NCBI GenBank assembly: GCA_963704905.1
Contig: CAVPHZ010000001.1
Span: forward strand, 259,438-323,437
DNA: 64,000 bases
Source of the DNA: Candidatus Chisholmbacteria bacterium
Lineage (GTDB): Bacteria > Patescibacteriota > Microgenomatia > UBA1400 > Chisholmbacteraceae
Reading direction: 5' to 3'
The notes beneath the pieces were generated by a model. It was not told where the DNA came from. It worked only from the letters and a program-made list of their open reading frames with translations, and did not search any database. Within the stretch, counting starts at the first letter, position 1; each line of letters opens with the position of its first letter. Positions 1 through 64,000 of the stretch are shown here, piece after piece. Both the position numbers and the translations under genes were made by a program.

Positions 1-755
1 AATGACCTCGGCGGCATGAGACGCAGTATTTGAATTATTCCGGGATGAGTGAGATTTGTGGGAATGTGAAATCGAAAACCGAGTTTGTATGCAAGTGGTA
101 ATTGTATGATTAAGTGAAGAAACGCTCCTAGTATTACCCCTACCGCCGGACCAAAAATACCCATGTATGGTGAGAGAAAAACAATGCCGCCGATAATGCT
201 TAGGTTGTACACAATCGGTGAGATCGCGGGAACGAGAAATCGCTGATGTGATTGAATAATTGCTGTTAGAAATCCTGAGCCTGCAAAGAAAATCTGCGCG
301 AGTAAAAAGAACCTGAGAAGTCGTGATAAAAGGAGAAGGTTTTCTGCGTCGAGTGACGGTGCAAGAAGACCTGAAATCTGTGTGCTCAGTAGGAAAAATA
401 TAGTTATCAGAACAATAAACAAAGCGGAAATGATCGTGATTGTTCCTGAGGCTATCTCGGATGCTTCTGCTTCATCTTTTTTCAAGTATTTTGAAAATAC
501 TGGAATAAAGGCTGCGGATAATGCACCGGTAATCAGAAGTTGAAACAAAGTGTCCGGAATAACGAACGCAGCAAAGTACGCATCGAGTTGAGACTCTTGT
601 CCTCCAAAAAACTCCGCTGCTAAAAGTCGGTTGCGAATAAGCCCAAGTACTGAGGATGTAGCATAGGCAACCATAATAATAAACGCCGCCGAAAGAATAT
701 TGGTTTGGCGACGCAATAATAATGCCTTGCTATTACTGAGCAAACCTTTTACCAT
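1..755 (-). CDS. murJ: Lipid II flippase MurJ (MviN), N-terminal ~250 aa; C-terminus lies beyond the window start
   Basis: Minus-strand translation from ATG at 753-755 gives MVKGLLSNSKALLLRRQTNILSAAF...LIRNRLLAAEFFGGQESQLDAYFAAFVIPDTLFQLLITGALSAAFIPVFSKY..., the conserved MurJ N-terminal region. Absent from the ORF track because it runs off the window edge. Confidence 0.75.
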   Translation of the reverse strand, partial: MVKGLLSNSKALLLRRQTNILSAAFIIMVAYATSSVLGLIRNRLLAAEFFGGQESQLDAYFAAFVIPDTLFQLLITGALSAAFIPVFSKYLKKDEAEASEIASGTITIISALFIVLITIFFLLSTQISGLLAPSLDAENLLLLSRLLRFFLLAQIFFAGSGFLTAIIQSHQRFLVPAISPIVYNLSIIGGIVFLSPYMGIFGPAVGVILGAFLHLIIQLPLAYKLGFRFHIPTNLTHPGIIQILRLMPPRS

Positions 756-783
756 GCCAATTCAAGAGTATACCGTTATCTAC

Positions 784-812
784 TTGAGATTTAAAGCAGG
801 AAAGCGTAGAAT
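784..812 (+). promoter_or_regulatory. Sigma70-like promoter upstream of rpsT (TTGAGA-17 nt-TAGAAT)
   Basis: TTGAGA at 784-789, 17-nt spacer, TAGAAT at 807-812, about 14 nt before the rpsT ATG. Confidence 0.45.
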
Positions 813-826
813 ACGTCATCTCAATT

Positions 827-1072
827 ATGCCAATTACATCATCAGCCAAAAAGGCACTACGAAAAGATCGACGTAGAGCTGATATTAATAAACCGAAGCG
901 AACCAAGGTCCGTTTGGCACTTCGTACGGCAAAAGAGACTCAATCGCTAGAACATGTTTCTCAAGCCCATTCAGTTATTGATCGAGCCGCCAAAACTGGT
1001 GTTATTCATCAAAATACAGCATCGCGGCTGAAGTCGCGTCTTCATCGCTTTGTGAAAAAACAATCTTCATAG
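827..1072 (+). CDS. rpsT: 30S ribosomal protein S20
   Basis: 81 aa basic protein MPITSSAKKALRKDRRRADINKPKRTKVR...; S20-like length, charge pattern and SAKKA.R N-terminus. Confidence 0.85.
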   Translation: MPITSSAKKALRKDRRRADINKPKRTKVRLALRTAKETQSLEHVSQAHSVIDRAAKTGVIHQNTASRLKSRLHRFVKKQSS

Positions 1073-1119
1073 TTTCCTTTCTTTTTTGACAGCTTCTGAC
1101 TCTGGCCCTATACTTATTT

Positions 1120-1716
1120 GTGATGGCTGCCCGAAAAGTAAAAATCGACCTACTTCTTCGAAAAGATTTCAGTCAAAAGTCTGCTGGTAAGCTTCTGTTA
1201 TGGGCGCTTACCGTTGGACGATACATCGCAATCTTCACTGAGCTCGTCGTTATCGCAGGAGTTATTGCCCGCTTTACCCTTGATTATCAACGAAATCGAA
1301 TTACTGAGGATATTCTTGAACAACAGGCGTTAGTTGATTCTTATTACTCAACTGAATTACAGATACGACGAGTTCATGCTCAACTTTCAACTGTAGCTCA
1401 GCTTGAAGACAAACAACTTGAGGTGGCTGAGACACTTGAGAAACTTTCAGCAATTACTCCACCTGATCTTCGCGTCGATTCTATGAAATATGATCAGGAA
1501 GCCTTGGAAATTGAGGGCGCTGTTCTCTCTGCACAAGGACTGTCAACGTTTTTATTCGGGCTACAGACTCTCCCGGCGTTTGATGACATCGTGCTTGAAT
1601 CTGTAGAAACTGGTGGTCCAAAAGATCCAAGTATTCACTTTGTCGTGGTGGTAGAACTTGGTGGAATTGTTGAGCAAACACCAACTCAACAACAAGCTAG
1701 TGAATCTGAATTGTGA
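1120..1716 (+). CDS. PilN-like type IV pilus assembly protein (N-terminal TM + coiled-coil); tentative
   Basis: 198 aa; short cytoplasmic N-terminus, one TM (LLLWALTVGRYIAIFTELVVIAGVIA), then a coiled-coil-rich periplasmic part. Translationally coupled to the next ORF. Confidence 0.3.
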   Translation: MMAARKVKIDLLLRKDFSQKSAGKLLLWALTVGRYIAIFTELVVIAGVIARFTLDYQRNRITEDILEQQALVDSYYSTELQIRRVHAQLSTVAQLEDKQLEVAETLEKLSAITPPDLRVDSMKYDQEALEIEGAVLSAQGLSTFLFGLQTLPAFDDIVLESVETGGPKDPSIHFVVVVELGGIVEQTPTQQQASESEL

Positions 1717-1725
1717 GGATATCTT

Positions 1726-2373
1726 ATGGCATTTGAACAATCATCTATCCGTCGATATGGCCGCTTTTACCGTAATGCTCGAAAATATGCGTCTCGGCGC
1801 GAGGTGCTGATTTCTACTTATCTTATTTTGTCACTCTTTACTGTGTCATTTTTTGCGGCTGTTTTTATTCGTCCAACTGCTGTAAAAATTGCACGACTAT
1901 GGCGAGAAATCCAAGACAAGCGAACGGTTCAGACACAACTTGAGAAAAAAATACGAGATTTGGAGAAAGCACAGACTCTGTATACGTCAATTGAAGATGA
2001 GCTTTACCTTCTTGAGCGCGCTCTACCAACAGAGCCTCATTTCAATCGATTTGTACAGAAAATTGAATATTTATCATCAATACATGAAGTACGATTACAT
2101 TCTGGTCACTATTCGAGCGTCGAGCTCTACCGCCAAGAACCGGCTACCGCTTCTTCATCAGAGCTTGTTGCCTATCCGTTTGATATCACTTTACAAGGTT
2201 CATTTTCAGGCTTGAAAGAATTTGCTCAAGACTTGCAATCACTTGATCGTATGATCAGTCTTACCTCAATTTCGATGAGTCCTGTAGCAAGTCAGGAGCA
2301 AGAAGGAATTTATGAGTTGAGTGCGACAATTGAATCCTTGATGTATGCGTTTCCTGAGGGTCTTGAATATTAA
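1726..2373 (+). CDS. PilO-like pilus assembly protein; tentative
   Basis: 215 aa; one TM (LISTYLILSLFTVSFFAAVFI) then a coiled coil (QDKRTVQTQLEKKIRDLEKAQ) and a C-terminal domain. PilN-PilO-like architecture. Confidence 0.3.
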   Translation: MAFEQSSIRRYGRFYRNARKYASRREVLISTYLILSLFTVSFFAAVFIRPTAVKIARLWREIQDKRTVQTQLEKKIRDLEKAQTLYTSIEDELYLLERALPTEPHFNRFVQKIEYLSSIHEVRLHSGHYSSVELYRQEPATASSSELVAYPFDITLQGSFSGLKEFAQDLQSLDRMISLTSISMSPVASQEQEGIYELSATIESLMYAFPEGLEY

Positions 2374-2390
2374 TTAGTTTACACAATCCA

Positions 2391-2735
2391 ATGCCTACCA
2401 GCGAACAAATCAAAAAACAACTTTTTGAGTTGGGAATTCTTACACTTATCACCGTGCTGGTTTGGACTGGATATGGTGTGTATACCGCACTTACAGAACC
2501 ATCTCAATCACAAGTGACAAAAGAGGAATTGAGAACTGTTCCAACTAACCTCGATTTAAAGCAGCTCGAATCTCTTAAAAATAAAGTAGTCATTGATGAT
2601 AATACACTTACTAATTTTTCTTCAGGGAGAAAACCAGTTATAGAGGAAGGTACTCCCTCAGCATTACTTACACCCCCTCTAACCGAAGTGAGCGAGTCAA
2701 CATCGTCAGCCGCTCCTTCAAGCTTTAATCAATAA
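2391..2735 (+). CDS. Hypothetical single-pass membrane protein with Ser/Thr/Pro-rich tail
   Basis: 114 aa, TM GILTLITVLVWTGYGVY; same operon as the PilN/O-like genes. Confidence 0.3.
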   Translation: MPTSEQIKKQLFELGILTLITVLVWTGYGVYTALTEPSQSQVTKEELRTVPTNLDLKQLESLKNKVVIDDNTLTNFSSGRKPVIEEGTPSALLTPPLTEVSESTSSAAPSSFNQ

Positions 2736-2786
2736 CAAATTCGTCATGCATCCTATTGAGTTGATACAAAGTTTAGTGCTAGTATT

Positions 2787-4229
2787 GTGTTGATGCTTAA
2801 AAAGCGAATACCCACCATTTTGGGAATTTTTTTGTTGCTCGTAGGTATTGCGGCTGGTGTTTATTTGGTTGAACTTGGCCCGCAGTCTTTCACAACTCGG
2901 GCTAACCCAGAACTTCAACCAACGGGTGTGCGGGTATCAAATACTAGCGATAGATCTTTCACTGTATCTTGGAGAACTGAAGCTGCTTCACTCGGTTTTG
3001 TGCGTTATGGCGAAAATCGTTCATCACTTACCTTATCAGCGTTAGATAGTCGAGATGATGAAGGTAGTAGTGAACGATCGTTTACGAATCATTATGTTGA
3101 TGTTACGGGACTTACGCCACAGAAAACGTATTATTTTGAAATCATTTCTGGATCTGATTCGTCAGTTTTCAATGATGAGGGAAGCCCATTTTTGGTAACC
3201 ACAGGAGCTGCGTTACCACCTTCTGCATTATCAGATACTTCATATGGATCACTTTATTATCCCGATCTTAGTCCTGCAGAAGGCACGATTATTTATCTTA
3301 GCCTATCGAGTGGTACTGAGCTTTCTTCACTCACAGGTGCATCTGGAACTTGGGCAGTACCTCTATCGACAATGCGCAGTGATGATCTTTCCTCATACCT
3401 TGAGTATGATCGATCCGGCGCGGAGCTTCGTATTCTGGCACTAGGTCCTGATGGTTCACAAGCATCGGCAATCACTACAACGGGAAACGATTCACCTGTT
3501 AATGATCTGGTCCTTGGGGAGTCATATGACTTTACTATCTCACCGGTAGTTGATGGGTCACCAACAACACAAGAAAGTCAGTTTTCTCTCGAAGATTTTG
3601 ACGTCGATGTATCTACTCTTCCTTTAGAGAATGCCGTAACTGTTGAAAACATCTCTGAGGGAGAATCGGTCAATACTCAGCAACCAGCATTTGTGGGCGA
3701 GGCTCCACCAGGAGCGACTCTTGAAATTGTTCTAGAATCAAATCAACCTATATCAGACACTGTGGTGGTTGGCAATTCTGGTGAGTGGTCATGGTCTCCA
3801 TCGACATCACTTGAACCAGGACCACACACCATAACTCTTCGTTGGCTTGACGTAAATGGAATTAGTCGAGTTTTCACCCGAAACTTCGTCGTTTTCGCTC
3901 AAGGAGAGAGTTCTTTACCGTCATTTGAGGCAACTCCTTCTGCTTCACCGACTCCTGTAGAACTCGCTCAAGGTCCAAGCCCAACACCTCCTCCGGTATC
4001 ACAACCAACTCTTACTCCCACAGCTGCACCAACACCCGTTCCAACGGCTGTACCGACTTTAGCGCCATCACCCAGGGTGACACCGAGCACGTCATCGCCA
4101 TCCTCTTCGGCAACTGATCCATCTCTTCCTGTTCCTGGTACTGGTTTCTTTAGTATCGGAGTGGTTATCTTTGGTATTCTTTTGAGCGTGATTGGCTCCT
4201 CAGTTCTTTTCTTGAAACGATCAACATAA
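2787..4229 (+). CDS. Secreted/surface protein with N-terminal signal-anchor, FN3-like domain, Thr/Pro-rich linker and C-terminal hydrophobic anchor
   Basis: 480 aa. N-terminal TM/signal (IPTILGIFLLLVGIAAGVYLV). FN3-like block (TGVRVSNTSDRSFTVSWRTEAASLGFVRYGENRSSL...TGLTPQKTYYFEIISG). Long P/T/S-rich linker (TPSASPTPVELAQGPSPTPPPVSQPTLTPTAAPTPVPTAVPT...). C-terminus ...SLPVPGTGFFSIGVVIFGILLSVIGSSVLFLKRST = motif + TM + basic tail. Confidence 0.5.
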   Translation: MLMLKKRIPTILGIFLLLVGIAAGVYLVELGPQSFTTRANPELQPTGVRVSNTSDRSFTVSWRTEAASLGFVRYGENRSSLTLSALDSRDDEGSSERSFTNHYVDVTGLTPQKTYYFEIISGSDSSVFNDEGSPFLVTTGAALPPSALSDTSYGSLYYPDLSPAEGTIIYLSLSSGTELSSLTGASGTWAVPLSTMRSDDLSSYLEYDRSGAELRILALGPDGSQASAITTTGNDSPVNDLVLGESYDFTISPVVDGSPTTQESQFSLEDFDVDVSTLPLENAVTVENISEGESVNTQQPAFVGEAPPGATLEIVLESNQPISDTVVVGNSGEWSWSPSTSLEPGPHTITLRWLDVNGISRVFTRNFVVFAQGESSLPSFEATPSASPTPVELAQGPSPTPPPVSQPTLTPTAAPTPVPTAVPTLAPSPRVTPSTSSPSSSATDPSLPVPGTGFFSIGVVIFGILLSVIGSSVLFLKRST

Positions 4230-4263
4230 CTTTCCCTGTCTTTCGAACTGGTACAATACCTGC

Positions 4264-5535
4264 ATGCGTGTGGCTATTGTTGGAGCAGGATTTGTTGGCC
4301 TCACAAGTGCTTTCCGTTTACTTCAGCAAGGTCTGCAGGTCGAATTATTTGAAGCTTCGGAAATTCCGGGTGGTTTAGCCAGTGGATTTCAGCTTCCTCA
4401 GTGGGATTGGCCACTTGAACGGTTTTATCATCATATCTTTTCAAATGACCAGTCAATTATCCGACTTTCTCGCGAGATTGGTTGGCCAGCTCAATTCTAC
4501 CGACCAACGACTTCTCTTTATTACAACCAGGATATTTTTCCGTTTGACTCTGCTAAACATCTACTTGCATTTCCACATCTCACAATAGGTGAACGACTCC
4601 GAATGGGAGCAACGTTGGGTTTTTTAAAGATTACTCCTTTCTGGAAACCACTTGAGCATGTCGAAGCAGATAATTTTCTTTCCTTACTCATGGGTTCTCG
4701 TGGATATGAGACTGTATGGAAACCTTTGCTTAAAGCAAAATTTGGTCCTCATTATAAGAAGGTCAATGCTGCGTGGTTTTGGGCTCGGATACATAAGCGA
4801 ACACCAACACTGGGATATTTTCAACGTGGATTCCAAGGACTTGCAGATCAATTAACTCATGAGATACGTCTGCTTGGAGGAAGTATTCACTTAAACTCTC
4901 CTGTAGTAAGCATTGAGAAGAAGAAACGATATTTCAAATTAATCACTCAAGATGGCATTCATTCGTATGATCGAGTTCTCGTGACAACTGCAACACCTTT
5001 ATTTCTATCCATGGTACCTGAACTTCCTCAAGAGTATCGTCGACCGCTTTTAAACATGCAGCATCTTGACGCTCTGGTGGTTACGTTAGTCTCGCGAAAA
5101 TCTGTTATGCAGGATGTTTACTGGTTGAACGTACTTGATGCAAGGTTACCTTTTGTAATAGTAGTTGAGCATACGAATATGATTACTTCTCAACATTATG
5201 GTAACCAACACCTTCTCTACCTTGGTGCATATTTACCCACTAATCATCCGTTCTTCCAGCTCTCAAAACGCACCATTATCTCACTCGCTTTTGACGAACT
5301 ACGATCGATATATCCTACATTTGATGCAGGTAGCATTGTAGATAGCTTTGTTCATAGAGGACGATATGCCCAGCCAGTAGTTCCTATAAACTACTCCCAG
5401 AGAATTCCCAATTTTCGTACTCCCATAAACTATCTCTATCTTGGTAATTTGTCTATGGTGTATCCTTGGGATCGTGGTACAAACTATGCTGTTGAATTGG
5501 GAGAAACGCTGGCGAACATCATTACTCAGTCCTAG
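4264..5535 (+). CDS. FAD/NAD(P)-binding oxidoreductase (amine-oxidase/protoporphyrinogen-oxidase-like fold)
   Basis: N-terminal Rossmann dinucleotide motif MRVAIVGAGFVGLTSAFRL...ELFEASEIPGGLA; 423 aa. Confidence 0.6.
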   Translation: MRVAIVGAGFVGLTSAFRLLQQGLQVELFEASEIPGGLASGFQLPQWDWPLERFYHHIFSNDQSIIRLSREIGWPAQFYRPTTSLYYNQDIFPFDSAKHLLAFPHLTIGERLRMGATLGFLKITPFWKPLEHVEADNFLSLLMGSRGYETVWKPLLKAKFGPHYKKVNAAWFWARIHKRTPTLGYFQRGFQGLADQLTHEIRLLGGSIHLNSPVVSIEKKKRYFKLITQDGIHSYDRVLVTTATPLFLSMVPELPQEYRRPLLNMQHLDALVVTLVSRKSVMQDVYWLNVLDARLPFVIVVEHTNMITSQHYGNQHLLYLGAYLPTNHPFFQLSKRTIISLAFDELRSIYPTFDAGSIVDSFVHRGRYAQPVVPINYSQRIPNFRTPINYLYLGNLSMVYPWDRGTNYAVELGETLANIITQS

Positions 5536-7162
5536 CATTATCGCTCTCATTATTGTCGGGCTTATTTTACGGTTTTCTCATCTTGCATGGGGAAGTCCAT
5601 ATTTTTTTCATCCTGATGAGCGGAATATCGCTTCAGCGATTACTCGTTTAGAAATTCCAACTAACTACAATCCAGAGTTTTTTGCCTATGGTGGATTTCC
5701 AATATATCTGAATTTTTTCTTGCAATTTATACTCTCATTGTTTGGGATTATCATCGGGGTAGATCCATTCTCTTCCGCTGTGTATATCGGACGATTCCTT
5801 TCTGCTTTCTCATCAGTTGCGAGTATTCCTCTGACATTTCTGGTAGGAAAACGACTTTTTAATACACGTGTCGGGTTTCTCGCTATGCTTCTCGTAACTT
5901 TTAATGCTGGGCTCATTCAATATGCTCATTTTGGCACATTTGAGAGCATTCTTGCTCTCCTATACTTGCTTCTTGTTTTTGCATCACATCAGGTCATTAT
6001 AAAAAACTCTCTTATTTCCTGGATTTCTCTAGGGTTCATTGCTGGTCTATCTATAGGAACAAAAGTGACCAGTTTGCTCGTGCTCGGAGTCTATCCATAT
6101 CTGTTTTTCCTGCTACTCTATGGTGGTCAGGTTAAGAATCGTTGGCAACGGATTATCTTTCCTATGATTGTTTCGGTTGTACTGGCCGGGTTGATTTTCA
6201 TTGTGACCAATCCATATGTTCTCCTTGATTTTTCAAGTTTTCAAACAAGCGTATTGGCTGAAAGCAGTATCGCAAGTGGCTCAATTCCTGCCTTTTATAC
6301 ACGTCAATTTATTGATACTCTCCCAGTCATTTTTCATTTTTCGTCGATCTTTCCCTGGATATTGGGTTGGGGGCTGACTTTGGTTTTGCCGTTTGCAATT
6401 CTCTATGGCATTTGGACATTTAAGCTCGGAGATCAGAATTTCAAGCTATTATTCGTGGCTGTTATTCCGCATCTGATTTTCGATTTTTTTCTTTTTGCAA
6501 AGTGGACACGATATATTGTTCCACTTCTTCCTCTAATTATTATTCTCGTAACTGCGTTTTTAATTCATGCTCTTCAGTCACGAAATCAATTCAAACACTT
6601 ACTGATCACTTCGGTTCTATTTGGTGTTATTGTTACGACCTTGATATCTGGGTTATCTATGTATTCTGTTTATCGTAGACCAGATACTCGAATTGAGGCT
6701 GCTGCTTGGACTCAAGAATATATTCCTACATCTGCTTTGATACTGACCGAATCCAACGATCTTGGTATTCTTCCGTTCAGTCGAGATAGTGTTACTGCAT
6801 TTAATTTTTATGATCTTGATACTCCTTCCCAGAAAGCAACTGCCGTTCAACAGCTGATTGTTCAACTTGAGCGCAGTGATTACGTGCTGATTTTGAGTCG
6901 AAGGGTTTGGAGAAGTGTTCTGGCTCATCCTGAACGATTTCCGATTACCTCTCGCTTCTACTCCACACTCTTGGACAGAAGTTTGGGTTATTCACTCGTT
7001 CAGACTTTTTCAGCGTATCCAAATTTATTGGGTTGGGAATTTCCGGATAATGAAGCAGAGGAGACTTTTCGCGTTTTTGATCATCCGACACTGTACCTTT
7101 TTCATAAAGACGAGGTCAATTCAGCAGACTTTTATTATTCTATGCTGAATGGCGATATATGA
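5486..7162 (+). CDS. Polytopic membrane protein, putative GT-C-fold glycosyltransferase ('HPDERF' first-loop motif), paralog A
   Basis: >10 predicted TMs; first extracytoplasmic loop SHLAWGSPYFFHPDERN, a DE-containing motif as in ArnT/PMT-type GT-C enzymes. The track start 5441 is TTG and overlaps the upstream gene by 95 nt; first in-frame ATG is 5486, so the start is uncertain. Confidence 0.5.
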   Translation: MLLNWEKRWRTSLLSPSIIALIIVGLILRFSHLAWGSPYFFHPDERNIASAITRLEIPTNYNPEFFAYGGFPIYLNFFLQFILSLFGIIIGVDPFSSAVYIGRFLSAFSSVASIPLTFLVGKRLFNTRVGFLAMLLVTFNAGLIQYAHFGTFESILALLYLLLVFASHQVIIKNSLISWISLGFIAGLSIGTKVTSLLVLGVYPYLFFLLLYGGQVKNRWQRIIFPMIVSVVLAGLIFIVTNPYVLLDFSSFQTSVLAESSIASGSIPAFYTRQFIDTLPVIFHFSSIFPWILGWGLTLVLPFAILYGIWTFKLGDQNFKLLFVAVIPHLIFDFFLFAKWTRYIVPLLPLIIILVTAFLIHALQSRNQFKHLLITSVLFGVIVTTLISGLSMYSVYRRPDTRIEAAAWTQEYIPTSALILTESNDLGILPFSRDSVTAFNFYDLDTPSQKATAVQQLIVQLERSDYVLILSRRVWRSVLAHPERFPITSRFYSTLLDRSLGYSLVQTFSAYPNLLGWEFPDNEAEETFRVFDHPTLYLFHKDEVNSADFYYSMLNGDI

Positions 7163-8871
7163 GAACCTTTCGAGTGATAGTCATTCTTATTGTAATATTG
7201 TCACTTGGGGTACTGTTTCGTTTTTACGGTTTGAATTGGGATTCAAATCAACATCTTCATCCGGATGAACGATTCTTGACTCTGGTTACTCTTGATACGC
7301 ACTGGCCAAAAACATTTGCACAATACCTTACTCCTAATTTGTCACCACTTAACCCGTACAATGCTGGACACTCGTTCTTTGTCTATGGAACGTTCCCGCT
7401 AACACTTGTGAAGTTTCTTTCTTCGGTAATCACACTTCATTCAAATCCGTATCACAACATTACGCTGGTTGGGCGTGTAGCATCAGCTTTTTTTGATCTT
7501 GGAACGCTTATAGTTGTTTTTCTCATTGGCCGAAAGGTTTTTGGACAACGAGTGGGCCTAGTTGCAAGTTTTGTATATGCTTTGATGGTCCTTCCTATCC
7601 AACTCTCGCATTTCTTTGCTGTTGATACGTTTCTGGTTTTTTTTACGGTTCTCTCGTTCTACTTCATCCTATTCTCTGTTCCGAAAAAATTGTGTTGGCC
7701 TATGATTGTATTGAGCGGATGCTCATTTGGTTTGGGAATGGGAAGTAAGGTATCTGCTCTGATAATGCTTCCTGTTTTATTGATCGGATTGGCTTTTTCT
7801 GGAATGAAGAAATCGACACTTGTTTTAACATTTTCTGCTCTGGGTATGTTTCTTCTTTCTGCTTTGGTTGCCTTCCGAATCGCTGACCCACATGCTTTTT
7901 CCTCACAATCTGTCCTTGATTTACAATTTAACCATCAGTTTATTGATAATCTGAAACAGTTGAGACAATTCAACGCTCCCGAAACTCGCTTTCCCCCCTC
8001 GATTCAATGGATCTCGACCACACCTTATCTCTTTCCTTTGAAGAACATGCTGCTATGGGGTCTGGGTATCCCTCTAGGAATAATCACTTTCGTGGGTGTT
8101 TTTTATTACCTTTTAGTTGTTGTTGTGCAATTACGATCTTATTCCAAAAAAAATAAATTTTCTTTCACAACTATACCTGTTCAGCAATTATTTCAACTTT
8201 TGATTCTTATTTATATTTCTATTGTTTTTGTTTACCAGGGTGGGCAGTTTTCAAAGGCAATGAGGTATTTTTACCCAATATACCCTTTCCTTTCACTCGT
8301 AGCTGCTTTCTTTATAACTCAGATTATTATAAGAGTGATGAGTCGACGTTATTTTGTGCAGTTAGTAGTTTCTCTTGTTATCGTTTTTTATCCCTTCTCT
8401 TTTTTATCTATTTACTCTCGTCCACATTCCCGGGTTGTAGCGTCGCAGTGGATTTACGAGCACATACCTGTGAATTCCATCATCTCTTGCGAGTATTGGG
8501 ATGATTGCTTGCCACTTTCGCTTGGATCTAATTTTCCATCTCTCTATTCCACTGAAGTACTTCACCTTTATGATCCTGATACTCCTCAAAAGTGGGGCTT
8601 TATTAGTCAACAACTGGAAAAATTGGACTATTTCATACTCTCTTCAAATCGGCTCTCGGGTTCGATATCGCGTGTTCCCTCCCTTTACCCTCAAACATCT
8701 ACATTTTACAAAGACCTGTTTTCAGGAGCGCTTGGTTTTGAGCAAGTTGCTGAATTCACTTCACGTCCTACCATTCCGTTTTTGGATATTGAATTGGCCG
8801 ATGACGGAGCGGATGAGTCGTTTACAGTCTATGACCATCCGAAAGTGATGATTTTTCGTAAGAAATATTAA
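7159..8871 (+). CDS. Polytopic membrane protein, putative GT-C-fold glycosyltransferase ('HPDERF' motif), paralog B
   Basis: 570 aa; N-terminus MRTFRVIVILIVILSLGVLFRFYGLNWDSNQHLHPDERF parallels paralog A. 4-nt overlap with the upstream paralog. Confidence 0.55.
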   Translation: MRTFRVIVILIVILSLGVLFRFYGLNWDSNQHLHPDERFLTLVTLDTHWPKTFAQYLTPNLSPLNPYNAGHSFFVYGTFPLTLVKFLSSVITLHSNPYHNITLVGRVASAFFDLGTLIVVFLIGRKVFGQRVGLVASFVYALMVLPIQLSHFFAVDTFLVFFTVLSFYFILFSVPKKLCWPMIVLSGCSFGLGMGSKVSALIMLPVLLIGLAFSGMKKSTLVLTFSALGMFLLSALVAFRIADPHAFSSQSVLDLQFNHQFIDNLKQLRQFNAPETRFPPSIQWISTTPYLFPLKNMLLWGLGIPLGIITFVGVFYYLLVVVVQLRSYSKKNKFSFTTIPVQQLFQLLILIYISIVFVYQGGQFSKAMRYFYPIYPFLSLVAAFFITQIIIRVMSRRYFVQLVVSLVIVFYPFSFLSIYSRPHSRVVASQWIYEHIPVNSIISCEYWDDCLPLSLGSNFPSLYSTEVLHLYDPDTPQKWGFISQQLEKLDYFILSSNRLSGSISRVPSLYPQTSTFYKDLFSGALGFEQVAEFTSRPTIPFLDIELADDGADESFTVYDHPKVMIFRKKY

Positions 8872-9998
8872 TCTGCTTTCAGGAACAGCTTCTCGTATTT
8901 AATCATAGTTTGGTGATGATTAAATACCTTTTTAACTTTTTCTGCATGATGGGCGTATTTTCTTCTATTTGTTAGAACCTCACTGATTCCATCTGCAATC
9001 GCTCTTGGATTTTCTGATTCAACGAGTACTCCCATCCTCGTTTTTTGGATTACCCAACGAGCTCCGGGAATGTTGGTGCAAACTACTGGTACTCCATGAA
9101 GCATTGCTTCAACTTGAACTGAAGGGAAGCAATCTGACTTTGAAGGGAGCACAAAGACATCAAGCATCTCATAAAATGCAGCAAGTTTTTTTTCATCTCC
9201 TATAAGACCGAGTAAAATAATTCTATTTTTATATTTGTTTATCAATGGTTCTATTTTTTTCCAGTAATGTTCATAGGTTATTTTTGTTTCTCCGGAAAAC
9301 ACGAACAGCGTGTTTGCGTGTTTTTTTAAAACAAACGGTATTGATTGAAGTAGATACTCAACCCCTTTCTCCTCAACGAATCTCCCAGCAAAACCTACTA
9401 TCTTATGATTGCTGTTAATCTTGCTTCGTATCCATTTCCATTCTGCTACTCCTGGTTTCTCGATTGTTACGATTGGAGGAATGACAACCCACTTCTGCTG
9501 ATGAGATTTCAATACATTGGATTGTTGGGCATAATCTTGAGTTTGTATGATAATTTTTTCGGCTCGATTCAAGGCATAAGTTGATAATTGTTGATACAAC
9601 TTCATGATTGCAGTGTTTAGAGAGCCTGATGGTAAGAGAAGATCGCCATTGTGTATGACATACAGAGGTTTACTTGTTCTTTTTGTCAAGGTTGCTATGG
9701 CAGCGATTTCAGCTAGTGGAAGATAGACAATAATTCTATCGGCACTTTTTACAAGATGCTGAAATTGGATGAGAAAGGACGGTGCAATTTGGGTTCTGCT
9801 TACCCTGAGCATCACAGGAGATCTGTGCACTTTTACATTTCGTATAGTTTCTTGAATAGCTAATTCATTTGTGTGTTGGGTGCAGAGAACCTCAACGTCA
9901 TGTCCTCTATTGGCAAGCCCTTCTGCCAATCGGGCAGCATAGCGAGTTAGTCCAGTCCAGTGAGGTCGATAGTACGTGAGGGTGAAAAGCAATTTCAT
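8868..9998 (-). CDS. Glycosyltransferase family 4 (GT-B, retaining)
   Basis: 376 aa; N-terminal GT4-like domain (YYRPHWTGLTRYAARLAEGLANRGHDVEV) and C-terminal E-x7-E region FPSVQVEAMLHGVPVV. Confidence 0.75.
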   Translation of the reverse strand: MKLLFTLTYYRPHWTGLTRYAARLAEGLANRGHDVEVLCTQHTNELAIQETIRNVKVHRSPVMLRVSRTQIAPSFLIQFQHLVKSADRIIVYLPLAEIAAIATLTKRTSKPLYVIHNGDLLLPSGSLNTAIMKLYQQLSTYALNRAEKIIIQTQDYAQQSNVLKSHQQKWVVIPPIVTIEKPGVAEWKWIRSKINSNHKIVGFAGRFVEEKGVEYLLQSIPFVLKKHANTLFVFSGETKITYEHYWKKIEPLINKYKNRIILLGLIGDEKKLAAFYEMLDVFVLPSKSDCFPSVQVEAMLHGVPVVCTNIPGARWVIQKTRMGVLVESENPRAIADGISEVLTNRRKYAHHAEKVKKVFNHHQTMIKYEKLFLKAD

Positions 9999-10429
9999 TG
10001 CACTATTTGGTTTAGGTTTAATCTATTTGCATCTGCATGAATGATATGCACTTTAGAACATTTGCTTCGAAGGTAGTTCACTAGGGGAAGGTCGTCATCA
10101 ATAAAAATGTGTAAGTTCAATTTCTTTATCATCTTCTCTTTGAATAAGTGAGGTTGATGATTGTGTTCATTGATGACTATTTTCATAAACCAATGATCCA
10201 GGTGATTCTGTTTCAGCCATTCATCTGTCCTGTTTTTGAGAAAGTTATATCTACTTGAAACAATGAATAATTGATGTTTATTCATTCCAACAAGACGTTT
10301 GATAAGAATGATATTTTCTTTAATTGGTGGTCGAAGCAATGGATGGTGGCTTAGCCAACGAATGCGCTGCTCAACTTTAGTTGCTGGAAAACGATAGGCT
10401 AGGTTGGTTTTTTTATGATCTCGCACCAA
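9995..10429 (-). CDS. Hypothetical protein with HAD-like C-terminal motif (HIFIDDDL) but no N-terminal DxD; possibly truncated
   Basis: 144 aa ORF. An internal Met (MNKHQ...) at 10285 is an alternative start. Overlaps the start of the next + strand gene. Confidence 0.2.
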   Translation of the reverse strand: MVRDHKKTNLAYRFPATKVEQRIRWLSHHPLLRPPIKENIILIKRLVGMNKHQLFIVSSRYNFLKNRTDEWLKQNHLDHWFMKIVINEHNHQPHLFKEKMIKKLNLHIFIDDDLPLVNYLRSKCSKVHIIHADANRLNLNQIVQ

Positions 10430-12693
10430 CCATTCTCAAGAACGGTTTTTGGAATAAACGGTGGCTTGCTGATAGATTACCCCGTCTAGATCAAAGCCTA
10501 TGCGGAACGGTCTTGTTTTTACTTTTGATATTTTTCTTGAAGGCATTTGCGGTTATTATAGATGTTTCCTTTCTTATCACATCTTGGTGCTTTCTGATAT
10601 ACAATTTCCCTGTGCTTGTTCAAACATTTCTTACTGTACTCTACTGGTGGTTTGTAGTTTCGCTACTGGGAATCATAGCTTTTCCATTTATTGAACGCCT
10701 TTTTCATTCTTTTTTGGACAACGGCTGGGCATTTTCTCGAACTCTTGGGATATTGACTATGTCATTTTCTGTGTGGTTTTTAGGAAGTTTGCGTTTGATT
10801 TCTTTTCACTATTCAATTTGGGTTGTATTTCTCATTTTTGGGATGTTCTCTATTTATTTGTATATGAGAAGCGGTCTAAAAATTGTCTCACTATTGAGAG
10901 TTCGATGGCGGGTTATCTTCATGGAAGAAATATTATTTCTCATTCTTCTTTTCACTTGGTCTTTTGTTCGCTCCTATCAACCTGATATTAATGGGTTGGA
11001 GAAATTTATGGATTTTGGATTAATGAATTCTATTCTTCGGACTCAATTCTTTCCTCCATATGACATGTGGCTGGCTGGAGAAACCATCAATTATTACTAC
11101 TTTGGGCACTTAGTTGCTGCAGTTCTCACGAAACTCTCTCGTCTTTCTTCTTCAATCACTTACAACCTTATGATCGCCACTATTCTGGCGTTGAGTTTTA
11201 TCCAAACGTTTTCACTGGCAGCTACAATGACAGGCCATTTTCTCTCAACCTTGAAACGGAAAGTTTTGGTTCTTTCCGCTGGATTAATTTCAGCATCTGT
11301 ACTCGTTTTTGGGGGTAATCTCCATACTGTCTATACCCTTCTTACTAAGGGTTTAGCTGACTATTGGTATCCCGATGCTACACGATACATTCCTTATACC
11401 ATTCATGAGTTTCCTCTCTATAGCTTTGTTGTCTCTGACCTACATGGACACGTCAGTGATATTCCATTTGTGTTGTTATTCGTTGCAGTACTTTATAGTT
11501 TCCTGCCATACCTTAAGACAATTCGAGTTGCATTCCTTTCACGAGTTGTTATTGCTCGTATGACACTTCTTGGAGTTTTGTCTGGAATCCTCTATATGAC
11601 CAACGCGCTCGATGCATTTATCTATCTTGCCTTGTTTGCACTTCTTTTTCTGACTACCCGTCTTCGATATTCTCCGATTATTCAAGCAACTCAAGATACC
11701 ATCATTGGGAGTGGATATGTGACCTTTGTAGGAGTATTTATCTCCCTTCCGTTTCATCTTTCCTTTTCTCCCTTTGCTAAAGGAATAGCTCGGGTTCAAT
11801 CACATTCATCTTTTATACAACTCATTGTTTTATGGGGATTCTTTTTACTTGTTGGTTTTTCTGCTCTCTATCTGTTCGTTGTGCAAATGCGCGGACAAAA
11901 GCTTTTTTCTGTTTTTCGCTTATCGGTGATTGCTACCATTATTGTTGTTGTTCTATTTTCTCTGTTGCTGGTTCTTATCCCAGAGGTAGTGTATATCAAA
12001 GATATTTATATCCAAGAATATCATCGTGCAAATACCATGTTTAAACTTGTTTATCAGACATTTTTACTCATGTCGATTGTCACTGGCACAGTATTCGTTG
12101 GCGTTGTCCAGTATTTCTTGTCTGTACGTAATCGTTACTCGCTAGTAATATTTATATTGATGATATTTCTCTTGGTTGGTATCGGAAGTGTATTACTTTA
12201 TCCCTACTTTGCCATTCGTTCGTATTACAATGGTTTTTCACATTTTCAAGGTCTTAATGGTTTGTTGTGGATTGAGCGTCGGTATCCAGATGATTATGCC
12301 GCACTGGCTTGGTTACAAAGTAATATACGAGGACAACCAGTCATTCTTGAAGCTGTTGGTGAAAGTTATACTGACTTTGCACGAATATCAGCAAATTCAG
12401 GCTTACCTACCGTATTAGGCTGGAGAGTTCATGAATGGCTTTGGAGAGGGAGTTTTGATGAACCACAACTGAGGACTAATGATGTTTCTGTTATTTATAC
12501 ATCAACTGATCTTTATGAAGTATGTGAACTTATTGACCGTTATACCGTGGACTTTATCTTTCTTGGCTCGTTAGAGCGTCAACAGTATCCAGATTTTAAG
12601 GAACAGACTTTGGCTGATATTGGAGAACAGGTATTTTCCCAAGGTTTAACAAAGGTATATTCAACCCCAAGACCTTGTCAGGTTAAATCTTAA
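10381..12693 (+). CDS. Large polytopic membrane protein with NYYYFGH motif (Chlor_Arch_YYY-like, TIGR03662-type family by recollection)
   Basis: 770 aa, ~16-20 TMs. Motif GETINYYYFGHLVAAVL and C-terminal soluble domain with GLPTVLGWRVHEWLWRG. Track start is TTG at 10381 and the true start is uncertain. Confidence 0.5.
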   Translation: MLENDRLGWFFYDLAPTILKNGFWNKRWLADRLPRLDQSLCGTVLFLLLIFFLKAFAVIIDVSFLITSWCFLIYNFPVLVQTFLTVLYWWFVVSLLGIIAFPFIERLFHSFLDNGWAFSRTLGILTMSFSVWFLGSLRLISFHYSIWVVFLIFGMFSIYLYMRSGLKIVSLLRVRWRVIFMEEILFLILLFTWSFVRSYQPDINGLEKFMDFGLMNSILRTQFFPPYDMWLAGETINYYYFGHLVAAVLTKLSRLSSSITYNLMIATILALSFIQTFSLAATMTGHFLSTLKRKVLVLSAGLISASVLVFGGNLHTVYTLLTKGLADYWYPDATRYIPYTIHEFPLYSFVVSDLHGHVSDIPFVLLFVAVLYSFLPYLKTIRVAFLSRVVIARMTLLGVLSGILYMTNALDAFIYLALFALLFLTTRLRYSPIIQATQDTIIGSGYVTFVGVFISLPFHLSFSPFAKGIARVQSHSSFIQLIVLWGFFLLVGFSALYLFVVQMRGQKLFSVFRLSVIATIIVVVLFSLLLVLIPEVVYIKDIYIQEYHRANTMFKLVYQTFLLMSIVTGTVFVGVVQYFLSVRNRYSLVIFILMIFLLVGIGSVLLYPYFAIRSYYNGFSHFQGLNGLLWIERRYPDDYAALAWLQSNIRGQPVILEAVGESYTDFARISANSGLPTVLGWRVHEWLWRGSFDEPQLRTNDVSVIYTSTDLYEVCELIDRYTVDFIFLGSLERQQYPDFKEQTLADIGEQVFSQGLTKVYSTPRPCQVKS

Positions 12694-12699
12694 CTTTGC

Positions 12700-13767
12700 T
12701 TACTGAGTGTAAAACAACTTATTGACATACTCGTGGACTTCTTGCCAAGAATTATCTCTTCCAATTAGTATCCATTGCCCATCGTAAAGAGATGTCGGCG
12801 GATTTATGAGTAAACCGTCTTCATCCGCTGTTTGCTCTTGCAATAAACCTGTATGGATCGTTTGGTTTCTTGCCTTTAAAGCAAGCTTGGCAAGTGATAA
12901 ATATTCAGGTTCTGTGAGGTCTGTTTCTACTGAATCCGAGTATGTTTGAGTAAGTTCCCTCAGCTTTCCTGGGGAGAAAATCGTGTCCAGTGAAAGAACT
13001 TTATCTTTAAAGGCTGCAATTACTTGCTGTTGCCTTTGAGAACGGGCAAAATCTGTGCCTTGCTCTCCTTCGGCGTTGCGTGAGCGAACGAATTTTAATG
13101 CTCTTTCTCCGCTCATTGTCTGTAGTCCAGCATCGAAACGGAGGTGTTCATATCGCAGTTCCTCTGGTTCTGCGTTTTCCATTCCAGGGGTCGGGTATTT
13201 GAAGTCGTCAAAACTTTCAAGGACATTTACTTCGATCCCACCCACTAGATCGACGGCTCGCCTGAACCCATCAAAATCAAGGATGACTACATAGTGGATT
13301 GGTTGTCCAATTACCTCTTCAACGGCTGATTTAGATAGCACCAAACCGCCCCCGTCTCGTTTTTGTTCTCCGTAATAGTAGGTTGCGTTTATCTTCGTTT
13401 TCAGAGAGTCTATCCAGATATCTCTGGGTATGGAGAGCGTGGTTGTATCCGCAGAACTGAGGTTTATTGAAGTAACAATGATACTATCTGTTAACTCCGC
13501 CCCGTCAAGAATCACGCCTCCAATTCCAAGCAAGAGGATGTTTGTTCTTCCTTTTGTAGAGCGTAGTACTCCTTCCGGATCTCTGACTATGGAAAAGGCA
13601 GTCGCAGGACCCTGCATTAGATTTTTTATGAAACTAACGGTTGGCCGGAGCGTTGCATACAGAGTAAACATTCCCAGCGCTAGTACAGTGGCTAGAAATG
13701 TACCACGAACGAAATTTTTATGTCTGGTCAGTTTTCGTTTGATTTTACTTAGAATATGCTGATTCAT
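12700..13767 (-). CDS. LytR-CpsA-Psr (LCP) family glycopolymer phosphotransferase
   Basis: N-terminal TM then the LCP core (NILLLGIGG...DSIIVTSIN...LSIPRDIWIDS...HYVVILDFDGFRRAVDLVGGIEVNV). Start set at ATG 13765-13767, which makes an ATGA overlap with the tpiA stop; the track's 13812 start would overlap tpiA by 49 nt. Confidence 0.75.
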   Translation of the reverse strand: MNQHILSKIKRKLTRHKNFVRGTFLATVLALGMFTLYATLRPTVSFIKNLMQGPATAFSIVRDPEGVLRSTKGRTNILLLGIGGVILDGAELTDSIIVTSINLSSADTTTLSIPRDIWIDSLKTKINATYYYGEQKRDGGGLVLSKSAVEEVIGQPIHYVVILDFDGFRRAVDLVGGIEVNVLESFDDFKYPTPGMENAEPEELRYEHLRFDAGLQTMSGERALKFVRSRNAEGEQGTDFARSQRQQQVIAAFKDKVLSLDTIFSPGKLRELTQTYSDSVETDLTEPEYLSLAKLALKARNQTIHTGLLQEQTADEDGLLINPPTSLYDGQWILIGRDNSWQEVHEYVNKLFYTQ

Positions 13768-14474
13768 CTTTGCTTGAGTGCTTGATGGGCTAATTCCAAC
13801 ATTGCTATCCATTCCTTGGCATTAAGACTTGCACTTCCAGGTAGCACTCCGTCGATGCTCTCTTCTTTCATAAATGTTTGGATGTTTCTTGCTTTTATGC
13901 TTCCACCATATATAACTGTCTTAACTCCGCTGTCTGATTTGATCATTTGAATCGTTTCAACAACTTCGCTTATTGGCGCTGCTTTTCCTTCTCCAATTGG
14001 GCCATCTTGTTTACTAATAGCCTCAGGGGGTTCATACATGATTATTGCGTCAGTTATTACAGCCGTATCTAAGGCTAAAAATTGCTTTTTCCAATTGTCT
14101 TTATGCACTGCGATAATTGGTGTAATCCGGTTGTCTAATGCCTGCATCGCTTTTGCTGCTACCGCTTGTACTGATTCGGAGAAGTACGTGTATCTCTCCG
14201 AATGGCCAAGAATTGCATATTTTACAGTATTTGAAACCATACGGGCTGTAATTTCGCCAGTGTAAGCACCATCTCCATATGGAGACAGATCCTGTACACC
14301 TAAGGTTAACTCAGGGTATTGAGTTGAAAAAAGATCAATATGAATAAAAGATGGACAGAGGACAATTTCAAGGTCATTGCCAGTCGCTGGTGTTTTTCCT
14401 TTAACGTCATCAATCCAGATTTGAGCTTCTTTGAGCGTCTTGTTTGCTTTCCAATTTCCGATAAGATATTTCAT
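13764..14474 (-). CDS. tpiA: Triosephosphate isomerase
   Basis: MKYLIGNWKANKT..., GHSERY, and C-terminal YGGS motifs typical of TIM. Confidence 0.9.
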   Translation of the reverse strand: MKYLIGNWKANKTLKEAQIWIDDVKGKTPATGNDLEIVLCPSFIHIDLFSTQYPELTLGVQDLSPYGDGAYTGEITARMVSNTVKYAILGHSERYTYFSESVQAVAAKAMQALDNRITPIIAVHKDNWKKQFLALDTAVITDAIIMYEPPEAISKQDGPIGEGKAAPISEVVETIQMIKSDSGVKTVIYGGSIKARNIQTFMKEESIDGVLPGSASLNAKEWIAMLELAHQALKQR

Positions 14475-14548
14475 GTTTCTCTCTTCTCTATCCTTGACTC
14501 CTTGAGTATTCTTGATACAGTGGTTTTTTACAACTATTCGATTCTAGC

Positions 14549-16357
14549 ATGGCAGGAAATCTCCTCAAAGATTTAAATTCTCAACAAATCAAGGCAACTA
14601 CCTTTGGCGAAGGGCCGTTGTTGATTTTAGCTGGTGCAGGAAGCGGAAAAACTCGGACGATCGTTTACAGAGTGGCATACCTCATTCACGAAAAGGGTGT
14701 ACAACCTGATCGAATATTACTTACGACATTTACCAACAAAGCAGCCCATGAGATGCGCGAACGATTACTCCGCTTGGTTGGTTCTGCCCCTCCATTTTGT
14801 GGTACCTTTCATTCGCTTTGTGCAAAAGTTCTTCGAAAACACGGAAAACATCTGGGTATTTCTCCCTCGTATCTTATCTATGATGAGCGAGACCAGGAAG
14901 ATTTGATTAAACAGGCGATGATGAATCTGGATATTTCAGCTCGAGATTTCAAGCCACGTTCGGTATTAGCTACGATCAGTTCTGCTAAAAATGAACTCGT
15001 TGGACCAACTGAATACCCACAATTCGCTCGAGGGAGGTGGCAAGAAACAGTATCATCTATTTATCTTGAATATCAAAAACTTCTTCGACACTCCGATGCG
15101 TTGGATTTTGACGATCTTTTGATGGATACTGTGCGACTGCTTCAAAAAGAATCTTTTGTCTTGTCTACTTATCAGGATCAGTTTCAATATGTGCTTGTTG
15201 ATGAATATCAAGACACCAATCATGCACAGTATGTATTGACAAAACTTTTAGTAAATAAATGGCGTAATCTTTGTTGTGTCGGTGATGCCAGTCAATCAAT
15301 CTATGCATGGCGTGGAGCGGATTTCCGCAATCTTACACGAATCCGGGAAGATTTTTCTGATTTAACTGTGATTAATCTGGAGCGGAACTATCGCTCTACG
15401 CAGAATATCCTCGATGCTGCACATGGAGTTATTTCAAATAATACTAGCCATCCCATTCTCTCTTTGTGGACCAAAAGAAAAGGAGGGGAAGCAATCAGTA
15501 TCTTTGAGGCTCTGGACGAGAAAGATGAAGCGCATTTTATCCTTCGTACGATTCAAGAATATATTGATCTTGGGCATCACTATCGAGATTTTGCCATTCT
15601 CTATCGGACTAATGCTCAATCGAGAACATTTGAGGAGGCATTTGTGCGGGCTGGTATTCCCTATGTCCTTATTGGTGGTACCCGTTTTTATCAGCGGAAG
15701 GAGGTGAAAGACTGTCTAGCATATCTTCGTTTGCTTGCGAACCCTAACGATACAGTTAGTGCAGGCCGGATTGAAAAATTAGGAAAAAGAAAATTTTCAT
15801 TGTTCCAAGAATTTGCGCAACAATTTCGTTCCAAGAAACAACATATAGAGATGGCGACATCAGAAATTCTTGAACAGGTATTTAAAACCACAGACTATCT
15901 TGACCGTTATGACTCTGAAGATGAGGAGGAGCTCATGCGACTTGAAAATATTAAAGAACTCCATAGTGTTGCGGCTGAATTCCCTCTGCTCTTAGATTTT
16001 CTTGAGAATGTTGCTTTGGTCGAACAGGAACAACTCCCTCACATAAACCTTCAGACCCAGGGTAAGCAAGATGTTGTAACTATGATGACCTTACACTCGG
16101 CAAAGGGTTTAGAATTTCCCGTCGTATTTCTAGTCGGTATGGAAGAAGGACTTTTTCCTCATTCTCGAAGTATGCTTGACCGCGATGAGCTGGAAGAGGA
16201 GCGGAGACTCTGCTATGTCGGTATTACACGCGCAAAAGACCGGTTATTCTTTACTTTCGCTTCACAACGCTTGTATTTTGGATCTCGCTCATCTAACGTG
16301 GTTTCTCGATTCATGGGGGAGGTTCCAGAGCATCTCATTCGAGTAGTTACATTATAA
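14549..16357 (+). CDS. UvrD/PcrA/Rep-family ATP-dependent DNA helicase (compact, 602 aa)
   Basis: Walker A LILAGAGSGKTRTIVYR, motifs TFTNKAAHEMRERL, VLVDEYQDTN, YRS, TMMTLHSAKGLEFPVVF, CYVGITRAK. Confidence 0.85.
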   Translation: MAGNLLKDLNSQQIKATTFGEGPLLILAGAGSGKTRTIVYRVAYLIHEKGVQPDRILLTTFTNKAAHEMRERLLRLVGSAPPFCGTFHSLCAKVLRKHGKHLGISPSYLIYDERDQEDLIKQAMMNLDISARDFKPRSVLATISSAKNELVGPTEYPQFARGRWQETVSSIYLEYQKLLRHSDALDFDDLLMDTVRLLQKESFVLSTYQDQFQYVLVDEYQDTNHAQYVLTKLLVNKWRNLCCVGDASQSIYAWRGADFRNLTRIREDFSDLTVINLERNYRSTQNILDAAHGVISNNTSHPILSLWTKRKGGEAISIFEALDEKDEAHFILRTIQEYIDLGHHYRDFAILYRTNAQSRTFEEAFVRAGIPYVLIGGTRFYQRKEVKDCLAYLRLLANPNDTVSAGRIEKLGKRKFSLFQEFAQQFRSKKQHIEMATSEILEQVFKTTDYLDRYDSEDEEELMRLENIKELHSVAAEFPLLLDFLENVALVEQEQLPHINLQTQGKQDVVTMMTLHSAKGLEFPVVFLVGMEEGLFPHSRSMLDRDELEEERRLCYVGITRAKDRLFFTFASQRLYFGSRSSNVVSRFMGEVPEHLIRVVTL

Positions 16358-16384
16358 AACGGTATCGATTTCCTTTACTTAACT

Positions 16385-17023
16385 ATGGTGAACCGGCAGA
16401 AACAATTATTCTATGTACTCATTGGTAAACGAGTATTTGATGTCGTTTTGTCTCTTGGATTGGTGTTGTTCTTTCTCCCATTAGCACTTGTGATTTCCTT
16501 GGCAATTTGGATGGATTCATACGGACCAGTGTTTTTTACTCAGCGGCGGACGGGTAAACATGGTTCTTCATTCTTGCTCTTTAAGTTTCGTACAATGATT
16601 CCGAACGCTGATGAACGGAAGCAGCAATATTCTCATTTGAATGAAGCTGATGGGCCAGTATTTAAAATTTGGGCTGATCCAAGATTTACGTCTTTCGGAC
16701 GACTCCTCGCACATACCGGCTTTGACGAGTTGCCGCAGTTGATGAATGTACTTATCGGAGAGATGAGTCTTGTGGGCCCCCGCCCACTTCCAGTTGATGA
16801 AGCCAAGAAAATTCAAATGAAAACACGCAAGCTTCGTGAGTCTGTACTTCCTGGCATCACTTCATCCTGGGTTGTTTTGGGATCTCATCAGCTTTCATTT
16901 AAACAGTGGATGGAGTTGGATTGTACTTATTCTCAAGATGTGACTTTTTGGGGAGACTTTATGATTTTGCTTCGAACAGCTAAGATGATACTACGGTTTT
17001 TAAGTAAACCCTTCACATCATGA
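16385..17023 (+). CDS. Small monotopic phosphoglycosyl transferase (bacterial sugar transferase, PglC/WbaP C-terminal type)
   Basis: 212 aa; one N-terminal TM then DGPVFFTQRRTGKHGSSFLLFKFRTM...PRFTSFGRLLAHTGFDELPQLMNVLIGEMSLVGPRP, the PF02397 catalytic core. Confidence 0.8.
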   Translation: MVNRQKQLFYVLIGKRVFDVVLSLGLVLFFLPLALVISLAIWMDSYGPVFFTQRRTGKHGSSFLLFKFRTMIPNADERKQQYSHLNEADGPVFKIWADPRFTSFGRLLAHTGFDELPQLMNVLIGEMSLVGPRPLPVDEAKKIQMKTRKLRESVLPGITSSWVVLGSHQLSFKQWMELDCTYSQDVTFWGDFMILLRTAKMILRFLSKPFTS

Positions 17024-19152
17024 CTTTCTCTCGAATACAATCATTTTTCTCGTCAAGACACACCCTAGAACTTTTACCTCTTATTCTGATTGTGAGTCTA
17101 CTTCCATTTTTTCATGGAGGTGAATCATTTATTGCGCAACTCGTCTTTTTTATCTTTCCACTGCTTTATTTTCCAATCCTTCACCTATCAAAACGAAAGT
17201 TTTCAGCGAATATCAAATATGTGATGCTGATTTGGATATTATTTCTTTCCATTACGTTTTTATCCACTGTTTTCTCTGCGAGTCTTACTTTTTCGTTACC
17301 CATTTTTTTTAGATATCTAACCTATTTTGTTTACTTTGTGTTCGTCTACCTGGTTGTTGAACGAGAAAGAGATCTTCGGATATTCTCACATGCGATTCTA
17401 ACGGTTGGGGTGCTGCTCTCAGCAATGAGTGTCTATTTTATATTTTTTCCTCCGATTGGTATGCCTGTTCTCAACTTGGTTTACGCAAAATATGGCCACA
17501 ATCATCTTGCCGACTATTTGACTTTTACACTACCTGTTGCCATTGTTATTTATTTTGAACAGAAGTCTTTAGTCGGGAAGTTTTTCTCAGCCCTTTTGTT
17601 GGTTTTTCTATTTATCAGTTTCTATTTTTCTTTTGCACGTGCTGCCTTCCTAATTGTTCCTGTGATTATTGTTATTCTGATAAAACTTGTACATCCTCCG
17701 CTTAATAAAGCTGTTTTTGTGCTTATTGGTGGGTTGCTCCCAATTCTGATATTTTTGGGCATCACTTTTCTTTCTGAATCAGAATTTCAACAGAGATTTA
17801 GTTCTTTTCAAGAGCTTCAAAAACACTGGATTTGGAGACAAATAATTAAACCAGTTTCCAGTGAAGCGCGGTTTGAATATTGGAATCAAGCAAAGGAAGG
17901 GTTTTTATTCCGGCCGTTGATTGGAAACGGACCTGGGACGTTCCGACTCACCTCAAATCGATTTAAGCAAAAAGATATTTATTCTCACTATGCGCACAAC
18001 TATTTACTTCAAACCGCTTCTGAGCTTGGTTTAGCCGGACTACTTAGTCTGTTGGCTGTGTTTGTGCTGATTTTATTAAACATTTCCCTGCCAAAGAAGT
18101 CGTCACACCTTTCGTATGCTTTACTTTTCGGATCAATAGGCTCGTTGGGTCAAAGTTTTTTTAATTTTAATATGGATCTGGTTGCTATCTCTCTGTTGTT
18201 CTGGGTTGTTCTTTCGATGCTGCTTAAACTTTACTCCGGAAAATCATTGCGGCAGGTTCACGCTCGTATATTGAAAGTCTTTTTGTTTGTTATTATATTT
18301 CCGGCGTTGTTTGCTGTTTCTACACTGCTTAGTAATTATTATCTCCGGCTGGCAAAGAAGCATACCGAGACCTCAATTCAACTTGCTTATAAAAGTTACG
18401 TCACGGCCATGATATTTCCTGCCTTTGATGAACTCCGCTTTGGCGGTTTTCTCAACTTCATCCAATCCACACAGTACGTTTTTTCCGAGGACATCCCTCT
18501 TGGTCCGATTCTTTTCTGGAATAGAGAAGACCCACTGACTTACGCTGAGCTGGCCTCCTATTACAAGAGCTCTGATCCGCTTGAAGCAATGAGCTACTAT
18601 TCCAAGTCATTAGAATATGATCCAGCTAATTTCTCTACTGCAAAACAGTTTGCTCAATTCCTGATCGAACAAAATGACCACAATTTGGCTGAACGAGTGT
18701 TGCTACGCGCTGGAATGCGAAGGTATTTGACGCTCTTTTCTAAGGAAGAAGATCAACAATTTCATAAGCACATTGCAACGGATCGAAATTTGTTGTCTCT
18801 AAAAGATATTTCTATGTTTCTTGATGACTTTACTCAACATGAAGATCGATATTATGGAAAACTTTACTATCTTGTTGGCCTCCATTTCTTTCAAGAAGGA
18901 AAATTTCCTGAGGCCCAATTCTTCCTTGATGCGAGTCATCGATTTGCTCCAGATTGGAGCTATTTTTACTTAGAGCATGCTAATTTGTTATCAAGAATCG
19001 GTGATAATAATCAAGCTTTTCAATTGATTGATATTTGTCAAAAAAATTATTGGGCCGGGTCTCAATGCCAAGACTATAACGGTTGGGTTAAACAATCCGG
19101 TTTTCCTTTTCCTGGAAGATTTGAACGAGAAATTCGAAAGATTGATCACTAG
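17020..19152 (+). CDS. O-antigen ligase/polymerase (Wzy_C) domain membrane protein fused to C-terminal TPR repeats
   Basis: 710 aa; ~12 TMs with the Wzy_C signature YSHYAHNYLLQTASELGLAGLL; C-terminal ~300 aa soluble with TPR-like repeats. ATGA-coupled to the PGT gene. Confidence 0.6.
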   Translation: MTFSRIQSFFSSRHTLELLPLILIVSLLPFFHGGESFIAQLVFFIFPLLYFPILHLSKRKFSANIKYVMLIWILFLSITFLSTVFSASLTFSLPIFFRYLTYFVYFVFVYLVVERERDLRIFSHAILTVGVLLSAMSVYFIFFPPIGMPVLNLVYAKYGHNHLADYLTFTLPVAIVIYFEQKSLVGKFFSALLLVFLFISFYFSFARAAFLIVPVIIVILIKLVHPPLNKAVFVLIGGLLPILIFLGITFLSESEFQQRFSSFQELQKHWIWRQIIKPVSSEARFEYWNQAKEGFLFRPLIGNGPGTFRLTSNRFKQKDIYSHYAHNYLLQTASELGLAGLLSLLAVFVLILLNISLPKKSSHLSYALLFGSIGSLGQSFFNFNMDLVAISLLFWVVLSMLLKLYSGKSLRQVHARILKVFLFVIIFPALFAVSTLLSNYYLRLAKKHTETSIQLAYKSYVTAMIFPAFDELRFGGFLNFIQSTQYVFSEDIPLGPILFWNREDPLTYAELASYYKSSDPLEAMSYYSKSLEYDPANFSTAKQFAQFLIEQNDHNLAERVLLRAGMRRYLTLFSKEEDQQFHKHIATDRNLLSLKDISMFLDDFTQHEDRYYGKLYYLVGLHFFQEGKFPEAQFFLDASHRFAPDWSYFYLEHANLLSRIGDNNQAFQLIDICQKNYWAGSQCQDYNGWVKQSGFPFPGRFEREIRKIDH

Positions 19153-19227
19153 ATTGAGTCTCTCTTAACCCATATCAATCTTTATATTTCCTACTGACTG
19201 CAAAAAAACATTACAATATCTTCCATA

Positions 19228-20172
19228 ATGTCTGAAGATCGACATAAGCAAGTTCGTTCACAATCGGTTTCTGTTATAACGGTAACACGTGGTAGAGTTG
19301 AGTCTCTCGAGAAGCTATTGTTTTCACTTTCTAAGCAGATTATTTTGCCCTTGGAAGTTATTTTAGTGGTAAATGACCAATCCTCAGATCAAGAACAATT
19401 ACTCAGCGCCCAATTTAATAACTTGAGAATTAGTATCAATACGGAGCCGCGGATTGGAATTCCGATTGCCAGGAATACAGGAACAAGACATGCTCATGGC
19501 GATATTCTTGCCTTTATTGATGATGACTGTGTTGCATTACTCAATTGGGTGCAGCAAATAGAGCTAGCTCATGCATCGCTATCTGAAAAGTACATCATTC
19601 AAGGAAAATCAGTCAGTTTACCTCGAGAAAATTTCTATGCCAAGATTACGTCCCAGCATTATAAAAATTGGCTGGCTTCTCAGCTTTCAGCATCTAGAGA
19701 CTGTTCTACATTCGATACTAAAAATCTTTCTTTAAAACGATCTGTGTTCAAATATAAGCGAAATCTTTTTAACGAAAAATTACGTTATGGTTCAGATGAC
19801 ATCGAACTTGGCTTCCGGTTACGACAAAATGGGTATCGGATTATTTATGACAGCAGTATCGTAGTTCAACACTATGAACGGACGACGTATTTGACTTTTA
19901 TTCACCAACATCTTCGATTTGCTATGGGTGAGGCTGAGTCAAATCGTCTCATACAACACTTAGATCTGGTACGGATGTTTCCTCGTAAAAAAATGGCGCT
20001 TCACGTAAAAAGTATTTTTTTCAATCTCACTGTTTACATTCAATCGCTTCAATTCATTCAAATGATACGCTATATCCTGGTTATTATCAGTCTTTTTTTT
20101 GTTCGAACACTTGGATATTTATTCGGTTTGCTTTTAAGTAGAAAGCTCAAACAGTCGATCGAATTCACTTAA
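19228..20172 (+). CDS. Glycosyltransferase family 2
   Basis: VSVITVTRGR...ILVVNDQSSD...FIDDDCV = GT2 DxD fold; C-terminal TM. Confidence 0.7.
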   Translation: MSEDRHKQVRSQSVSVITVTRGRVESLEKLLFSLSKQIILPLEVILVVNDQSSDQEQLLSAQFNNLRISINTEPRIGIPIARNTGTRHAHGDILAFIDDDCVALLNWVQQIELAHASLSEKYIIQGKSVSLPRENFYAKITSQHYKNWLASQLSASRDCSTFDTKNLSLKRSVFKYKRNLFNEKLRYGSDDIELGFRLRQNGYRIIYDSSIVVQHYERTTYLTFIHQHLRFAMGEAESNRLIQHLDLVRMFPRKKMALHVKSIFFNLTVYIQSLQFIQMIRYILVIISLFFVRTLGYLFGLLLSRKLKQSIEFT

Positions 20173-20197
20173 TGTATTATGACAATTAACTCCTAAG

Positions 20198-20659
20198 ATG
20201 AAACAGCAATTTAAAATTGGTCTTGTAACATCCAGAGGCGGTCATCTTTATCAACTCTACCGGCTGAAAAAATGGTGGAAAAATCATGATCGTTTTTGGA
20301 TTACGTTTCGAGGGGAAGACGTTGACTCCCTTCTTACTGATGAGAGGATCCATTATGCCTATTCACCTGAATCGAGAAATGTTGTTAATGCCATCAAAAA
20401 CGCGTTCTTGTCCATTCGGATTCTTCGAAAAGAGCGACCGGATATTCTTATCAGCTGCGGAGCCGGTATTGCTCCTCCAGTATTTTTTGTTGCAAAACTT
20501 TTCGGAACTCGATTAATCTATATCGAACCGTATGATTTTATCGAGTATCCCAGTTTATCTGGAAGGCTTGTCCGAATTTTGGTTGATAAATATCTTGTTC
20601 AACATAAACGGCAACTCCGATTTTTTTTACGGGCTGAATATTGGGGATCCACGCTATGA
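20198..20659 (+). CDS. Alg14-like membrane-anchor subunit of a split UDP-sugar transferase (PssD/Cps14F-type)
   Basis: 153 aa; KIGLVTSRGGHLYQLYRL...PDILISCGAGIAPPVFFVAKLFG matches the Alg14 family pattern. Confidence 0.7.
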   Translation: MKQQFKIGLVTSRGGHLYQLYRLKKWWKNHDRFWITFRGEDVDSLLTDERIHYAYSPESRNVVNAIKNAFLSIRILRKERPDILISCGAGIAPPVFFVAKLFGTRLIYIEPYDFIEYPSLSGRLVRILVDKYLVQHKRQLRFFLRAEYWGSTL

Positions 20660-21162
20660 TTTTTGTTACCGTAGGAACTACTCCTTATCCTTTTAAGCGG
20701 GTCGATAAGATTATCGATCATTTATTGAAGACTTTTCCAAAGGAAAATATAATTTATCAATCTCCAACAACCTTAAAAAATTCGAAAGCTGGGTTGGTTA
20801 TTCATTCGGAGTTTTCTTATTCCCGTTTTGTCGAATTGATTCGAAGTGCACGAGTTGTCATTTGCCATGGTGGTCCGGCTACGCTTTTTCTCTGTTTACA
20901 ATACGCTAAACGCAAGCCTTTTGTTATTCCCCGTTTACGATTTTATGGCGAACATGTTGATAATCATCAACTTTATTTTGTTAAATATCTCAGGAAACAA
21001 GCTACTATTGTCACAACTATTCGTGAACAAAACATCATGTCAGATTCAATTTCTTATTGTACTACTCCTCAAGTCCAGAAAAAACGGCAGAATCTTAGTA
21101 GTACACCTACTCTAATCCGTAATCTTGATCATTTTCTCGAATCAATCCAATTGAAGACGTAA
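20641..21162 (+). CDS. Alg13-like catalytic subunit (GT28 C-terminal domain; PssE/Cps14G-type)
   Basis: 173 aa; MIFVTVGTTPYPFKRV...VICHGGPATLF...FVIPRL pattern of Alg13/MurG C-terminal domain; overlaps the Alg14-like gene by 19 nt. Confidence 0.7.
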   Translation: MGIHAMIFVTVGTTPYPFKRVDKIIDHLLKTFPKENIIYQSPTTLKNSKAGLVIHSEFSYSRFVELIRSARVVICHGGPATLFLCLQYAKRKPFVIPRLRFYGEHVDNHQLYFVKYLRKQATIVTTIREQNIMSDSISYCTTPQVQKKRQNLSSTPTLIRNLDHFLESIQLKT

Positions 21163-21170
21163 AATACTCG

Positions 21171-22268
21171 GTGCAGTGCATATCTATGAAAGTTGCAATT
21201 GTTCATGATTCATTACTTGAGTTTGGTGGGGCTGAGCGGACGCTTGCAGTTTTTTTTCAGCTGTTTCCTCAGGCAGACCTGTACACAATGTATTTTGAAC
21301 AGTCAGTCCTAGATCAACTGAGGCGAGAGTATGGACTCAATTTCAAGCCGCATGCCGATATACTACAATCATCATTTTTCAGAGGTCGGAGTTCTTTGGC
21401 TCAACTTCTTTCACCTTTTGTTTGGAGATATCAGAAATTAGATGACTACGATCTTGTTCTTTCACACAGCTTTCATCTTATGGCAAATCTTGTGCAACCA
21501 AAACATGCAACTCACATCCAATATATTCAATCTCCACCGAAAAATATTGTAGGTCTTGAGCCTATATCGAGATTGCAATACTTTTTTCCATATCATTTAC
21601 TTCATCAAAAGCTCTATCTCTCTGCGTTGAGATCAACTCCGTATATTATTGTTAATTCTCAGCATATTCTAAAAACTATTCGAGAGATCAGCGGTATAGT
21701 TGCATCAGTCATTTATCCTCCAGTGCAGATTCCTTTGTTCTATCAACAGAAACGGAAACCTCAACATTATCTTTTTGTATCTAGGCTTGAACCTCAAAAA
21801 GGAGTTGAGATTGTCATTGAAGCTGCAAATCGATTACACCTTCCTTTAAAAATCCTTGGGGAATCGAGGATTGCTAGGTATAAAAATTTTCTTCATCACC
21901 TTGCAGGCCCGACAATTTCTTTTGAAGGAATAAAGACTCTAGAACAAATTCGAGACTACTATCAATCAGCCTACGCTTTGATTTTCGCTAGTCGAAATGA
22001 AGATTTTGGCATAAGCCCTGTTGAAGCCATGGCCAGTGGAATACCAGTTATTGCATTCCATTCAGGTGGAGTGACAGAGACTGTTGTTGAATATAAAACT
22101 GGAATGTTTTTTTATGAATACTCTGCGGATAGTTTGGTTCGTTCACTACGAAAATTTGATTGGGAACGGTACTCTCCTAAACTTCTCCATTCACATGCAA
22201 AGCAATTTAGTGTACAGCGGTTTAAAAAAGAGTTTGAAGATTATCTCTCTTCTTCACTGGAGAGATAA
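21171..22268 (+). CDS. Glycosyltransferase family 4
   Basis: KVAIVHDSLLEFGGAERTLAVFFQLFPQADLYT N-terminal GT4-like domain and C-terminal E..E region (FGISPVEAMASGIPVIAF). Alternative start at MKVAIV (21186). Confidence 0.7.
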   Translation: MQCISMKVAIVHDSLLEFGGAERTLAVFFQLFPQADLYTMYFEQSVLDQLRREYGLNFKPHADILQSSFFRGRSSLAQLLSPFVWRYQKLDDYDLVLSHSFHLMANLVQPKHATHIQYIQSPPKNIVGLEPISRLQYFFPYHLLHQKLYLSALRSTPYIIVNSQHILKTIREISGIVASVIYPPVQIPLFYQQKRKPQHYLFVSRLEPQKGVEIVIEAANRLHLPLKILGESRIARYKNFLHHLAGPTISFEGIKTLEQIRDYYQSAYALIFASRNEDFGISPVEAMASGIPVIAFHSGGVTETVVEYKTGMFFYEYSADSLVRSLRKFDWERYSPKLLHSHAKQFSVQRFKKEFEDYLSSSLER

Positions 22269-22276
22269 TCTTTATT

Positions 22277-23167
22277 TTAATTTAACACTGCGTATTTACG
22301 ACCAGCTTTGTAGAAAATCGGATAGATTACGAAGAGTACTAGAAATCCGACTTTTCCCCAGATATTTCGTTCTCTCAATCGGAGAGTTACCTCGTTCAAC
22401 CACAGTTTCTTATCGTCCTGCTTTAGTGAGGGGGTGGGGTGTATTCTCTTTTGTTGCAGGAGTTTTTGTATTCCGTATCCCTTCCAGAAATTTTTCGAAA
22501 TGAATTTTAATAGGGAGGTTGAGTATTGATGAGAAACACTCATTTCAGGGTTGTAGTGCATGTTGCTGTCTTTTAAAAACATCCTTTCTCCAAGCTCGGT
22601 GTCTTCAAGGTGTGTGTTTCCGAAAGTCGTGTCTGATGAGAAGTTAAATTTCTTTATAAAACTTGCTTTAAATGCAGAGTTTTTCGTATCAATTGCCGAT
22701 CCAGATTTTATTTTACAAATTGCGGATAAGTTCGGAATTGTTTGCATCAACCAGCGCAAGGTATAGGCTTCTTCTATACGCATGTAAGTGTTTTCTATAA
22801 GAGTTGTGCTCTTTCCAACCACTCCAACTGAATCTGGGTAAGATTGAAAGAATTGTTCAATACTTTCTATCCACTTATCATCTGCAACGCAGTCATCATC
22901 GGTAAAAGCAATGATATTTCCTCTTGCTTGTTCCATCCCTCTATTACGAGCATATGAAATGCCTATCTTTTGTTCATTGGAGTATTTGAGAGGGAGTAGT
23001 TTATTGTACTTTTGGCAGATACCAACGGTGTTGTCCGATGACGAATTATCGATTACAAGCACTTCAATTGGCTTGATTGACTGAGAAGTCAGTGATTGAA
23101 GGCAAGTGTTTAATTGTTCTGCCCTATTTCTCGTAGGAATAATTATGCTAACTTTTCTATTTATCAT
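22277..23167 (-). CDS. Glycosyltransferase family 2
   Basis: VSIIIPTRNRAEQL...VLVIDNSSSD...AFTDDDCV. Confidence 0.75.
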   Translation of the reverse strand: MINRKVSIIIPTRNRAEQLNTCLQSLTSQSIKPIEVLVIDNSSSDNTVGICQKYNKLLPLKYSNEQKIGISYARNRGMEQARGNIIAFTDDDCVADDKWIESIEQFFQSYPDSVGVVGKSTTLIENTYMRIEEAYTLRWLMQTIPNLSAICKIKSGSAIDTKNSAFKASFIKKFNFSSDTTFGNTHLEDTELGERMFLKDSNMHYNPEMSVSHQYSTSLLKFISKNFWKGYGIQKLLQQKRIHPTPSLKQDDKKLWLNEVTLRLRERNIWGKVGFLVLFVIYPIFYKAGRKYAVLN

Positions 23168-23984
23168 CTGGAAAGTTGTAGGTATAGTATCTCTCGGGAA
23201 TGTTCGGAATGCTTCCGTCTGGAAACAGTGATGTTAATTGTGATTTATAGAGTTGTATAAGATCTTTTTTTTTCTCCACATTTTCAAATATTTCCATGAT
23301 TTTGTAATATCTTGGATCAGTTTGGAAAAACTTTTCTACCTCAGGATGCTTACTGTTGTATGGAAAGTCTTCCCAAAATATGGTGTCCTTCCCCCTTGTA
23401 ATTGATAAAATAACATCTCGAATCATTACGTGATCAATGTGCCCGCCAATACCCAATGGTGCAAATATTGTTTGTTTTGGTCTAATAGCGTTTTCTATCT
23501 CTGTTACAAGATCTGATCGTGTGTCATTGTCTAGCTTTGAAATTTTTCCAGAAAATAGGTGCTTTGAGGTTGGATATACATGGACCAGCTCGGGAATAAT
23601 GCTAGATACCATCTTTTCTAATTTGCTTGTTATTTTTTTCTTTCTCCAGAGGGCATCGATAAACTTTTTGTGGTGAAGACTTAGCTTGAGTCTCTTTAAC
23701 GATCTCTCATCTTCTCTTTTTCTCTCTTTGAACATTGATACTGGTTCGGAAAATCCTGATTTCTCTGCCACTTTTTTTGCAGCTTTGGTGTAAGGAGGTT
23801 CAGAGGCTTGAGTAAACATTGTGATGACTCGAATCTTCTTCTTTTCATTCACTAAAGATGTCAGAAGTACTCCGCAGGACAACATCGCATCGTCAAGATG
23901 AGGTGAGATGAATACTAGCTCCTTGCTTTTAAGCATCTTTTCTTGTAGTGTGTTGGAACTTTTTTTAGATCTCGTATCTGACAT
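23157..23984 (-). CDS. PIG-L/LmbE-family N-acetylglucosaminyl deacetylase
   Basis: VFISPHLDDAMLSCGV (HxDD) and GIGGHIDHVMI motifs. Confidence 0.7.
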   Translation of the reverse strand: MSDTRSKKSSNTLQEKMLKSKELVFISPHLDDAMLSCGVLLTSLVNEKKKIRVITMFTQASEPPYTKAAKKVAEKSGFSEPVSMFKERKREDERSLKRLKLSLHHKKFIDALWRKKKITSKLEKMVSSIIPELVHVYPTSKHLFSGKISKLDNDTRSDLVTEIENAIRPKQTIFAPLGIGGHIDHVMIRDVILSITRGKDTIFWEDFPYNSKHPEVEKFFQTDPRYYKIMEIFENVEKKKDLIQLYKSQLTSLFPDGSIPNIPERYYTYNFPDDK

Positions 23985-24009
23985 ATACTGTGAGCAGTTT
24001 ATCAGATCA

Positions 24010-25059
24010 ATGTTGTTGAACTTAGCTATGATGTATTCGTTGATTTCACTGCTGTACTGCTCTAAATGTCAGAAGTCAATAAGACCTGAGAAGATTATTA
24101 ATAAAGTTCGAGACAAAATTTTGCATGGCACTCTCTCATGTGCTTGTCAATTATATCCAGTTCTTAATGGAGTGGTATTTTATAAACAAGACAAGATTCA
24201 AAAGAAAGTACTCCATTTTGTAGAGCACGAGAAAGAACTTCTTTCTATTAACAAGCAAATACCATTTTTTCTTTTTTCTTTACGATTAGGGTCGGTTGTC
24301 ACTTATCAACTAGTCAAGATTTGTGTTACTTATCTCAATCTTCAAAATATATCTCTAACTAAATTCTACCAACTAGTTCTTTTCCTTCAACTGGGCAACT
24401 GGGATTGGATATCCTACCTCAGAAAAAAGCAATCACATCCAAGCTTTTTTTCATCAGTTATATCAAGCATCTTGGTTAAAAAAAATGATTATCTTCTAGA
24501 TGTTGGATGTGGTGCGGGACATTTTTTAAATATTTTTGAAAATGACTCAAGGAATATTCGTTGTATCGGAGTGGATCACGACCTTACAAGCCTTTACCTT
24601 GCGAGCAAGTACTTATCTCCATCGAGTAGTTATATTTATCTTGATTTGGAAGACTCTCTTCCATTTCCACCAAACGCGTTTCAGCGAATATTCAGCTGTG
24701 ATTCATTCCATCTTGTGAATCAAAAACAAGCATTGATTAATGAATTATCAAGAATTTCCAAGTCTGGTACAATTGCGTTAAACCACCTTCATAATTCTCG
24801 ATATTTTTCTAATAAACATGGTTTTGATGAGCCTTCCCTTACACCACGTCAGTATTTAGCACTGTTTACAGATGCAAAAGTAAATCCTGTGCTTTACTCT
24901 GAAGTTGTTGTTACTGAGGGACGGCTACAATATGTGGATACACGTACTCGATTACCAACTCTTCCTACGCTTACTCTCGTCGCATACACTGGACACCAAC
25001 TTGGCAAGAAAGGCGACCTGACTCTTTCTAATAAACCATATGCTCCTAATAGTCTTTAA
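24010..25059 (+). CDS. Class I SAM-dependent methyltransferase with N-terminal Cys-rich (zinc-ribbon-like) segment
   Basis: LLDVGCGAGHFLNIF motif I; N-terminal CSKCQKS...CAC. The track start 23908 overlaps the convergent upstream gene; first ATG clear of it is 24010. Confidence 0.5.
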   Translation: MLLNLAMMYSLISLLYCSKCQKSIRPEKIINKVRDKILHGTLSCACQLYPVLNGVVFYKQDKIQKKVLHFVEHEKELLSINKQIPFFLFSLRLGSVVTYQLVKICVTYLNLQNISLTKFYQLVLFLQLGNWDWISYLRKKQSHPSFFSSVISSILVKKNDYLLDVGCGAGHFLNIFENDSRNIRCIGVDHDLTSLYLASKYLSPSSSYIYLDLEDSLPFPPNAFQRIFSCDSFHLVNQKQALINELSRISKSGTIALNHLHNSRYFSNKHGFDEPSLTPRQYLALFTDAKVNPVLYSEVVVTEGRLQYVDTRTRLPTLPTLTLVAYTGHQLGKKGDLTLSNKPYAPNSL

Positions 25060-25060
25060 T

Positions 25061-26197
25061 CTAAGTGATAAAGATGTTGTGAAGTTTTTCTGTCGACACT
25101 TCCCATGAGAATTGTTTTGCTAGTTGGATGCATTTCTTTTGAATTTGTATTTTTTCTTTATTGGTTAACCCGTCATAAAACATAATTCTCTTTTGCAATT
25201 CAGTTGTACTCGCATCTTCTAATATCAACCGGGGGTCAATTTTCTTCTGAAGTTTTGCGAGTTCACCGACTTGAGTCGTCAACATTGGTGTTCCACAGGC
25301 AATTGATTCGAGATAACTCAACGGTAAAACCTCGGTTCTTGAAGGAAGAATGGTTATCAGGCTCTGGTGATAGAGTGTAGCTAACTTCTCTGGTGTTTGA
25401 TTCTTGAAAGCTTTGCAATTGTTTAAGTAGTTGATTTTAAAGAGAATACCCTTTTCGTACAGCTGATCGCTCGATTCTACATAGGCAAAAAGAAACTGAA
25501 ATGCTTTGAGGTTTTTTGCCGTCTCAATAATTGTTGATACTCCTTTGTCTTCGCTCAGGCGACCACTGTACAGAATCGTCTTACGCGATGTGTTCTTCTT
25601 CTGTCCTTTTGAGTTGAACACATTCTGCTGAATACCATAAGGAATAACTTCGATTCTCTTTACTTTCAAGAATGAGAAGTGGCGTCTTAGTTTTCGTTTG
25701 GCTGTTTCTGTTGGACATACCACTTTATCGACCTTTCGAAGTGTTATGCGCTCAATGATTGTCATTGTGCTGAAATACATGAATATATACACCATTAAAA
25801 AGAATGCGTGTCGGTGTTTTTTACATTCAACCAAGACTGTATCATGTTTCATTCCATGGAAATGAAAGATCCGCTTACTTCTCCGGCTTGTTGGATGGAG
25901 TGTTGCTACAAACAGACACACTAATGATGGAGAGTAGATCACTTCTCTTTGAGTTTTTATAGAAAACTTTTGACTGAGCGCGTTCCAGCAGCTACTAAGA
26001 TTTGAAATTAAATTCAACCAGAGCTGAAATTTTGGACCTGGTCTAGCAAAGGTTTTATATGTTCTTATCTCTGCATCAGTGATGGTATTTGAACCATATT
26101 GTTTTTTGTAGCTGCTAATAAACTGCTTCGTCGCAATCCATTCCCCACCAGCCTCATGCGGATACAAGGCGAGAATGTTGTATTTGTTATGTTTCAC
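25061..26197 (-). CDS. Glycosyltransferase family 4
   Basis: C-terminal glycos_transf_1 region with TEVLPLSYLESIACGTPMLTTQVGE. Confidence 0.7.
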   Translation of the reverse strand: MKHNKYNILALYPHEAGGEWIATKQFISSYKKQYGSNTITDAEIRTYKTFARPGPKFQLWLNLISNLSSCWNALSQKFSIKTQREVIYSPSLVCLFVATLHPTSRRSKRIFHFHGMKHDTVLVECKKHRHAFFLMVYIFMYFSTMTIIERITLRKVDKVVCPTETAKRKLRRHFSFLKVKRIEVIPYGIQQNVFNSKGQKKNTSRKTILYSGRLSEDKGVSTIIETAKNLKAFQFLFAYVESSDQLYEKGILFKINYLNNCKAFKNQTPEKLATLYHQSLITILPSRTEVLPLSYLESIACGTPMLTTQVGELAKLQKKIDPRLILEDASTTELQKRIMFYDGLTNKEKIQIQKKCIQLAKQFSWEVSTEKLHNIFIT

Positions 26198-26215
26198 TGA
26201 AATTAGTTGATGCTA

Positions 26216-27151
26216 TTACTCTTCGCTGTCGAGAAGTTTTGTGATTGTTGGAAAGACACTTATATGGTCAAAGTTTAATGGCAATACTGATCCAATTTTT
26301 ACTGGTATGTCATCGAACGCGTATATTTCGTTTCGAAATACTTTTGTCTTCAATAGAATGGTATATGTTACATCCTTTAATACAGGATCTGTTACTTCCA
26401 GTGGTTGTCCCATGTCAGTAATTACAATTCTTCTAGCTGGCACTATCTCATTTGACTCTATTTTAACCAATACATTTTTATTTGAATCGAGAATCTTGTC
26501 ACCAACCTTCACTGCATCGGCTATTTCCGGTAACACTCCGTACACATCTGAGTACTCTCTTGAAGGGTAGAGAAGCTTTGCTTCAAGTTCTACAACTTCT
26601 GTTTCGTAAATATCCTGAATGTTGTTCACATCTGTTACAAGACCGTCAAATTGAATGGTGGAAAAATTAAACTGAAGAGGGGTTCCAAACGCCAGCTTTT
26701 GACCTTTAATTGAATATGCTTTGCTTCTGGAGTCGTATACTGCTCTTGTTTGAATCGTAAGATATACTACTTTTCTAGGAATGGTATTTGAATCTGAAAA
26801 GTAGTCTCCTCTTAATTCGCGTGGTTGACTAACATCAAATGATTCGACATCGACAATTTGAGAGTTTATTCTCCCTAAAGCATCTTTTTCCACATCACCT
26901 ATTTGAAATCTGTTCGCAAACCAACTCAAAGGTTGTGTTCTGGCATAAAGCAAGTCACGATCTGTTACTTTAACCCGTAGCTCAACAAATTCAGTCTTTC
27001 TAAATAAAAAAATAAAAACTCCTATTAGTACCGCTCCTAATACTACAAACAGTACGTAGTCTATAGTTCGTAGTGAGAGTTTTTTTAGCAAGTCTCCAGC
27101 TAATATGCTCTGCCATTTTTTCCTTAGTGTCATCATTATAGTCTCACTCAT
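26216..27151 (-). CDS. Hypothetical membrane-anchored extracytoplasmic protein
   Basis: 311 aa, a single N-terminal TM (IDYVLFVVLGAVLIGVFIFLF); no recognisable catalytic motifs; overlaps the Wzy-like gene by 4 nt. Confidence 0.3.
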   Translation of the reverse strand: MSETIMMTLRKKWQSILAGDLLKKLSLRTIDYVLFVVLGAVLIGVFIFLFRKTEFVELRVKVTDRDLLYARTQPLSWFANRFQIGDVEKDALGRINSQIVDVESFDVSQPRELRGDYFSDSNTIPRKVVYLTIQTRAVYDSRSKAYSIKGQKLAFGTPLQFNFSTIQFDGLVTDVNNIQDIYETEVVELEAKLLYPSREYSDVYGVLPEIADAVKVGDKILDSNKNVLVKIESNEIVPARRIVITDMGQPLEVTDPVLKDVTYTILLKTKVFRNEIYAFDDIPVKIGSVLPLNFDHISVFPTITKLLDSEE

Positions 27152-28614
27152 GAGTATCCGATAAGCATCCCGAGTATGATACCCAATAGAGGAAATTCTA
27201 GCAAGGCGATATGGGGTTGAAATACGTAATATATCATGATGGCTAGTAAGTTTATTTTTACTAACAACCCTTCAAAGTTGTTGACCTTTTTAACTTTTAA
27301 AGAAAAACCAGAAAGAAATATCATAAAAAATAAAATCATTGCAAAAATGCCTGAATCGACCAAGATTTGTATATATGCATTATGAACAGCTGTTGGAAAT
27401 ATACTTATTATTCCTCTTGGAAAGTATTTTATTATGGTAGCCTCATTTGTTCCTACCCCAGTTCCAATCCATAGATTAAACTGACTCGCATAGAGACCTT
27501 CTTTTATTAATTCTAATCTTGTTTCAATGCCAGCTCCTTTGTAAAAAGTATTTATAGTGAGAGCAAGTCGTGGACTAATAAGCAAAATTACTGACACAGA
27601 TAAAACACTAAAATATGCAACGTAACTTCGCCATTCCACCCTCTTCAATTTAGCAATCAACGTGCGTTTGTATTTATTTACGATTACAATTATTCCTATT
27701 AATGCTGCTGACCATACAGTCCTACTATTGCTCAGCAAAATAGTAAGACAAGATAAAAGTATTGGCACAAAGTATAGAAAGTTTCGAAAATTATTTTTTT
27801 CTTTCCATGTAAGAGCCAAATAAAGAGTTGTCTGTGTGAGAATTAGAATACCAAGTTGATTTGCATTGGTGTATGTACCTAATGGACGAAAGAACTGAGG
27901 AGAGTCTGGACTCTGACCAATTCCAGCTGACTGATAAGATTCTACACCTAATCTGATAGTTGACTGTTTTACAAACTGCATTATCGAAATAACAGATTGG
28001 AATGTGATCATTCCGGCGAGCAGTGTTGATATTCTTCTTTTATATTGTTGAGAGGTATTAATTATGTGTAGTGTTGAGAAGATCATAACTATTATAATTG
28101 CTTGTTGGACTGCAAGTATCATGGAGGTGGAGAAAAATGGAGATTTAATTGAGGAAATCAGTGCTAGTATTATATAACCAATTACACTACATGATAACAA
28201 TTTATGATGGAAAATCTTCTTTATAGTTTTATTAAATTCTTCGAACGCTTCGAATCGAATCATCCCTATTAATAAAAATAATAGTATTACATGATATGGC
28301 GTTATTCCCCATCCAGTCAGATATCCAAAACGGTAAACTTCATTTTCCATTAATCGTCCAGGAATAGCTTCGACGGTATACCACTTGCCAATCTTAAATT
28401 GACTAGCAAACACCGAAGCTAGATATAATCCAAGCGTGAGTGATTTATTCAAAACACTTGAAATAACAGCGACAAAAAGAAGCCAAATTAGAATAGCTTT
28501 ATTTGATGATGCGCTGAATAGTGCACTGAAACTTGCCAATAATGTCGATGAAATTGCTGGGTGTTTGAATGCTATTTTTTTAACTTTTGTTATGATGCTG
28601 CTATGAAACTTCAT
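27148..28614 (-). CDS. Wzy-like O-antigen polymerase / O-antigen ligase family membrane protein
   Basis: 488 aa, ~11 TMs; signature AVHNAYIQILVDSGIFAMIL (H-N-x-Y-hydrophobic-x(3)-E/D-x-G). Confidence 0.6.
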   Translation of the reverse strand: MKFHSSIITKVKKIAFKHPAISSTLLASFSALFSASSNKAILIWLLFVAVISSVLNKSLTLGLYLASVFASQFKIGKWYTVEAIPGRLMENEVYRFGYLTGWGITPYHVILLFLLIGMIRFEAFEEFNKTIKKIFHHKLLSCSVIGYIILALISSIKSPFFSTSMILAVQQAIIIVMIFSTLHIINTSQQYKRRISTLLAGMITFQSVISIMQFVKQSTIRLGVESYQSAGIGQSPDSPQFFRPLGTYTNANQLGILILTQTTLYLALTWKEKNNFRNFLYFVPILLSCLTILLSNSRTVWSAALIGIIVIVNKYKRTLIAKLKRVEWRSYVAYFSVLSVSVILLISPRLALTINTFYKGAGIETRLELIKEGLYASQFNLWIGTGVGTNEATIIKYFPRGIISIFPTAVHNAYIQILVDSGIFAMILFFMIFLSGFSLKVKKVNNFEGLLVKINLLAIMIYYVFQPHIALLEFPLLGIILGMLIGYS

Positions 28615-29412
28615 AATTCTCCCTTTTATATTCTCATTCGGTCGTGGAATTCATTTCATTATTTTGATCAATGTATTGAATCTGTATTCAAACAACATTT
28701 TAATGATTATACGATTTTGTTCGTTGATGATTGTTCTGAGTATACCAAGGATCAAAAACAGCACATCAAACAGCGCCTGAGTGGTCATATTGTTGTATTT
28801 AACAAAGAGCGCAAGCATTCACTTCGCAATGCCTATGAGATGCTGCGCACTTATGTTTCTGACGATACTTCGATAATTTTTAATCTCGATGGGGATGATT
28901 TTCTTTCAAGCCCTAAGGCATTTCAAATAATTCAGGACACCTATCAGCAAACGAATTGTTTATTAACTTATGGGGAGTGCTTTGTGCTAAAAAATTCCTG
29001 GACACCGTCGAGATATTTGCCATCTCGTTACGTACTTAAAGGTTTGAATATCCGATACCCTTCTGACGTTGAGAAAAATAATTTGTATCGAAAGGATTAT
29101 TTTCGTCCGCTTCATCCCCGAACATGGAAGGTGGATCTCTTCAGAAAAATTAGACTACAGGATTTACTCGATGACCACGGTAAGTGGTTTACCACATGTG
29201 AAGATCAAGCAATGTATTTTCCAATGCTCGAAATGAGTGGAGGTCGTTACCATGTTTTAAGGCAACCCTTATATTACTACAGAACAGGTCATGTGATTTC
29301 TGATGAGGTGTTACATCGCTCGCTACAACTACAAGATGAGAGGGATATTCAAAAAAAACCACCATACTCTCCCTTGGAAGAACAGGCAAGTAACTTAAAA
29401 CATAATATTTAG
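28603..29412 (+). CDS. Glycosyltransferase family 2-like
   Basis: ILIRSWNSFHYFDQCIESVFKQHFNDYTILFVDDCSE...LDGDDFL. Track start 28561 is GTG and overlaps the upstream gene; first ATG is 28603. Confidence 0.6.
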   Translation: MKLHNSPFYILIRSWNSFHYFDQCIESVFKQHFNDYTILFVDDCSEYTKDQKQHIKQRLSGHIVVFNKERKHSLRNAYEMLRTYVSDDTSIIFNLDGDDFLSSPKAFQIIQDTYQQTNCLLTYGECFVLKNSWTPSRYLPSRYVLKGLNIRYPSDVEKNNLYRKDYFRPLHPRTWKVDLFRKIRLQDLLDDHGKWFTTCEDQAMYFPMLEMSGGRYHVLRQPLYYYRTGHVISDEVLHRSLQLQDERDIQKKPPYSPLEEQASNLKHNI

Positions 29413-29434
29413 TTGAGAAAATATTGAAATTTTT

Positions 29435-30574
29435 TCATATCTTCATTGAGAATCGCGTTTTTGCTTTTTCATGAATGATATTTGTGATCCGCCGATTTGC
29501 TACTGCCCATGACCATTCTTTTTCCATCTCTCTCGATGGTTGTCTTATATAGTTGGTGGGGAAAAACACTTTATATTTCATGTAGAACAATAACACTTTT
29601 TGTTGAATTTGTAAGTTATTCCTATAATTATTTACTTCTCTTTCTAGCTCCTTAGGCACAACCTCAGGAAAAAGTTCTTCCAATAACATGAATTGCCAAA
29701 ATAAATACTCTTTCAGTTTGAATTTTTTAAGAATTATAATAATTTCGTTCCATTTGATATTAGATTTATATGTTTGAATAACCTTCGCAAATTCTAACAA
29801 TCTAATCCCTAATTGAAAGTTGTGCTGTAGGAATAGGTGTAAGAATAGGCTCAATGTAAGTGTCGTGGGTGAAACTGTCGTTACATAAAGATTATGATAG
29901 TGAACCTTGTTTCTCCTTTTAAATATCTCCTGTGTAATCGCTGCAATGCTCTGATTGTTGAGAATGGGGGAGGTAAAAAAGTTATACGTATCCGCTACCG
30001 AAGTGTGTATTTCCACTCTATGACTTCCCTTTGAAAAAACTTCCTCTCTCCTTGGAAGAAAAAAATCTATTGAAGGAATGCGGTTTAGTTTTACTTCATT
30101 CGTTGATTCAGAAAGATATTGGTAACTGCTTTTAAATAAAATGTTGGTTGTTCTTTTGAATTCTTCTATAGGTATGAGTATATCAATATCATTTGGGATT
30201 TTTATTCTCTCCTTACCCCACAATTCGTGATTTCTTGCGTAGGTTTTTAAGATGATGTAATTAAGGTCTTGCGCTATTAACTCCTTGATTATCTTCTCTG
30301 ATTGTTTTTCATGCCACAGCGCCTTGAGTTGTATGTGGCGTTTCTGTTTGGTTAGGTTGTTCACAAGTTTTAGTGGGATGTGCTTTGACAAATTGTTACT
30401 TCTAAGTTGATTGATGACTACAACTTGTAAGAAGTTATTCTCTATGATATTCAAAACTTTCTCCCAGTGTAAATCTGATGTAGAGATTAGATTTTCTATT
30501 TTTCTAACAGTATTTTGTGAACGAGTGACTTCAAGTTGACAAAATAGTTTAATCAATTTAGTTTCTTTGAACAT
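29435..30574 (-). CDS. Putative nucleotidyltransferase (PF14907 'uncharacterised nucleotidyltransferase'-like)
   Basis: 379 aa; ...IILKTYARNHELWGKERIKIPNDIDILIPIEEF... resembles the G-x-R...DiDlLv pattern of that family. Family assignment is from memory of the motif. Confidence 0.45.
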   Translation of the reverse strand: MFKETKLIKLFCQLEVTRSQNTVRKIENLISTSDLHWEKVLNIIENNFLQVVVINQLRSNNLSKHIPLKLVNNLTKQKRHIQLKALWHEKQSEKIIKELIAQDLNYIILKTYARNHELWGKERIKIPNDIDILIPIEEFKRTTNILFKSSYQYLSESTNEVKLNRIPSIDFFLPRREEVFSKGSHRVEIHTSVADTYNFFTSPILNNQSIAAITQEIFKRRNKVHYHNLYVTTVSPTTLTLSLFLHLFLQHNFQLGIRLLEFAKVIQTYKSNIKWNEIIIILKKFKLKEYLFWQFMLLEELFPEVVPKELEREVNNYRNNLQIQQKVLLFYMKYKVFFPTNYIRQPSREMEKEWSWAVANRRITNIIHEKAKTRFSMKI

Positions 30575-30685
30575 TTTACTGCCTCGGAATGGTTATACAT
30601 CAAATTATTACAGCATTAGTCTTGAGAAAGTTTATATTCGTTCAAGTTTATATACATTCAATGTGGTATTTTGAATGCCTCATCT

Positions 30686-31135
30686 CTAACTATTCTTGAG
30701 TATCAAGCGATTAATATTAAGCACTCCTTTTCTTGTCAAAGACAAAATCTTTATCCTTGGGAAACGAACTGACAATCTAGTGAAAATTACTATTATGGGT
30801 GTGAGCGCTACTGTGGACAACTTTTTTTCGTAATGCTTCCACTTTCCGTCTATCTTGATGCTTGTCACTTTTCCCTCAATTATCTTTATTTTATTTCTCT
30901 GATCAAAGTGTCTATTCGCATCCGCTACTGTTTTGATACCACCATTAGTGGTCTTGATTACCCTATGAACTAGTGGGATTTCTGTTCCGTTACTTCTTAT
31001 ATAGGTAACTCCGATAATATCTCCAACTTTTATTTTCTCTTTTATAGCTCTATTTAATAACAACAGTTCGCCTTTGCGGATTGTTGGCTCCATACTTCTA
31101 CTGTTGATTCTTACTAGATTTATAAATTTTTCCAT
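30686..31135 (-). CDS. Signal peptidase I of the SipW/Sec11 (S26B, ER/archaeal) type
   Basis: 149 aa; box B NSRSMEPTIRKGELLLL, box D VGDIIGVTY...IPLVHRVIK, C-terminal TM. This is the SipW/Sec11 pattern (Ser-Met-Glu-Pro ... His-Arg-Val). Confidence 0.6.
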   Translation of the reverse strand: MEKFINLVRINSRSMEPTIRKGELLLLNRAIKEKIKVGDIIGVTYIRSNGTEIPLVHRVIKTTNGGIKTVADANRHFDQRNKIKIIEGKVTSIKIDGKWKHYEKKLSTVALTPIIVIFTRLSVRFPRIKILSLTRKGVLNINRLILKNS

Positions 31136-31272
31136 ATTTCTTATTGTGTTATTTGCTCTTTTTCACGATAATCCTAATGTTCCTTATCACGTAATTTTAC
31201 CCTACTAACATTAATCGATTTGCTCATTCTCCTTTTCGCAAATTAATTGGTAGAATAATCTTCTAATACATC

Positions 31273-31899
31273 ATGAATTTTTCAAAAGGGTCAACTATTG
31301 TTGCTTTCGGAGCTCATCCAGATGATATCGAAGTTGGAATGGGTGGAACATTAGCCTATCTCTCAAGTTCATTTAAGGTTTTTCCGGTGATTGCCACTGT
31401 GCCAAATAATAAACGAACCAGAGTGAATGAAGCTAAAAACGCAGCAGCACTTCTAGGTATTCGGCAACCGATTTTTTTGAACATTTCAAAGAATGATTTC
31501 CTTTTTACACGTAAAGTAGTAACCCTTATAGACAAATTGGTTGATAAACTTGATCCAGATTATGTTTTCACTCACTGGATTGGTGATTCCCACCAAGACC
31601 ATCAAAACCTAACTAAGGTTGTAATTTCAGTTTGCAGGAAAAATCGATCTTCCCTTTTTATGTATGAAAGCATGATCCCTGGTGGGATAACGGATAAGGC
31701 TTTTCGAGCGCAGCTTTATGTTGATATTTCTGCTCATTTTAAAAAGAAAATATCCTCAATCAGAGCGAGTAAAACGCAACTCTCAAAACATGGTGCGTCT
31801 TGGCTAAAAGGAATAGAAGGAAGGTCGAGGTTGCGAGGATTTGAAATTGGAACTAAATACGCAGAAGCGTTTGAGGTGATAAAAATCGTACATAAATAG
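31273..31899 (+). CDS. PIG-L/LmbE-family deacetylase (second copy)
   Basis: TIVAFGAHPDDIEVGMGGT and HWIGDSHQDHQN motifs. Confidence 0.7.
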   Translation: MNFSKGSTIVAFGAHPDDIEVGMGGTLAYLSSSFKVFPVIATVPNNKRTRVNEAKNAAALLGIRQPIFLNISKNDFLFTRKVVTLIDKLVDKLDPDYVFTHWIGDSHQDHQNLTKVVISVCRKNRSSLFMYESMIPGGITDKAFRAQLYVDISAHFKKKISSIRASKTQLSKHGASWLKGIEGRSRLRGFEIGTKYAEAFEVIKIVHK

Positions 31900-32073
31900 T
31901 CATGAGATAACTTCTTTTTTTGACTTTTTATTTACTGAGCCGGTTTAACACCTCAAATACTAAATCAACACTATACATTTTTCTGCATTTCTTGCTAAGC
32001 TTTTGAGATTTCCTCCAAAGATAATTCCAATATTATTCCAGAAGTATATTCACTGCCATTAGTTATATTGCTC

Positions 32074-33324
32074 TTAATAAAATGTGGTAATTCCGTACTT
32101 CTTCAGTTCTTTTGAGGCGTTGTTTATTCTTCTTTTTACAACTTTCTTTGGGACTTTCGGTTCCAGTGTCGTTGATCTTGCTTCAGGTCTTTCACTATAC
32201 TCGAAGAGTGTCACCTGTTGAAATCCAATTTTTTTTATCGTATTTATCGTTTTTTGAAAATCTTTTTCAGTTTCTGTAGGAAAACCGACAATTACCTGCG
32301 TATCGATCCGTAATTCTGGATATTCCTTTTTTAATTCGAGCATTGCTATTTCTATTTCTTCAATTTTTCCCCTTCTTAGCATAAGTTTTAGTACTCTGTT
32401 GCTCCCAGATTGGATCGGACATAGAATCCTAGTAATTTTTTTTGTCTTTATAATTTTTTTCAGCTCTTCACGATAGTTGATCAACCATTCAGGATCTAGT
32501 TCTGAAATTGAAATGTTGTATTTTCCTTTATGTTTCACGATCTCTTCTAAGAGTCCTGGAAAGGTTTCTCCAATATCTAAACCATACAGTCCAACATTAT
32601 CAGATAATATATTGAATTCTTTATATCCTTCTGTGAGTCCTTCTTCGAATTCTCTTACACAGACATCTAAAGGTTTGCTTCTTAGTCTCCCGACGGCTTT
32701 CCATATGACACAATATGAACACCTTCTGCTGCATCCCCAACCAACTCTAATATGGTAAGTTCTTGCTGCAATAGAGTCAGGCCTGACATTATCAATACTC
32801 TCTAGTATTGATGGTGAAATATATGTAAGAAGGTGAACACTTTTATTTTTTAGACCATGAAAGGTGTATTTCATTGCTTTATAAAACACACTTCTGTTGT
32901 CACTATCGTTATTAACGTGAGGGAAATTGCTTTTGATATCACCTCGTTTTCTCTTGAATGTTTGATTAGCATCTCGCAGTGTAGAGAATTTAATCTTCAA
33001 GTGTGGATTTATGTTGTCAAATTTTTCAAGATTATCAGTTGCCAGCGCTTCTCCTTGGTGTATCTCTTTTAAACGCCTTGGGTTGATGTTAACAAGACAC
33101 CCAGTTACAATTAATTTTCCTTTATGTTTCTGGAGTGCACGGATTCTTTCTATCGACTTTTCTTCGTCTCTTCCTCTAAACGCACATGTATTTAAGATCA
33201 TTGTATTTGCTAAAGCAGGATGCCCGATCCAGTAATAGCCATTACTCGTAAAATAGCTTTTCATTTTTTGGGTGTCCAATAACCTTCTAGGACATCCTAA
33301 TGATTCGATATACACTGTCTTCAT
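32074..33324 (-). CDS. Radical SAM methylthiotransferase (MiaB/RimO/MtaB family), no TRAM domain
   Basis: N-terminal MTTase domain (VYIESLGCP...NTCAF...VTGCL) and radical SAM HIRVGWGCSRRCSYC; 416 aa. No C-terminal TRAM-like domain visible. Confidence 0.7.
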   Translation of the reverse strand: MKTVYIESLGCPRRLLDTQKMKSYFTSNGYYWIGHPALANTMILNTCAFRGRDEEKSIERIRALQKHKGKLIVTGCLVNINPRRLKEIHQGEALATDNLEKFDNINPHLKIKFSTLRDANQTFKRKRGDIKSNFPHVNNDSDNRSVFYKAMKYTFHGLKNKSVHLLTYISPSILESIDNVRPDSIAARTYHIRVGWGCSRRCSYCVIWKAVGRLRSKPLDVCVREFEEGLTEGYKEFNILSDNVGLYGLDIGETFPGLLEEIVKHKGKYNISISELDPEWLINYREELKKIIKTKKITRILCPIQSGSNRVLKLMLRRGKIEEIEIAMLELKKEYPELRIDTQVIVGFPTETEKDFQKTINTIKKIGFQQVTLFEYSERPEARSTTLEPKVPKKVVKRRINNASKELKKYGITTFY

Positions 33325-33531
33325 TTCACCTTACCTTTTTCAGAGTGCTTTTATATTATCTTCCCTTGATCATTCATTACCCATTGAGCTGGTGATTCCG
33401 ATCGAGAGAATCCCATTATACGCATGCATCGGTAACAGTTTTTTAAGATTTATTTTGATGCTTTGTGTCTTAACTATTTTCATTTCGATTGGTCTGTTTG
33501 AACTCTGGTAGTTACTATTCTAATCATTAAT

Positions 33532-34071
33532 TTACAATTTTAGCTCCTTTATTTCTAGGTTGTCCCATTTCTCTTTGCGTAACTGATTTTCAAAATGCGA
33601 GAATCTATAATTCTTACCATATCTTTTCACTCCTATTGTATGACGAAAGAATGTCATATGACCAACTACAGTGACTGAGTGGTATCTTTCACTTCTCATG
33701 TACGTGAGGAATCTGCACGCTCTCTCTTTTATCTCGTTGAAGCTCTCACTGCTGTCATACTTCCAATCTGGATTTTGTCTTATTTGCTGGATATGTTCTT
33801 TCCAAAAGTTACGAACAACGTCTAGTGGTTGAGCGTATAATACTTTTGGAGCAACGTATTCATAAATGAAATCAAGTATTTCGTATTCTTGAAAGAGCAT
33901 CTCAGCTGTTTGCCTTGCCCTTATTAGAGGTGATGTGTATACCTTCTCTGGTTTTAGACCTGATGCTGTGTTAAACAAATTTCCTGAAGTTACAATGGGG
34001 GTATCCTCTCTTGGGTATAATCCTTGTAAAGCATCAATAGTCTTTGCGTGCCTTAATAAGACTAGTTTCAT
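33532..34071 (-). CDS. Histidine phosphatase (phosphoglycerate-mutase-like) family protein
   Basis: MKLVLLRHAKT (RHG motif), ...SPLIRARQTAE..., VVGHMTFF. Confidence 0.65.
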   Translation of the reverse strand: MKLVLLRHAKTIDALQGLYPREDTPIVTSGNLFNTASGLKPEKVYTSPLIRARQTAEMLFQEYEILDFIYEYVAPKVLYAQPLDVVRNFWKEHIQQIRQNPDWKYDSSESFNEIKERACRFLTYMRSERYHSVTVVGHMTFFRHTIGVKRYGKNYRFSHFENQLRKEKWDNLEIKELKL

Positions 34072-34304
34072 TTATTCTGTGAATTAATAATGATTGGCGC
34101 GAGTATTTTAGCAATTCTCTTGAGTTAGTATTAGATAAACTACTTTATGAATATATTGTTAGGTTCTACAATTATTAGTATAGTTCATTTAGCACGTTTC
34201 GGGCGATAATATGATTTCTAACGTAACAGCGCAGGCTCATTGTCGAGAATACCAAGTTCGTTGCAACTTTATTCAATGTCTGGAGGTAGTACCTTAATTT
34301 TCTG

Positions 34305-35249
34305 ATGGTTGAAAAAGATGTTTCAATACTCATTTCCGGCGCAGGTGCGGCTGCTGGAATCGGTGCTATTAAGTCACTTCGTCTGGCAAATTTTAGTGGG
34401 AAAATTACGGCAATAGATAGTTCAGATTACTCTGCAGGTTTCTATCTTGCTGATAGGAACTATGTTGTTCCGCGAGCAAGAAATCCTAAGTATATTGGAA
34501 GACTGTTTGAGATTGTTGAAGAAGAGCGTATCAATCTCATTATCCCGACATCCGGTTTTGATATTTTTCCTATATCAAAACATGCGTCTGAGTTGAATAA
34601 AAAAGGCGTCGTTGTTTTTATGAGTGACTATTCAACCATGTTGTTGTGTTCTGATAAATATCAAGCGGCAATGAAGGTGTCCGCTTTTTCACCAATACCA
34701 AAGCACTACAAAACTATTCGACAAGTGAAGGAATATCCAGTTTTTATTAAACCACTTAAAGGTAAGGGTTCAATAAATTGCTATGTTTGCAAGAGTAGAA
34801 GAGAAGTTGAGGCTTATCAGCGTTTGGTTGGTGATAACTTCATTATTCAAGAGCATCTTCCTGGCAAGGAATACACTGTTGATCTATTGTCCGATTTCAA
34901 TAGAAAGGTTGTTGTGGCAGTTCCGAGACTAAGGATAAGAACTGAATCTGGGATATCTACAACAGGTAAAGTTCTATTGGATCCGAATTTGAGTAGCCTA
35001 GCGAAAAAAATATGTCATTTCATTGGCATCATTGGGCCTGCTTGCATCCAATTTAAAGAAGATCGACGTCGACAGGTGAAGTTTACTGAAATTAATCCAC
35101 GTTTGGGAGGGGGATCGATAATTTCCACTATCGCGGGGGTTAATATTCCTCGACTCCTCATAGATCTTTTCTTAAATAGATCGTTTCCAACTCCAAAGTT
35201 TCAAGAAGTACTCGTTACGAGGTATCTCGAGGAAAAATCACTCAACTAA
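34305..35249 (+). CDS. ATP-grasp domain ligase (CarB/PylC-like fold, 314 aa)
   Basis: ILISGAGAAAGIGAIKSL..., YPVFIKPLKGKGSINCYVCKS..., IIQEHLPGKEYTVD..., ACIQFKE...FTEINPRLGGG match ATP-grasp A/B/C subdomain motifs. Confidence 0.65.
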   Translation: MVEKDVSILISGAGAAAGIGAIKSLRLANFSGKITAIDSSDYSAGFYLADRNYVVPRARNPKYIGRLFEIVEEERINLIIPTSGFDIFPISKHASELNKKGVVVFMSDYSTMLLCSDKYQAAMKVSAFSPIPKHYKTIRQVKEYPVFIKPLKGKGSINCYVCKSRREVEAYQRLVGDNFIIQEHLPGKEYTVDLLSDFNRKVVVAVPRLRIRTESGISTTGKVLLDPNLSSLAKKICHFIGIIGPACIQFKEDRRRQVKFTEINPRLGGGSIISTIAGVNIPRLLIDLFLNRSFPTPKFQEVLVTRYLEEKSLN

Positions 35250-36279
35250 TGCTTTTATAATTCTTCCACAATTTTTTTAAGACGTTATCTGTGTATTTTT
35301 CTCGTATTGCTTTCCGTGAAGTATGAAATTGTAAGTTTTCCAATTCGTTTACTTCTTTCGTGCTTATTTCCAAATACCTACACGCTCGTCTTATTGCAGA
35401 GGAGACGATCGTCTTGTCTTCTATTTTTTTTCTAAAATATACTGCATCTAAGATAAACATTAATAGTCTACGCGAAAAGTACTCTTGACGAAGATTAATC
35501 AATCGATTCTGATCACTGCGAAGTTGTTTCATTAATTGAGCTTGAGATTTTTTTTCAAATATTTCATCTCGAATAGCTCTGTGCCTTTCTCCCGCAATGC
35601 TCCCAAGTGGGTCGATCCAAAATCGTCGATTCGATGATCTCATGTCTGGACTCGAGGTAGAGAATTTGTATCCTAAGTAGAAACAATGACGACTCCAGAA
35701 AATTGAAGATTCTTGTGGAAGAGGAATTTGCTCAGTAGAGAATGCGAGATTGTTGAACTTGGCGCTCACTACTCCAAAATACCCTCCAAAAAAGAATGGT
35801 CCAAATAGTTTGTTTTCGATGTTTTCTTGCCAACTAATTAATTTCATCAAGTCTGGTAAAAACACTTGTCTTTGCAACCTGACTAAGGGAAGGTATCTTA
35901 CCCTTCCTCTTAAAACGTCGGCGTTGGGGTTTTTGACAAAGTCTTTTCGTATGTTGATATAAAAATCTCTCAAGGGCCAATTGTCAGCGTCGGTACTTAA
36001 TAAATGAGTGGCTCGCTGTGAGGCGTGTTTTAATCCTTTATGTTTTGCGTACAGAGCGCCTTCTCTCTTCTCGTATATTACATCCAAGTTTATTTGTTTG
36101 TTCCATTTGTGCCAGGATTTTATCTTCCGCACCGTCGCATCCGTGCTATTGTTATCAACAATAACAAAGAGTATCTTCTGATCTTCTTGAGTGGTGAACT
36201 TCTCAAGTGCAGATACTATGTATCTTTCCTCATTATGTGTGGGGATTACCACCGCAATATCGAAATCCATGGCACTCAT
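35242..36279 (-). CDS. GT2-like glycosyltransferase with ~120-aa C-terminal extension (paralog 1 of 2)
   Basis: IAVVIPTHNEERYI...FVIVDNNSTD...LSTDADN; homologous along its length to 37374..38411 (shared GPFFFGGYF/GPYFFGSHF and ...RRL.../...RFLW... blocks). Confidence 0.65.
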   Translation of the reverse strand: MSAMDFDIAVVIPTHNEERYIVSALEKFTTQEDQKILFVIVDNNSTDATVRKIKSWHKWNKQINLDVIYEKREGALYAKHKGLKHASQRATHLLSTDADNWPLRDFYINIRKDFVKNPNADVLRGRVRYLPLVRLQRQVFLPDLMKLISWQENIENKLFGPFFFGGYFGVVSAKFNNLAFSTEQIPLPQESSIFWSRHCFYLGYKFSTSSPDMRSSNRRFWIDPLGSIAGERHRAIRDEIFEKKSQAQLMKQLRSDQNRLINLRQEYFSRRLLMFILDAVYFRKKIEDKTIVSSAIRRACRYLEISTKEVNELENLQFHTSRKAIREKYTDNVLKKLWKNYKSIS

Positions 36280-36291
36280 CCAGAATCTACT

Positions 36292-36555
36292 TTACTCAAT
36301 CAATAGTTTTTTTCTTCTTAGCTTGTTCAACAACTTCTCAACGTCAGCTTTTGCGGATAGATGGCTGACGTCATATTCTACTTTCAGTTTATTTATTATT
36401 TCGTCTTGAGATCTTGCCTTTGCTAAGAACTTCCAAATCAGAGTAGCAGATTCGTTAAGGCTGATAATTTCATCCTTTTCTTCGTCGAGGATGTGCATTT
36501 CTCCGTCCACTTCTTGGCAAATTATTTTCTTTTTTCTTTGATATTTTTTAGCCAT
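36292..36555 (-). CDS. PqqD-family protein (RiPP recognition element, RRE)
   Basis: 87 aa; ...QEVDGEMHILDEEKDEIISLNESATLIWKFLAKARSQDEIINKLKVEYDVSHLSAKADVEKLLNKLRRKKLLIE matches the PqqD consensus (vdGe..lld....i..LNeta..iW.l.....t.eeIv..L...Ydv......aDv..fl..L...gLI). Confidence 0.8.
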   Translation of the reverse strand: MAKKYQRKKKIICQEVDGEMHILDEEKDEIISLNESATLIWKFLAKARSQDEIINKLKVEYDVSHLSAKADVEKLLNKLRRKKLLIE

Positions 36556-37384
36556 CTTCGGTAATTTTCTTTATCAATATAGGAATAAAGTCTGAATCTG
36601 GGCGTAATTTTATTTGATATATGTCTACGTTGTCAATAAAACTGAAAATAAGCTTCCCGAACTCTTTGATTTCCTTTTGACTGAATAATGTATTTGGCAT
36701 AAACGGAATGTGAGAGTTCATTCTTATCAATGACAATTTATCTGAAAAACTCAGATTATTAATTTTATGCCTTTCTCCATGCGATGGAGAAAATACAGCT
36801 TTAACGATATACGGTGAATTATTATGAATATGTTGTTTAAAGATATCAAATCTGTTTGTTTCTAAAAAAGGAGAGGGATAGATAACAAATTCATTATTTT
36901 TTTTAAAAATAAACGCTGAGTTGTCCGAGAGTATCACTGATCCTGGTATTCGTTTCTTGATTAAATCTACTATTGTTGATTTTCCGCTTCCAGATTTTCC
37001 AGAAAAAATTATTGCTTTTTTTTCAATAAGAATCGATGATGCGTGAAGCACGAATCCGCCTGACTTGTGAAGAATGATATTAAAAATTCTTGCAATGAAT
37101 TGATGGACTGCGGGGTATAAAAAAATTGGTGCTTTTGAAGCGTGGATTGTGAATAAGTTGGATTTTGGATTTTGAAAAAAAGTGAGCGATATGTTTCTTT
37201 CACTGCTGTCTTTTATTTTTAATCTTGTGTGAATTAACCCTTTCTTGCTCTTGAGTTTGCACGAAATAAATTGACAGTTTTCATATAATTTTGTGAAATA
37301 TTTTATCCAATCAGACGCTGCTATAAGTTCGCACTCCATGTTTGCGTACTGTATGAATACTTGTTCATGCTTGCTACTTTTCAT
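36548..37384 (-). CDS. HPr kinase C-terminal-domain-like P-loop kinase (HprK_C, PF07475-like), as found in RRE-associated kinase pairs
   Basis: 278 aa; GGFVLHASSILIEKKAIIFSGKSGSGKSTIVDLI...VILSDNSAFIF = HprK_C-like P-loop; overlaps the PqqD gene by 8 nt. Confidence 0.7.
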   Translation of the reverse strand: MKSSKHEQVFIQYANMECELIAASDWIKYFTKLYENCQFISCKLKSKKGLIHTRLKIKDSSERNISLTFFQNPKSNLFTIHASKAPIFLYPAVHQFIARIFNIILHKSGGFVLHASSILIEKKAIIFSGKSGSGKSTIVDLIKKRIPGSVILSDNSAFIFKKNNEFVIYPSPFLETNRFDIFKQHIHNNSPYIVKAVFSPSHGERHKINNLSFSDKLSLIRMNSHIPFMPNTLFSQKEIKEFGKLIFSFIDNVDIYQIKLRPDSDFIPILIKKITEDG

Positions 37385-38411
37385 CTAGATACCTGTTCAT
37401 TTTCACATTAATTTGTTTTAATACATCAGCTTCTAAGCGGTTGAATATTTTAGCTTGATTAACTATTCCATTTTCTTTCGTCAAGAGTTCCTCCGTATGG
37501 TTAATAAATCCCAGTGCCTTCTGCATTGCCCTTCTGGCGTTATGGTGGATTTGATTAGTTTGAACCCAGAAAACATAAGCATCGATCATTGACCAGAGAA
37601 ATCTCTTTGAAAATTTAGCCACTAGTTTTCCTTTCAACTTACTCGCTTCATTATCTGACATTCTTTTAAATTGTATTCCTTGATCGCTTACATCTTTGTC
37701 ATATGGTGAGCTCACATTTCCTATATATTCCGCAATTGTTCTCTCTTGGTAGAGTAGTATTCTTCTGTCGTGTGGCTTAACAGCGAGTTTTGAACGCAAA
37801 AATTTTCCGCCAAGATAATGGCATCTTCTGGAAAGTAAGATGTCTTCGCCCATATACTTTTCATGATTCTCGGGATTAAATAAAAGAATATTTCTATAGA
37901 ACTTGGTTCGGATTGCAAAGTGTGATCCAAAGAAATATGGTCCAAATATTGAGTATTCAAGATTCCATATTTTTCTTTGCATGTTTACAATCTCTGGAGC
38001 TGTAATTTTTTTCCACAACCTAATTCTTGGATTGATTGCTTTTCTGCCAGACAGAATATCTATACGCTCCTCCGCAAAAGAGTCGACAGTAGATTGGATT
38101 AGGTTTGATGGAAACGTTGTGTCGGCATCGGTGCTAATTAAAATGTCTGATGATGTTTTTGAAGCCTTATCTAAACCTGTCCTTCTGGAGTATACCGTCC
38201 CTTGTCGTCTTTCTTGAATGATGCTGTAGGTGATGCCAGATTTTCTGCAGAACTCTTCTATGATTTCTGGAGTCTTGTCTATGCAATTGTTATTTACAAA
38301 AATTACCTCCCACTTAATATTGGATGCTGTTTGTTGATTAGCGAGGCATATTAAGGTATTCGTTATGTAGTATTCTTCGTTGAAAAATGGAATAACTACT
38401 GCACAGTTCAT
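37374..38411 (-). CDS. GT2-like glycosyltransferase with C-terminal extension (paralog 2 of 2)
   Basis: CAVVIPFFNEEYYI...VIFVNNNCID...ISTDADT; same architecture as 35242..36279. Confidence 0.65.
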   Translation of the reverse strand: MNCAVVIPFFNEEYYITNTLICLANQQTASNIKWEVIFVNNNCIDKTPEIIEEFCRKSGITYSIIQERRQGTVYSRRTGLDKASKTSSDILISTDADTTFPSNLIQSTVDSFAEERIDILSGRKAINPRIRLWKKITAPEIVNMQRKIWNLEYSIFGPYFFGSHFAIRTKFYRNILLFNPENHEKYMGEDILLSRRCHYLGGKFLRSKLAVKPHDRRILLYQERTIAEYIGNVSSPYDKDVSDQGIQFKRMSDNEASKLKGKLVAKFSKRFLWSMIDAYVFWVQTNQIHHNARRAMQKALGFINHTEELLTKENGIVNQAKIFNRLEADVLKQINVKMNRYLDEK

Positions 38412-39076
38412 CTCTTGTTTTGCTTTGCGTACTGTCTGAAATCGATTAAGTCGATCCTTTTCCTCTTAATAGCATTTTTGACTTTATCACTGGTTAACAC
38501 CTCTACCTCTCTGTTTCTTTGCATGCGGTAGGGATCCTTCAATCGGTTACTTGTCCACCCGGGATGACAGATCAGCTCTGTACTACCTGGTTCTAATGAA
38601 TCCAAACAACTGATCAAGTGACTCGTGCTGATGTTCTCCGGTGTAGGTCTTCCGGAGATTAAACCATAGAACCTCGTCTCTATGTAATGATTGTTGTCAT
38701 AACGAAATTCAAGCTGTTGTTTCTTGACCAGCATACGTATTTTAAAATACATTTTTTTGGAAAATTTAAACCCTTTATGATAATCTAGATGCGTTGGTTT
38801 GAACTTAAAATACCTTTGAAAAACCCCTAGTTGTTCATTTGTCTTTGCTACGATACTTTCTGCTGTGATATTTTTATCTTCGACCTGTATGTGAATGCCC
38901 CAATTGATATCACTGTTTTGTTGAACTAACTTCTGAGTGTGTGAAAGATGGTTTCTATTTAAAAGAATGCTTGTTGAAGTAACAATTCCTTTTCTAATTG
39001 CATACAGTATTCCATGACTAATACCTGGACTAATGCCGAAGTCGTCGGCATTCACAATTAACTTTCTAGATTGCAT
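38408..39076 (-). CDS. YdjC/ChbG-family carbohydrate deacetylase
   Basis: LIVNADDFGISPGISHGIL... plus THLDYHKG and CHPG motifs of the YdjC family. Confidence 0.7.
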   Translation of the reverse strand: MQSRKLIVNADDFGISPGISHGILYAIRKGIVTSTSILLNRNHLSHTQKLVQQNSDINWGIHIQVEDKNITAESIVAKTNEQLGVFQRYFKFKPTHLDYHKGFKFSKKMYFKIRMLVKKQQLEFRYDNNHYIETRFYGLISGRPTPENISTSHLISCLDSLEPGSTELICHPGWTSNRLKDPYRMQRNREVEVLTSDKVKNAIKRKRIDLIDFRQYAKQNKR

Positions 39077-39115
39077 TGGGAATATTTTACTTAAAAAAGC
39101 AACATTCTTGAATTG

Positions 39116-39226
39116 TTAGTGCTCTGCGTAGAAGCTTGAAATAAATTTCTCTGTTTTGAGCTCTGGTTTAACGTATTTTTTTCGGTTTGTCTTCTTCTCT
39201 TCTTGCTTGTTGATCTTTCTCATCAT
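39116..39226 (-). CDS. Candidate small ORF (36 aa, Lys-rich): MMRKINKQEEKKTNRKKYVKPELKTEKFISSFYAEH; possible precursor/substrate peptide of the downstream RRE-kinase-GT operon
   Basis: Hand-translated on the minus strand. Strong SD AAAGGGGGTG 5 nt upstream of ATG (39224-39226), TAA stop at 39116-39118. Lies 39 nt upstream of the YdjC gene on the same strand and below the ORF-track size cutoff. Confidence 0.4.
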   Translation of the reverse strand: MMRKINKQEEKKTNRKKYVKPELKTEKFISSFYAEH

Positions 39227-39263
39227 TCACACCCCCTTTACCTCCATACTTTGGTATATCTCA

Positions 39264-39293
39264 AGGTTAGCATGCTTCTTGAGTAGTTGTCAA
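39264..39293 (-). promoter_or_regulatory. Sigma70-like promoter for the small-ORF/YdjC/GT2/kinase/PqqD/GT2 operon
   Basis: Minus strand: consensus -35 TTGACA (39288-39293), 18-nt spacer, -10 TAACCT (39264-39269), ~35 nt upstream of the small-ORF ATG. Confidence 0.4.
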
Positions 39294-39405
39294 GTTATTA
39301 TTTAGTGATGGTAACAATGTGAAAATGATTAAAAATCAGTGTATCTTGTTCTATTCTTTCTTGCTTACGTTACAATAAGTTAATATCTGTACTCTTAATC
39401 TAGAA

Positions 39406-40044
39406 ATGAGATCGGAAAATCCTTATAAAACTCTTGAAAAAATTGAATCTGTTTGCAAAAAATGCAACATTCCAACAATTGGAGTAAATACTGGTGAGGT
39501 TTTGTCGTTGCTTGCAGCTTTACATAAACCTCGAAAGATACTGGAAATCGGAACAGGAGGTGGATACTCGACAATTTGGATTGCAAGTAAGTTAACGCAT
39601 AACTATTTCATTGATACAATTGAAAAAGACAAAAGCGTGTATTCCATAGCCATGAAAAATATTACAAGCACTCGATTTTCAAATAATATTCATCTCATCC
39701 ACTCTGATGCTCTCACTTGGATAAACAGAAAAACGAATGAAGAGTACGATTACATCTTTGTTGATGGAAAGAAAAGTGAATACCATCGATATTTAGAGTC
39801 ATGTAGACCTCTTCTTAGAAAAAAAGGGCTGATTATATTTGATGACACTTTGTTCTGGCTGAAAAAAAATACAGATACTGCTCGGGCCTTTAAGACAAGA
39901 AAAGAGAAGATTTTCCATATCCTGAAGATGAAAAGGCTTGAGGTATATTTTAGAGATTTTAATAGGAAATTCCAGAAGAATTCTCAATACAATGCGGTAT
40001 TCATTCCCATAGAGAATGGTTTAACCATCGGTCAGAAGTTATAA
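39406..40044 (+). CDS. Class I SAM-dependent O-methyltransferase (family 3, caffeoyl-CoA-OMT-like)
   Basis: KILEIGTGGGYSTIWIA..., YDYIFVDGKKSEY..., GLIIFDDTLFW. Confidence 0.65.
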   Translation: MRSENPYKTLEKIESVCKKCNIPTIGVNTGEVLSLLAALHKPRKILEIGTGGGYSTIWIASKLTHNYFIDTIEKDKSVYSIAMKNITSTRFSNNIHLIHSDALTWINRKTNEEYDYIFVDGKKSEYHRYLESCRPLLRKKGLIIFDDTLFWLKKNTDTARAFKTRKEKIFHILKMKRLEVYFRDFNRKFQKNSQYNAVFIPIENGLTIGQKL

Positions 40045-40082
40045 GCGAATTTTACTTAGAGCTCTTTCTATTCGTAGTTATT

Positions 40083-41111
40083 ATGATTATTCTCAAACAG
40101 ATTGTTTTTGCTTTTTCTTCGATGCTGTTCTTCTTTTCGCTTGGAAGGTGGCCATTTTTTAATTGGCGTTATCGATACGTTTTACCTCTATCAGCTGTTT
40201 TTTCTTTTACATCTCTGGTTTATACACTCTCTCAGTACAGATTTTCGTACTATGAGTTGTTCCTGCTTTTATTACTCTTGCTGTTTAGCTTAATCTATGG
40301 AAAGAGAAGAAAGTATTATGGTGGTTCAACGCTTTTTCAACAAATGTCACATGGCTTGATTACTGTCGAAGAAAATAAATCAAAAAATATTCGAGTACTA
40401 AAGCGAGATGGAAAAACTACCTCAGGTATCGAGCTAACAACCCAGCAGCCGACTTCAAAATTGCTCTGGTTTCCTCATCTTTCAGAGCTTTTCCCTTTTA
40501 AGATAACGCGTGTTCTTTGTATTGGAGGTGGAGCTTGTGCTTATCCAATTTATGCTTTGAAAATGAATCCAGAAATGTATATGGATGTCGTTGAAATCGA
40601 TCCGGTAGTTGTTGAGGTAGCTAAGAAGTACTTTCCTCTTCCAATAGCTAGTGGCTTTAAACTTATTCAAGATAATGCTTTACGATGGCTTAAGAAAAAT
40701 CACAAAAAGAAATATGACCTCATTTTTGTTGATGTAGGAATTATCTCGTCGGTTTCACAAGTTTCATACAACACTCAATTCCTGAATGAAAACGCTTTAA
40801 AAGATTATATAAGATGTCTATCTAAGAATGGCACAGTAATGATAAATATTATGATGACCTTACTTTCTGGAGATATTAAACTAAATTATGAGTTGCTTTC
40901 TGCCTTTAATAAATCTTTTCGATCCTATCTCGCGTTTGTTACTAATCCGATAATCGACAAGGCTCAATTGAATGACGTCCTGCACATCTTCAGTAGACAG
41001 AAAGTTATTCAAGGTCTACTTAGAAAGAAACTATCCTTAACACCCGAAGACCAGTTGTCATTTAATAAGAACGATTATCTACAGATGCTTGACTCTCGTC
41101 AGGTTGGTTAG
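40083..41111 (+). CDS. Membrane-anchored spermidine-synthase-fold (aminopropyl/methyl-transferase-like) protein
   Basis: 2-3 N-terminal TMs then RVLCIGGGACAYPIYALKMNPEMYMDVVEIDPVVVEVAKKYF and YDLIFVDV, matching the spermidine/spermine synthase Rossmann motifs. Confidence 0.5.
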   Translation: MIILKQIVFAFSSMLFFFSLGRWPFFNWRYRYVLPLSAVFSFTSLVYTLSQYRFSYYELFLLLLLLLFSLIYGKRRKYYGGSTLFQQMSHGLITVEENKSKNIRVLKRDGKTTSGIELTTQQPTSKLLWFPHLSELFPFKITRVLCIGGGACAYPIYALKMNPEMYMDVVEIDPVVVEVAKKYFPLPIASGFKLIQDNALRWLKKNHKKKYDLIFVDVGIISSVSQVSYNTQFLNENALKDYIRCLSKNGTVMINIMMTLLSGDIKLNYELLSAFNKSFRSYLAFVTNPIIDKAQLNDVLHIFSRQKVIQGLLRKKLSLTPEDQLSFNKNDYLQMLDSRQVG

Positions 41112-41127
41112 TTTAATACGTTAACAT

Positions 41128-41889
41128 TTACTTTTTTTTGGGGGGGGTGTATTTGAAGTTGTATTCTTTTTCATAAAGGCGAATAATTCCTTTTGGGGTG
41201 CTTTTTGCTCGAATCTCGCCATTGAATAACCAAATAGCTCGATTGCAGATTTTTTTCAGTAACTCAAAAGAGTGTGTAGCAATAATTATTGTTTTTCGTT
41301 TTTTCCTAAACTCGTTAATTTTATCTAGTGATTTTTGTTTGAAATTATTATCCCCAACAGAAATATTTTCATCTAGAATAAGAACTTCTGGTGAGGCATG
41401 AATAGCAATGGCAAAACTTATTCGTAGCTTCATTCCGTCTGAGTATGTATATAATGGCGCATCGATAAACCCACCGATGTCCGCAAAGGTTGTAATGCTT
41501 TTTAGTTTTTTTACGATTTCATTTTTATCCATTCCAAGCAATAAACCATTCAAGAAAATGTTTTCTTCCCCGGTTAAATCTGGGTGAAACCCAGCTCCAA
41601 GTTCAATGAGGGATATAATTTTATGCTCACAGAGAATGCTACCGTACGTAGGGGTTGTTATCCCTGCCATAATCTTAAGAAGGGTTGTTTTTCCTGATCC
41701 ATTTGCCCCGAAGATACCAACTGAGTCTCCTTTAAATACTGTTAAGTTTATGTCCCTTAGGGCGTAGAATTCTTCAGTTTTTTTTCTTTTGAAAATATTT
41801 TCTACTAGCGTAGGTTTCTCGTGATGAACGACATACTTCTTTCCAATGTGCTTAAGCTTAATGATAGTTTCTCTCATTTTTACAACCAA
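41128..41889 (-). CDS. ABC transporter ATP-binding protein, Wzt/TagH/KpsT type (glycan export)
   Basis: Walker A GANGSGKTTLLKIMAGI, signature YSDGMKLRISFA, Walker B LILDE. Confidence 0.8.
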   Translation of the reverse strand: MVVKMRETIIKLKHIGKKYVVHHEKPTLVENIFKRKKTEEFYALRDINLTVFKGDSVGIFGANGSGKTTLLKIMAGITTPTYGSILCEHKIISLIELGAGFHPDLTGEENIFLNGLLLGMDKNEIVKKLKSITTFADIGGFIDAPLYTYSDGMKLRISFAIAIHASPEVLILDENISVGDNNFKQKSLDKINEFRKKRKTIIIATHSFELLKKICNRAIWLFNGEIRAKSTPKGIIRLYEKEYNFKYTPPKKK

Positions 41890-42662
41890 TCAACGAAGTA
41901 TGGACTTTCCCTTATGAATATGTAGATCCCAACACATATAACAACCATGCTTATCACTAAATTGGTCATCATCAGTTGAACATTTATTAATCCTTGATTC
42001 AAAATTGCCATATGAAATAACTCAAAAATACTTGTAAGAGGGTTAATTAAAAATAGCTTATGTAAAGAATCTGGGATGATACTTAAGTTATAAATAATTG
42101 GTGTTATATAGAACCACAAGATTAGCGCTGATTGAATAAAAAAGTTTATGTCTCTAAAGCGCACCTGGAGGCTTGATGTGATTAGAGACAAACCAATCGT
42201 AAACATTAGCAGCCATACAAGAGCTGGTAACATTATAAGTATCTCGGGAAATAGGAGTTTGTTGGTTAATAATAAAAATATTCCTAGCAAAAATAGTGAA
42301 ATTAAAAGGTGGATAAAGTTAGAGAATATCATTGAAATCGGTATTACTTCCTTTGAAAATTTCGTTTTTTGCAGTAATGATCGCTCATTAACGAAACTTG
42401 GGGTAGTCTTAGTTACTGAGAGTAGAAAAAATTGCCATGGTAATAATCCTGTAAATAAAAATAGGAAATAGTCAGGTATTCTAATATACAAAGAAAAAAT
42501 TAGACCGATGATTGTCATTTGAAGCAAGGGGTTAAGTAAAACCCATAAAAAACCAAATATTGCCCTTTTATATCGAGCTTTTATCTCTCTTTCGGTCATC
42601 ACCCAAAGAAAGTCTAGATATTTATTCATATTTTCTCTAGTTTTTTTTCTACGAATGAGCAT
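41880..42662 (-). CDS. ABC-2 type permease (Wzm/TagG/KpsM-like)
   Basis: 260 aa, 6 TMs, ABC-2 family pattern; overlaps the ATPase gene by 10 nt. Confidence 0.75.
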   Translation of the reverse strand: MLIRRKKTRENMNKYLDFLWVMTEREIKARYKRAIFGFLWVLLNPLLQMTIIGLIFSLYIRIPDYFLFLFTGLLPWQFFLLSVTKTTPSFVNERSLLQKTKFSKEVIPISMIFSNFIHLLISLFLLGIFLLLTNKLLFPEILIMLPALVWLLMFTIGLSLITSSLQVRFRDINFFIQSALILWFYITPIIYNLSIIPDSLHKLFLINPLTSIFELFHMAILNQGLINVQLMMTNLVISMVVICVGIYIFIRESPYFVDWL

Positions 42663-42879
42663 GAATTTACTAATCTATTTATATTAAGATATATCCTTAA
42701 TATACATTATGATGCTTTTATAAAATTAAATATTTTTAAATATACTTTGTTAACAATAAGAATAATTTTAGAACTACGATATTACTCTATAGCATTCTGA
42801 TAGGCTACAATCCAATATCTACAGTACTTTTCTAATTTGATGCATTTTACTAAATATCCATGGTATTCTAGATGTTAAT

Positions 42880-43515
42880 ATGCCGGAGTCGAATCAACGT
42901 ATACATGATCAGTTAATTCAACCTTCATTACAGGAAAATACATCTTCACTTCAGCCTTCTCCTCGGTCCTGGTTTACAAGACGAAAGATACCACTATTTA
43001 GTGTTATTGTAATGATGGTTCTTTTGGGTATCGTTTTGGTGGTATACCTTCTTTCTCAGCGTTCTTTTGATAATCAACCTAGAACAGAAAATCCAATTCC
43101 TGTGTCATCATTGCCTATAGAATCGAGTACATCAACAATATTTGGTACTCAAACTGTAAACCTGGTAGCGATTCAAGATGCCTCACCTTCTGGGTTTGGA
43201 TATGCGAATCGAAATATCACTTCATATAATATCCTTCATCATGTTCTCGCAGTTCTTCCCAAACCTCCACAAGGAACATTCTATGAAGCTTGGCTCATTC
43301 GAAACCCAAATGAAAACTTCAGCTTAGGGAGACTATATAGAAGTGAAGAAGGCCAATATCTTCTCACAAGCGACTGGGTATATTTTCCGAATGAATTACC
43401 TTTTTCTTCTTTTGAAGACTTTCCAAAGATCGTTGTTTCTCTTGAAACTTCTGAAGATGACGTCATTGAGAGGCGGTTGCTGGTCGGTCAATTTTCAGAA
43501 CCAGAAAGTAACTAA
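42880..43515 (+). CDS. Membrane-anchored protein with anti-sigma-K (RskA)-like C-terminal domain; tentative
   Basis: Single TM (LFSVIVMMVLLGIVLVVYLL) and extracytoplasmic ...GTFYEAWLIRNPNENFSLGRL..., resembling the RskA C-terminal motif. Confidence 0.3.
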   Translation: MPESNQRIHDQLIQPSLQENTSSLQPSPRSWFTRRKIPLFSVIVMMVLLGIVLVVYLLSQRSFDNQPRTENPIPVSSLPIESSTSTIFGTQTVNLVAIQDASPSGFGYANRNITSYNILHHVLAVLPKPPQGTFYEAWLIRNPNENFSLGRLYRSEEGQYLLTSDWVYFPNELPFSSFEDFPKIVVSLETSEDDVIERRLLVGQFSEPESN

Positions 43516-43526
43516 ATTTTTCTAGA

Positions 43527-44279
43527 TTGTATATCAAAGTAATTTTGCTACAATTTTTTCCTATGAACATCTTTGTTCGTCGTATTCGGTATCTGCCCGT
43601 CCTGAGCATGATAAGTTTATTTCTTTTTGCACTGCTTTTTTCTCCATCATCGACATCGGGAACTATTGACCAAGTTTCGCTTTCATTTCTTCGCCAACCG
43701 ACACCAATTCTGGCAACAGAGTCGAAATTTACTGAGCAGGTAGAAAGTTGGGAAGAATCGATTGATTTTTCAACCGTTTACGTTAAAGATGACTCGTATG
43801 AGCTTGGTACTGAAGTCATCACTCGGGAAGGGTCGCCGGGAAAAAAGCGAGTAATTCAAACTACCGTAACCTACGATGGAGAAGATTACTCGACTTCAAT
43901 TGAGGAAGATATTCTGATAGAGGCTGAGAATCAGGTGATTGTACAAGGAACAAAAATCGTATTGAGAACAATAGAGAGTGAGTACGGAAATCTCACGTAT
44001 TCACAGACCTTTTCAAATATGTGGGCGACGAGTTATGACTCGACTTGCTCTGGGTGTAGTACTACAACAGCGACGGGAATGAAGCAGGGTTATGGAGTGG
44101 TTGCGGTTGATCCAACTGTAATCCCACTTTATAGCAAAGTCTTCGTCCCAGGCTATGGCATTGCTCTTGTGGGTGATGTTGGTGGATCGATTAAGGGAAA
44201 TAGAATCGATCTTGGGTATGACTCTCTTGGCGGACAGTGGAAAGCACATTCTGTAGATGTGTATCTGCTTGTCGATTAA
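43527..44279 (+). CDS. G5 + 3D domain cell-wall protein (YabE/RpfB-like)
   Basis: G5-like block YELGTEVITREGSPGKKRVIQTTVTYDGEDY...; C-terminal 3D domain (ATSYDSTCSGCSTTTATGMKQGYGVVAVDPTVIPLYSKVFVPGYGIALVGDVGGSIKGNRIDL). Confidence 0.6.
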   Translation: MYIKVILLQFFPMNIFVRRIRYLPVLSMISLFLFALLFSPSSTSGTIDQVSLSFLRQPTPILATESKFTEQVESWEESIDFSTVYVKDDSYELGTEVITREGSPGKKRVIQTTVTYDGEDYSTSIEEDILIEAENQVIVQGTKIVLRTIESEYGNLTYSQTFSNMWATSYDSTCSGCSTTTATGMKQGYGVVAVDPTVIPLYSKVFVPGYGIALVGDVGGSIKGNRIDLGYDSLGGQWKAHSVDVYLLVD

Positions 44280-44323
44280 TTTTTTTAGCTCTCAGAATCC
44301 CCTGTATAATAAAGCTTATCACT

Positions 44324-45361
44324 ATGGTCATTCGTGAAGTTCGCATTGACGAAAAATCCCCTTTTAATTTACTTGCTCAGCATCCGGTTCAAAGTTGGGA
44401 ATGGGGGGAGTTTAAGAAAAAAACTGGAGTTGAAGTTGTCCGTTTAGCTTCTTTTCATAAAGAAACTATGCAGGCTGGGTATCAGATTAGTTTTCACCCA
44501 GTTCCGAAGACGTCATACAGTGTTGGCTACTTTCCTAAAGGCCCCCTTCCAGATGATGATCTCCTTGAAGCACTTATCGATGTTGGACGTAGGCGAAATG
44601 CGCTTTATATAAAACTCGATCCAAATGTCCAAACAAAAGATGGTCAGGAAGTTTTTCAAGAACTTTCGAAGAAATTTGATCTTCGATTAGGGCGTACGGT
44701 ATTTACACCTAATACTTTTTTTATTGATCTCACAAAATCTGAGGACGAGTTGCTAGCGTCCATGAAATCAAAGTCTCGTTACAATATACGTTTGGCAAAG
44801 CGACATGGAGTTACCGTCCATGAAGATAACAGCACGAAAGCTATTGAAACCTATCTTCGATTAACTCGAGAAACTGCTACACGGCAAGGATTCTATGCCC
44901 ATGATGAAGAGTATCATCGACTTCTGTGGGAAATTCTTCACACTTCAATGGAACGTGCTGGTCAAGATCCAATCGCCCGCCTTCTGGTTGCGAAGTATAC
45001 AAAGGAAATTCTTGTCACTTGGATGGTCTTTGTCTTTCATAAAACCCTCTATTATCCTTATGGTGCTTCGTCGAGCAAACATCAGAATCTCATGGCAAGT
45101 AATCTTATGATGTGGGAGGCTATGCGTTTTGGAAAGACGCTTGGCTGTCAGTTGTTTGACCTTTGGGGTTCGCTTGGATCGAATCCAGATCCAAAGAACC
45201 CATGGTATGGATTTCATCGATTTAAAGAGGGGTTTGGCGGGGAGCTCATTCATTTTGTAGGAACCTACGATTTGGTCATTCAACCACAGCTCTATCCTCT
45301 GTTTCGGTTTGCTGAAGATGCCCGGTGGAAGGTGTTGCGCATCCTTTCAAAATTCCGATGA
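44324..45361 (+). CDS. FemAB-family peptidoglycan interpeptide-bridge aminoacyltransferase (FemX/MurM-like), copy 1
   Basis: ...HPVQSWEWGEFKKKTG...FYAHDEEYHRLLWEI...LYYPYGASSSKHQNLMASNLMMWEAMRFGKTLGCQLFDLWG... = FemAB family. The track's 44237 start overlaps the upstream gene; ATG at 44324. Confidence 0.65.
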   Translation: MVIREVRIDEKSPFNLLAQHPVQSWEWGEFKKKTGVEVVRLASFHKETMQAGYQISFHPVPKTSYSVGYFPKGPLPDDDLLEALIDVGRRRNALYIKLDPNVQTKDGQEVFQELSKKFDLRLGRTVFTPNTFFIDLTKSEDELLASMKSKSRYNIRLAKRHGVTVHEDNSTKAIETYLRLTRETATRQGFYAHDEEYHRLLWEILHTSMERAGQDPIARLLVAKYTKEILVTWMVFVFHKTLYYPYGASSSKHQNLMASNLMMWEAMRFGKTLGCQLFDLWGSLGSNPDPKNPWYGFHRFKEGFGGELIHFVGTYDLVIQPQLYPLFRFAEDARWKVLRILSKFR

Positions 45362-46258
45362 TTGACTTACGACAATCTCCTTTCTACGCAGAGCATATGA
45401 AGAAACTTGGGTGGATTGTTGAGACTCTTCCTAGTCTCTCTCGGTCTTCTTCTCGTAACTCTTCTCCTCGAATATTTGCTTACATTCGCAGATTACCTTT
45501 TCTACCTATCTCTATTATGAAAATTCAACGCTTTACCCCTATTCCAGATTTCGGTAAGATCGTCGCATTAAACCGAAAACATCGAGTGTTCTCGATCACG
45601 CTTGAGCCTGGACTACTCAATAAAATAGACAAAGTTCATTTTACCAAAGCAATAACAAGGTTTAAATATCGATCATTGAATTGGCCGTTACAGCCAACTT
45701 CAACTGTCCGCGTAAATTTGAAACAATCTCTGCAAGTACTTCTAAAGGGATTGGGTTCTGATGCGAGAGCGAGTGTTCGTAAAGCTAAGCAGACTTGCAA
45801 GGTAAAGTTCATTTCTACTGATGACCGTTTAGAAATTGAGCAGTTTTATGAGTTTTGGAAACAAAATGGAAAAGGGTATGTGCCATCACAGAAAGAGTTT
45901 GATAGTTTACTTCAGGCTTTTGAAAACAATGCGACTCTTGTCTTAGTTTTTAAAGATCGTGAACTTCTTTCTGGTGTTGTCATTCTTTTTCATGATCGGC
46001 AGGCATATTATTACTATGCAGCAACTTCGTCAAAAGGCAGGAGAGAGTTTGCAGGTTACTACTCAACTTGGAGAGCAATTCTTGAAGCTAAGCGACGAGG
46101 ATGTTTGTGTTTGATTTTGAAGGTATCTATGATGAGCGGTTTCCAAAACTTAAGCGGTGGAAAGGATTTTCTCGGTTTAAGAAGAAGTTTGGCGGAGAGA
46201 TCATTCGTTATCCTTTACCTGTAGGTCGGTTTCGTTTACCAATTTCTTTTTCTTTATA
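45358..46258 (+). CDS. FemAB-family aminoacyltransferase, copy 2, carrying an apparent -1 frameshift near 46100 (pseudogene or sequencing error)
   Basis: ATGA-coupled to copy 1. The track ORF ends ...KRRGCLCLILKVSMMSG...; a different frame from ~46100 gives MFVFDFEGIYDERFPKLKRWKGFSRFKKKFGGEIIRYPLPV..*, the canonical FemAB C-terminus (DFEGI ... FK..FGG), ending at 46258. Confidence 0.5.
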
Positions 46259-46271
46259 AGATATTAGAGCT

Positions 46272-49115
46272 CTACTTTGGCTTGGCCGCAAAGGGGCAAA
46301 TGCGATTGTATTCGCAAAAATTGCATGGGAACGGGTAGCCTGGTTTTGCGGGAAATTGGGAGTCTTTCATCTTTTGAGTCATCTTGATTAAATACTCCTC
46401 TTCGCGCTTTAAATCTTTTTCGTCCCTGGAAGTGGTGATTTTCAAGTTTTCTTCAATAAAGTAAAGACTCATTTTGTTGATGTTGATGCCAAATGCTTCT
46501 TTGGCTGCAAGGCCGTAGATGGAAAGTTGTTTGTCTTTATCAACAGATTTTTGATCACTCGGAGCGCCGGTTTTGTAGTCAACAATTTCTAGTTCGTCAT
46601 CAGTTTCATCGATGCGATCGATTTTTCCGACAAATTGGACTCCAGCAATATTGAGTTGAAAACGTTTTTCGAGAAGCTTCGGTTTCCCTAAGACAGACTT
46701 GAATTCTTGATGATAGGTTGTTAAGGCTTTATTACCAGCTTTGAAACGCTCTTGTTTGTGACTCTCTGATTCGTATCCAAGTTCGATGAAATTCTTTTTA
46801 TAAATCGTTAAGAAGGTTTTTAAGTCTGGAATCGTTCCCTGCTGTTCGTGCCGATGAAACTCATGAAGCGTGTTATGAATTGTTTCCCCAAACGAAAGTG
46901 CATGATGTGGTTCCGCTGGAACCCTGAGCAAATATCGATATTTGTACTTCAAGGGACAGGCAAGAAATGTATCGATTTGACTATAGGAAAGGCGTTTTAT
47001 TTCAATCTCTCCTTTTTTATCTAAATAGCGAACAGTTGGTGAAGAAAATCCTTTTTCGAGAAGGGAAAGTTGCGATGAGGTTTGCTGGGCTTTTTTTTCT
47101 TTAATACCTGTTTCTTTTAAAAAACCGCTCGGTTTTCTTTCTCTCACACCACCGTAATCTTTGGCATAGGAAAAGAAGAGGTAATCCCTGGCTCTGGTCA
47201 TAGCAACGTAGAATAGACGGCGTTCCTCTTGAGTGAATTCACTCCCTTGGGGAAGTTCTTCTTTGATTAGCTCCTCTGGAAATGCAATTGGATCTCTTCT
47301 ATTAATTGAAGGGAATCTACCAACGATAAGTGAAGGAACAAATACCACTGGAAATTCGAGACCTTTGGCAGCATGAATGGTGAGAAGGTTAATTGTGTCA
47401 ATGTCTTCAATTACGGCTTGGGCTGGATTTTCTCCAGCTTCTTCCCACAACTCGAGTGTTTCGATGAAGTCTGTTATTGTTGATTGCTTGGTCGTTGTTT
47501 CGGAACGTTTTATTTTTTCAAAGAGGAGGTTGATGTTTTTTATTTTTAATTGATTTTCGATTGTCTCTTGTTCCGTGAACGTTAAGATGTAGCCAGTTTT
47601 GAAAATAAAGGTGTAGAGTAGCTTACTCACCGGCTCCGACAGTGCCTGGTCTTGAAACTTCTGAATCATAGTGATAATATCTTTTATCCTCTGGTCATCT
47701 TCATTTTTGAGTATTTCCCAAAGCGGGCTTTGCAGGCTTCTGGCTTTATTGAGAAGCTCTAGAAGAAAATCTGCTGAGAGGCCAAGCACTGAGAGATGCA
47801 AGAAGTGAAATAGTGAGCTAGTCTCTTCTGGGTTGGCAATGACTCGCAATACATGTAAGAGCTCTCTTACCTCTTCTTGGTTAAAAAGCCCTCGATTTCC
47901 GATGAGCTGGTATGGCATCCCTGCTCGTCTGAATCCTGCAACAAAAGGGTCTAGGTGGGCATTAGCGCGTGCGAGGATGGCGAAATCCTTATATGAGTAG
48001 TTATGTTTGGCGAGGAGCTTGAGAATTTTACCTACGACAGCGTCGACTTCATTGGTTTCGGAAGTGGCGGCTATGATTTGCGGTGTATTAAATTTTTCCT
48101 GCCTCACTGGTTTCAGATTTTTGTTGATGTTCAATTTATTCTCTAATCTGTCTGGATTGTTATTTTGAATGAGTTTGTAGGCACTTGTGAGTAGAGATTT
48201 GGTTGAGCGATAATTTGTTGTTAGTACTACTTCTTTGGCTTTCGGGTAGTCTTTTTTAAACTCTAGGATGTTACTCACCGCAGCGCCTCGAAATTTGTAG
48301 ATGGATTGGTCGTCGTCGCCAACGACGATAAGGTTTGGATTTTGGCTGGCTGGGGCAAGAAGTTTGATGAGTTGGTATTGTGCGTAATTCGTATCTTGAA
48401 ATTCGTCTACAAGTATGTGGCTGAATTGATTCTGGTATTTTTTCAGAATTGATTTTCTTTGGCGAAATAGAAGGAGCGTTTTGGTGATGAGGTCTCCAAA
48501 ATCTAGGAAGGAGTCTTTGATTTTCAATTTCTCGTAGGTGTCAAAGGCTTTGGCGAGTTCTAGAACTCTTTGCGCTTGCTCTTGTTCTTCTTGGGTTTTA
48601 GCCTTTTTCATTTTTTTCGTCGCATATTTGGTTAATTCTTCGGTGGTGGTATCTTCGTCTTTGGCTCTGGAAAAAAATTTCAGTAGTGCCGAGATGAACT
48701 TGGTTGGATTTCCCAATGGGCGATAGTAGTTGAGCTTGAACTCAAATAGATGTTTTTTCAACATTATCCATTGGTCCACAGGAGTTATGATTTTGTAGCT
48801 CGGATCCAGTCCAATTTCCAAGGCCTCAGCGCGGAGGATGCGATCGCATAGGCTGTGAAAGGTTCCAAGCCAAGGCTCTTCGTAGCCTAGAGGCATGACG
48901 ACGTCTAATCTGTCTAACATCTCGGTTGCTGACTTGTCTGTGAAGGTCGCCGCAAATATATGAAGCGGGTCAATGTTTTTCTTGTGAATCAAGTACTTAA
49001 TTCTCTCTGTCACTACCGTGGTTTTCCCACTCCCGGCGCCAGCAATGATGAGCAGTGGACCTTTCGAATGTGTAACCGCTTGTTTTTGCTGTGTATTTAT
49101 CTTTATCTGATTCAT
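46272..49115 (-). CDS. UvrD/PcrA-type helicase fused to C-terminal PD-(D/E)xK RecB/Cas4-like nuclease (AddA-like)
   Basis: N-terminal LLIIAGAGSGKTTVVTERI, ...VDEFQDTN..., TIHAAKGLEFPVVFV; C-terminal nuclease GKIDRIDETDDELEIVDYKTG with Cys-cluster (FLACPLKYKYRY ... CNFCEYNRICPF). Confidence 0.8.
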   Translation of the reverse strand: MNQIKINTQQKQAVTHSKGPLLIIAGAGSGKTTVVTERIKYLIHKKNIDPLHIFAATFTDKSATEMLDRLDVVMPLGYEEPWLGTFHSLCDRILRAEALEIGLDPSYKIITPVDQWIMLKKHLFEFKLNYYRPLGNPTKFISALLKFFSRAKDEDTTTEELTKYATKKMKKAKTQEEQEQAQRVLELAKAFDTYEKLKIKDSFLDFGDLITKTLLLFRQRKSILKKYQNQFSHILVDEFQDTNYAQYQLIKLLAPASQNPNLIVVGDDDQSIYKFRGAAVSNILEFKKDYPKAKEVVLTTNYRSTKSLLTSAYKLIQNNNPDRLENKLNINKNLKPVRQEKFNTPQIIAATSETNEVDAVVGKILKLLAKHNYSYKDFAILARANAHLDPFVAGFRRAGMPYQLIGNRGLFNQEEVRELLHVLRVIANPEETSSLFHFLHLSVLGLSADFLLELLNKARSLQSPLWEILKNEDDQRIKDIITMIQKFQDQALSEPVSKLLYTFIFKTGYILTFTEQETIENQLKIKNINLLFEKIKRSETTTKQSTITDFIETLELWEEAGENPAQAVIEDIDTINLLTIHAAKGLEFPVVFVPSLIVGRFPSINRRDPIAFPEELIKEELPQGSEFTQEERRLFYVAMTRARDYLFFSYAKDYGGVRERKPSGFLKETGIKEKKAQQTSSQLSLLEKGFSSPTVRYLDKKGEIEIKRLSYSQIDTFLACPLKYKYRYLLRVPAEPHHALSFGETIHNTLHEFHRHEQQGTIPDLKTFLTIYKKNFIELGYESESHKQERFKAGNKALTTYHQEFKSVLGKPKLLEKRFQLNIAGVQFVGKIDRIDETDDELEIVDYKTGAPSDQKSVDKDKQLSIYGLAAKEAFGININKMSLYFIEENLKITTSRDEKDLKREEEYLIKMTQKMKDSQFPAKPGYPFPCNFCEYNRICPFAAKPK

Positions 49116-49126
49116 TATTTTGGAAA

Positions 49127-50173
49127 TTACGACTTGCCCTTGTCTGGAGTGTCAATTTTGAGTTGGTCCTCATCGCTCTTTAACCGCTCTGTGGTAGTGA
49201 GTTTTTGCCCCAGTCTGATAAACGTGTTGCTTACCTCTGAAAACTTGTTGTAGGCGTTCCCGATGTGCCCACCGAGCGTTGTAAGGTGTGCTTCGACTCG
49301 CTCATAATCCTTTTGAATCGCTCGTAAAAGAATAAATATTTCTTTTGAGCGTGACTCAATTTTTTTACCCTCAAAGGTGAGGAGTATCATTTGTAAGTGT
49401 GCATACAAGGTTGTGGGTGATACTGGATAGACACGCTTTTGACGAGCATAATCTGTCAGACTATTGCTGTTGACGATTTCGTAGTACACCGGTTCACTGG
49501 GAACATACATCAAAGCAAAATCCATAGTACCTTCTTCTGGAAGAATGTATTTTTTTGCGATGTCATCGAGGTGTTTTCGAACATCTTTTTTAAAATCCTG
49601 CCTGGCAGTTTCCCTGTCTTTTTTTGTTTCTCCTTCAATAATTCTCTGGAAATTTTCCATGGGAAATTTTGAATCGATAGGAAGAATGCCAGCGTCAGTT
49701 TGAATAGCAGCGTCGACTTTAGTTCCCGATTTGAACATGTACTGGAGATGAAATGTTTTTTTGGGAAAGATTTGGCTAATGAGGTCCCCTAATACCTGCT
49801 CGCCAATATTTCCTCGAAGTTTTGGACTTTGAAGAAATGACTGCAGATCTCGCATTGACTGAGAGATAGAAGAAAACTGACCAGCTTCTTTTTGTAGTGC
49901 ACCAATAACCTCAGCAGCTTTATCGAGGCGTTTATTGAGCGAGTCTGAGGTTTTGAGTAAAGTGTCGGTAACATTTTTGTTTGATTGTTCAAGTGATTTT
50001 GCTAAAACTCCCTGAAGCTCTTTGATATCTTTTTGGGTTGATTTTGCCCATTCGAGAAGAGTGTTGTCTTCATCTGCCTTTTTCAAGCTTTCGAGCTTGC
50101 TTGAAATATACCAAGCAGAGAGAGCAAACCCAGCAACTATAATACTTGAAAGGAGATAGACTTCCCTTGGCAT
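49127..50173 (-). CDS. rmuC: DNA recombination protein RmuC
   Basis: N-terminal TM, long coiled coil, C-terminal RmuC domain (...DAAIQTDAGILPIDSKFPMENF...MDFALMYVPSEPVYYEI...). Confidence 0.7.
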   Translation of the reverse strand: MPREVYLLSSIIVAGFALSAWYISSKLESLKKADEDNTLLEWAKSTQKDIKELQGVLAKSLEQSNKNVTDTLLKTSDSLNKRLDKAAEVIGALQKEAGQFSSISQSMRDLQSFLQSPKLRGNIGEQVLGDLISQIFPKKTFHLQYMFKSGTKVDAAIQTDAGILPIDSKFPMENFQRIIEGETKKDRETARQDFKKDVRKHLDDIAKKYILPEEGTMDFALMYVPSEPVYYEIVNSNSLTDYARQKRVYPVSPTTLYAHLQMILLTFEGKKIESRSKEIFILLRAIQKDYERVEAHLTTLGGHIGNAYNKFSEVSNTFIRLGQKLTTTERLKSDEDQLKIDTPDKGKS

Positions 50174-50183
50174 GATGTATCCC

Positions 50184-50318
50184 TTATGATAGTACTCCAG
50201 AAAGTGAGTTTATGAGAACCACTGCTCCGACTGCAATAACCCCAATCCCAATAATATACAGGAGCATTTTTTTATTTCCTTCTTTTGACATGAATGGGAT
50301 TGATGATTCTTTGTTCAT
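50184..50318 (-). CDS. Possible 44-aa single-TM micro-protein upstream of rmuC
   Basis: Hand-translated minus strand: MNKESSIPFMSKEGNKKMLLYIIGIGVIAVGAVVLINSLSGVLS; stop 10 nt before the rmuC start. Confidence 0.25.
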   Translation of the reverse strand: MNKESSIPFMSKEGNKKMLLYIIGIGVIAVGAVVLINSLSGVLS

Positions 50319-50382
50319 GACGTCGACATTGTACATTCTTTTTTACTCAAGAGCAAAAAGATAAAGCATTACCAGCATAACG

Positions 50383-50718
50383 ATGAAAAAACTCCCTAAA
50401 AAGCGATTTCTGCCTACCATCCTATTCGGTGCGCTTTCGTGGTTGGTTGTTATTTTCTTGGTTCTTTTTGTTGATCCTATTGTCTTGCGGGATTTTCCGT
50501 TACACGGATTGTATTTGCCATTTATATTCTTTCTGTTTTTCGCTCTTTTCTTCAGCTGTTCGTTTATCCTCTTTCATACAAGAAGAGGGTTTTTTATTTC
50601 AATTGGTGTGATTGCATATCTCTATCTTCGATTATTTGGTCTTGGACACTATCTTAATCTTTTGCTGTTACTCTCTTTTTTTCTGATCTTGGAACTTGCT
50701 CTTTCATCCCGAAGCTAG
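50383..50718 (+). CDS. Hypothetical small membrane protein (3 TMs)
   Basis: 111 aa hydrophobic ORF with basic N-terminus MKKLPKKRF. Confidence 0.35.
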   Translation: MKKLPKKRFLPTILFGALSWLVVIFLVLFVDPIVLRDFPLHGLYLPFIFFLFFALFFSCSFILFHTRRGFFISIGVIAYLYLRLFGLGHYLNLLLLLSFFLILELALSSRS

Positions 50719-50779
50719 GATTGACAGTTCAAAGTCATCCATGCTATACAACACTTAGTTCATCTAATTAAATTGTTAC

Positions 50780-51151
50780 TTGTTTAAGATGCAGGTCTCA
50801 AATAGAAAACTCAACTCCACTTTGGAAAAGCAAATTTTCTCTGTATTTCACCAGATGTTATCCGATTTACGCACCCCTGAAGAAGCTAAGAGAGTTTTTG
50901 AAGATTTGTTGACTGAAACTGAGCGAACCGCATTAGCTAAGCGACTTGCAATTGCCGCGTTTTTAGATAAAGGTCGAAGCTATGAGAACATCCGTGAGAC
51001 ACTGAAAGTTTCATCGGCTACGATAGCCTCTGTAGCCGAGCAGATGGGCAACCCGGGCATTCAGCTTGCTCTAACTAAGATTAAAGCTGAGGAGTGGGCT
51101 GATGAATGGGCTGAAAAAATTAGTGGCTTGTTTAAGAAAATTCGAACGTAG
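50780..51151 (+). CDS. TrpR-like YerC/YecD family DNA-binding protein
   Basis: ...LLTETERTALAKRLAIAAFLDKGRSYENIRETLKVSSATIASVAEQM... matches the YerC/YecD (Trp repressor-like) pattern. Confidence 0.6.
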   Translation: MFKMQVSNRKLNSTLEKQIFSVFHQMLSDLRTPEEAKRVFEDLLTETERTALAKRLAIAAFLDKGRSYENIRETLKVSSATIASVAEQMGNPGIQLALTKIKAEEWADEWAEKISGLFKKIRT

Positions 51152-51233
51152 TGTGATCTTCTCTTAACCTGATTCCCCTCAATAGTTTATCCAGTTCTGA
51201 TACAATTATTTTATTAGTTAGTCATATTTCATC

Positions 51234-52670
51234 ATGAATAATCGAAAGTACATAACCGCGGCAATCCCATATGTTAATGCGAAACCACATATTGGTCATG
51301 CATTGGAGTTTATTCAGACAAATACTCTGGCACGCTACTATCGACTCCTTGGGCATGATGTGTTAACGCTATCTGGAGGAGATGAAAACGCGCTTAAGAA
51401 TGTTCAAGCTGCAGAACAAGCAGGCGTTGCTATTCAGAAATTTGTGGATGAGAACACTGAGCGATTTCGAATACTTTCTGAACAACTCAATGCACCATTT
51501 GATATTTGGCAAAAAGGAAGTGATACAAATAGGCATTTTCCTTCAAGCCAGAAGCTTTGGATGCTATGTGATCAGGCAGGAGATATTTACAAAAAACCCT
51601 ACACAGGTCTCTATTGCGTTGGTTGTGAAGCATTTTATTCTGTTGAAGAGCTTGATGATACGGGAGAGTGTTTCGAACATCCTGGCAGATCTCTGGAGCA
51701 AGTTGAGGAGGAAAATTATTTCTTTCGTCTTTCAAAATATCAAGAGCGACTTGAAAAGCTTATCAGATCTAGGTCATTTGAAATCATCCCTGAAACTCGG
51801 AAAAATGAAGTGTTAACATTCATTCAGAGCGGTCTTCAAGACATTAGCATTTCTCGAACTAATGAACGGGCTCGGAATTGGGGCGTGCCAGTTCCAGGCG
51901 ACCCAACTCAACGAATTTATGTATGGTTTGATGCCTTAAATATCTATCAATCTGGTATTGGATTTGGTTGGGATGATAAGACATATAAAAAATGGTGGCC
52001 TGCTGATACTCATGTTATTGGAAAAGGGATCATTCGCTTTCACGCTATTTATTGGACTGCCTTCCTGCTTTCTGCAGGTCTTAGGCTTCCGAAACGATTG
52101 TTTGTGCATGAATATTTCACTGTTGATGGCCAGAAAATGAGTAAAACTATTGGGAACGTCTATGATCCTACCCCGCTGGTAAAAGAACGCGGCGCGGATC
52201 CGCTTCGTTATTATTGCTTGGCAAAGATATCACCATTTCTTGACGGAGATTTTTCTGAAGTGAAGCTGTTTGATGCGTATAATTCCGACTTAGCAAATAG
52301 CCTTGGAAACACCGTTCAACGAGTAGCAACCTTATGTGAACGCTCAGGTTTTTCGTTTAAACAAGATGACCCGCCAGGCTTTCGGAGTGAAGTTCAAGCG
52401 GCAATGGCTGTGTATCGTTTTGACCTAGCCTTGCGAGAAATCTGGAAATCGATAAGTCGAGTTGAAAAAGCACTGGAGCGCTCTCAACCTTGGAAGCTCG
52501 AAGGGAAGAAACTTCTGTCAACACTTACAGAAATGGTTGCTCATTTACGACAAGTTGGTTTTGAACTGCAGCCGTTTCTGCCGGAGTCAGCTGAGAGGAT
52601 TCTTGAAATATTCCGTGGTTCAACGATTACAGCTCCGAAGCCTTTGTTTCCTCGATCAGAACAACCTTAG
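51234..52670 (+). CDS. metG: Methionyl-tRNA synthetase (short form, no C-terminal tRNA-binding extension)
   Basis: HIGH motif (PHIGHA), zinc knuckle CVGCEAF...C, KMSKT motif; 478 aa. Confidence 0.85.
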   Translation: MNNRKYITAAIPYVNAKPHIGHALEFIQTNTLARYYRLLGHDVLTLSGGDENALKNVQAAEQAGVAIQKFVDENTERFRILSEQLNAPFDIWQKGSDTNRHFPSSQKLWMLCDQAGDIYKKPYTGLYCVGCEAFYSVEELDDTGECFEHPGRSLEQVEEENYFFRLSKYQERLEKLIRSRSFEIIPETRKNEVLTFIQSGLQDISISRTNERARNWGVPVPGDPTQRIYVWFDALNIYQSGIGFGWDDKTYKKWWPADTHVIGKGIIRFHAIYWTAFLLSAGLRLPKRLFVHEYFTVDGQKMSKTIGNVYDPTPLVKERGADPLRYYCLAKISPFLDGDFSEVKLFDAYNSDLANSLGNTVQRVATLCERSGFSFKQDDPPGFRSEVQAAMAVYRFDLALREIWKSISRVEKALERSQPWKLEGKKLLSTLTEMVAHLRQVGFELQPFLPESAERILEIFRGSTITAPKPLFPRSEQP

Positions 52671-52690
52671 CTAGAGAAATCGACTTTATT

Positions 52691-52951
52691 TTAATCAAAT
52701 GCAATATGGGATTTGATGTTTTTTGCTACCTCGGATGGGTTTTCATATGACCAGGCTGCGTCTTCATTTTTCTCTCCCTCAATTAGGAGATGCCAATAGG
52801 TGGCTTTTCCTTTCCAGGGATAGGTGTAGGGTGTTTCACTTTTTTTAAACCACTCCATTTTCAAAGAATCTGGAGGAAAATACTGGTTTCTTTCGATAAC
52901 TACTGTTTGGTCGCTCTCGGCAATACTTTTATCCTTCCAAGTTACTTTCAT
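52691..52951 (-). CDS. DUF427 domain protein
   Basis: MKVTWKDKSIAESDQTVVIERNQYFPPDSL...TYPWKGKATYWHLLIEGEKNEDAAWSYENP matches the DUF427 conserved pattern. Start set at the internal Met; the track start 53032 would overlap tatD. Confidence 0.55.
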   Translation of the reverse strand: MKVTWKDKSIAESDQTVVIERNQYFPPDSLKMEWFKKSETPYTYPWKGKATYWHLLIEGEKNEDAAWSYENPSEVAKNIKSHIAFD

Positions 52952-53012
52952 TACATGCTCCTTTCTCAGATAGGTTATTATTACAATTATCCGCCAATAG
53001 GCATTATTTACT

Positions 53013-53840
53013 GTGATGATTGACACACACACGCATTTAAATTTTCAGGCCTTTGAGAATGACTGGCAAGCGGTTGTAGACAGAGCCATCGATACTGGCG
53101 TGGGTAGTATGATCGTGGTTGGAACAGATGTTGTAAGTAGTCGAAAAGCGATTGAAATGGCAAGTGCTCATCCCTCGCTGTTTGCCAGCGTCGGTGTACA
53201 TCCGCATCATGCAAAAGGTATAGTCGAGCAATCCAAAGCAGTGAAGAGTGAAATAATGCAGATTCGATCACTCCTCAAACATCCTCGAGTAGTGGCAGTT
53301 GGTGAGGTTGGATTGGATTATCACATCTATCAATATTCGAGATATTCTCAACCTTACAACAATGATGAGTCGAATACGCTTACAACACTTCAAAAAGAGC
53401 TATTTATTGCTCAGGTTCAGCTGGCTGTTGAATTTCATAAACCACTTATTATTCATAGTCGAGATGCAAAGGAAGAGGTATTGGATCTTCTTTTATCTGA
53501 GGTACCTTCTTTAGGAAGTGATCCTAGAGGTGTGTTCCATTGTTTTGAAGGGAGTAAAAAGTACCTCTTGAGAATACTAGATGCAGGTTTTTTTGTAAGC
53601 TTTACGGGAAATATTACCTATAGCGAAGATCGAGAAAAAGTAGCCTCGCTGGTTCCTCTCAATAAACTTCTTCTTGAAACTGACTCGCCGTTTATGACCC
53701 CTATGCCTCTGCGGGGAAAGCGTAATGAACCTTCCTATGTTAAAATTGTTGCGGAAAAGCATGCTCTATCTAGAGGTGTTCATTTTAATGAAGTGTTAAA
53801 ACACACTCAAGAAAATGCTCTTGAGTTATTTCATCTATGA
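53013..53840 (+). CDS. tatD: TatD-family metal-dependent hydrolase/DNase
   Basis: MIDTHTHLNF..., GEVGLDYH, ...IIHSRDA..., FHCFEG, ETDSPFMTP. Confidence 0.8.
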   Translation: MMIDTHTHLNFQAFENDWQAVVDRAIDTGVGSMIVVGTDVVSSRKAIEMASAHPSLFASVGVHPHHAKGIVEQSKAVKSEIMQIRSLLKHPRVVAVGEVGLDYHIYQYSRYSQPYNNDESNTLTTLQKELFIAQVQLAVEFHKPLIIHSRDAKEEVLDLLLSEVPSLGSDPRGVFHCFEGSKKYLLRILDAGFFVSFTGNITYSEDREKVASLVPLNKLLLETDSPFMTPMPLRGKRNEPSYVKIVAEKHALSRGVHFNEVLKHTQENALELFHL

Positions 53841-55324
53841 GTAATTTAAAAAAAAGCGGTATTGGACGACCACCCCGTTGGCTGGAATTCATCCCAGGTT
53901 TGTTTTCCTGGTCACTCATCTTGTTTCCTTTTTGGGGATCTTTGATTGTTCCAGTTGCGGTAGCCTACTATGTGCTTGCGTTTGCGGTGTATTGGCTCTA
54001 TCGCTCAGTGTCTACCGCAGTACTTTCTGTCATTGCTCATTTTCGCATGCAATCAGCTCAGGTATATGATTGGATGAGTGACTTAGCAGTTTTTCCAGAT
54101 TGGAAAGACATTCATCATGTGATACTCATTCCTACTTACAAAGAACCTTTACATACTCTGAAACGCACATTAAAAGGAATTGAGAAACAAACGTTACCAA
54201 AAAATCAAATAAGTATTGTCGTTTCATTTGAAGAAAGAGAAGGAGGGGTAGGTAAGAGTAAATCTCATGCTCTTCAAAGGGAATTTGGAAAAGTCTTTAA
54301 AAACTTTTTTATCACCTTCCATCCCGATCTTCCCGGTGAGGTGAAGGGAAAGTCCTCAAATACATCCTGGGCAGCAAAGTTTGTAAAAAAAGAACTGGTT
54401 GATAATCAAGGGTACGATATTTCCAAAATGACAGTAACGAGTGAAGATGCAGATGCGGTGCTTCACTCGAATTATTTAGCAGCTTTAACGTATTCTTTTC
54501 TTGATCATCCTCATAGACACCGTCGAATTTGGCAAGCATCGATCGTTTTTTATAACAACATTTGGAGCGTACCAGCACCAATACGAGTATTGGCAACGAT
54601 TTGGAGTGTCGTTCAGATGTATATTCTCATGCGTCAAGATAGGCTTATTAATTTTTCTACTTACTCTACTAGCCTGAAGCTCATTCATGAAATAGGTTAT
54701 TGGGATGTCGATGTCATTCCGGAAGATTATCGATTATTTTTTAAAGCGTATTTTCATTACAAAGGAGACATTGAAGTTGAGCCTATATTTTTACCTGTTT
54801 ATGCTGATGCTGCTCAGTCAACAAGTTATTGGAAAACGATGGTGAATCAATATGAACAGGTAAAGCGGTGGGCATGGGGTGTATCTGATGATCCGTATAT
54901 TATTCAAAAATGGCTGGAAGCTAAAGATATTTCTTTTTGGGAAAAGACGATTCGAGTTGTTAAAGTTCTCGAGGATCACTTTCTATGGCCGGTTAACTGG
55001 TTTGCAATTACCATCGGGGCACTACTTCCTCCTTTAATCAATAAGGAATTTTCTCGAACAATACTCGGGAAAACTTTGCCACAGGTATCATCATTTATAT
55101 TAACGCTTTCTCTCGTTTCTTTGGTCGCAATAATATTTATTGATGCACGCCAACGACCACCACGACCAGCTGAAGTGTCGCTTCTCAAGAGACTTTTTCA
55201 ACCATTTGAGTTTTTGCTACTCCCTATTGTGGGATTTTTCTTTAATGCTCTTCCAGGTATTGATGCACACACCAGGCTGATGTTTGGAAAATACATTGAA
55301 TATAAAGTAACGGAGAAGGTGTAA
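53837..55324 (+). CDS. Membrane-embedded processive GT2 (cellulose/PNAG-synthase-like, QxxRW motif)
   Basis: N-terminal TMs, GT2 core (HVILIPTYKEP...TSEDADAVL), Q-x-x-R-W as QVKRWAWG, C-terminal TMs. ATGA overlap with tatD. Confidence 0.65.
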   Translation: MSNLKKSGIGRPPRWLEFIPGLFSWSLILFPFWGSLIVPVAVAYYVLAFAVYWLYRSVSTAVLSVIAHFRMQSAQVYDWMSDLAVFPDWKDIHHVILIPTYKEPLHTLKRTLKGIEKQTLPKNQISIVVSFEEREGGVGKSKSHALQREFGKVFKNFFITFHPDLPGEVKGKSSNTSWAAKFVKKELVDNQGYDISKMTVTSEDADAVLHSNYLAALTYSFLDHPHRHRRIWQASIVFYNNIWSVPAPIRVLATIWSVVQMYILMRQDRLINFSTYSTSLKLIHEIGYWDVDVIPEDYRLFFKAYFHYKGDIEVEPIFLPVYADAAQSTSYWKTMVNQYEQVKRWAWGVSDDPYIIQKWLEAKDISFWEKTIRVVKVLEDHFLWPVNWFAITIGALLPPLINKEFSRTILGKTLPQVSSFILTLSLVSLVAIIFIDARQRPPRPAEVSLLKRLFQPFEFLLLPIVGFFFNALPGIDAHTRLMFGKYIEYKVTEKV

Positions 55325-55383
55325 TTTATTATTGACATCAAAAATAACTTAGATTCTTCGTTCTCTGATGATAGAATGAGTTC

Positions 55384-56901
55384 ATGAACTTGGATCAGTC
55401 TTCTTTGTCGAACGTATTCATCTCCTTTGTTAAACGTTATAAATTTCTTTTTCTCTTACTTCTATTTATATTTTTTCTGCGAATTCCATCATTGATGGAG
55501 CCGAATCGATATGCCGATGAGGATATTTATTTAACCCTCGGTCATGGGATGCGACAGGGATTGGTGTTTTATCGTGATATTCATGACAACAAACCCCCCC
55601 TCCTTTACGTGGTTGCTGGTCTGGCTGGAAATTTGTTTTGGTTTCGATTCATTCTTTTGGTTGTCCATGCCATCGGCGTAGTGATTTTTTATAAACTTGC
55701 AGAGCTCGTTTTTGATAACAGAAGATGGGCGATCTTGATTTCAACGCTCATTTTTGGATTGTTCTCCACGCTTCCTCCACTTGAAGGAAACATTGCTAAT
55801 GGGGAAAATTTTATGATCGTATCGGCTTTGGCTGGTGTGTACCTCCTTTATCGAGCTTTAATTAATCTAAACGAACATGATCGAATATGGGTTTACCCAC
55901 TCGCTGGGTTTCTTTTTTCAATTGCATTTCTTTTTAAAATACCGATTGCATTTGATTTTGCTGGGATAGTTCTCTTTTGGTTGTTTTTTGTTGAACCGGA
56001 ACTACGCCTCACTCAACGTCTGGCTCGTCTATTTTCAAAAGAGTTTATTTTATTGATCGGTGGTTTTCTGATGCCAATACTTCTAAGTATTGTGTATTAC
56101 GCTTTTAACGGAGCCTTCGAACCCTATGTACGTTCAGCACTCATGCAAAATATTGGCTACCTCTCTAGTTGGGGTGGGGAGGGTGGTTCTGTTCTTCAAA
56201 ATCCACTTGTTTGGAGAGGATTGGTTGTTATTGGTTTAACGGGTTTGCTGCTCATTTTTTCAAAACGCATATCTCTAGCATCCCGATTTGTCTTGGTATG
56301 GACTGTATTTTCAATGTATGGAGCGCTTCTCTCAAGCCGGCCATATCCCCACTATTTATTGGAGCCTTTAGTTCCCGTATCTCTCCTTCTGATGTTGGTG
56401 ATTATTCAGTTTCTTGAACGAAGAGCTATTTCGTTGAGTATATCTATTCTTGTTTTAGTCCTCATTATCGTTTCGTATTATCAAATTGATTTTTGGGAGT
56501 ATGAAACGCTCTCGTATTACAGGAATTATGTAGATTATGCTTCAGGAAAAAAGAGTTGGGATGACTATCTAAAATATTGGGGAGCGGGGAGGAACTATCA
56601 AGTAGCGTCTTATCTTCAACACCATACCAGCGAGAATGATCGAGTGTATGTTTGGGGGACTGAGCCAGCGATTTACTCAGTGTCAGGTCGATTACCTGTC
56701 AGTCGATATACTGTTGCGTATCATGTTGTTGACTTTGATGCGTATGACCATACGATTCAAGCAATTCAATCAGAAAAGCCTATGTATATTGTCGTGTTTG
56801 AAGACGGACCTGATTTTGAAGCGTTACATGCGCTTCTTGAAAAAGGATATTTGTTGGAAACAACCATTGATGGAGTGTCTGTCTACCGAATTCTGTATTA
56901 A
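55384..56901 (+). CDS. GT-C glycosyltransferase, ArnT/PMT (GT39/GT83)-like
   Basis: 505 aa polytopic; first-loop motif NRYADEDIYLTLGHGM... as in ArnT/PMT-family enzymes. Confidence 0.6.
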   Translation: MNLDQSSLSNVFISFVKRYKFLFLLLLFIFFLRIPSLMEPNRYADEDIYLTLGHGMRQGLVFYRDIHDNKPPLLYVVAGLAGNLFWFRFILLVVHAIGVVIFYKLAELVFDNRRWAILISTLIFGLFSTLPPLEGNIANGENFMIVSALAGVYLLYRALINLNEHDRIWVYPLAGFLFSIAFLFKIPIAFDFAGIVLFWLFFVEPELRLTQRLARLFSKEFILLIGGFLMPILLSIVYYAFNGAFEPYVRSALMQNIGYLSSWGGEGGSVLQNPLVWRGLVVIGLTGLLLIFSKRISLASRFVLVWTVFSMYGALLSSRPYPHYLLEPLVPVSLLLMLVIIQFLERRAISLSISILVLVLIIVSYYQIDFWEYETLSYYRNYVDYASGKKSWDDYLKYWGAGRNYQVASYLQHHTSENDRVYVWGTEPAIYSVSGRLPVSRYTVAYHVVDFDAYDHTIQAIQSEKPMYIVVFEDGPDFEALHALLEKGYLLETTIDGVSVYRILY

Positions 56902-56968
56902 TTCATTGTAATCTTCTTTTCGATACGCTTTTCTCAAGAATTACCCTTGTGTGTGATATACTTTCGCC

Positions 56969-57370
56969 ATGTCTTCTCGAAGCCCAACTCGCCGACACGC
57001 TCATACTGTTCTTTCGCTCCGTGAGTCTTTTGCTCTCCTCTGGCGGGATCCTGTTGTAGGATTATCGTTTCGGATAACAGTTTTGCTTCTCGGGTTTTTT
57101 ATTTTTATTATGATGTTTTTTTATTGGAGGCTTCCTCCTGAGATACCTTTTGCATATTCACGTCCCTGGGGTGTTGGACAGCTTGTTCCACTGATATTTC
57201 TGTTTGTCATCCTCTCTTTAGTTGTGCTTATTATTCTGATCAACGCTTTGCTTGCAACATTCCTTTTTTCCAGAGAACAACTTCTTGCAAGGATACTGGT
57301 TTGGATAAGTGCTTTGGTTGTCTTACTTGTTGATATTACGGTATTGCGCGTCGTGTTACTGGTTACATAA
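56969..57370 (+). CDS. Hypothetical small membrane protein
   Basis: 133 aa, 3 predicted TMs. Confidence 0.3.
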   Translation: MSSRSPTRRHAHTVLSLRESFALLWRDPVVGLSFRITVLLLGFFIFIMMFFYWRLPPEIPFAYSRPWGVGQLVPLIFLFVILSLVVLIILINALLATFLFSREQLLARILVWISALVVLLVDITVLRVVLLVT

Positions 57371-57374
57371 ATCC

Positions 57375-58481
57375 ATGGTATCGAGCAACTTATTTTCTCA
57401 AATATTCTTATTTCCGCTTCTCATCACATTTATACTCGCATTTATCTTTACGCCAGTCGTTCGGCGAGTTTATCTCTTACGTAAATGGCTTGATGATCCT
57501 GCTATTCAATCTCATCCGAAGGTCGTCCATACCTACCCAGTTCCCCGAGGGGGTGGTCTGGCTATCTATGGTGCTGTTGCAATCAGTGCTCTCATTTTTC
57601 TTGGTATAGATAAGCAAGTGATCGGAATTCTTCTCGGTGGATTTGTTATTGCACTGGTTGGTTTTTTTGATGACCTTCATGATTTAAACCCTTATCTTCG
57701 TTTATTTCTTGGATTTCTGGCTGCGGCATTGGTTGTCTTTAGTGGAGTAGGGGTTGCGTTTATCACTAATCCGTTTGGAGAAGGGGTTCTTCATCTCGAT
57801 TGGCCGAGAATTACTTTTTTTCTTTTTGGAGAAATGCATACTCTCTGGGTCATTTCTGATTTGTTTGCTCTGGTATGGATTGTGTGGAATATGAACATGG
57901 TGAATTGGTCAAAGGGTCTTGATGGACAACTTCCTGGAATCGTGGTTGTAGCTGCAATTGTGATTGCACTTCTATCTTTCCGGTTTACTGAAGATGTTAC
58001 TCAATGGGAAGTTTCTATTCTGGCAGCAATCACGGCTGGGGCGTACTTGGGTTTTCTTCCCTGGAACTTCTATCCTCAAAAAATTATGCCTGGGTATGGT
58101 GGAGGAGCATTGGCAGGATTCCTTCTCGGTACATTAGCTATTTTATCTGGAGCCAAGGTAGCGACAATGATTTTGGTCCTTGGAATCCCAACAATGGATG
58201 CTGTTTATACAATTGTCCGAAGAATGGCCTCAGGTAAATCTCCTGTTTGGGGGGATCGCGGTCATTTTCATCATCGTTTATTGGATCTGGGTTGGGGTAA
58301 GCGTCGAGTGGCCATATTTTATTGGATTGTGAGTGGTATCCTTGGAATGCTGGCACTTCAATTGAATGCTCGACAGAAATTGTTTACAATCGTGTCGCTT
58401 GCTTTGGTATTAGGAGGTATTCTTTTATGGCTCAGTCAATTTATCTTCTCGTCAAAAGCGCCAGACCGCGACAGTGGCTGA
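57375..58481 (+). CDS. Polyprenyl-phosphate N-acetylhexosamine-1-phosphate transferase (MraY/WecA family)
   Basis: ...VGFFDDLHDLNPYLRL..., ...NWSKGLDGQ..., GDRGHFHHRLLDLGW motifs of the MraY/WecA superfamily. Start set at the first ATG after the upstream stop (track start 57309 overlaps). Confidence 0.7.
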   Translation: MVSSNLFSQIFLFPLLITFILAFIFTPVVRRVYLLRKWLDDPAIQSHPKVVHTYPVPRGGGLAIYGAVAISALIFLGIDKQVIGILLGGFVIALVGFFDDLHDLNPYLRLFLGFLAAALVVFSGVGVAFITNPFGEGVLHLDWPRITFFLFGEMHTLWVISDLFALVWIVWNMNMVNWSKGLDGQLPGIVVVAAIVIALLSFRFTEDVTQWEVSILAAITAGAYLGFLPWNFYPQKIMPGYGGGALAGFLLGTLAILSGAKVATMILVLGIPTMDAVYTIVRRMASGKSPVWGDRGHFHHRLLDLGWGKRRVAIFYWIVSGILGMLALQLNARQKLFTIVSLALVLGGILLWLSQFIFSSKAPDRDSG

Positions 58482-59368
58482 AAAACTTTGCCCTTTTTGC
58501 GGCTCTCATTTTTTCTGGAAAGCTGTTTGTGGTTCAAAGCTTTGTTTCTGTCATATGGGCATTTGTCATTTTTTCGATTCTCACTTCTTCTGTATATCTT
58601 TTTAATGATGTCGTTGATGCTCCTCTAGACCGTAAACATCCTTACAAACGACTTCGCCCAGTTGCATCTGGAAAACTTCCTTTATCACTTGCACTTTTTG
58701 TTGCAATTCTAGGATTTTTTATTTCACTTGCATTTGCACGAGGTTTATCGCTTTTCTTTTTTCTTGCCTGTCTTGCATATCTCGTCCTTCACGTTCTTTA
58801 TTCCTTGTGGATCAAACATATTCCAATTCTTGATCTCCTGGCGATTGCAACCGGTTTCATTATTCGGGTATACGCCGGCGCGCTGGTTATTGATGCTCAT
58901 ATGAGTGTTTGGTTCTTACTCACCGTCATCTCCTTGTCCTTGTTTTTGGCCGTCGGAAAAAGACAGAGCGAGAGAACACTTCTCATTGGCCACGGGGAAG
59001 AGCTCTCTTCGCACCGTAGTACATTAGTCCGATACAGCAACAGGATTCTTGATGTATATACCAGCATGTTTGCAAATACAGTATGGATCACCTATGCCAT
59101 GTTTACTTTTCTTGAGCCTCAACGGGTTCCAACACGCCCTAAGGTGGTTGGCTTCTTGTCAGTTCTTCCTCATACCTTGGTTGCGCAAAAGTGGCTCATG
59201 GCCACTGTGCCAGTTGTTGTCTATGGAGTGATGCGATACCTCCAACTCATTTATGAGAGTAATAAGGGAGAAAGTCCTGATGAAGTTCTGGTTTCTGATC
59301 GACCTTTGCTTGGAGCAGTTATTGTATGGGCAATAATGGTTATTGCGGTTATCTATGGAATTGGATAG
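58427..59368 (+). CDS. UbiA-family prenyl-phosphate transferase resembling decaprenyl-phosphate phosphoribosyltransferase (DPPR synthase)
   Basis: KSARPRQWLKNFALFAALIFSG...SVYLFNDVVDAPLDRKHPYKRLRPVASGKL = UbiA first Asp-rich motif in a DPPR-synthase-like context. The start (MAQSIYL...) overlaps the upstream gene by ~55 nt. Confidence 0.55.
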   Translation: MAQSIYLLVKSARPRQWLKNFALFAALIFSGKLFVVQSFVSVIWAFVIFSILTSSVYLFNDVVDAPLDRKHPYKRLRPVASGKLPLSLALFVAILGFFISLAFARGLSLFFFLACLAYLVLHVLYSLWIKHIPILDLLAIATGFIIRVYAGALVIDAHMSVWFLLTVISLSLFLAVGKRQSERTLLIGHGEELSSHRSTLVRYSNRILDVYTSMFANTVWITYAMFTFLEPQRVPTRPKVVGFLSVLPHTLVAQKWLMATVPVVVYGVMRYLQLIYESNKGESPDEVLVSDRPLLGAVIVWAIMVIAVIYGIG

Positions 59369-59400
59369 ATCGTTAAAAGTCTGGATACGAGGATGCACCT

Positions 59401-60288
59401 TCACTTCACAAGCTTGGCATAACGACCAGAGATCCAACCTTCCTGCCCATCACTGAGAAGGATTTTGTGCCAGCCGCTTTCATTGGTATCTAGATAACTA
59501 TATCTTTCACCTGGATTTACTTTCGCTACTTCGTTGTCTGCTGCAGTTGTTGGTTCTTTGCGAACCCGTAACCATCCTGTGGGAGTTTCAAGAATTTCAA
59601 TATACGGTTTATCTACTTTTGCAGAGGGTGATGCAGGTTTTGATTCTTCTGGTGTGGGTTTTGGTGACTCATCGTCCTCTGCTTCGGGTTTTTCTTCTCC
59701 ACTGGGAGAGGCTTGTGCAATAGGTTCTCGGGCAAGTTGTACATCCACCGTAAGCTTGTGTCCTGAAACGGTTTTTATTTGAATTTGCCGTTGCTTATAC
59801 CCTGGCGCTGAAACGGAAAGCGTGTGTTCTCCTTCCTCCACGTTTTTTACTTGGAGAGGAGTAAATCCCTTTGGCTGTCCATCCAATTTTACTGAAGCGT
59901 TGTCTGGTATTGATATGACCGCGATCTCCACTGCGTCGCTGGTTGCTAGTGGTTCTAGTGTTAAGGTTGCACCACTTGCTTCCTGCCTGTCTTGCGCAAA
60001 ATCATAGGTAATGACTGTGGTAATGCCGGGGTAAAGTTTGACTGTCGTCTCCCACTCTATTAATCCTTCTCCATCAGGAACGAGGCGAACATTGTAGTCT
60101 TGGCTCTTTAATTCCTGACTCTTAAACGGTGTTTCTCCGACTTTTTCGTCGTTTAAAAATACCGCTGCATTCGGATTTGTAGTTATTTGGATTGCTGCTT
60201 GTTGTCGCTGTAAAAAACCTGGAAGCAAACTGCATCCCGATAAGATAACGGCAGAAAAAATTGCGATAAATACCGCTTTTTTTCTCAT
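59401..60288 (-). CDS. Lipoprotein with PEGA domains and C-terminal SH3-like domain
   Basis: MRKKAVFIAIFSAVILSGC lipobox; PEGA-like repeats (VFLNDEKVGETPF..., VKLDGQPKGFTPLQ...); C-terminal GWLRVRKEP...GWISGRY. The track start 60327 lies upstream of the probable Met. Confidence 0.55.
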   Translation of the reverse strand: MRKKAVFIAIFSAVILSGCSLLPGFLQRQQAAIQITTNPNAAVFLNDEKVGETPFKSQELKSQDYNVRLVPDGEGLIEWETTVKLYPGITTVITYDFAQDRQEASGATLTLEPLATSDAVEIAVISIPDNASVKLDGQPKGFTPLQVKNVEEGEHTLSVSAPGYKQRQIQIKTVSGHKLTVDVQLAREPIAQASPSGEEKPEAEDDESPKPTPEESKPASPSAKVDKPYIEILETPTGWLRVRKEPTTAADNEVAKVNPGERYSYLDTNESGWHKILLSDGQEGWISGRYAKLVK

Positions 60289-60575
60289 AGAGGGCCTTAT
60301 GATAACAGAAATTCTTATCTGGTACAAGAAAATCTTTGCTTTTCGTGTTGGGTGGCTGATTCTGGTAGCGTCGATGAGGAAACGGAGATAAAAGCTGAGA
60401 TCTAGAAAGGTGTTGTTTAATTTCGATTTTCCAAAGCTAAGATAGCGATGGCCAAGAAGATAGCCGAAAAAAAGAATGGGAAATACATCTCTTTATTCTA
60501 AACTGACCTTTTTAAACTCCGTTAGATACTGGGAGCTGGTTTTTCTCGAGTTTCTGCTATAATTTTGAGGTAGTT

Positions 60576-60647
60576 GGCCTGGTGGCGAAGTGGTAACGCT
60601 GCGGTCTGCAAAACCGCGATGCGCGGGTTCGATTCCCGCCCAGGCCT
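60576..60647 (+). tRNA. tRNA-Cys (anticodon GCA)
   Basis: 72 nt. Acceptor stem GGCCTGG/CCAGGCC perfectly paired, discriminator U, anticodon stem GCGGT/ACCGC with loop CUGCAAA (GCA), T-arm GCGGG-TTCGATT-CCCGC. TATAAT at 60558-60563 sits 12 nt upstream. Confidence 0.85.
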
Positions 60648-60668
60648 CAATTATGTAGAATCTTGTAC

Positions 60669-61724
60669 CTAGACGCTTCCTATTTGAATTGCCTGTTCGA
60701 GAAGGCGATTGGAATATCCCCATTCATTGTCGTACCAGGCCATAACTTTTACGAGAGTACCGTCTGTAACTTGCGTTAAGGAAAGATCGACAATGGCTGA
60801 TTCTGAACGGCCAATGATGTCGCTACTTACCAACGGCTCATCGGTTACGGCAAGGATGCCTTTCCAATGCAAAGCTGATGTAGCTTCTTTGAATGCATGA
60901 TTTACTTCATTCACTGTTGTGTTCTTCTCAACCAGATATGTAATATCGGAGATCGATCCGGTTGCCACCGGAACGCGTAGTGACACACCATCAAACTTTC
61001 CTTTCAGTTCGGGAATGGTTTTGGTTGTCGCCTTTGCTGCTCCTGTGCTGGTTGGGATGATGTTGAGTGCGGCAGCGCGAGCTCGTCGTAAGTCTTTGTG
61101 AGAGTTGTCCTGCAGACGTTGATCATCTGTATATCCATGAATGGTTGTAAGCATTGCTTTTTGTATCTTGAATTTTGAATGAATGATTGAGGTCACCGGA
61201 GCCGTGCAGTTGGTGGTACATGATGCGTTGTCGGCAATCTTACCTTTTCCGTCGTATTCATTTACACCCAATACATAGGTTCCTATGCTCTCACTTTTTC
61301 CTGGCGCTGAGATCAGGACTTTTTTTGCTCCAGCTTTTAGGTGAAGTGAAGCCTCTTCCTGCGTACGAAATTTTCCAGTCGACTCAATAACGACATCGAT
61401 GTCATAATTCTTCCAGGGAAGCTTGGATGGATCTCGTTGTGCTAATACAGGAATGGTTTTTCTTTCAAACTCAATACTTCCTAGTTGAGAATCTTTCTCA
61501 GTTGTTTCTTCAGGCTTCTTAAGTTCTTTTGCTTGAATACTTTCTTGGAGTTTTCCGTAGACCGTGTCATATTTGAGTAGATGTACCCAGCCTTCGATTG
61601 GCATTGATCCAGAAGTGTTAATGGCTACTATGTCGAGCTTTTTTTGAAGATCTTCTCTCCGTAACCAAGCTCTGACTGCTAAACGCCCTATTCTCCCAAA
61701 TCCATTTATCGCTAATTTAATCAT
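60669..61724 (-). CDS. gap: Glyceraldehyde-3-phosphate dehydrogenase
   Basis: MIKLAINGFGRIGRL..., ...SCTTNC..., ...WYDNEWGYS. SD AAGGAG 7 nt upstream of ATG at 61724; the track's longer N-terminus is spurious. Confidence 0.85.
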   Translation of the reverse strand: MIKLAINGFGRIGRLAVRAWLRREDLQKKLDIVAINTSGSMPIEGWVHLLKYDTVYGKLQESIQAKELKKPEETTEKDSQLGSIEFERKTIPVLAQRDPSKLPWKNYDIDVVIESTGKFRTQEEASLHLKAGAKKVLISAPGKSESIGTYVLGVNEYDGKGKIADNASCTTNCTAPVTSIIHSKFKIQKAMLTTIHGYTDDQRLQDNSHKDLRRARAAALNIIPTSTGAAKATTKTIPELKGKFDGVSLRVPVATGSISDITYLVEKNTTVNEVNHAFKEATSALHWKGILAVTDEPLVSSDIIGRSESAIVDLSLTQVTDGTLVKVMAWYDNEWGYSNRLLEQAIQIGSV

Positions 61725-62706
61725 TTGAATCTCCTTTTTCAATTGCATTAAGACCTGGTAAGGTGCCTTCTGATAAATATTGTAGCATTGCGCCTCCCCC
61801 CATTGAAATGTGGTCGAGTTTATTCTCAGCTTTGAAAACAGTTGCTGCGGCCTCTGTATCACCACCGCCGATGACAGTATACCCTGAAGAGTTATTCACT
61901 GCTTTGGCAATGATTTCTGTTCCACGCTCTGCATCTTCACTTTCAAACACACCCATTGGTCCGTTCCAGACAACTGTGCCTGCTGTTTCTATATGCTGAG
62001 CGAATTCGATTGCCGATTCTTCTAATATATCTCTACCATCTTTTCTCAATTGAGCTACTCGAATACACGCCATCACTTCTGGTGAGCAAGTATTTCCTAT
62101 TTCTTGAGCAAGTTTGCCACCCACCAATATTTCATCTGCTAGATTGACGATTTTTTCGATCAAGGGAAGTTTGGTCTTAAGCTTGGCTCCACCAATAACA
62201 AATACTACTGGTCGCGTAGGGTTGTCCCTTACTTTATTTAATGCTTTCACCTCTTTTTTGAAGTGTACGCCAATTGCTGAAGGAAGAAGTAGGGGGAGTG
62301 TAACAATCGACGCATGACTTCTATGTGAAACAGCGAAAGCGTCGTTGATAAATACTTCTCCTTTTTGTGCAAGACTTTGGGCAAAGTTTCTGTCATTTAA
62401 TTCTTCTCCAGGATTGAAACGGAGATTCTCCTCAACTTTTATTGGTGCTGAGCTGGGTAGTAAAGACCGTAGAAGCTTCTCAATGGGTGCTACTCTAAGC
62501 TTATCGACAATAATTCCCCCTGGACGATCAATGTGGCAGAGAATAACAATTTTTTCCGGTCTTCGTTTGAGTACATAGTGTATTGTCTCAAATGACGCTT
62601 TTATTCTGGTATCATCAACTACTTTTCCATTGTTTAGTGGGACATCGTAGTCTGAACGTAAAAGAACTTTTTTTCCTTCAATGTTTAAATCGTCAAGGCT
62701 TTTCAT
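61717..62706 (-). CDS. pgk: Phosphoglycerate kinase (compact)
   Basis: ...LLRSDYDVPL..., ...FINDAFAVSHRSHAS..., ...GGGDTEAA..., ...MGGGAMLQYL. Confidence 0.8.
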   Translation of the reverse strand: MKSLDDLNIEGKKVLLRSDYDVPLNNGKVVDDTRIKASFETIHYVLKRRPEKIVILCHIDRPGGIIVDKLRVAPIEKLLRSLLPSSAPIKVEENLRFNPGEELNDRNFAQSLAQKGEVFINDAFAVSHRSHASIVTLPLLLPSAIGVHFKKEVKALNKVRDNPTRPVVFVIGGAKLKTKLPLIEKIVNLADEILVGGKLAQEIGNTCSPEVMACIRVAQLRKDGRDILEESAIEFAQHIETAGTVVWNGPMGVFESEDAERGTEIIAKAVNNSSGYTVIGGGDTEAAATVFKAENKLDHISMGGGAMLQYLSEGTLPGLNAIEKGDSND

Positions 62707-62749
62707 CTTTTCACTTGAAGTGTAGCATACTCATCTTATTCATTTTTAT

Positions 62750-62777
62750 TTGACTTCTGTACACTGTTTGATATAAT
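62750..62777 (+). promoter_or_regulatory. Sigma70-like promoter with extended -10 (TTGACT-16 nt-TGaTATAAT)
   Basis: TTGACT 62750-62755, TATAAT 62772-62777 preceded by TG; upstream of the M23 peptidase gene. Confidence 0.5.
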
Positions 62778-62790
62778 CCCTTCTCATAAA

Positions 62791-62811
62791 CCGCCAGAAG
62801 GTGGTTTTTTT
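62791..62811 (+). terminator. Intrinsic-terminator-like hairpin + U7 immediately downstream of the promoter (possible attenuator)
   Basis: CCGCC-AGAA-GGTGG (one G-U pair) then TTTTTTT at 62805-62811, only ~8 nt after the predicted TSS. Confidence 0.3.
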
Positions 62812-62865
62812 CTTGCTCATCACTATATGAGTCAAAACAGACATGTGGCCTGAATAAGCCGCACT

Positions 62866-63663
62866 ATGATACAAATGCCACAGTATTCATCTTCGCTCTC
62901 ATTGGCGGCGATGAAACCTCGATATTTCTTGTCGTATTTCGGCAAGCAGTTTATCTCATTATGTTCTTGGCTGTTTGAACTTCGCCTGCTTTGGTATCTC
63001 ATTATTGGAGTTTGGTTTTCTATTGTTGAGCATGGCACTGAGACTCTTCAACACCACATCCCGGATACTCAGGGGAGTGATTTGTTCAGCTTTCTTATTC
63101 GTCCATTTTTTGAACATCGTCTTGCTCGTGGTTTATTTGGCGTGAGTCTGATCGTAGCATTAGTTGTTGTCGGCTTCTTTGGTTCAATTCTTCCCTCACA
63201 ATCAACCACTGTGTTTGCTGACTTTCCAAGCGGGGCAACTGAACCTGCTACTGAACTTTCTATTGTTCAAGCTCCAACAGAAATTGTTGTGTCGACTGAG
63301 CGACGATATCAGATGCCTGTTGATTTAATTGGAGTTTCACAAGGCTTCCAACGCCATCACCCTGGAGTTGACCTTCGAGCTGCACATGAATCTCAGATTC
63401 AGCCTATTACAGAAGGTGTGATTGTGGATGTTGTTCATAGCGCATATGGTTATGGTCAAGCTATCATCATCAATCATGCAGACGGCGTTTCTTCAATGTA
63501 CGCTCATGTTGGAAAAATATTCATCGATCCTGGAGCTAATGTTGATAAAGACACCGTAATTGCAACAGTTGGACTCACAGGCTATACAACTGGTCCACAT
63601 CTTCATCTTGAAGTTTATAACAAGGGAGCTGCGGTTAATCCACAAGCGTTTCTAGGATATTAA
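62866..63663 (+). CDS. M23/LytM-family peptidoglycan endopeptidase with N-terminal TM
   Basis: HHPGVDLRA (HxxxD) and TGPHLHLEV (HxH) motifs. Confidence 0.75.
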   Translation: MIQMPQYSSSLSLAAMKPRYFLSYFGKQFISLCSWLFELRLLWYLIIGVWFSIVEHGTETLQHHIPDTQGSDLFSFLIRPFFEHRLARGLFGVSLIVALVVVGFFGSILPSQSTTVFADFPSGATEPATELSIVQAPTEIVVSTERRYQMPVDLIGVSQGFQRHHPGVDLRAAHESQIQPITEGVIVDVVHSAYGYGQAIIINHADGVSSMYAHVGKIFIDPGANVDKDTVIATVGLTGYTTGPHLHLEVYNKGAAVNPQAFLGY

Positions 63664-64000
63664 CTCTTTACAAGGGTTCCCACGTCTTCTCCGAGAATAA
63701 CGCGTTTAAGATTTCCTTCCTCAAAGAGGTTGAATACAATGATTGGAAGATCGTTTTCCATACATAGGGAGAGAGCAGCAGTGTCCATGACTTGAATGCC
63801 GTCTTCTTTAATTGCGTCAATGAATTTTATTGTTGTAAAGTGTTTCGCATCCTTGTATTTCAATGGGTCTTTGTCATAAATACCATCGACCTTTGTCGCT
63901 TTGATAAATACTTCTGCGTTTAACTCTAATGCTCTCAGGGCACCACCTGTGTCTGTCGTAAAATATGGGCTTCCAACACCAGCTGCGAGAATCACCACTC
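63660..64000 (-). CDS. pyrH: UMP kinase, C-terminal part (N-terminus beyond window end)
   Basis: ...ILAAGVGSPYFTTDTGGALRALEL...VDGIYDKDP... matches PyrH; 4-nt overlap with the peptidase gene end. Confidence 0.75.
   Translation of the reverse strand, partial: VVILAAGVGSPYFTTDTGGALRALELNAEVFIKATKVDGIYDKDPLKYKDAKHFTTIKFIDAIKEDGIQVMDTAALSLCMENDLPIIVFNLFEEGNLKRVILGEDVGTLVKS

Follow-up and report, generated by a model that had tools for sequence, protein, structure and literature searches.

The closest described counterpart of the locus analysed here is the Linear Polyphosphorylated Peptide (LPP) family (lppA-K-B-S-D-N) of Bacillota (Popov et al., Nat Commun 2026;17:6633, May 2026; PMC13381572). 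Its defining core consists of a SipW-type signal peptidase, a discrete RiPP recognition element (RRE), an HprK-like kinase and NTP_transf_5, without a cyclase, and its "putative NTP transferase" belongs to the Pfam family PF14907 (PMC13381572). In the paeninodin (PadeK/ThcoK) and pseudomycoidin (PsmK/PsmN) lasso systems an HprK-like kinase likewise acts on the linear precursor; PsmN-type clusters also carry a PF14907 enzyme, and in pseudomycoidin this "nucleotidyltransferase" adds hexose(s) to phospho-Ser (PMC9266682). Discrete RREs bind a YxxPx[LVIA]-type motif in lasso (PMC6784204) and LPP (PMC13381572) precursors.

We examined a 64,000-nucleotide stretch of DNA (the window). A sequence-only reading had proposed that the block at 29435-42662 is an undescribed RRE-guided system, set in a glycan island, that glycosylates and/or phosphorylates a peptide and exports the product. 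"Undescribed" was too strong: the core gene combination is that of the published LPP family (PMC13381572). Judged by its genes, the cluster is a divergent LPP relative and the system is not wholly undescribed. The central part of the proposal withstood three comparisons, its modifications being assigned by analogy. The 87-aa ORF is a PqqD protein (PF05402, 60.7 bits; cut-off 23.4), none of the NCBIfam equivalogs for characterised teichoic-acid or capsule loci scores above its cut-off, and in all close relatives both GT2 paralogs keep synteny with the RRE-kinase pair.

Gene content and conservation of the locus

The ORFs and domain calls at 29435-42662 were all reproduced. The conserved set comprises 11 genes, encoding the precursor peptide, a YdjC protein, two paralogous GT2 enzymes (GT2a and GT2b), an HprK-like kinase, the PqqD-type RRE, a SipW-type S26 peptidase, a PF14907 transferase, a spermidine-synthase-like protein and a Wzm/Wzt-like ABC-2 pair (two genes). 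The minus-strand operon runs peptide-YdjC-GT2a-kinase-PqqD-GT2b, with the 36-aa peptide gene at its head and GT2b last. By ORF coordinates, YdjC and GT2a overlap by 4 nt, GT2a and the kinase by 11 nt, and the kinase and PqqD by 8 nt; YdjC, GT2a, the kinase and PqqD are therefore translationally coupled, as had been claimed for the last pair, and 12 nt separate PqqD from the downstream GT2b. As the earlier reading held, no lasso cyclase, B2 protease, LanB/LanM, YcaO or rSAM-SPASM enzyme is found among the annotated window ORFs, a set that covers every ORF of 120 aa or longer between 1120 and 56901 (ending at 56.9 kb), apart from two short ORFs (22084-22503, 50780-51151).

The arrangement recurs in nine other lineages with full gene context, and this exceeds chance. 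Gene order is retained in L001, L002/L042, L004, L006, L040, L043, L044 and L045; L040 was reached through the peptide and L042 to L045 through the GT2s. A more distant variant, L007, keeps PqqD, GT2 and kinase together with YdjC, ABC-2 and PF14907 genes. In L043, housekeeping genes (PGK, S1) separate the cluster from the nearest Bac_transf gene and thus mark its boundary on the ABC-2 side. Genes for Bac_transf, UDP-glucose dehydrogenase, PMT_2, Wzy_C and DUF4330 recur beside the cluster, which leaves a lipid-linked glycan, and not the peptide, as a possible target of the sugar genes.

Four genes fill the slot that separates GT2b from the S26 peptidase (31273..35249, mixed strands, identified by domain calls). 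They stand outside the conserved system and may be lineage-specific tailoring genes or unrelated ones. They encode a PIG-L protein (31273-31899, plus strand), a TRAM-less MiaB/RimO radical SAM enzyme (32074-33324, minus strand; UPF0004 and Radical_SAM without TRAM), a histidine phosphatase (His_Phos_1; 33532-34071, minus strand) and an ATP-grasp protein (34305-35249, plus strand). The radical SAM protein scored 249.9 against TIGR00089 (cut-off 251), the match ending at model position 356 of 429. All four earlier domain calls hold, but only one PIG-L gene lies in the block; the second that had been counted is outside it, at 23157-23984. Homologues of the four were detected in 0 of 8 relatives by tblastn, nor were they found in the Pfam gene tables of L044 and L045; in L044, the closest relative, a PMT_2 gene occupies the slot. 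The four genes are thus specific to the window, and methylthiolation, which had been suggested, or ligation would be at best a lineage-specific extra.

The precursor peptide

The 36-aa ORF (39116..39226, minus strand; MMRKINKQEEKKTNRKKYVKPELKTEKFISSFYAEH), earlier offered as a candidate peptide, is a genuine gene as judged by its ribosome-binding site, conserved position and codon alignment. It has a strong Shine-Dalgarno-like sequence (aaagggggtgtgaATG), and homologous ORFs of 23-36 aa occupy the same position in nine other lineages, with one further homologue on a short contig. Ten of the 11 distinct homologous peptides are encoded immediately 5' of YdjC with operon order retained. The window peptide matched no Pfam or NCBIfam family. 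A Lys-rich N-terminus is followed by a YVKPEL (YxxPxL) motif and the tail KF[VI][AS]SFYAE plus an aromatic residue. The tail is invariant and the third-base changes beneath it are synonymous in the codon alignment, while the flanking enzymes are merely 35-55% identical. YxxPx[LVIA] is present in 9 of the 11 peptides; those of L004 and L006 do not have the Pro of YxxP. Only 13 residues follow the motif, with no Thr at -2, and each peptide terminates in H, W or Y, with one extra residue in some cases. The sole invariant serine is S31 (window numbering), within SFYAE. Type I signal peptidases follow the -3/-1 rule, and the only canonical small-residue site is V-A-S↓F, which reads I-S-S↓F in the window.

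Like LPP, the cluster has no macrolactam cyclase, its precursors carry YxxPx[V/L/I], and it is embedded in polysaccharide-biosynthesis loci. In contrast, LPP precursors are 35-200 aa long with variable C-termini, whereas those described here are 23-36 aa and nearly invariant to the C-terminus. The remaining LPP motif (VLxHQxIxFETxxS) is absent, and the phospho-Ser3 position of LPP corresponds, in register, to the variable H/W/Y at or next to the C-terminus. LPP site logic therefore does not transfer directly, and this counts against the explanation we favor below. LPP is reported to be restricted to Bacillota (PMC13381572), while the hosts here are uncultured and known from metagenomes only. 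The phospho-lasso systems share a discrete B1-type RRE that recognises a [Y/W]xxP leader, but their cyclase and B2 protease are absent here, and the H, W or Y endings described above leave no C-terminal Ser to serve as acceptor.

The enzymes and the exporter

The discrete PqqD-type RRE (87 aa; 36292..36555, minus strand) has lasso B1 chaperones as its best NCBIfam matches (49.9 and 37.9 bits, each under its cut-off), and it scores 32.4 bits against PqqD proper (TIGR03859). Its partner (36548..37384, minus strand) is a P-loop kinase of the HprK/PEPCK fold, assigned to PF27840 "ScmC" in precomputed Pfam data. Sequence matches to HprK-related families are weak (TIGR04352, E 1.7e-4; ScmC, E 1e-3) and the fold was confirmed through structure. 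Its motif is His-Lys-Asp-Asn, as opposed to the His-Lys-Asp-Asp of lasso kinases, and the Asn at the fourth residue counts against the explanation favored below.

YdjC (38408..39076, minus strand; PF04794, 107.5 bits), a carbohydrate deacetylase family member, is the first enzyme gene of the operon; it scores 120 bits against the chitin disaccharide deacetylase model NF002559, under the cut-off, and is found in all relatives at 42-53% identity. GT2a (37374..38411, minus strand) is a soluble GT-A glycosyltransferase with a three-helix C-terminal extension. Its paralog GT2b (35242..36279, minus strand; PF00535, 61 bits) is 25% identical, and each carries a helical extension of about 100 aa, in keeping with the long extensions noted earlier. 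GT2b orthologs (33-48% identity) lie directly 3' of PqqD in all close relatives. In glycocins (SunA/SunS, GccA and relatives) GT2-family genes also adjoin a small ribosomal peptide. However, the GT2a fold is nearest to enzymes with glycan or polyprenol-linked acceptors (WrtF, K4CP, TarS, TarP) and not to the peptide glycosyltransferase SunS, another point against the favored explanation.

The SipW/Sec11-type (archaeal-type) S26 serine peptidase (30686..31135, minus strand) scores 51.5 bits against TIGR02228 (cut-off 51.85) and 24.7 bits against Peptidase_S26 (PF10502, cut-off 22.9). In a six-sequence alignment, where one truncated gene call does not cover the catalytic Ser region, the M-x-P of the SxSMxPT motif, H57-R58 and D72/D78 are invariant. 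It is probably the leader peptidase, by analogy with its LPP homolog LppS, for which leader cleavage and an RRE requirement are proven (PMC13381572). The PF14907 (NTP_transf_5) enzyme of nucleotidyltransferase fold (29435..30574, minus strand; 89.8 bits, E 3e-25), correctly recognised from the outset, is present in every relative. Its DxD motif (D129, D131) is invariant, even though identity between the window protein and its orthologs is just 13-18%. LppN was inactive in its sole experimental test (PMC13381572), and this too counts against the favored explanation. A Kyte-Doolittle scan found no strongly hydrophobic segment in the kinase, both GT2s, the PF14907 enzyme or the S26 peptidase (in the last, the mean stayed below 1.6 in every 19-residue window). 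This absence favors cytoplasmic assembly.

The exporter ATPase (41128..41889, minus strand) is nearest to TagH and Wzt, scoring 210.9 and 180.8 bits against teichoic acid export ATPase models and 181.8 bits against galactan Wzt, all under cut-off; orthologs in relatives are 51-56% identical. The ABC-2 permease (41880..42662, minus strand; PF01061, 57.9 bits) is Wzm/KpsM-like, with 73.9 bits against galactan Wzm, under cut-off, and orthologs at 38-47% identity. Because the conserved set holds no MsbA-type peptide exporter, this pump is its only exporter. The spermidine-synthase-like protein (40083..41111, plus strand) has a class-I SAM fold (PF01564, 32.8 bits), scores 45 bits against polyamine aminopropyltransferase models, under cut-off, and has orthologs in L001, L002, L004, L006, L042, L043, L044 and L045; its two N-terminal hydrophobic segments occur only in the window and L001. 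A class-I O-methyltransferase gene (39406..40044, plus strand; Methyltransf_3, PF01596, 94.9 bits) is accessory: among the relatives, just L004 and L044 have an ortholog in this position.

A proposed maturation route and its alternatives

From gene content, conservation and folds, which were observed directly, we infer five steps by analogy. The 36-aa product would be the substrate, its YxxPxL motif bound by the discrete PqqD protein as precedents from LppB and lasso B1 suggest. PqqD would present it to the soluble modifying enzymes, and the HprK-fold kinase would (poly)phosphorylate a serine, since LppK, PadeK and PsmK are all Ser-specific; S31 is the most likely site. Because PsmN adds hexoses to phospho-Ser and the operon couples YdjC-GT2-kinase-PqqD-GT2, the PF14907 enzyme and both GT2s may build a sugar or sugar-phosphate on the phospho-site, with YdjC de-N-acetylating a HexNAc. 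The S26 peptidase would then trim the peptide with RRE assistance, and the Wzm/Wzt-like pump would export it. We consider it reasonably likely that the block is an LPP-type RiPP maturation cluster of this kind, with a phosphorylated, glycosylated and exported peptide.

It could be argued that two units merely share the locus: an LPP unit (peptide, RRE, kinase, S26 peptidase, PF14907 enzyme) modified by polyphosphorylation alone, and an envelope-glycan unit in which the GT2s, YdjC, the spermidine-synthase-like protein and Wzm/Wzt build and export a polyprenol-linked wall or capsule polymer. The resemblance of the exporter to teichoic-acid (TagGH) and O-antigen/galactan (Wzm/Wzt) pumps, the glycan-type neighbors of GT2a and the recurring genes beside the cluster, including a Bac_transf initiating transferase in several relatives, all fit this, as does the fact that LPP clusters of Bacilli sit in capsular polysaccharide loci, only about one third co-occurring with glycosyltransferases (PMC13381572). 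Nevertheless, we regard it as unlikely. The GT2 genes are coupled to the RRE and kinase by the overlaps and spacing given above, all close relatives retain precisely this interleaving even at 35-55% identity, the ABC-2 pump is the sole exporter, and distant L007 still joins the same families. Compared with the TagGH and Wzm/Wzt wall-polymer pathways, the transporter scores fall far under equivalog cut-offs, and the conserved set contains no TagO/A/B/F-type genes.

Another possibility, rather improbable in our view, is a small-molecule RiPP like PQQ or mycofactocin, in which the S26 peptidase cleaves at V-A-S↓F and frees a 5-6-residue tail, FYAE[H/W/Y]. The decorated and exported product, a small conserved metabolite or cofactor, would then derive from this tail and not from the Lys-rich N-terminal portion. 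The tail is invariant while the enzymes are about 40% identical, as typically seen in cofactor precursors; no site other than VAS/ISS fits the -3/-1 rule; the RRE matches PqqD proper; and radical SAM genes are optional neighbors (SPASM types in L001 and L006, Radical_SAM only in L045, MiaB-like in the window). However, such a cut strands the sole invariant Ser on the N-terminal fragment, and Tyr and Thr did not serve as substrates for the HprK-like peptide kinases that have been characterised (PMC13381572). The conserved set has no radical SAM enzyme, and LppS cuts at a non-canonical F-E-T↓A, so the rule may not apply (PMC13381572). That the locus is an incomplete lasso cluster, with cyclase and B2 protease elsewhere in the genome, is highly improbable even though the RRE is closest to B1 chaperones, the kinase-PF14907 pair is typical of paeninodin- and pseudomycoidin-type clusters (PMC9266682) and the YxxPxL leader motif is present (cf. 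PMC6784204). Neither the annotated window ORFs nor the related loci (flanks of at most 10 kb) include an Asn-synthetase-like cyclase or a transglutaminase-like B2, the 13 residues after the motif are too short for ring and tail, and the S26 peptidase stands in for B2, as in LPP.

Relative to LPP, the cluster stands apart by its very short, invariant precursor, a different kind of exporter (a Wzm/Wzt-like ABC-2 pump of two components in place of an MsbA-like one) and a coupled GT2/YdjC module beside the kinase in one operon. Two GT2s, YdjC and the spermidine-synthase-like gene are conserved here, YdjC and the GT2s being interleaved with kinase and RRE, whereas the LPP domain table gives a total count of 2 for ABC2_membrane and 0 for YdjC (PMC13381572). 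That the peptide hardly varies from lineage to lineage indicates a single fixed product whose role is conserved and probably related to the cell envelope, and not a diversifying antibiotic.

Precursor gene and conserved gene set

All of the genes that the sequence-only reading had listed for the cluster at 29435-42662 were reproduced by an ORF map and HMM scans, including a MiaB/RimO-type enzyme that lacks a TRAM domain. The 87-aa stand-alone ORF that had been called a PqqD-type RRE (36292-36555, minus strand) passed the PF05402 threshold (60.7 bits, cut-off 23.4), and its best NCBIfam matches were the lasso B1 chaperones, below their cut-offs. The adjoining 278-aa P-loop kinase (36548-37384, minus strand) was weakly similar in sequence to HprK-related families (TIGR04352 at E = 1.7e-4, ScmC, and HprK_rel_B); comparison of its profile with PDB sequences returned P-loop noise only, and it was by structure that the HprK/PEPCK fold was confirmed. 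The kinase keeps the His-Lys-Asp residues, with Asn replacing the fourth motif residue. The S26 peptidase (30686-31135, minus strand) is of the SipW/archaeal type, with a marginal match to TIGR02228 (51.5 bits, cut-off 51.85) and a match to PF10502 (24.7 bits, cut-off 22.9), and the NTP_transf_5 protein (29435-30574, minus strand) matched PF14907 with 89.8 bits. A DxD motif is invariant in both sets of GT2 paralogs, represented here by GT2a (37374-38411, minus strand) and GT2b (35242-36279, minus strand), and also among the PF14907 proteins. The S26 orthologs conserve the region around the catalytic Ser as well as the His and Asp. Judging from ORF coordinates, YdjC overlaps GT2a by 4 nt, GT2a overlaps the kinase by 11 nt, and the kinase overlaps PqqD by 8 nt, with GT2b following 12 nt after PqqD.

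The 36-aa candidate peptide proposed from the window, MMRKINKQEEKKTNRKKYVKPELKTEKFISSFYAEH, proved to be encoded by a conserved precursor gene with homologues at the loci of relatives. A strong ribosome-binding site precedes the gene (39116-39226, minus strand), and 39 nt separate it from YdjC downstream. Eleven distinct peptides of 23-36 aa were collected (from the window, loci L001, L002, L004, L006, L040, and L042 to L045 of close relatives, and P0013, on a short contig). All eleven have the tail (E/D)(K/N)F[VI][AS]SFYAE and then H, W, or Y, in some cases plus one final residue, and nine of them carry YxxPx[LVIA], which in L004 and L006 is replaced by YxGLKV. A codon alignment of the peptides revealed synonymous third-position changes beneath the invariant amino acids, which identifies the peptide ORF as translated and under purifying selection. 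The conservation of the tail is far above that of the enzymes, which are 35-55% identical by tblastn. The L043 version is only 23 aa long (MKKAYIKPEVKVENFVASFYAEW), so the Lys-rich N-terminus is dispensable. Searches of Pfam and NCBIfam with the peptide gave no match beyond an insignificant one to the StsA leader (E = 0.18). A search with a tandem-duplicated peptide alignment matched only three database entries, since the protein collection lacks most of these small ORFs. We also considered a 37-aa ORF between the histidine phosphatase and methylthiotransferase genes (33370-33483, minus strand) as a second precursor; we rejected it for want of a convincing ribosome-binding site and of any sign of conservation, and it is probably spurious.

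Relatives of the kinase are few. Only 11 were found in a collection of 5.8 billion proteins, and among 1.84 billion cluster representatives its profile matched 6,973 at E<1e-3 and only 28 at E<1e-30, which marks the kinase as a rare subfamily within a large HprK-like/ScmC-like superfamily. The matches listed when genomes and metagenomes were scanned with the kinase alignment were all distant kinase/PqqD pairs and did not include the window's own genome, and tblastn of the kinase against plasmids gave no match. The relatives, all of them metagenome assemblies, were reached from three sides (kinase, peptide, and GT2a), and all three led to one gene order: small ORF, YdjC, GT2, kinase, PqqD, GT2, S26 peptidase, PF14907. 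The linkage of the RRE-kinase pair to two GT2 genes thus recurs in related genomes. Beside this row stand the ABC-2 pair and a spermidine-synthase-like gene.

A tblastn matrix, the Pfam domains tabulated for each locus, and a scan with HMMs made from our own alignments together defined a conserved set of 11 genes: the peptide, YdjC, GT2a, the kinase, PqqD, GT2b, the S26 peptidase, PF14907, the spermidine-synthase-like protein, the ABC ATPase, and the ABC-2 permease. In L043, housekeeping genes (PGK and S1) abut the ABC-2 end, which fixes the boundary on that side. The earlier proposal that the whole block forms one system holds for these 11 genes; it does not extend to the PIG-L, radical SAM methylthiotransferase, histidine phosphatase, and ATP-grasp genes, which have no counterpart in any relative. 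These four lie between GT2b and the S26 peptidase (31273-35249), a position that in L044, the closest relative, is filled by a PMT_2 gene. The TRAM-less radical SAM enzyme has an insert of about 100 aa that separates UPF0004 from the radical SAM core, and the ATP-grasp protein is of the CPS-like/PylC-like type. From this distribution, the four genes would be either lineage-specific extras or unrelated neighbors. Among the relatives, the O-methyltransferase is present in L004 and L044 alone, and small radical SAM genes are variable neighbors (L001, 16775-17695, and L006, 7137-8087, both of the SPASM type; L045, 16189-17178), the one in L006 immediately preceding the gene for the precursor.

An encoded precursor therefore stands beside an RRE and modifying enzymes, and these are jointly conserved in 10 lineages including that of the window. 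The cluster is an RRE-dependent RiPP system in this sense.

Relation to LPP and other RiPP classes

Clusters for linear polyphosphorylated peptides (LPP) of Bacillota are embedded in capsule loci (Popov et al. 2026, PMC13381572). In that dataset the peptidase was called by TIGR02228 and the "putative NTP transferase" is NTP_transf_5 (PMC13381572). Four of the five LPP core families are found here (an archaeal-type S26 peptidase co-located with the RRE, a discrete PqqD RRE, an HprK-like kinase, and NTP_transf_5) and, as in LPP, there is no cyclase. On the other hand, the MsbA-like fused ABC exporter of LPP was not found, and a two-part ABC-2 pump takes its place. The GT2/YdjC/spermidine-synthase-like module that is coupled here is also new: the LPP domain table gives a YdjC count of nil and a total ABC2_membrane count of only 2 (PMC13381572).

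The precursors differ as well. LPP precursors are 35-200 aa long and carry YxxPxVLxHQxIxFETxxS in their N-terminal part, with a core at the C-terminal end that varies (PMC13381572); the peptides described here do not match this motif, have only the YxxPx[LVIA] element in common with it (nine of 11), continue instead with KxEKF[VI][AS]SFYAE and an aromatic residue, and have an invariant C-terminus. LppK polyphosphorylates Ser3 of the core and does not accept Thr or Tyr there (PMC13381572). The LPP motif spans 19 residues from its Tyr to the phospho-Ser, whereas here that place is taken by H, W, or Y at or next to the C-terminus, which lies 19-20 residues after the motif Tyr. Because the peptide ends at the LPP phospho-Ser position or one residue later, the LPP register is not transferable. 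The cluster had been described as an undescribed system. That is too broad for the LPP core, which is known (PMC13381572), and it stands for the GT2/YdjC/spermidine-synthase-like module; the type of exporter and the motif of the precursor fall outside the LPP definition. We file the pathway as one that would work like LPP or phospho-lasso tailoring, yet lies outside LPP as defined.

We considered lasso peptides and glycocins as further classes and rejected both. YxxPxL is the motif recognized by discrete lasso RREs (PMC6784204). Neither an Asn-synthetase-like cyclase nor a transglutaminase-like B2 protein was present among the annotated window ORFs or in the Pfam lists of related loci, and the reported absence of a lasso cyclase, B2 protease, LanB/M, YcaO, and SPASM enzyme was upheld among the annotated ORFs at 1120-56901. 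The peptide itself is also unsuitable: the 13 residues that follow YxxPxL are too few for a ring of 7-9 residues plus a tail, and there is no conserved Thr to match the one at leader position -2 of lasso peptides. The two GT2 enzymes might bring a glycocin to mind, but the peptide has no Cys and there is no specific similarity to SunS. Two neighboring ORFs of 495 and 505 aa (53837-56901) had no Pfam match at E<=0.001.

Glycan surroundings and a candidate pathway

As the sequence-only reading had it, the cluster lies within a large envelope-glycan island (5441-29412). This region encodes two PMT_2 GT-C enzymes, DUF2298, an LCP ligase, two Wzy_C proteins (one TPR-fused), DUF4330, an Alg14/Alg13-like split glycosyltransferase, several GT2 and GT4 enzymes, and a methyltransferase, together with a Bac_transf gene (16385-17023, some 12 kb away from the closest gene of the cluster) and the second PIG-L (23157-23984). 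Genes for triosephosphate isomerase and a UvrD/PcrA-type helicase are interspersed. Bac_transf, UDP-glucose dehydrogenase, and PMT_2 are frequent neighbors of the cluster; Bac_transf is adjacent in L001, L002, L004, L042, and L045, and housekeeping genes intervene in L043. At the PF14907 end, a Wzy_C gene of the O-antigen ligase or O-oligosaccharyltransferase type is followed by DUF4330 in the window (26216-28614), L044 (16623-18939), and L045 (18380-20783). This adjacency in three lineages may reflect a functional link of the peptide system to a lipid-linked glycan.

The exporter consists of a separate ABC ATPase and ABC-2 permease, nearest to TagH/Wzt/Wzm, and it is the sole exporter of the cluster, here and in all relatives. 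Its scores against the TagGH and Wzm-Wzt equivalog models were far below the cut-offs (211 compared to 538 and 74 compared to 380).

By analogy with characterized systems, PqqD would bind the YxxP motif of the peptide and the kinase would phosphorylate the sole invariant Ser, S31 of the window's peptide. PF14907 and both GT2 enzymes would then attach sugars, YdjC would de-N-acetylate a HexNAc, the S26 enzyme would trim the peptide, and the ABC-2 pump would export the product. For the sugar step there is a precedent in pseudomycoidin, where the homologous PsmN adds hexoses to phospho-Ser (PMC9266682); a fold search with GT2a did not tell a peptide acceptor from a glycan acceptor. In LPP, leader removal by LppS requires the RRE (PMC13381572). 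The sole canonical signal-peptidase site in the peptide lies between S and F of V-A-S-F, and after a cut there the product would be either the short FYAE-aromatic piece or the N-terminal part, with Ser as its last residue. No strongly hydrophobic segment was found in the kinase, GT2, PF14907, and S26 proteins, consistent with assembly in the cytoplasm.

A speculative and, in our estimation, rather unlikely extension is that the phosphorylated invariant Ser serves as a primer, on which, in the cytoplasm, PF14907, the GT2 enzymes, and YdjC build a chain of sugar-phosphate or oligosaccharide type. The phosphoglycopeptide would leave via the wall-polymer-type pump and become a conserved component of the envelope or surface.

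Distribution and significance

In most of 25 distant kinase loci a PqqD gene lies beside the kinase. HMMs built from the family placed an S26 peptidase beside an HprK-like kinase and PqqD in L015 (an archaeon MAG, 3603-13106), L029 (a Treponema MAG, 7143-8789), and L034 (9524-12498), and L015 additionally has PF14907. This gene content suggests that LPP-like cores exist outside Bacillota, in the uncultured relatives of this cluster and in the L015 archaeal and L029 Treponema MAGs.

Three metagenome contigs, L007, L008, and L009, carry a more distantly related version of the cluster that has a single GT2. The order in L007 (482-7250) is S26-like (minus strand), a 35-aa ORF, PqqD, GT2, kinase, YdjC (minus strand), ABC-2 pair, and PF14907, with an N-terminal GT2 pseudogene fragment at 4115-4213. 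The 35-aa candidate peptide, MNITQKNNLSIDYLELLSLTDMKCTEYNNFKDSFS, is unrelated in sequence save for an SF pair near the C-terminal Ser. A different RiPP-like cluster occurs in L013, a Candidatus Roizmanbacteria MAG (JAPLYR010000118.1, 2151-10794), with genes for a GT2, NUDIX, rSAM-SPASM, HprK-like, YcaO (minus strand), 531-aa spermidine-synthase-like, second HprK-like (weak Hpr_kinase_C), and PqqD protein. Its rSAM-SPASM enzyme is 30% identical to the one encoded next to the L006 precursor gene. This Roizmanbacteria cluster, the 772,908-bp contig of the window, and the window's housekeeping proteins, which are singletons at 90% identity, make a Patescibacteria origin plausible.

The near-invariance of the peptide argues for a conserved physiological role and against a diversifying antibiotic. 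For LPP, the final product, the NTP_transferase activity, and the biological role were unknown as of the 2026 paper; LppN showed no activity on heterologous expression, for which the authors suspected the lack of a partner encoded outside the core cluster (PMC13381572). Here, candidate partners for an LPP-type NTP_transferase, two GT2 enzymes and YdjC, are translationally coupled to the kinase and RRE. These coupled partners, a 23-36-residue substrate with a single invariant Ser, and a set of 11 genes make the open LPP question testable by heterologous expression and mass spectrometry. If the Ser is indeed a primer, the system would be a peptide-borne counterpart of the lipid-phosphate glycan carrier in uncultured bacteria with very small genomes, and the 11 genes would show what the missing final structure is, and what the NTP_transferase does, in the LPP/paeninodin group as a whole.

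Follow-up and report, generated by a model that had tools for sequence, protein, structure and literature searches.

Two GT2 glycosyltransferase paralogues proposed as peptide-tailoring enzymes of a RiPP-like locus

Closest described systems

Linear polyphosphorylated peptides (LPPs) are encoded by gene clusters of Bacillota, in which LppK polyphosphorylates a single Ser and LppS acts as a leader peptidase guided by a RiPP recognition element, or RRE (Popov et al., Nat Commun 2026; PMC13381572). In the lasso peptide pseudomycoidin, hexoses are added in a PsmN-dependent manner to the phosphate of the C-terminal Ser; this glycosylation runs via a PF14907 protein and not a GT2 enzyme, and the authors also remarked on a lasso cluster in which a kinase occurs together with a recognisable glycosyltransferase (PMC6993621).

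The locus described here lies within a window of 64,000 nucleotides, the whole stretch of DNA that was analysed, and encodes all four core LPP enzyme types: a discrete RRE of the lasso type, an HprK-like kinase, an archaeal/SipW-type signal peptidase I and a PF14907 NTP-transferase. Also common to both are a YxxP leader motif, the absence of a lasso cyclase and a setting within an envelope-polysaccharide locus. Lasso peptide systems of the paeninodin/pseudomycoidin type likewise share the kinase, the RRE and the PF14907 enzyme, and among the called genes of the related loci examined (numbered L001 onwards below) there is neither a lasso cyclase nor a B2 protease. The differences from the LPP clusters are several. 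GT2 and YdjC genes are core members here, whereas the LPP co-occurrence table lists 19 counts of Glycos_transf_2 around 126 peptidases and none of YdjC (PMC13381572); the exporter is ABC-2 TagGH/Wzm-Wzt-like rather than MsbA-like; the precursors are of 30-36 aa (that of the window being without Cys) with a conserved C-terminus, and have neither the xVLxHQxIxFETxxS part nor the long variable core of LPP precursors; TfuB1/TbiB1 outscore 9x8z/9x90, taken from their molecule names as the RREs of the LPP paper, as relatives of the window RRE; and the host is probably outside the Bacillota.

Other systems resemble parts of the locus. In SunS and ThuS, too, a helical C-terminal region is appended to a GT2 catalytic domain of GT-A fold, and the acceptor of these enzymes is a ribosomal peptide; glycocin acceptors are Cys or Ser in helix-loop-helix peptides, and we know of neither an RRE nor a kinase in glycocin pathways. 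TarS, TarP and RmlT are GT2s with extra C-terminal domains beyond the GT-A fold; their acceptor is rich in phosphate, is modified in the cytoplasm and then passes to a TagGH exporter. The window GT2s are set apart by their genomic partners, which are RRE, kinase and peptide genes. HpnI/HpnK (hopanoid GlcNAc transfer and deacetylation) and ArnC/ArnD pair a GT2 with an amino-sugar deacetylase, as does the window, but their acceptors are lipids and the window has no hopanoid context. Finally, HprK-related P-loop proteins are also paired with PqqD-family proteins in the SynChlorMet cassette (ScmC/ScmD) and in HprK-related kinase A/B systems (TIGR04249, TIGR04352, TIGR04355), where radical SAM/SPASM enzymes, not GT2s, stand at the centre.

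The GT2 pair and its catalytic residues

The initial annotation had described two paralogous GT2 genes bracketing a kinase-PqqD pair in one overlapping operon, and both minus-strand ORFs are found at exactly those positions (Table 1). Their relationship is far beyond chance (BLASTP 28% identity over 289 aa, E 2e-29), each passes Pfam PF00535 (61 and 70 bits, cutoff 23.3), and the motif pairs VVIPTHNEERYI / VVIPFFNEEYYI, DNNSTD / NNNCID and STDADN / STDADT are all present. Successive genes overlap by 4 nt (YdjC/GT2-A), 11 nt (GT2-A/kinase) and 8 nt (kinase/PqqD), and a 12-nt gap separates PqqD from GT2-B. The public gene call for GT2-B (P0001), at 342 aa, is shorter by 3 codons at its start.

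Table 1. Positions and assignments of the features discussed, counted along the window
Feature	Position	Strand	Size and assignment
DUF2298 membrane protein	10381-12693		
PF14907 nucleotidyltransferase-like protein (PsmN/LppN type)	29435..30574	-	PF14907 at 2.8e-25; NDIDIL at 128-133
Archaeal/SipW-type signal peptidase I-like protein, candidate leader peptidase	30686..31135	-	149 aa; PF10502 at 2.6e-5
Window-specific insert between GT2-B and peptidase	31273..35249		four genes with Pfam/NCBIfam hits
PIG-L deacetylase (insert)	31273-31899	+	Pfam/NCBIfam
MiaB/RimO-family radical SAM enzyme (insert)	32074-33324	-	Pfam/NCBIfam
Histidine phosphatase (insert)	33532-34071	-	Pfam/NCBIfam
ATP-grasp ligase (insert)	34305-35249	+	Pfam/NCBIfam
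GT2-B	35242..36279	-	345 aa; PF00535 at 1.7e-16; orthologues P0002-P0008
PqqD-type RRE, discrete	36292..36555	-	87 aa; PF05402 at 1.7e-16
ScmC/HprK-related P-loop kinase-like protein	36548..37384	-	278 aa; NCBIfam HprK_rel_A, ScmC
GT2-A	37374..38411	-	345 aa; PF00535 at 2.7e-19; orthologues P0018-P0031
YdjC-family carbohydrate de-N-acetylase	38408..39076	-	PF04794 at 1.4e-30
Candidate precursor peptide	39116..39226	-	36 aa, MMRKINKQEEKKTNRKKYVKPELKTEKFISSFYAEH; unannotated ORF at operon head
Membrane-anchored spermidine-synthase-like protein (aminopropyl/methyl-transferase fold)	40083..41111	+	PF01564 at 6.5e-8
ABC-2 exporter pair, TagGH / Wzm-Wzt type	41128..42662	-	ATPase 41128-41889, permease 41880-42662

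By motif GT2-A is catalytically complete, with a DxD at D95/D97 and the pair E189-D190, of which Asp190 was taken as the GT2 general base from its spacing and secondary-structure position rather than from a superposition. GT2-B keeps the DxD (D97/D99) and has Ser192 at the position of the catalytic Asp; this column is S/T in 12/12 sequences of the B clade and D in 44/45 others. The DxD is present in all 12 B-clade sequences, the DNxSxD nucleotide-binding motif is likewise fully kept, and a Glu two residues upstream of the Asp column, found in 11/12 of these proteins, could act as a replacement base. Since the GT2-B orthologues are at least as well conserved (40-54% identical to the window protein, against 34-45% for those of GT2-A) and retain the DxD throughout, GT2-B is under selection and not decaying. 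It also bears an NRRFW motif at 217-221, and its C-terminal 120 aa are basic, with 27 K+R against 15 D+E (net +12).

It is conceivable, though quite improbable, that GT2-B is a non-catalytic paralogue for substrate binding or scaffolding; it would act alongside PqqD in handing the (phospho)peptide over to the peptidase or GT2-A, and there would be just one sugar-transfer step. The loss of the near-invariant Asp throughout the B clade would be explained, and the strongly basic C-terminal domain would suit a polyphosphorylated ligand; furthermore, more distant systems manage with one intact GT2, and in the split cassettes L008 and L009 GT2-B remains beside PqqD and the peptidase, whereas GT2-A is found with YdjC and the kinase. 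Against this, complete retention of the DxD and the nucleotide-binding motif is unusual for a pseudo-enzyme, and the upstream Glu offers an alternative base.

Linkage to a kinase, an RRE and a precursor-like ORF

Among 1.84 billion representatives the GT2 family accounts for ~55 full-length clusters, a rarity in keeping with a specialised role. A kinase gene directly follows the GT2 gene in 11/11 distinct loci examined, including those whose GT2 members are only ~20-28% identical to the window proteins, and PqqD then follows the kinase wherever the contig reaches that far. This GT2-kinase-PqqD order, with overlapping stop and start codons, is kept though the surrounding glycan genes differ completely. 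Since the family is thus linked to a PqqD chaperone, a kinase and a small peptide gene, that peptide is the most likely target of the GT2s.

The window PqqD matches the NCBIfam models lasso_PqqD_Strm (2.8e-13) and lasso_PqqD_Bac (1.5e-9) and, among PDB sequences, is best matched by TfuB1 (6jx3) and TbiB1 (5v1u) at ~6e-4, so that by sequence it is closest to lasso B1 RREs. The kinase-like protein has a Walker A motif, GKSGSGKST, at 129-137 and LHASS at 113-117; its family profile aligns with the PEP carboxykinase P-loop region of 1j3b, and its orthologues carry a precomputed PF27840 ScmC annotation. HprK_rel_A is matched at 1.7e-4 and ScmC at 1.1e-3 by the window protein, and each model by 8/10 orthologues (best 6.8e-6); these scores are weak, at ~20 bits against family cutoffs of 125-200, and this counts against the pathway proposed below. 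YdjC, kept in the cassette of all loci with enough sequence, matches the NCBIfam chitin disaccharide deacetylase (1.2e-34) and HpnK (5.9e-17) models.

The 36-aa ORF has a Lys-rich N-terminus, the YxxP chaperone-binding motif of lasso type and a C-terminus of the form F[IV][AS]SFYAE[HYW], and purine-rich GGAGG / AGGGGG stretches lie upstream of it. Small homologous ORFs are found directly upstream of YdjC in L001/2, L004, L005/6, L007, L008, L009 and L020, and in L022 a related small ORF lies just downstream of PqqD; a precursor-like ORF is kept in every related locus of sufficient length. The exact 36-aa sequence is absent from a collection of 15 billion proteins, and so it has never been called as a gene. 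In the peptide alignment two Tyr residues are the only invariant positions, one of them C-terminal. No Ser/Thr position is invariant, in the L020 peptide Ala precedes the conserved aromatic-Tyr pair, and LppK did not tolerate Tyr at the position of its Ser substrate residue (PMC13381572); all three points count against the pathway proposed below.

The candidate leader peptidase contains SRSMEP (Ser14) and VHRV (His57) and falls just short of the TIGR02228 sigpep_I_arch cutoff (1e-13; 51.5 bits against 51.85). Its gene lies directly downstream of GT2-B in L001, L004, L005/6, L007, L008 and L009. The PF14907 gene adjoins the cassette in L004-L008 and L020, the window protein being 32% identical to that of L020 (E 1e-61).

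Acceptor of the GT2s and a proposed pathway

The best PDB relatives of the GT2s by sequence and fold include PcManGT, TarS, TarP, RmlT, GtrB, DPMS and ArnC. The family profile gives E-values of 3e-16 (PcManGT) to 1e-10 against PcManGT, TarS, GtrB and DPMS, whereas SunS is marginal at 0.0027 and ThuS at 0.039, and neither is among the top 50 fold matches. On these sequence and model comparisons the catalytic domains are far closer to polymer- or lipid-phosphate-directed GT2s than to the peptide GT2s, a resemblance that counts against a peptide acceptor.

The C-terminal extensions had been called similar. Their sequence likeness is weak (11-19% identity between the two subfamilies), but a common invariant R-x6-D-A-x2-F motif and an all-helical prediction, of four to five helices in both proteins, do unite them. 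A search of the PDB with this domain returned no fold match (best E 2.6), and it resembles neither a TPR nor an RRE. In the AF2 model of GT2-B (pLDDT 90.9, pTM 0.88) the protein forms one compact unit, and the helical domain, packed with the GT-A domain, probably provides an acceptor site or a contact for the kinase. The suggestion that these are peptide glycosyltransferases is strongly supported by context (the precursor-like ORF, the lasso-B1-like PqqD and the kinase linkage in all 11 loci), whereas kinship with SunS/ThuS and a TPR-like C-terminal domain are not upheld. The idea of two successive sugars or two acceptor sites likewise gains no support, given that more distant systems have one GT2 and that GT2-B lacks the conserved Asp at the catalytic position.

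A rather unlikely alternative, in our view, is that the GT2s act as TarS, TarP and RmlT do and add sugars, while still in the cytoplasm, to an envelope glycopolymer, either teichoic-acid-like or a polysaccharide, which TagGH/Wzm-Wzt would then export. The peptide, PqqD and kinase genes would in that case form an independent or regulatory module, simply carried along with the glycan locus. TarS, TarP and RmlT are among the best relatives and themselves have C-terminal domains beyond the GT-A fold; the linked ATPase matches the teichoic-acid export ATPase family (3.2e-62) and its permease galactan Wzm (1.4e-20), and exporter orthologues 42-58% identical adjoin the cassette in most loci and in L020 belong to its gene string. 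Furthermore, Wzy_C, GT2, GT4 and PIG-L genes occupy window 17-43 kb, which is of lower G+C, related loci contain Bac_transf, Glyphos_transf and PMT_2 genes, and capsule loci also house LPP clusters (PMC13381572). However, the likeness to TarS, TarP and RmlT does not extend beyond the GT-A domain (TM-score about 0.41-0.46), and the C-terminal domain of the window GT2s is unrelated to theirs and without a match elsewhere in the PDB; the overlapping gene order survives the complete change of surrounding glycan genes; and hitch-hiking poorly explains so rare a family tied so tightly to an RRE.

It is also possible, but very improbable, that the GT2s work like GtrB, DPM1 or ArnC, as polyprenyl-phosphate sugar synthases that load GlcNAc onto undecaprenyl phosphate; YdjC would then deacetylate it (compare ArnD deformylation in ArnC-ArnD-ArnT) and a GT-C enzyme (PMT_2/DUF2298) would transfer the sugar outside the membrane. 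GtrB, DPMS and ArnC are among the best matches, PMT_2 genes lie a few kb away in L001, L004 and L005, the window encodes a DUF2298 membrane protein, and GT2-B would be accounted for, since transfer to a phosphate acceptor does not require a general base. These matches span only the N-terminal 110-150 residues, however, and no PMT_2 gene is nearby in the window, L007, L008, L020 or L022. The initial annotation had asked whether the extension is a membrane anchor; no transmembrane or strongly hydrophobic stretch is present in either paralogue (19-residue Kyte-Doolittle hydropathy peaks at 0.97 and 0.95), in contrast to GtrB, ArnC and archaeal DPMS, and the RRE, kinase and peptide would be left without a role.

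We consider it somewhat better than an even bet that GT2-A and GT2-B serve in the cytoplasm as dedicated tailoring glycosyltransferases for a RiPP-like pathway, which we propose is kin to the phosphorylated lasso peptides and the LPPs. From the observed gene content, paralogy, conservation, membrane-segment predictions and synteny we infer the following chemistry. The RRE would bind the 36-aa precursor via YxxP, as motif and family suggest, and the kinase, by analogy with PadeK, PsmK and LppK, would place phosphate on a hydroxyl near its C-terminus. GT2-A, with its intact DxD and Glu-Asp pair, would move an N-acetyl-hexosamine from a UDP-sugar, and the acetyl group would then be taken off by YdjC, following the GT2-plus-YdjC logic of HpnI/HpnK. 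GT2-B may glycosylate a base-independent nucleophile, for instance the phosphate, in which case the sugar would be phosphodiester-linked like that of pseudomycoidin; alternatively, it may lengthen the first sugar, using the NRRFW motif. The signal-peptidase-like enzyme would cut off the leader just before [F/A]-Y, a position at which the -3/-1 rule is satisfied in 9/9 peptides, to leave a core of 5-6 residues (FYAEH in the window) with Tyr as its sole invariant residue. Finally, the PF14907 transferase may add more groups, and the TagGH-like ABC-2 transporter would export the product. If true, the locus encodes a variant, extended by sugar transfer, of a peptide pathway that was first reported in 2026.

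Two features of the setting count against this pathway: the large envelope-glycan region in which the locus lies, and a linked exporter whose type moves lipid-linked polymers. Orthologues of the insert genes were not detected at the same position in the other loci; accessory tailoring functions are possible for them. The spermidine-synthase-like protein has hydrophobic segments at its N-terminus, and its orthologues lie beside the cassette in L001, L004, L005, L007-L009, L020 and L023.

Arrangement and recurrence of the GT2 operon

The two GT2 genes lie on the minus strand of the window where the initial annotation had placed them, and each encodes a protein of 345 amino acids (see table for coordinates). 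Both proteins score above the PF00535 gathering cutoff of 23.3 bits (61 and 70 bits) and are 28% identical to each other across 289 aligned residues (E 2e-29), which bears out their reported identity as GT2 paralogues. It is also clear that the operon is as tight and overlapping as had been claimed. It runs YdjC (a carbohydrate de-N-acetylase), GT2-A, a P-loop kinase-like protein of the ScmC/HprK type, PqqD (a discrete RiPP recognition element, RRE) and GT2-B; there are overlaps of 4 nt between YdjC and GT2-A, 11 nt between GT2-A and the kinase and 8 nt between the kinase and PqqD, followed by a 12-nt gap before GT2-B.

Features of the window, and of related loci on other contigs (L numbers), with their positions
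Feature	Sequence	Position	Strand	Remarks
GT2-A	window	37374-38411	minus	345 aa
GT2-B	window	35242-36279	minus	345 aa
YdjC	window	38408-39076	minus	
P-loop kinase-like protein	window	36548-37384	minus	
PqqD	window	36292-36555	minus	
Small ORF (candidate precursor)	window	39116-39226	minus	36 aa, MMRKINKQEEKKTNRKKYVKPELKTEKFISSFYAEH; 39 nt upstream of YdjC
Four-gene insert	window	31273-35249		between GT2-B and peptidase
Archaeal-type signal peptidase I-like protein	window	30686-31135		149 aa; TIGR02228 51.5 bits (cutoff 51.85)
PF14907 protein	window	29435-30574		379 aa; 2.8e-25; D-I-D motif
Spermidine-synthase-fold membrane protein	window	40083-41111	plus	N-terminal hydrophobic segments
Its orthologue	L004	4790-5851		
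Its orthologue	L005	5747-6532		
Its orthologue	L007	8056-8898		
Its orthologue	L020	9543-10652		same gene string, after PqqD
Split cassette	L008	2726-5398; 9209-11862		
Split cassette	L009	5321-7973; 9736-11435		
DUF2298 membrane protein	window	10381-12693	plus	2.3e-90
Wzy_C protein	window	17020-19152		also with TPR repeats
Wzy_C protein	window	27148-28614		
UvrD-family helicase	window	14549-16357	plus	
UvrD-family helicase fused to PD-(D/E)XK nuclease domain	window	46272-49115	minus	

The region around the operon (about 20000-44000) has a G+C content of 0.34-0.37, compared with 0.39-0.44 in the flanks, and is rich in envelope-glycan genes: two encode Wzy_C proteins and two PIG-L, several are of the GT2 or GT4 type, and others code for DUF4330 and for methyltransferases. 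The contig that bears the window is 772,908 bp long, and this length together with the low G+C suggests a small-genome (CPR-like) bacterium. Two UvrD-family helicases are also encoded in the window; they are apparently unconnected with the GT2 finding, and the domain composition of the fused one suggests an AddA-type enzyme.

The GT2 family is small. Word-seeded searches of 5.8 billion clusters gave just 8 relatives of full length for GT2-B and 15 for GT2-A. Among 1.84 billion representatives, the profile picked out about 55 full-length members, beyond which only generic GT2 proteins were found that match the N-terminal ~120 residues alone. When contigs were scanned with the family alignment, those from metagenomes yielded nothing but generic GT2 fragments, and those from genomes yielded L009, a true locus, and L010, an irrelevant one.

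Neighbourhoods were inspected for homologous proteins chosen from across the family, P0003, P0005, P0027, P0030, P0028, P0040, P0041, P0065 and P0089, for L009 and for the window. In these 11 distinct loci the ScmC-like kinase gene directly follows the GT2 gene without exception, and PqqD comes next wherever the contig goes on. Genes for the peptide, YdjC, GT2(-A), the kinase and PqqD recur together as a core, with GT2-B added in one clade. They are accompanied by an ABC-2 exporter, a peptidase of the S24/S26 type, a PF14907 transferase and a spermidine-synthase-like membrane protein, and most of these genes occur in a single string in L020. Since the more distant systems L019, L020 and L022 show one GT2 in the available sequence, GT2-B is most likely a clade-specific duplicate. 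The cassette is in two pieces in L008 and L009, peptide-YdjC-GT2A-kinase and PqqD-GT2B-peptidase, which suggests two functional sub-modules. No description of a cassette of this make-up was found in the literature on RiPPs, PqqD, glycosyltransferases and Patescibacteria. L009 (CAYSMC010000015.1), the only locus with a full cassette in the genome collection, comes from a MAG labelled 'uncultured Pseudomonadales bacterium'; Lys, Asn and Ile are abundant in the proteins of this locus, as in the other loci, and the bin assignment may therefore be wrong.

Fold and active site of the two GT2 proteins

In the confident AF2 model of GT2-B (pLDDT 90.9, pTM 0.88), the GT-A domain extends to roughly residue 230 and is followed by helices from 243 to 344. 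The DxD motif and the N-terminal DNxSxD-type motif are present in both paralogues (STDADT at 93-98 of GT2-A, STDADN at 95-100 of GT2-B); DxD is retained in 12/12 members of the B clade (GT2-B and its orthologues) and in 43 of the 45 other family members. The Foldseek matches of the GT2-B model in the PDB were PcManGT, GtrB, RmlT, TarS, DPMS, WrtF, BcsA and hyaluronan synthase; because their TM-scores are just ~0.37-0.48, these matches are accounted for by the GT-A domain alone.

With the family profile, PcManGT (6yv7) scored best at an E of 2.8e-16, ahead of TarS (5e-13), GtrB (2e-12), DPMS (1e-10) and ArnC (3.5e-9), whereas SunS (7msp) and ThuS (7msk) reached only 0.0027 and 0.039. The kinship with SunS and ThuS that had been suggested is thus not upheld, and a glycocin-type identity was rejected. 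The similarity to GtrB, DPMS and ArnC spans profile positions ~4-154, with Foldseek E values of ~1e-8. It could indicate that the two GT2s are lipid-phosphate enzymes like GtrB and ArnC, with YdjC in the role of ArnD, but such likeness in the catalytic domain does not discriminate, because it is common to most GT2s. Moreover, both paralogues are devoid of transmembrane segments: the highest 19-residue Kyte-Doolittle averages are 0.95 (GT2-A) and 0.97 (GT2-B), with none above 1.6. The reading of the C-terminal extension as a membrane anchor, named at the outset as the result that would tell against a peptide glycosyltransferase, was therefore ruled out. A GT-C partner is, in addition, present inconsistently among the loci, and a lipid-phosphate role is accordingly very unlikely. 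The large DUF2298 protein of the window may be a glycosyltransferase of the GT-C type; it lies ~25 kb away from the cassette and is relevant to that role alone.

Modelled alone, the C-terminal domain forms a four-helix unit (pLDDT 91.2) with no fold match in the PDB at E <1 (best E 2.6). It is for this reason not a TPR, a possibility raised at the outset, nor an RRE or a domain of the TarS or TarP type, and no acceptor-binding domain in common with SunS/ThuS was found at this threshold. On the model, it is a new helical module and not a known peptide-binding fold. One of its helices bears an invariant Arg, Asp-Ala and Phe (R271, D278, A279 and F282 in GT2-B), and the domain is strongly basic in GT2-B.

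A processive enzyme like cellulose synthase was also rejected, as both the Q(R/Q)xRW motif and a transmembrane channel are lacking. The position of this motif is occupied by DRRIL in GT2-A and by NRRFW in GT2-B (217-221); the motif [N/S]RR[F/L]W is peculiar to GT2-B and recalls the acceptor-sugar-binding QxxRW motif.

The two paralogues differ at an acidic pair, [E/D]-D, which opens the helix after the central strand across the family (E189-D190 in GT2-A). Its Asp lies ~93 residues past DxD and, by spacing and secondary structure, is the putative counterpart of the general-base Asp of inverting GT2s such as SpsA and the cellulose-synthase type. This second position is Asp in 44/45 sequences outside the B clade and Ser or Thr in all 12 within it; the aligned columns of GT2-B are S191-S192, with E190 just upstream, and 11 of the 12 retain a Glu two positions before the Ser or Thr. 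The GT2-B orthologues are at least as well conserved as those of GT2-A, which argues that GT2-B is under selection. It may use an acceptor that needs no base (e.g. phosphate), it may have a relocated base, or it may have a non-catalytic role. The last of these, which would be compatible with a catalytic GT2-A acting on the peptide, agrees with the loss of the Asp; DxD is retained, and such a role appears unlikely.

A candidate precursor peptide and its relation to known clusters

The small ORF upstream of YdjC is preceded by a purine-rich stretch. Its exact product has no entry in a collection of 15 billion proteins and so has never been called as a gene; the gene calls of some metagenome contigs (L004, L005, L006, L020) do include homologues of 35-36 aa. 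A homologous small ORF lies directly upstream of YdjC in L001/L002, L004, L005/L006, L007, L008, L009 and L020, and a related one just after PqqD in L022. Nine peptides were aligned. They share a Lys-rich N-terminus, a Y-x-x-P motif (Y-x-G-L in L008 and L009), an E/D-K/N 8-9 residues past the first Tyr followed by two hydrophobic residues, and a second Tyr 15 residues past the first, with the stop codon 3-4 residues on (5 in L004). The peptides end 15-19 residues after the YxxP Tyr, that of the window with the conserved C-terminus SFYAEH. The two Tyr are the only invariant residues, and no column of invariant Ser or Thr occurs among the nine.

YxxP is the motif bound by lasso-type discrete RREs (PMC13381572). 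The window PqqD (domain score 1.7e-16) finds its best matches in lasso B1 models (2.8e-13) and, in the PDB, in TfuB1 and TbiB1. Neither a lasso macrolactam cyclase (Asn-synthetase-like) nor a B2 transglutaminase-like protease was found among the scanned ORFs of the window (23908-42662) or in the gene calls for the related loci.

The linear polyphosphorylated peptide (LPP) clusters of Bacillota, defined in 2026, contain a precursor with a YxxP leader, an HprK-like kinase (LppK), a discrete RRE (LppB), a SipW-like leader peptidase (LppS), a pump resembling MsbA and LppN, a PF14907 protein. A single Ser receives several phosphates from LppK; LppN showed no activity in that study, and a missing partner outside the core cluster was proposed. 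These clusters sit in capsule loci and were considered restricted to Bacillota, and their final product and function were not identified (PMC13381572). For pseudomycoidin, a PF14907 protein is needed to place hexoses on the phosphate, and its authors mentioned a cluster in which a kinase gene occurs along with that of a recognisable glycosyltransferase (PMC6993621).

All four enzyme types (RRE, HprK-like kinase, archaeal-type signal peptidase I and PF14907 protein) occur in the neighbourhood studied here. There are nevertheless clear differences. GT2 and YdjC belong to the core here, whereas the LPP co-occurrence table has 19 counts of Glycos_transf_2 for 126 peptidases and none of YdjC; the exporter is an ABC-2 TagH/Wzt and Wzm system instead of an MsbA-like one; and the short precursor is conserved at its C-terminus, whereas LPP precursors have a long, variable core. 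Of the LPP motif YxxPxVLxHQxIxFETxxS, the peptides here share YxxP alone, replaced by Y-x-G-L in the two loci mentioned. The window RRE also scores higher against actinobacterial lasso B1 proteins than against two PDB entries which we presume to be the RREs of the LPP study.

The kinase-like protein carries a GxSGxGKST P-loop and an LHASS motif, and 8 of 10 orthologues match HprK_rel_A and ScmC, weakly but consistently. In the PDB its profile aligns with the P-loop region of the related PEP carboxykinase and did not retrieve HprK itself; the two enzymes are of the same fold class. The 149-aa peptidase has the Ser in SRSMEP and, in place of the Lys of bacterial enzymes, a His (VHRV). The linked exporter consists of a TagH/Wzt-like ABC-2 ATPase (3e-62) and a Wzm-like permease.

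A possible route of peptide glycosylation

That the GT2s are candidate peptide glycosyltransferases, as the initial annotation proposed, survives in part: the enzymes are not SunS-like and their C-terminal domain has no known peptide-binding fold, but the gene linkage is strict and unusual, and because of it peptide-directed glycosylation by GT2-A and GT2-B is the best reading. The TarS match could instead mean that the GT2s decorate an envelope polymer in a TarS-like manner and that the peptide module is merely linked; given that linkage, this is possible but doubtful.

Under peptide-directed glycosylation, the YxxP leader would be bound by the RRE, and the kinase would place a phosphate on a hydroxyl near the peptide C-terminus. 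GT2-A would add a HexNAc, which YdjC could then de-acetylate; N-acetylglucosaminyl groups are what the YdjC enzymes ChbG and HpnK work on, and HpnI/HpnK offers a parallel to the GT2 and YdjC pairing. GT2-B might transfer a sugar onto the phosphate or the first sugar, or serve as a binding subunit. The peptidase would cut off the leader, and the product would leave through the TagGH-like pump. With a hypothetical cut just before [F/A]-Y, the -1 residue is Ser, Ala or Thr and the -3 residue Ile, Val or Ser in 9/9 peptides, in agreement with the signal-peptidase rule; such a cut would leave a core of 5-6 residues (FYAEH in the window) with Tyr as the sole invariant residue.

Alternatively, the peptide could be a ribosomal primer or carrier, with no antibiotic-type product. 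Its invariant C-terminal Tyr (or a neighbouring phospho-Ser/Thr) would be glycosylated in the cytoplasm by this GT2 family, with GT2-B forming a sugar-phosphate or Tyr-linked bond independently of a base, and the glycan or phosphoglycan would be elaborated and exported by the TagGH-like pump as a glycogenin- or teichoic-acid-like surface polymer. This scheme of a peptide-primed polymer is on balance decidedly unlikely.

Peptide-directed glycosylation would supply a concrete candidate for the glycosylation chemistry missing from the LPP study, in a compact relative with a very short, conserved peptide and a glycosyltransferase and sugar deacetylase fixed in the operon. The small peptide is a substrate easily followed by mass spectrometry, and the rare GT2 subfamily, with its previously unmatched C-terminal domain, offers a marker for genome mining. 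Should the acceptor be phosphate or Tyr, the reaction would be unusual for a GT2; TagGH-type export, if true, would tie ribosomal peptides to the export of envelope polymers.

The peptidase gene directly follows GT2-B in the other loci. The window alone has an insert at this point, encoding an ATP-grasp protein, a histidine phosphatase, a MiaB/RimO-family radical SAM enzyme (TIGR00089, 249.9 bits; cutoff 251) and a PIG-L protein, and these four may contribute additional tailoring of the peptide or of its sugar. The spermidine-synthase-fold protein stands beside the cassette in nearly every locus. Radical SAM/SPASM genes were also seen near the cassette in L004 and L008.

Follow-up and report, generated by a model that had tools for sequence, protein, structure and literature searches.

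A probable precursor peptide encoded at the head of an operon for a PqqD-type recognition element, an HprK-like kinase and two glycosyltransferases

Linear polyphosphorylated peptides (LPPs) have been described from Paenibacillus alginolyticus, in which the system consists of LppA/K/B/S/N/D (Popov et al., Nat Commun 2026, PMC13381572). Their precursors measure 35-200 aa and have a variable core, carry the motif YxxPxVLxHQxIxFET|xxS, and are polyphosphorylated on Ser3; LPPs have been reported from Bacillota only (PMC13381572). The authors pooled TIGR04249, TIGR04352, and TIGR04355 as 'HprK kinase' and labeled the PF14907 family as NTP transferase in their supplementary data. Counts among the 126 LPP clusters were 0 for YdjC, 0 for Spermine_synth, 2 for ABC2_membrane, and 19 for GT2 (PMC13381572). 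In the paeninodin and pseudomycoidin systems, an HprK-like kinase acts on the precursor, and PsmN is needed to add a hexose to the phosphate (PMC6993621). No biological role has yet been assigned to either LPPs or paeninodins (PMC13381572).

We analyzed a 64-kb window, by which we mean the whole stretch of DNA under study, whose gene content is bacterial (FemAB, G5/3D, RmuC, and AddA-like genes). An earlier reading of this DNA, made from the sequence alone, had proposed that a short unannotated ORF heading an operon for a RiPP recognition element (RRE), a kinase, and GT2 glycosyltransferases encodes a precursor or substrate peptide. Judged from its predicted proteins, the window appears to encode the LPP core enzyme set except for the MsbA-type exporter. 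Related loci were gathered by way of kinase homologs, yielding 11 distinct locus types (the window, L009, L004, L005/22, L001, L008, L021, L018-20, L028/29, L030/31, and L032) with GC contents of 28-52% and kinases that are 31-47% identical.

Enzymes of the operon and the wider cluster

The five enzyme and RRE genes of the operon lie on the minus strand. The first enzyme gene encodes a YdjC-family carbohydrate deacetylase-like protein (38408..39076; Pfam PF04794, E 1.4e-30) and was present in every family locus with sufficient sequence. It is followed by the genes for GT2 glycosyltransferase a (37374..38411; PF00535, E 2.7e-19), an HprK-like P-loop kinase (36548..37384), a discrete PqqD-type RRE (36292..36555; PF05402, E 1.7e-16), and GT2 glycosyltransferase b (35242..36279; PF00535, E 1.7e-16), the last of which comes after PqqD in nearly all loci. 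Overlaps of 4-11 nt had been claimed throughout the operon; those between YdjC, GT2, kinase, and PqqD measure 4, 11, and 8 nt, but a 12-nt gap separates PqqD from the final GT2. The Pfam matches agreed with the gene identities first given for YdjC, both GT2s, and PqqD. For the gene called 'HprK' the sequence matches, to P-loop or HprK-related models, were weak, but the product is a member of Pfam ScmC (PF27840), and its modeled fold is of the PEPCK/HprK type.

The kinase retains conserved GFVLHAS and G-x-SG-x-GKST motifs. Its matches to TIGR04352, TIGR04249, and TIGR04355 were weak, with E values of 1e-4 to 4e-3 and scores well under cut-off, and its profile returned generic P-loop matches only when compared with PDB sequences. 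The best fold matches of an AlphaFold2 model (pLDDT 88) were PEP carboxykinases. We therefore assign the protein as a probable HprK-like kinase on the basis of its fold and the weak, below-cut-off HMM matches. A search of 1.84 billion protein representatives gave 28 clusters of relatives at E<=1e-30, and PF27840 kinases number 923 clusters at E<=1e-10. Both GT2s showed only generic GT-A similarity to PDB entries (TarS, GtrB), a search that gave no tie to known peptide glycosyltransferases, and both matched mycofactocin GT models weakly. Glycocins of the SunA/SunS type are helical bacteriocins glycosylated on Cys or Ser, with disulfides, a SunS-like GT2, and a double-glycine leader. A glycocin was considered here and rejected, as the peptide has neither Cys nor a GG leader and the GT2 similarities are of this generic kind. 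A literature search found no paper linking YdjC with PqqD, and none on 'SynChlorMet'.

The best NCBIfam match of the window RRE was the lasso PqqD chaperone, and its best PDB matches by sequence were the lasso B1 proteins TfuB1 and TbiB1, followed by LppB. Experiments on lasso and LPP leaders have mapped RRE binding to the motif YxxPx[L/V/I/F/A], and an Asn/Asp pair of LppB holds the Pro kink (N33) and the Tyr hydroxyl (D70) of the leader (PMC13381572). Alignment to LppB (9x8z_B) placed N34 and D71 of the window RRE at the positions of LppB N33 and D70, and the equivalents of this pair are invariant in 11/11 family RREs.

Further genes of the apparent system lie outside the operon described in the sequence-only reading, and encode a protease, a nucleotidyltransferase-like protein, and an exporter. 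The protease (30686..31135, minus strand) is an archaeal/ER-type signal-peptidase-I-like (SpI-like) protein with S-x-S-M-x-P-T, H-R, and A-D-A-N boxes and is a candidate leader peptidase. It scored 51.5 bits against TIGR02228, marginal to the cut-off of 51.85, while the aligned family members matched in 5/5 cases; conservation includes the boxes that bear the catalytic Ser and His, and the best PDB matches were SEC11A/C. Homologs are encoded directly after PqqD-GT2 in L004, L005, and L001, next to the peptide-PqqD operon but divergently from it in L018, and beside YdjC in L030. An NTP_transf_5 'uncharacterised nucleotidyltransferase' of the LppN family (29435..30574, minus strand; PF14907, E 2.8e-25) recurs in L004, L005, L018, L021, L028, and L030. 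In the window the SpI-like and NTP_transf_5 genes are found 4-5 kb past the end of the operon (4.1 kb for the SpI-like gene), with unrelated-looking genes between. The ABC-2 exporter pair of the TagH/Wzt + Wzm type (41128..42662, minus strand; ATPase 41128-41889, permease 41880-42662) is present in all longer family loci. Exporters of the TagGH/Wzm-Wzt type normally serve lipid-linked glycopolymers, and some genes of the cluster may therefore serve a glycan pathway and not the peptide.

Divergently oriented on the plus strand are two recurrent accessory genes, encoding a Methyltransf_3 O-methyltransferase (39406..40044) and a spermidine-synthase-like (aminopropyltransferase-like) protein (40083..41111); these genes (39406..41111) recur in L001, L004, L005, L028, and L030. 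A more variable accessory block (31273..35249) encodes a PIG-L/BshB-like deacetylase (31273-31899, plus strand), a MiaB-like radical SAM protein homologous to methylthiotransferases (32074-33324, minus strand), a histidine phosphatase (33532-34071, minus strand), and an ATP-grasp ligase (34305-35249, plus strand). Genes of this block recur in L009 alone, and there they are limited to those for ATP-grasp and PIG-L. Radical SAM/SPASM genes were confined to L004 and L008; in the window the MiaB-like enzyme is the only one of this kind, and none of these is family-wide.

Set against the LPP system, the locus shares a discrete PqqD-type RRE with the Asn/Asp pair for the Pro kink and Tyr of the leader, a kinase matching the same three TIGR models (here weakly, below cut-off), an archaeal-type SpI-like peptidase of the TIGR02228 kind (here with a marginal score), and an NTP_transf_5 protein. 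Both also have a YxxPx[VL] precursor motif, although the rest of the LPP leader motif is not shared, and both lack a lasso cyclase and are surrounded by polysaccharide genes. The exporter differs, being a TagGH/Wzm-Wzt-like ABC-2 pair here and MsbA-like in LPP clusters. The peptide tail here is short and conserved (E-K-F-V-A-S-F-Y-A-E-W) whereas the LPP core is long and variable, and the position equivalent to Ser3 is occupied by W/H/Y/P, with no invariant Ser. YdjC, two operonic GT2s, and the spermidine-synthase-like protein are core components here but absent or rare in LPP clusters. LPPs have been reported from Bacillota only; the present loci belong to uncultured organisms with GC contents of 28-52%.

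Systems for phosphorylated or glycosylated class II lasso peptides (paeninodin, pseudomycoidin; PMC6993621) have in common with the locus a B1-type RRE, a Y/WxxP leader (YVKP here), an HprK-like kinase (a probable one here), and a PsmN-type nucleotidyltransferase-like protein, but the peptide here lacks a C-terminal Ser. Neither a macrolactam synthetase (Asn-synthase-like C) nor a B2 transglutaminase-like protease was found in the window cluster or among the called genes of the related loci, and having no cyclase, the peptide cannot form a lasso. The SynChlorMet cassette (the P-loop protein ScmC and the PqqD-like protein ScmD; TIGR04249/TIGR04248) is similar in that the kinase is placed in Pfam ScmC and the RRE weakly matches ScmD, but the scores are far under the equivalog cut-offs (18 bits versus 125 and 100). 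The SynChlorMet cassette includes radical SAM/SPASM enzymes, which are not conserved in the loci studied here. Mycofactocin and PQQ biosynthesis likewise employ a small peptide whose C-terminus is conserved, together with a chaperone of the PqqD family and a radical SAM enzyme, and mycofactocin also the GT2 MftF. In our loci, however, no radical SAM enzyme is conserved, the RRE is nearer to lasso and LPP RREs, and a kinase, an SpI-like peptidase, and an NTP_transf_5 protein are found instead.

The peptide ORF and its conservation

The candidate gene for the precursor or substrate peptide occupies 39116..39226 on the minus strand and has 36 codons, or possibly 35, since a second ATG directly follows the first. 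Retranslation gave MMRKINKQEEKKTNRKKYVKPELKTEKFISSFYAEH, with the ATG at 39224-39226 and the TAA at 39116-39118, in agreement with the initial hand translation. The ORF cannot be extended in the 5' direction because an in-frame TGA (39227-39229) abuts the ATG. The strong Shine-Dalgarno (SD) region with a 5-nt spacer that had been described is present (39230..39245, minus strand); GGAGG at 39241-39245 is followed by AAAGGGGGTG at 39230-39239, and 5 nt separate the G-run from the ATG. The reported distance of 39 nt to the YdjC gene was likewise correct. A promoter with a consensus -35 had also been claimed. TTGACA (39288-39293) and TAACCT (39264-39269) do lie at the positions given (39264..39293, minus strand) with an 18-nt spacer, but this candidate -10, although preceded by TGc in the manner of an extended -10, matches only 3/6 consensus positions, and a promoter scan of the region did not list the site. 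Promoter-like sites in the region numbered 21, against 25.3 expected from shuffles, and so were not enriched. For these reasons the site is at most a possible promoter. No terminator, attenuator, or structured RNA was found between the peptide gene and YdjC (fold z-score -0.10), and Rfam families in the 64-kb window were limited to one tRNA, with no riboswitch.

In keeping with the claim that the ORF was unannotated, the exact peptide MMRKINKQEEKKTNRKKYVKPELKTEKFISSFYAEH was missing from a set of ~15 billion predicted proteins, and gene calling on an independent assembly also passed over it. ORFs of at least 25 aa are common in this DNA (~150 in 15 kb). Nevertheless, an ORF of 23-38 aa with the same motif was found in 11/11 locus types. 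The family motif is Y-x-K-P-x-V-K-V-E-K-F-V-A-S-F-Y-A-E-W, of which Y, [KR]F, [FLI][YF], and E are invariant. Differences at third codon positions were 2-4 times those at positions 1 and 2, and the E-K-F-V-A-S-F-Y-A-E stretch is written in differing synonymous codons among loci of 28-52% GC. The sequence-only reading had named a lack of ORF conservation in syntenic relatives as the outcome that would speak against it; instead, the ORF itself, with its coding signature, is kept in every syntenic locus recovered. In all locus types it is the first gene of either a YdjC operon, as in most loci, or a PqqD operon, as in L018-20, L021, L028/29, and L030/31. The ORF thus stays with the system despite changes in gene order, lying 5' of YdjC or directly 5' of PqqD. 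Two tandem copies are found in L030, with an SD site before each; several precursor genes per cluster are typical of RiPP clusters. The SD site was comparable and rightly spaced in 7/9 orthologs examined, and the distance from the peptide ORF to the next gene ranges from overlap up to ~80 nt.

Across 638,288 six-frame residues (0.15 matches expected), the pattern Y-x8-[KR]F-x3-[FLI][YF]-x-E was confined to the family loci, with one match in each and two in L030, a count that is partly circular because the motif was built from the same sequences. A degenerate DNA pattern for [ED]KF[VI][AS]SFYAE gave seven matches in 185,579 species genomes, a set of representatives evidently without the window's own genome. 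One match was real and lay on the L001 contig. The other six were rejected as SusC-like TonB-dependent receptors of Prevotella/Bacteroides with a chance DKFVASFYAEL or DKFVSTFYAEL. A metagenome scan with the kinase alignment returned at least five distant kinase loci (L023-L027) among the matches listed, and the peptide motif occurs in none of these five. On this comparative sequence evidence, we conclude that the ORF is a real, conserved, and never-annotated small gene.

The window peptide contains an RRE-binding-type motif, Y18-V-K-P21-E-L23, and a tail, E26-K-F28-I-S-S-F-Y-A-E35-H. The basic, Lys-rich N-terminus, which had been taken as leader-like, is variable and evidently dispensable, since L019 and L030 have versions of 23-24 aa without it; the leader-like element is instead the central YxKP segment. 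The Pro of YxxP is missing from three peptide types, which read Y-x-G-L (L001, L008) or Y-K-K-M (L032). In L001 and L008, the RRE has Pro/Ala in place of Thr/Ser two residues past the conserved Asn; this covariation amounts to one event and a mere hint, because L001 and L008 are sisters and L032 keeps Thr.

The peptides end 19-20 residues after the motif Tyr, and conservation is strongest in the part of the tail that follows the RRE motif, the invariant Glu included. Phe28 and Glu35 are the only tail invariants, and neither is Ser or Tyr. The Ser position (14, counted from Tyr) is S/D/N/A, the Tyr can be Phe, and the His position is W/H/Y/P. The earlier proposal that Ser, Tyr, and His residues of FISSFYAEH serve as acceptor sites does not agree with this variation among orthologs. 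No hydroxyl residue follows the RRE motif in the L019 peptide, MKKDYSKPMVKIERFVADIFAEW, and as there is also no invariant Ser, Ser-phosphorylation cannot be the universal chemistry of the family.

Possible roles of the peptide

The conserved coding ORF, its constant co-occurrence with the operon, the YxxPx[LV] motif, the kept motif-binding residues of the RRE, and the LPP-like enzyme set all point to a substrate peptide, as the sequence-only reading had proposed in its main claim. We consider it likely that the ORF encodes the precursor of an RRE-dependent modification pathway that is a distant relative of the LPP and paeninodin-type systems. In the pathway that we infer, including RRE binding, the order of steps, and the site of cleavage, the peptide would be translated from its own strong SD at the head of the operon. 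Y18-x-x-P21-x-L23 would dock as a strand on the PqqD-type RRE, with D71 holding the Tyr hydroxyl and N34 the Pro kink. The RRE would then present the tail E-K-F-I-S-S-F-Y-A-E-H for modification by the HprK-like kinase, both GT2s, and the NTP_transf_5 protein, which would add phosphate and sugar to it. YdjC (and PIG-L) could de-N-acetylate an added HexNAc, and the methyltransferase and aminopropyltransferase-like protein may tailor the product further. The SipW/Sec11-like peptidase would remove the leader part, and the TagGH/Wzm-Wzt-like ABC-2 transporter would export the product. A bolder reading, to which we give a low probability, is a mini-core or leader-only RiPP. In it, either a carboxylate of the tail and not a Ser, plausibly that of the invariant Glu, would be modified, or the tail would be the primer for a phospho-amino-sugar chain made by the kinase, NTP_transf_5 protein, GT2s, and YdjC and exported by a teichoic-acid/O-antigen-type ABC-2 transporter.

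The peptide might instead bind the RRE as a leader-only adaptor or activator of kinase/GT2 machinery that acts elsewhere, for example on an exported lipid-linked glycopolymer. The entire peptide is leader-like, with nothing variable past the conserved motif and no conserved acceptor Ser/Thr/Tyr, and a glycopolymer-type exporter is encoded in neighborhoods where genes for Bac_transf, Wzy_C, PMT_2, and UDP-sugar dehydrogenase abound. We nonetheless judge such an adaptor to be unlikely, given that the conserved SpI-like peptidase implies cleavage of the peptide and, in the homologous systems characterized by experiment, it is the peptide that is modified (PMC13381572, PMC6993621). Moreover, conservation peaks in the tail past the RRE motif, with its invariant Glu, and tandem gene copies fit a consumed substrate better than a regulator. 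We give little credit to a small molecule made from the last residues (e.g., A-E-aromatic) in the manner of PQQ or mycofactocin, as no radical SAM/SPASM partner is conserved (L004 and L008 only, with a MiaB-like enzyme in the window), the RRE is nearest to lasso/LPP RREs and not to PqqD or MftB, and the terminal aromatic varies (W/H/Y/P). Such a precursor would, however, account for a conserved C-terminus like that of PqqA and MftA, for the invariant Glu beside the aromatic, and for the weak GT2 matches to mycofactocin GT models; the LPP Tyr-to-cleavage spacing of 16 residues, if applicable, would free only A-E-H or A-E-W(x).

Short 5' ORFs may also act in cis, and here translation or stalling at ...FYAE-aromatic-stop could control the downstream genes. 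The 39-nt distance to the next gene and the peak of conservation at the C-terminus, beside the stop codon, are consistent with this idea. We found no downstream terminator or alternative hairpin, however; the next gene may be YdjC or PqqD at spacings from overlap to ~80 nt, and L030 has two tandem copies. Regulation in cis would also leave the Y-x-K-P motif and the conserved motif-binding residues of the RRE without a role, and we regard it as very improbable. The probability that the ORF arose by chance in a 5' untranslated region is close to nil. ORFs of such length are frequent and gene callers skipped this one, but its motif is kept in 11 locus types of 28-52% GC with synonymous codon turnover, most loci have an SD site, and the codon-position pattern and motif specificity contradict a chance origin.

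Under the favored reading of the ORF as the gene of a substrate peptide, a conserved biosynthetic system has a key gene that standard gene prediction overlooks. The logic of LPP and phospho-lasso systems, with an RRE, an HprK-like kinase, a SipW-like peptidase, and an NTP_transf_5 protein, has itself been described only recently, and would be extended to a separate, rare lineage with dedicated sugar-handling enzymes. The family offers a compact testable case because its tail is short, conserved, and without the Ser that the LPP and paeninodin kinases phosphorylate. Questions that can be tested on it include the true role of these kinases and NTP_transf_5 proteins, and their coupling to the export of cell-surface glycans. 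If the tail does serve as a primer, the product would be a ribosomal-peptide-primed glycoconjugate, an undescribed link between RiPPs and cell-surface glycopolymers.

The peptide ORF and its upstream signals

The minus-strand ORF at 39116-39226 reads ATG ATG AGA ... GAG CAC TAA, and its translation, MMRKINKQEEKKTNRKKYVKPELKTEKFISSFYAEH, agreed with the sequence and coordinates proposed in the sequence-only reading. An in-frame TGA immediately 5' of the first ATG bounds the ORF. The claimed Shine-Dalgarno is likewise strong, comprising GGAGG (39241-39245) and AAAGGGGGTG (39230-39239), 5 nt before the ATG. The proposed promoter TTGACA-18-TAACCT was found at the position claimed, but its -10 element, which is preceded by TGc, matches at only three of six positions and was absent from the promoter scan; promoter-like sites in the region numbered 21, compared to 25.3 in shuffles, and thus were not enriched. 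The 39-nt gap to the YdjC start was confirmed, and no terminator, attenuator, or Rfam family was found within it. Pfam supported the YdjC, GT2, PqqD, and GT2 assignments. The operon had been described as overlapping throughout, which held for YdjC, GT2, kinase, and PqqD (by 4, 11, and 8 nt), but the last GT2 follows a 12-nt gap. The peptide was missing from the approximately 15 billion predicted proteins of the collection searched, and the ORF was also left uncalled in an independent assembly of this locus, so that it is indeed unannotated, as had been supposed.

Conservation of the peptide among kinase loci

Homologs of the kinase are rare: a word-indexed search gave 11, and at E<=1e-30 the 1.84 billion representatives yielded 28 clusters. 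Flanking DNA was fetched for twelve of these kinases. Conservation in the loci of relatives had been set as a check on the ORF, and every fetched locus having enough flank contained an ORF of 23-38 aa with a shared motif. The products are KKYVKPELKTEKFISSFYAEH in the window and, in the fetched loci, KRYVKPSLKVEKFVASFYAEW (L009), KSYRKPAVQIEKFVASFYAEWL (L004), KAYIKPEAKVEKFVASFYAEY (L005/L022), KAYKGLKVKVDKFVASFYAEWY (L001), KAYRGLKVKVDKFIASFYAEW (L008), GKYIKPKVKVEKFIADLYLEW (L021), MKKDYSKPMVKIERFVADIFAEW (L018-20), KLYKKPTVKIQRFVADIFAEW (L028/29), MKKEKYEKPTVKVSKFTPNLFLEH with a further tandem copy that ends in EHF (L030/31), and KAYKKMGSRREKFASAFFAEPT (L032). Counting the Tyr as 1, the invariant positions are Y1, [KR]10, F11, [FLI]15, [YF]16, and E18.

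The GC content of these loci ranges from 28 to 52%. Codon position 3 carries 2-4 times the differences of positions 1 and 2, and conserved residues are encoded by differing synonymous codons between loci. A well-spaced Shine-Dalgarno precedes seven of nine orthologs examined and both L030 copies. Each family locus has a single instance of the minimal motif, except L030 with two, and the 638,288 six-frame residues of all the fetched DNA contain no others against 0.15 expected; since these sequences also served to define the motif, there is some circularity in the count. In most loci the ORF is the first gene of the YdjC operon, and in L018-20, L021, L028/29, and L030/31 it is the first of the PqqD operon, indicating that it tracks the system rather than one downstream gene.

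The tandem genes of L030 (8180-8408, minus strand), upstream of PqqD, have the most diverged tail observed, with T-P-N replacing V-A-S. In Prevotella/Bacteroides loci (L011-L015, L017), DKFVASFYAEL or DKFVSTFYAEL occurs within SusC-like TonB-dependent receptors roughly 1000 aa long; the near-identical 10-mer is a strand motif shared probably by coincidence, and will contaminate pattern searches for the peptide. The contig of L001/L016 (CAYSMC010000015.1), recorded as "uncultured Pseudomonadales bacterium", has approximately 30% GC and encodes an AA_kinase, a zf-ChsH2-like protein, and a polyprenyl synthase among the neighbours, and its taxonomic label looks doubtful.

Proteins encoded with the peptide

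The top NCBIfam match of the window PqqD-type RiPP recognition element (RRE; 36292-36555, minus strand) was the lasso-peptide PqqD chaperone, and its closest PDB entries by sequence were lasso B1 proteins TfuB1 (6jx3) and TbiB1 (5v1u), then 9x8z_B. The latter we identify as LppB of the linear polyphosphorylated peptides (LPPs), since the residue numbers in PMC13381572 fit with a tag offset of 18. Lasso/LPP-type RREs bind the leader motif [Y/W]xxPx[L/V/I/F/A], and in LppB the leader kink at Pro-13 is set by N33 while D70 hydrogen-bonds leader Tyr-16 (PMC13381572). The peptide Y-x-x-P-x-[LV] fits this motif exactly. In an ungapped alignment, N34 and D71 of the window RRE fall on N33 and D70, and their equivalents are invariant in 11 of 11 family RREs. 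Two residues past the Asn, where LppB has V35 packing against the leader Pro, the RRE has Pro/Ala in L001 and L008 and Thr/Ser in all others; the L001 and L008 peptides have Y-x-G-L replacing Y-x-K-P. RRE and peptide may co-vary here, although only one lineage is represented.

The kinase (36548-37384, minus strand), read as HprK in the sequence-only reading, belongs to Pfam ScmC PF27840, but by sequence it is recognised only weakly, through P-loop hits and through TIGR04352, TIGR04249, and TIGR04355 at E values between 1e-4 and 4e-3. Its structure model is confident (pLDDT 88) and closest to the folds of PEP carboxykinases (E 2e-9, TM ~0.55), a class to which the HprK/P catalytic domain also belongs. 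The PDB contained no structure related to the kinase by sequence.

The ORF at 30686-31135 (minus strand; 149 aa), with no Pfam match at E<=1e-5, has homologs beside PqqD or YdjC operons in L004, L005, L001, L018, and L030. Five of five members aligned hit TIGR02228, the model for signal peptidase I (SpI) of the archaeal type, the window protein at 51.5 bits with the cut-off at 51.85; the top PDB matches were SEC11A/C, and the S-x-S-M-x-P-T box is conserved, as is the H-R box. Adjoining it is an NTP_transf_5 gene (29435-30574), whose family is also in L004, L005, L018, L021, L028, and L030. An ABC-2 exporter pair occurs in every long locus, that of the window being closest to TagH/Wzt and Wzm, and spermidine-synthase-like and Methyltransf_3 proteins recur among the family loci.

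Separating the operon from the SpI-like/NTP_transf_5 pair, 31273-35249 encodes a BshB/PIG-L-like deacetylase, a MiaB/RimO-like radical SAM methylthiotransferase homolog, a histidine phosphatase, and a PylC-like ATP-grasp ligase. Of these, the ATP-grasp and PIG-L genes recur as a pair beside the GT2 in L009, and so may be an optional tailoring module; the MiaB/RimO-like and phosphatase genes may be unrelated to the system. A GSDH-family protein (PF07995, glucose/sorbosone dehydrogenase family) lies between the kinase and NTP_transf_5 genes in L028 (5346-6743), in this locus type only. The window is unusually rich in glycan genes over 5441-28614, including PMT_2 (5441-7162), DUF2298 (10381-12693), and two Wzy_C/O-antigen-ligase-like proteins (17020-19152 and 27148-28614). 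A G5/3D-domain protein (43527-44279) and two FemAB-like genes (44237-46224) are also present. Two adjacent ORFs of about 500 aa each (53837-55324 and 55384-56901) had no Pfam match at E<=1e-5.

Proposed function and relation to known systems

By sequence comparison, this is a genuine precursor-type peptide gene that gene callers missed. That it encodes a precursor or substrate of the RRE/kinase/GT2 system is likely, a reading supported by conservation, coding constraint, synteny, the YxxP motif, the RRE residues, and the enzyme set. The YVKPEL segment would dock on the RRE, and the conserved tail could then be offered to the kinase, GT2s, and NTP_transf_5 protein. YdjC (and PIG-L) would remove N-acetyl from an added HexNAc, the SpI-like peptidase would cut the peptide, and the ABC-2 pump would carry the product out. 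A signal-peptidase-like -3/-1 rule would fit a candidate cleavage after F-[VI]-[AS]; if the LPP Tyr-to-cleavage spacing applied, the released part would be A-E-aromatic only.

The Ser, Tyr, and His suggested as acceptors did not hold up, as these positions vary among orthologs (S/D/N/A; Y/F; W/H/Y/P), and the L019 peptide has no hydroxyl residue beyond the RRE motif. From these sequences, LPP-like Ser-phosphorylation cannot be universal in the family. A leader-only adaptor for a glycopolymer pathway, which the peptide might be given such a tail, nonetheless appears unlikely. Within the tail, Phe and Glu are the residues that do not vary. That the peptide is the source of a small PQQ- or mycofactocin-like product, which would likewise involve a PqqD-type protein, is improbable. 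A cis-regulatory leader peptide would also head an operon, but with no terminator before YdjC and with a downstream gene that changes between loci this is distinctly improbable, and a chance ORF, however short the frame, can practically be dismissed on its conservation.

LPPs were defined in Bacillota by five genes, including an archaeal-type SpI-like peptidase and an MsbA-like exporter (Popov et al., Nat Commun 2026, PMC13381572). Their precursors are 35-200 aa with the leader Y(-16)xxP(-13)xVLxHQxIxFET(-1), and Ser3 of the variable core is polyphosphorylated (PMC13381572). Supplementary Data 2 of that study lists the NTP transferase as NTP_transf_5, SpI as TIGR02228, and "HprK kinase" as TIGR04249/04352/04355 (PMC13381572); the window proteins hit these models, the kinase only weakly, and with it taken as an HprK-like counterpart four of the five core LPP genes are represented alongside a precursor-type YxxP peptide. 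LPP clusters lie within capsule loci (PMC13381572), and the window cluster is likewise embedded in cell-envelope genes. In contrast, the window exporter is TagGH/Wzm-Wzt-like rather than MsbA-like, and the precursor lacks the rest of the LPP leader, the variable core, and the LPP Ser. Among 126 LPP clusters, YdjC and Spermine_synth occur in 0, ABC2_membrane in 2, and GT2 in 19, whereas all four are core here. Exporter type and precursor features rule out membership in the LPP family as defined, and a lasso system was rejected as no locus has a cyclase or B2 protease. The system is best described as a variant of the LPP/phospho-lasso kind, outside that family.

The C-terminal Ser of pseudomycoidin is phosphorylated by the HprK-like PsmK, and adding hexoses to the phosphate requires the nucleotidyltransferase-like PsmN (PMC6993621), a precedent for decoration with a phosphate-linked sugar. 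The logic of the system already has published precedent. Sequence and model comparison suggests a kinase/RRE/peptide system that is rare, compact, and testable, and that poses a specific puzzle, in that no hydroxyl acceptor is conserved in the peptide of this kinase-containing, RiPP-like system and the exporter coupled to it is of the glycopolymer type.
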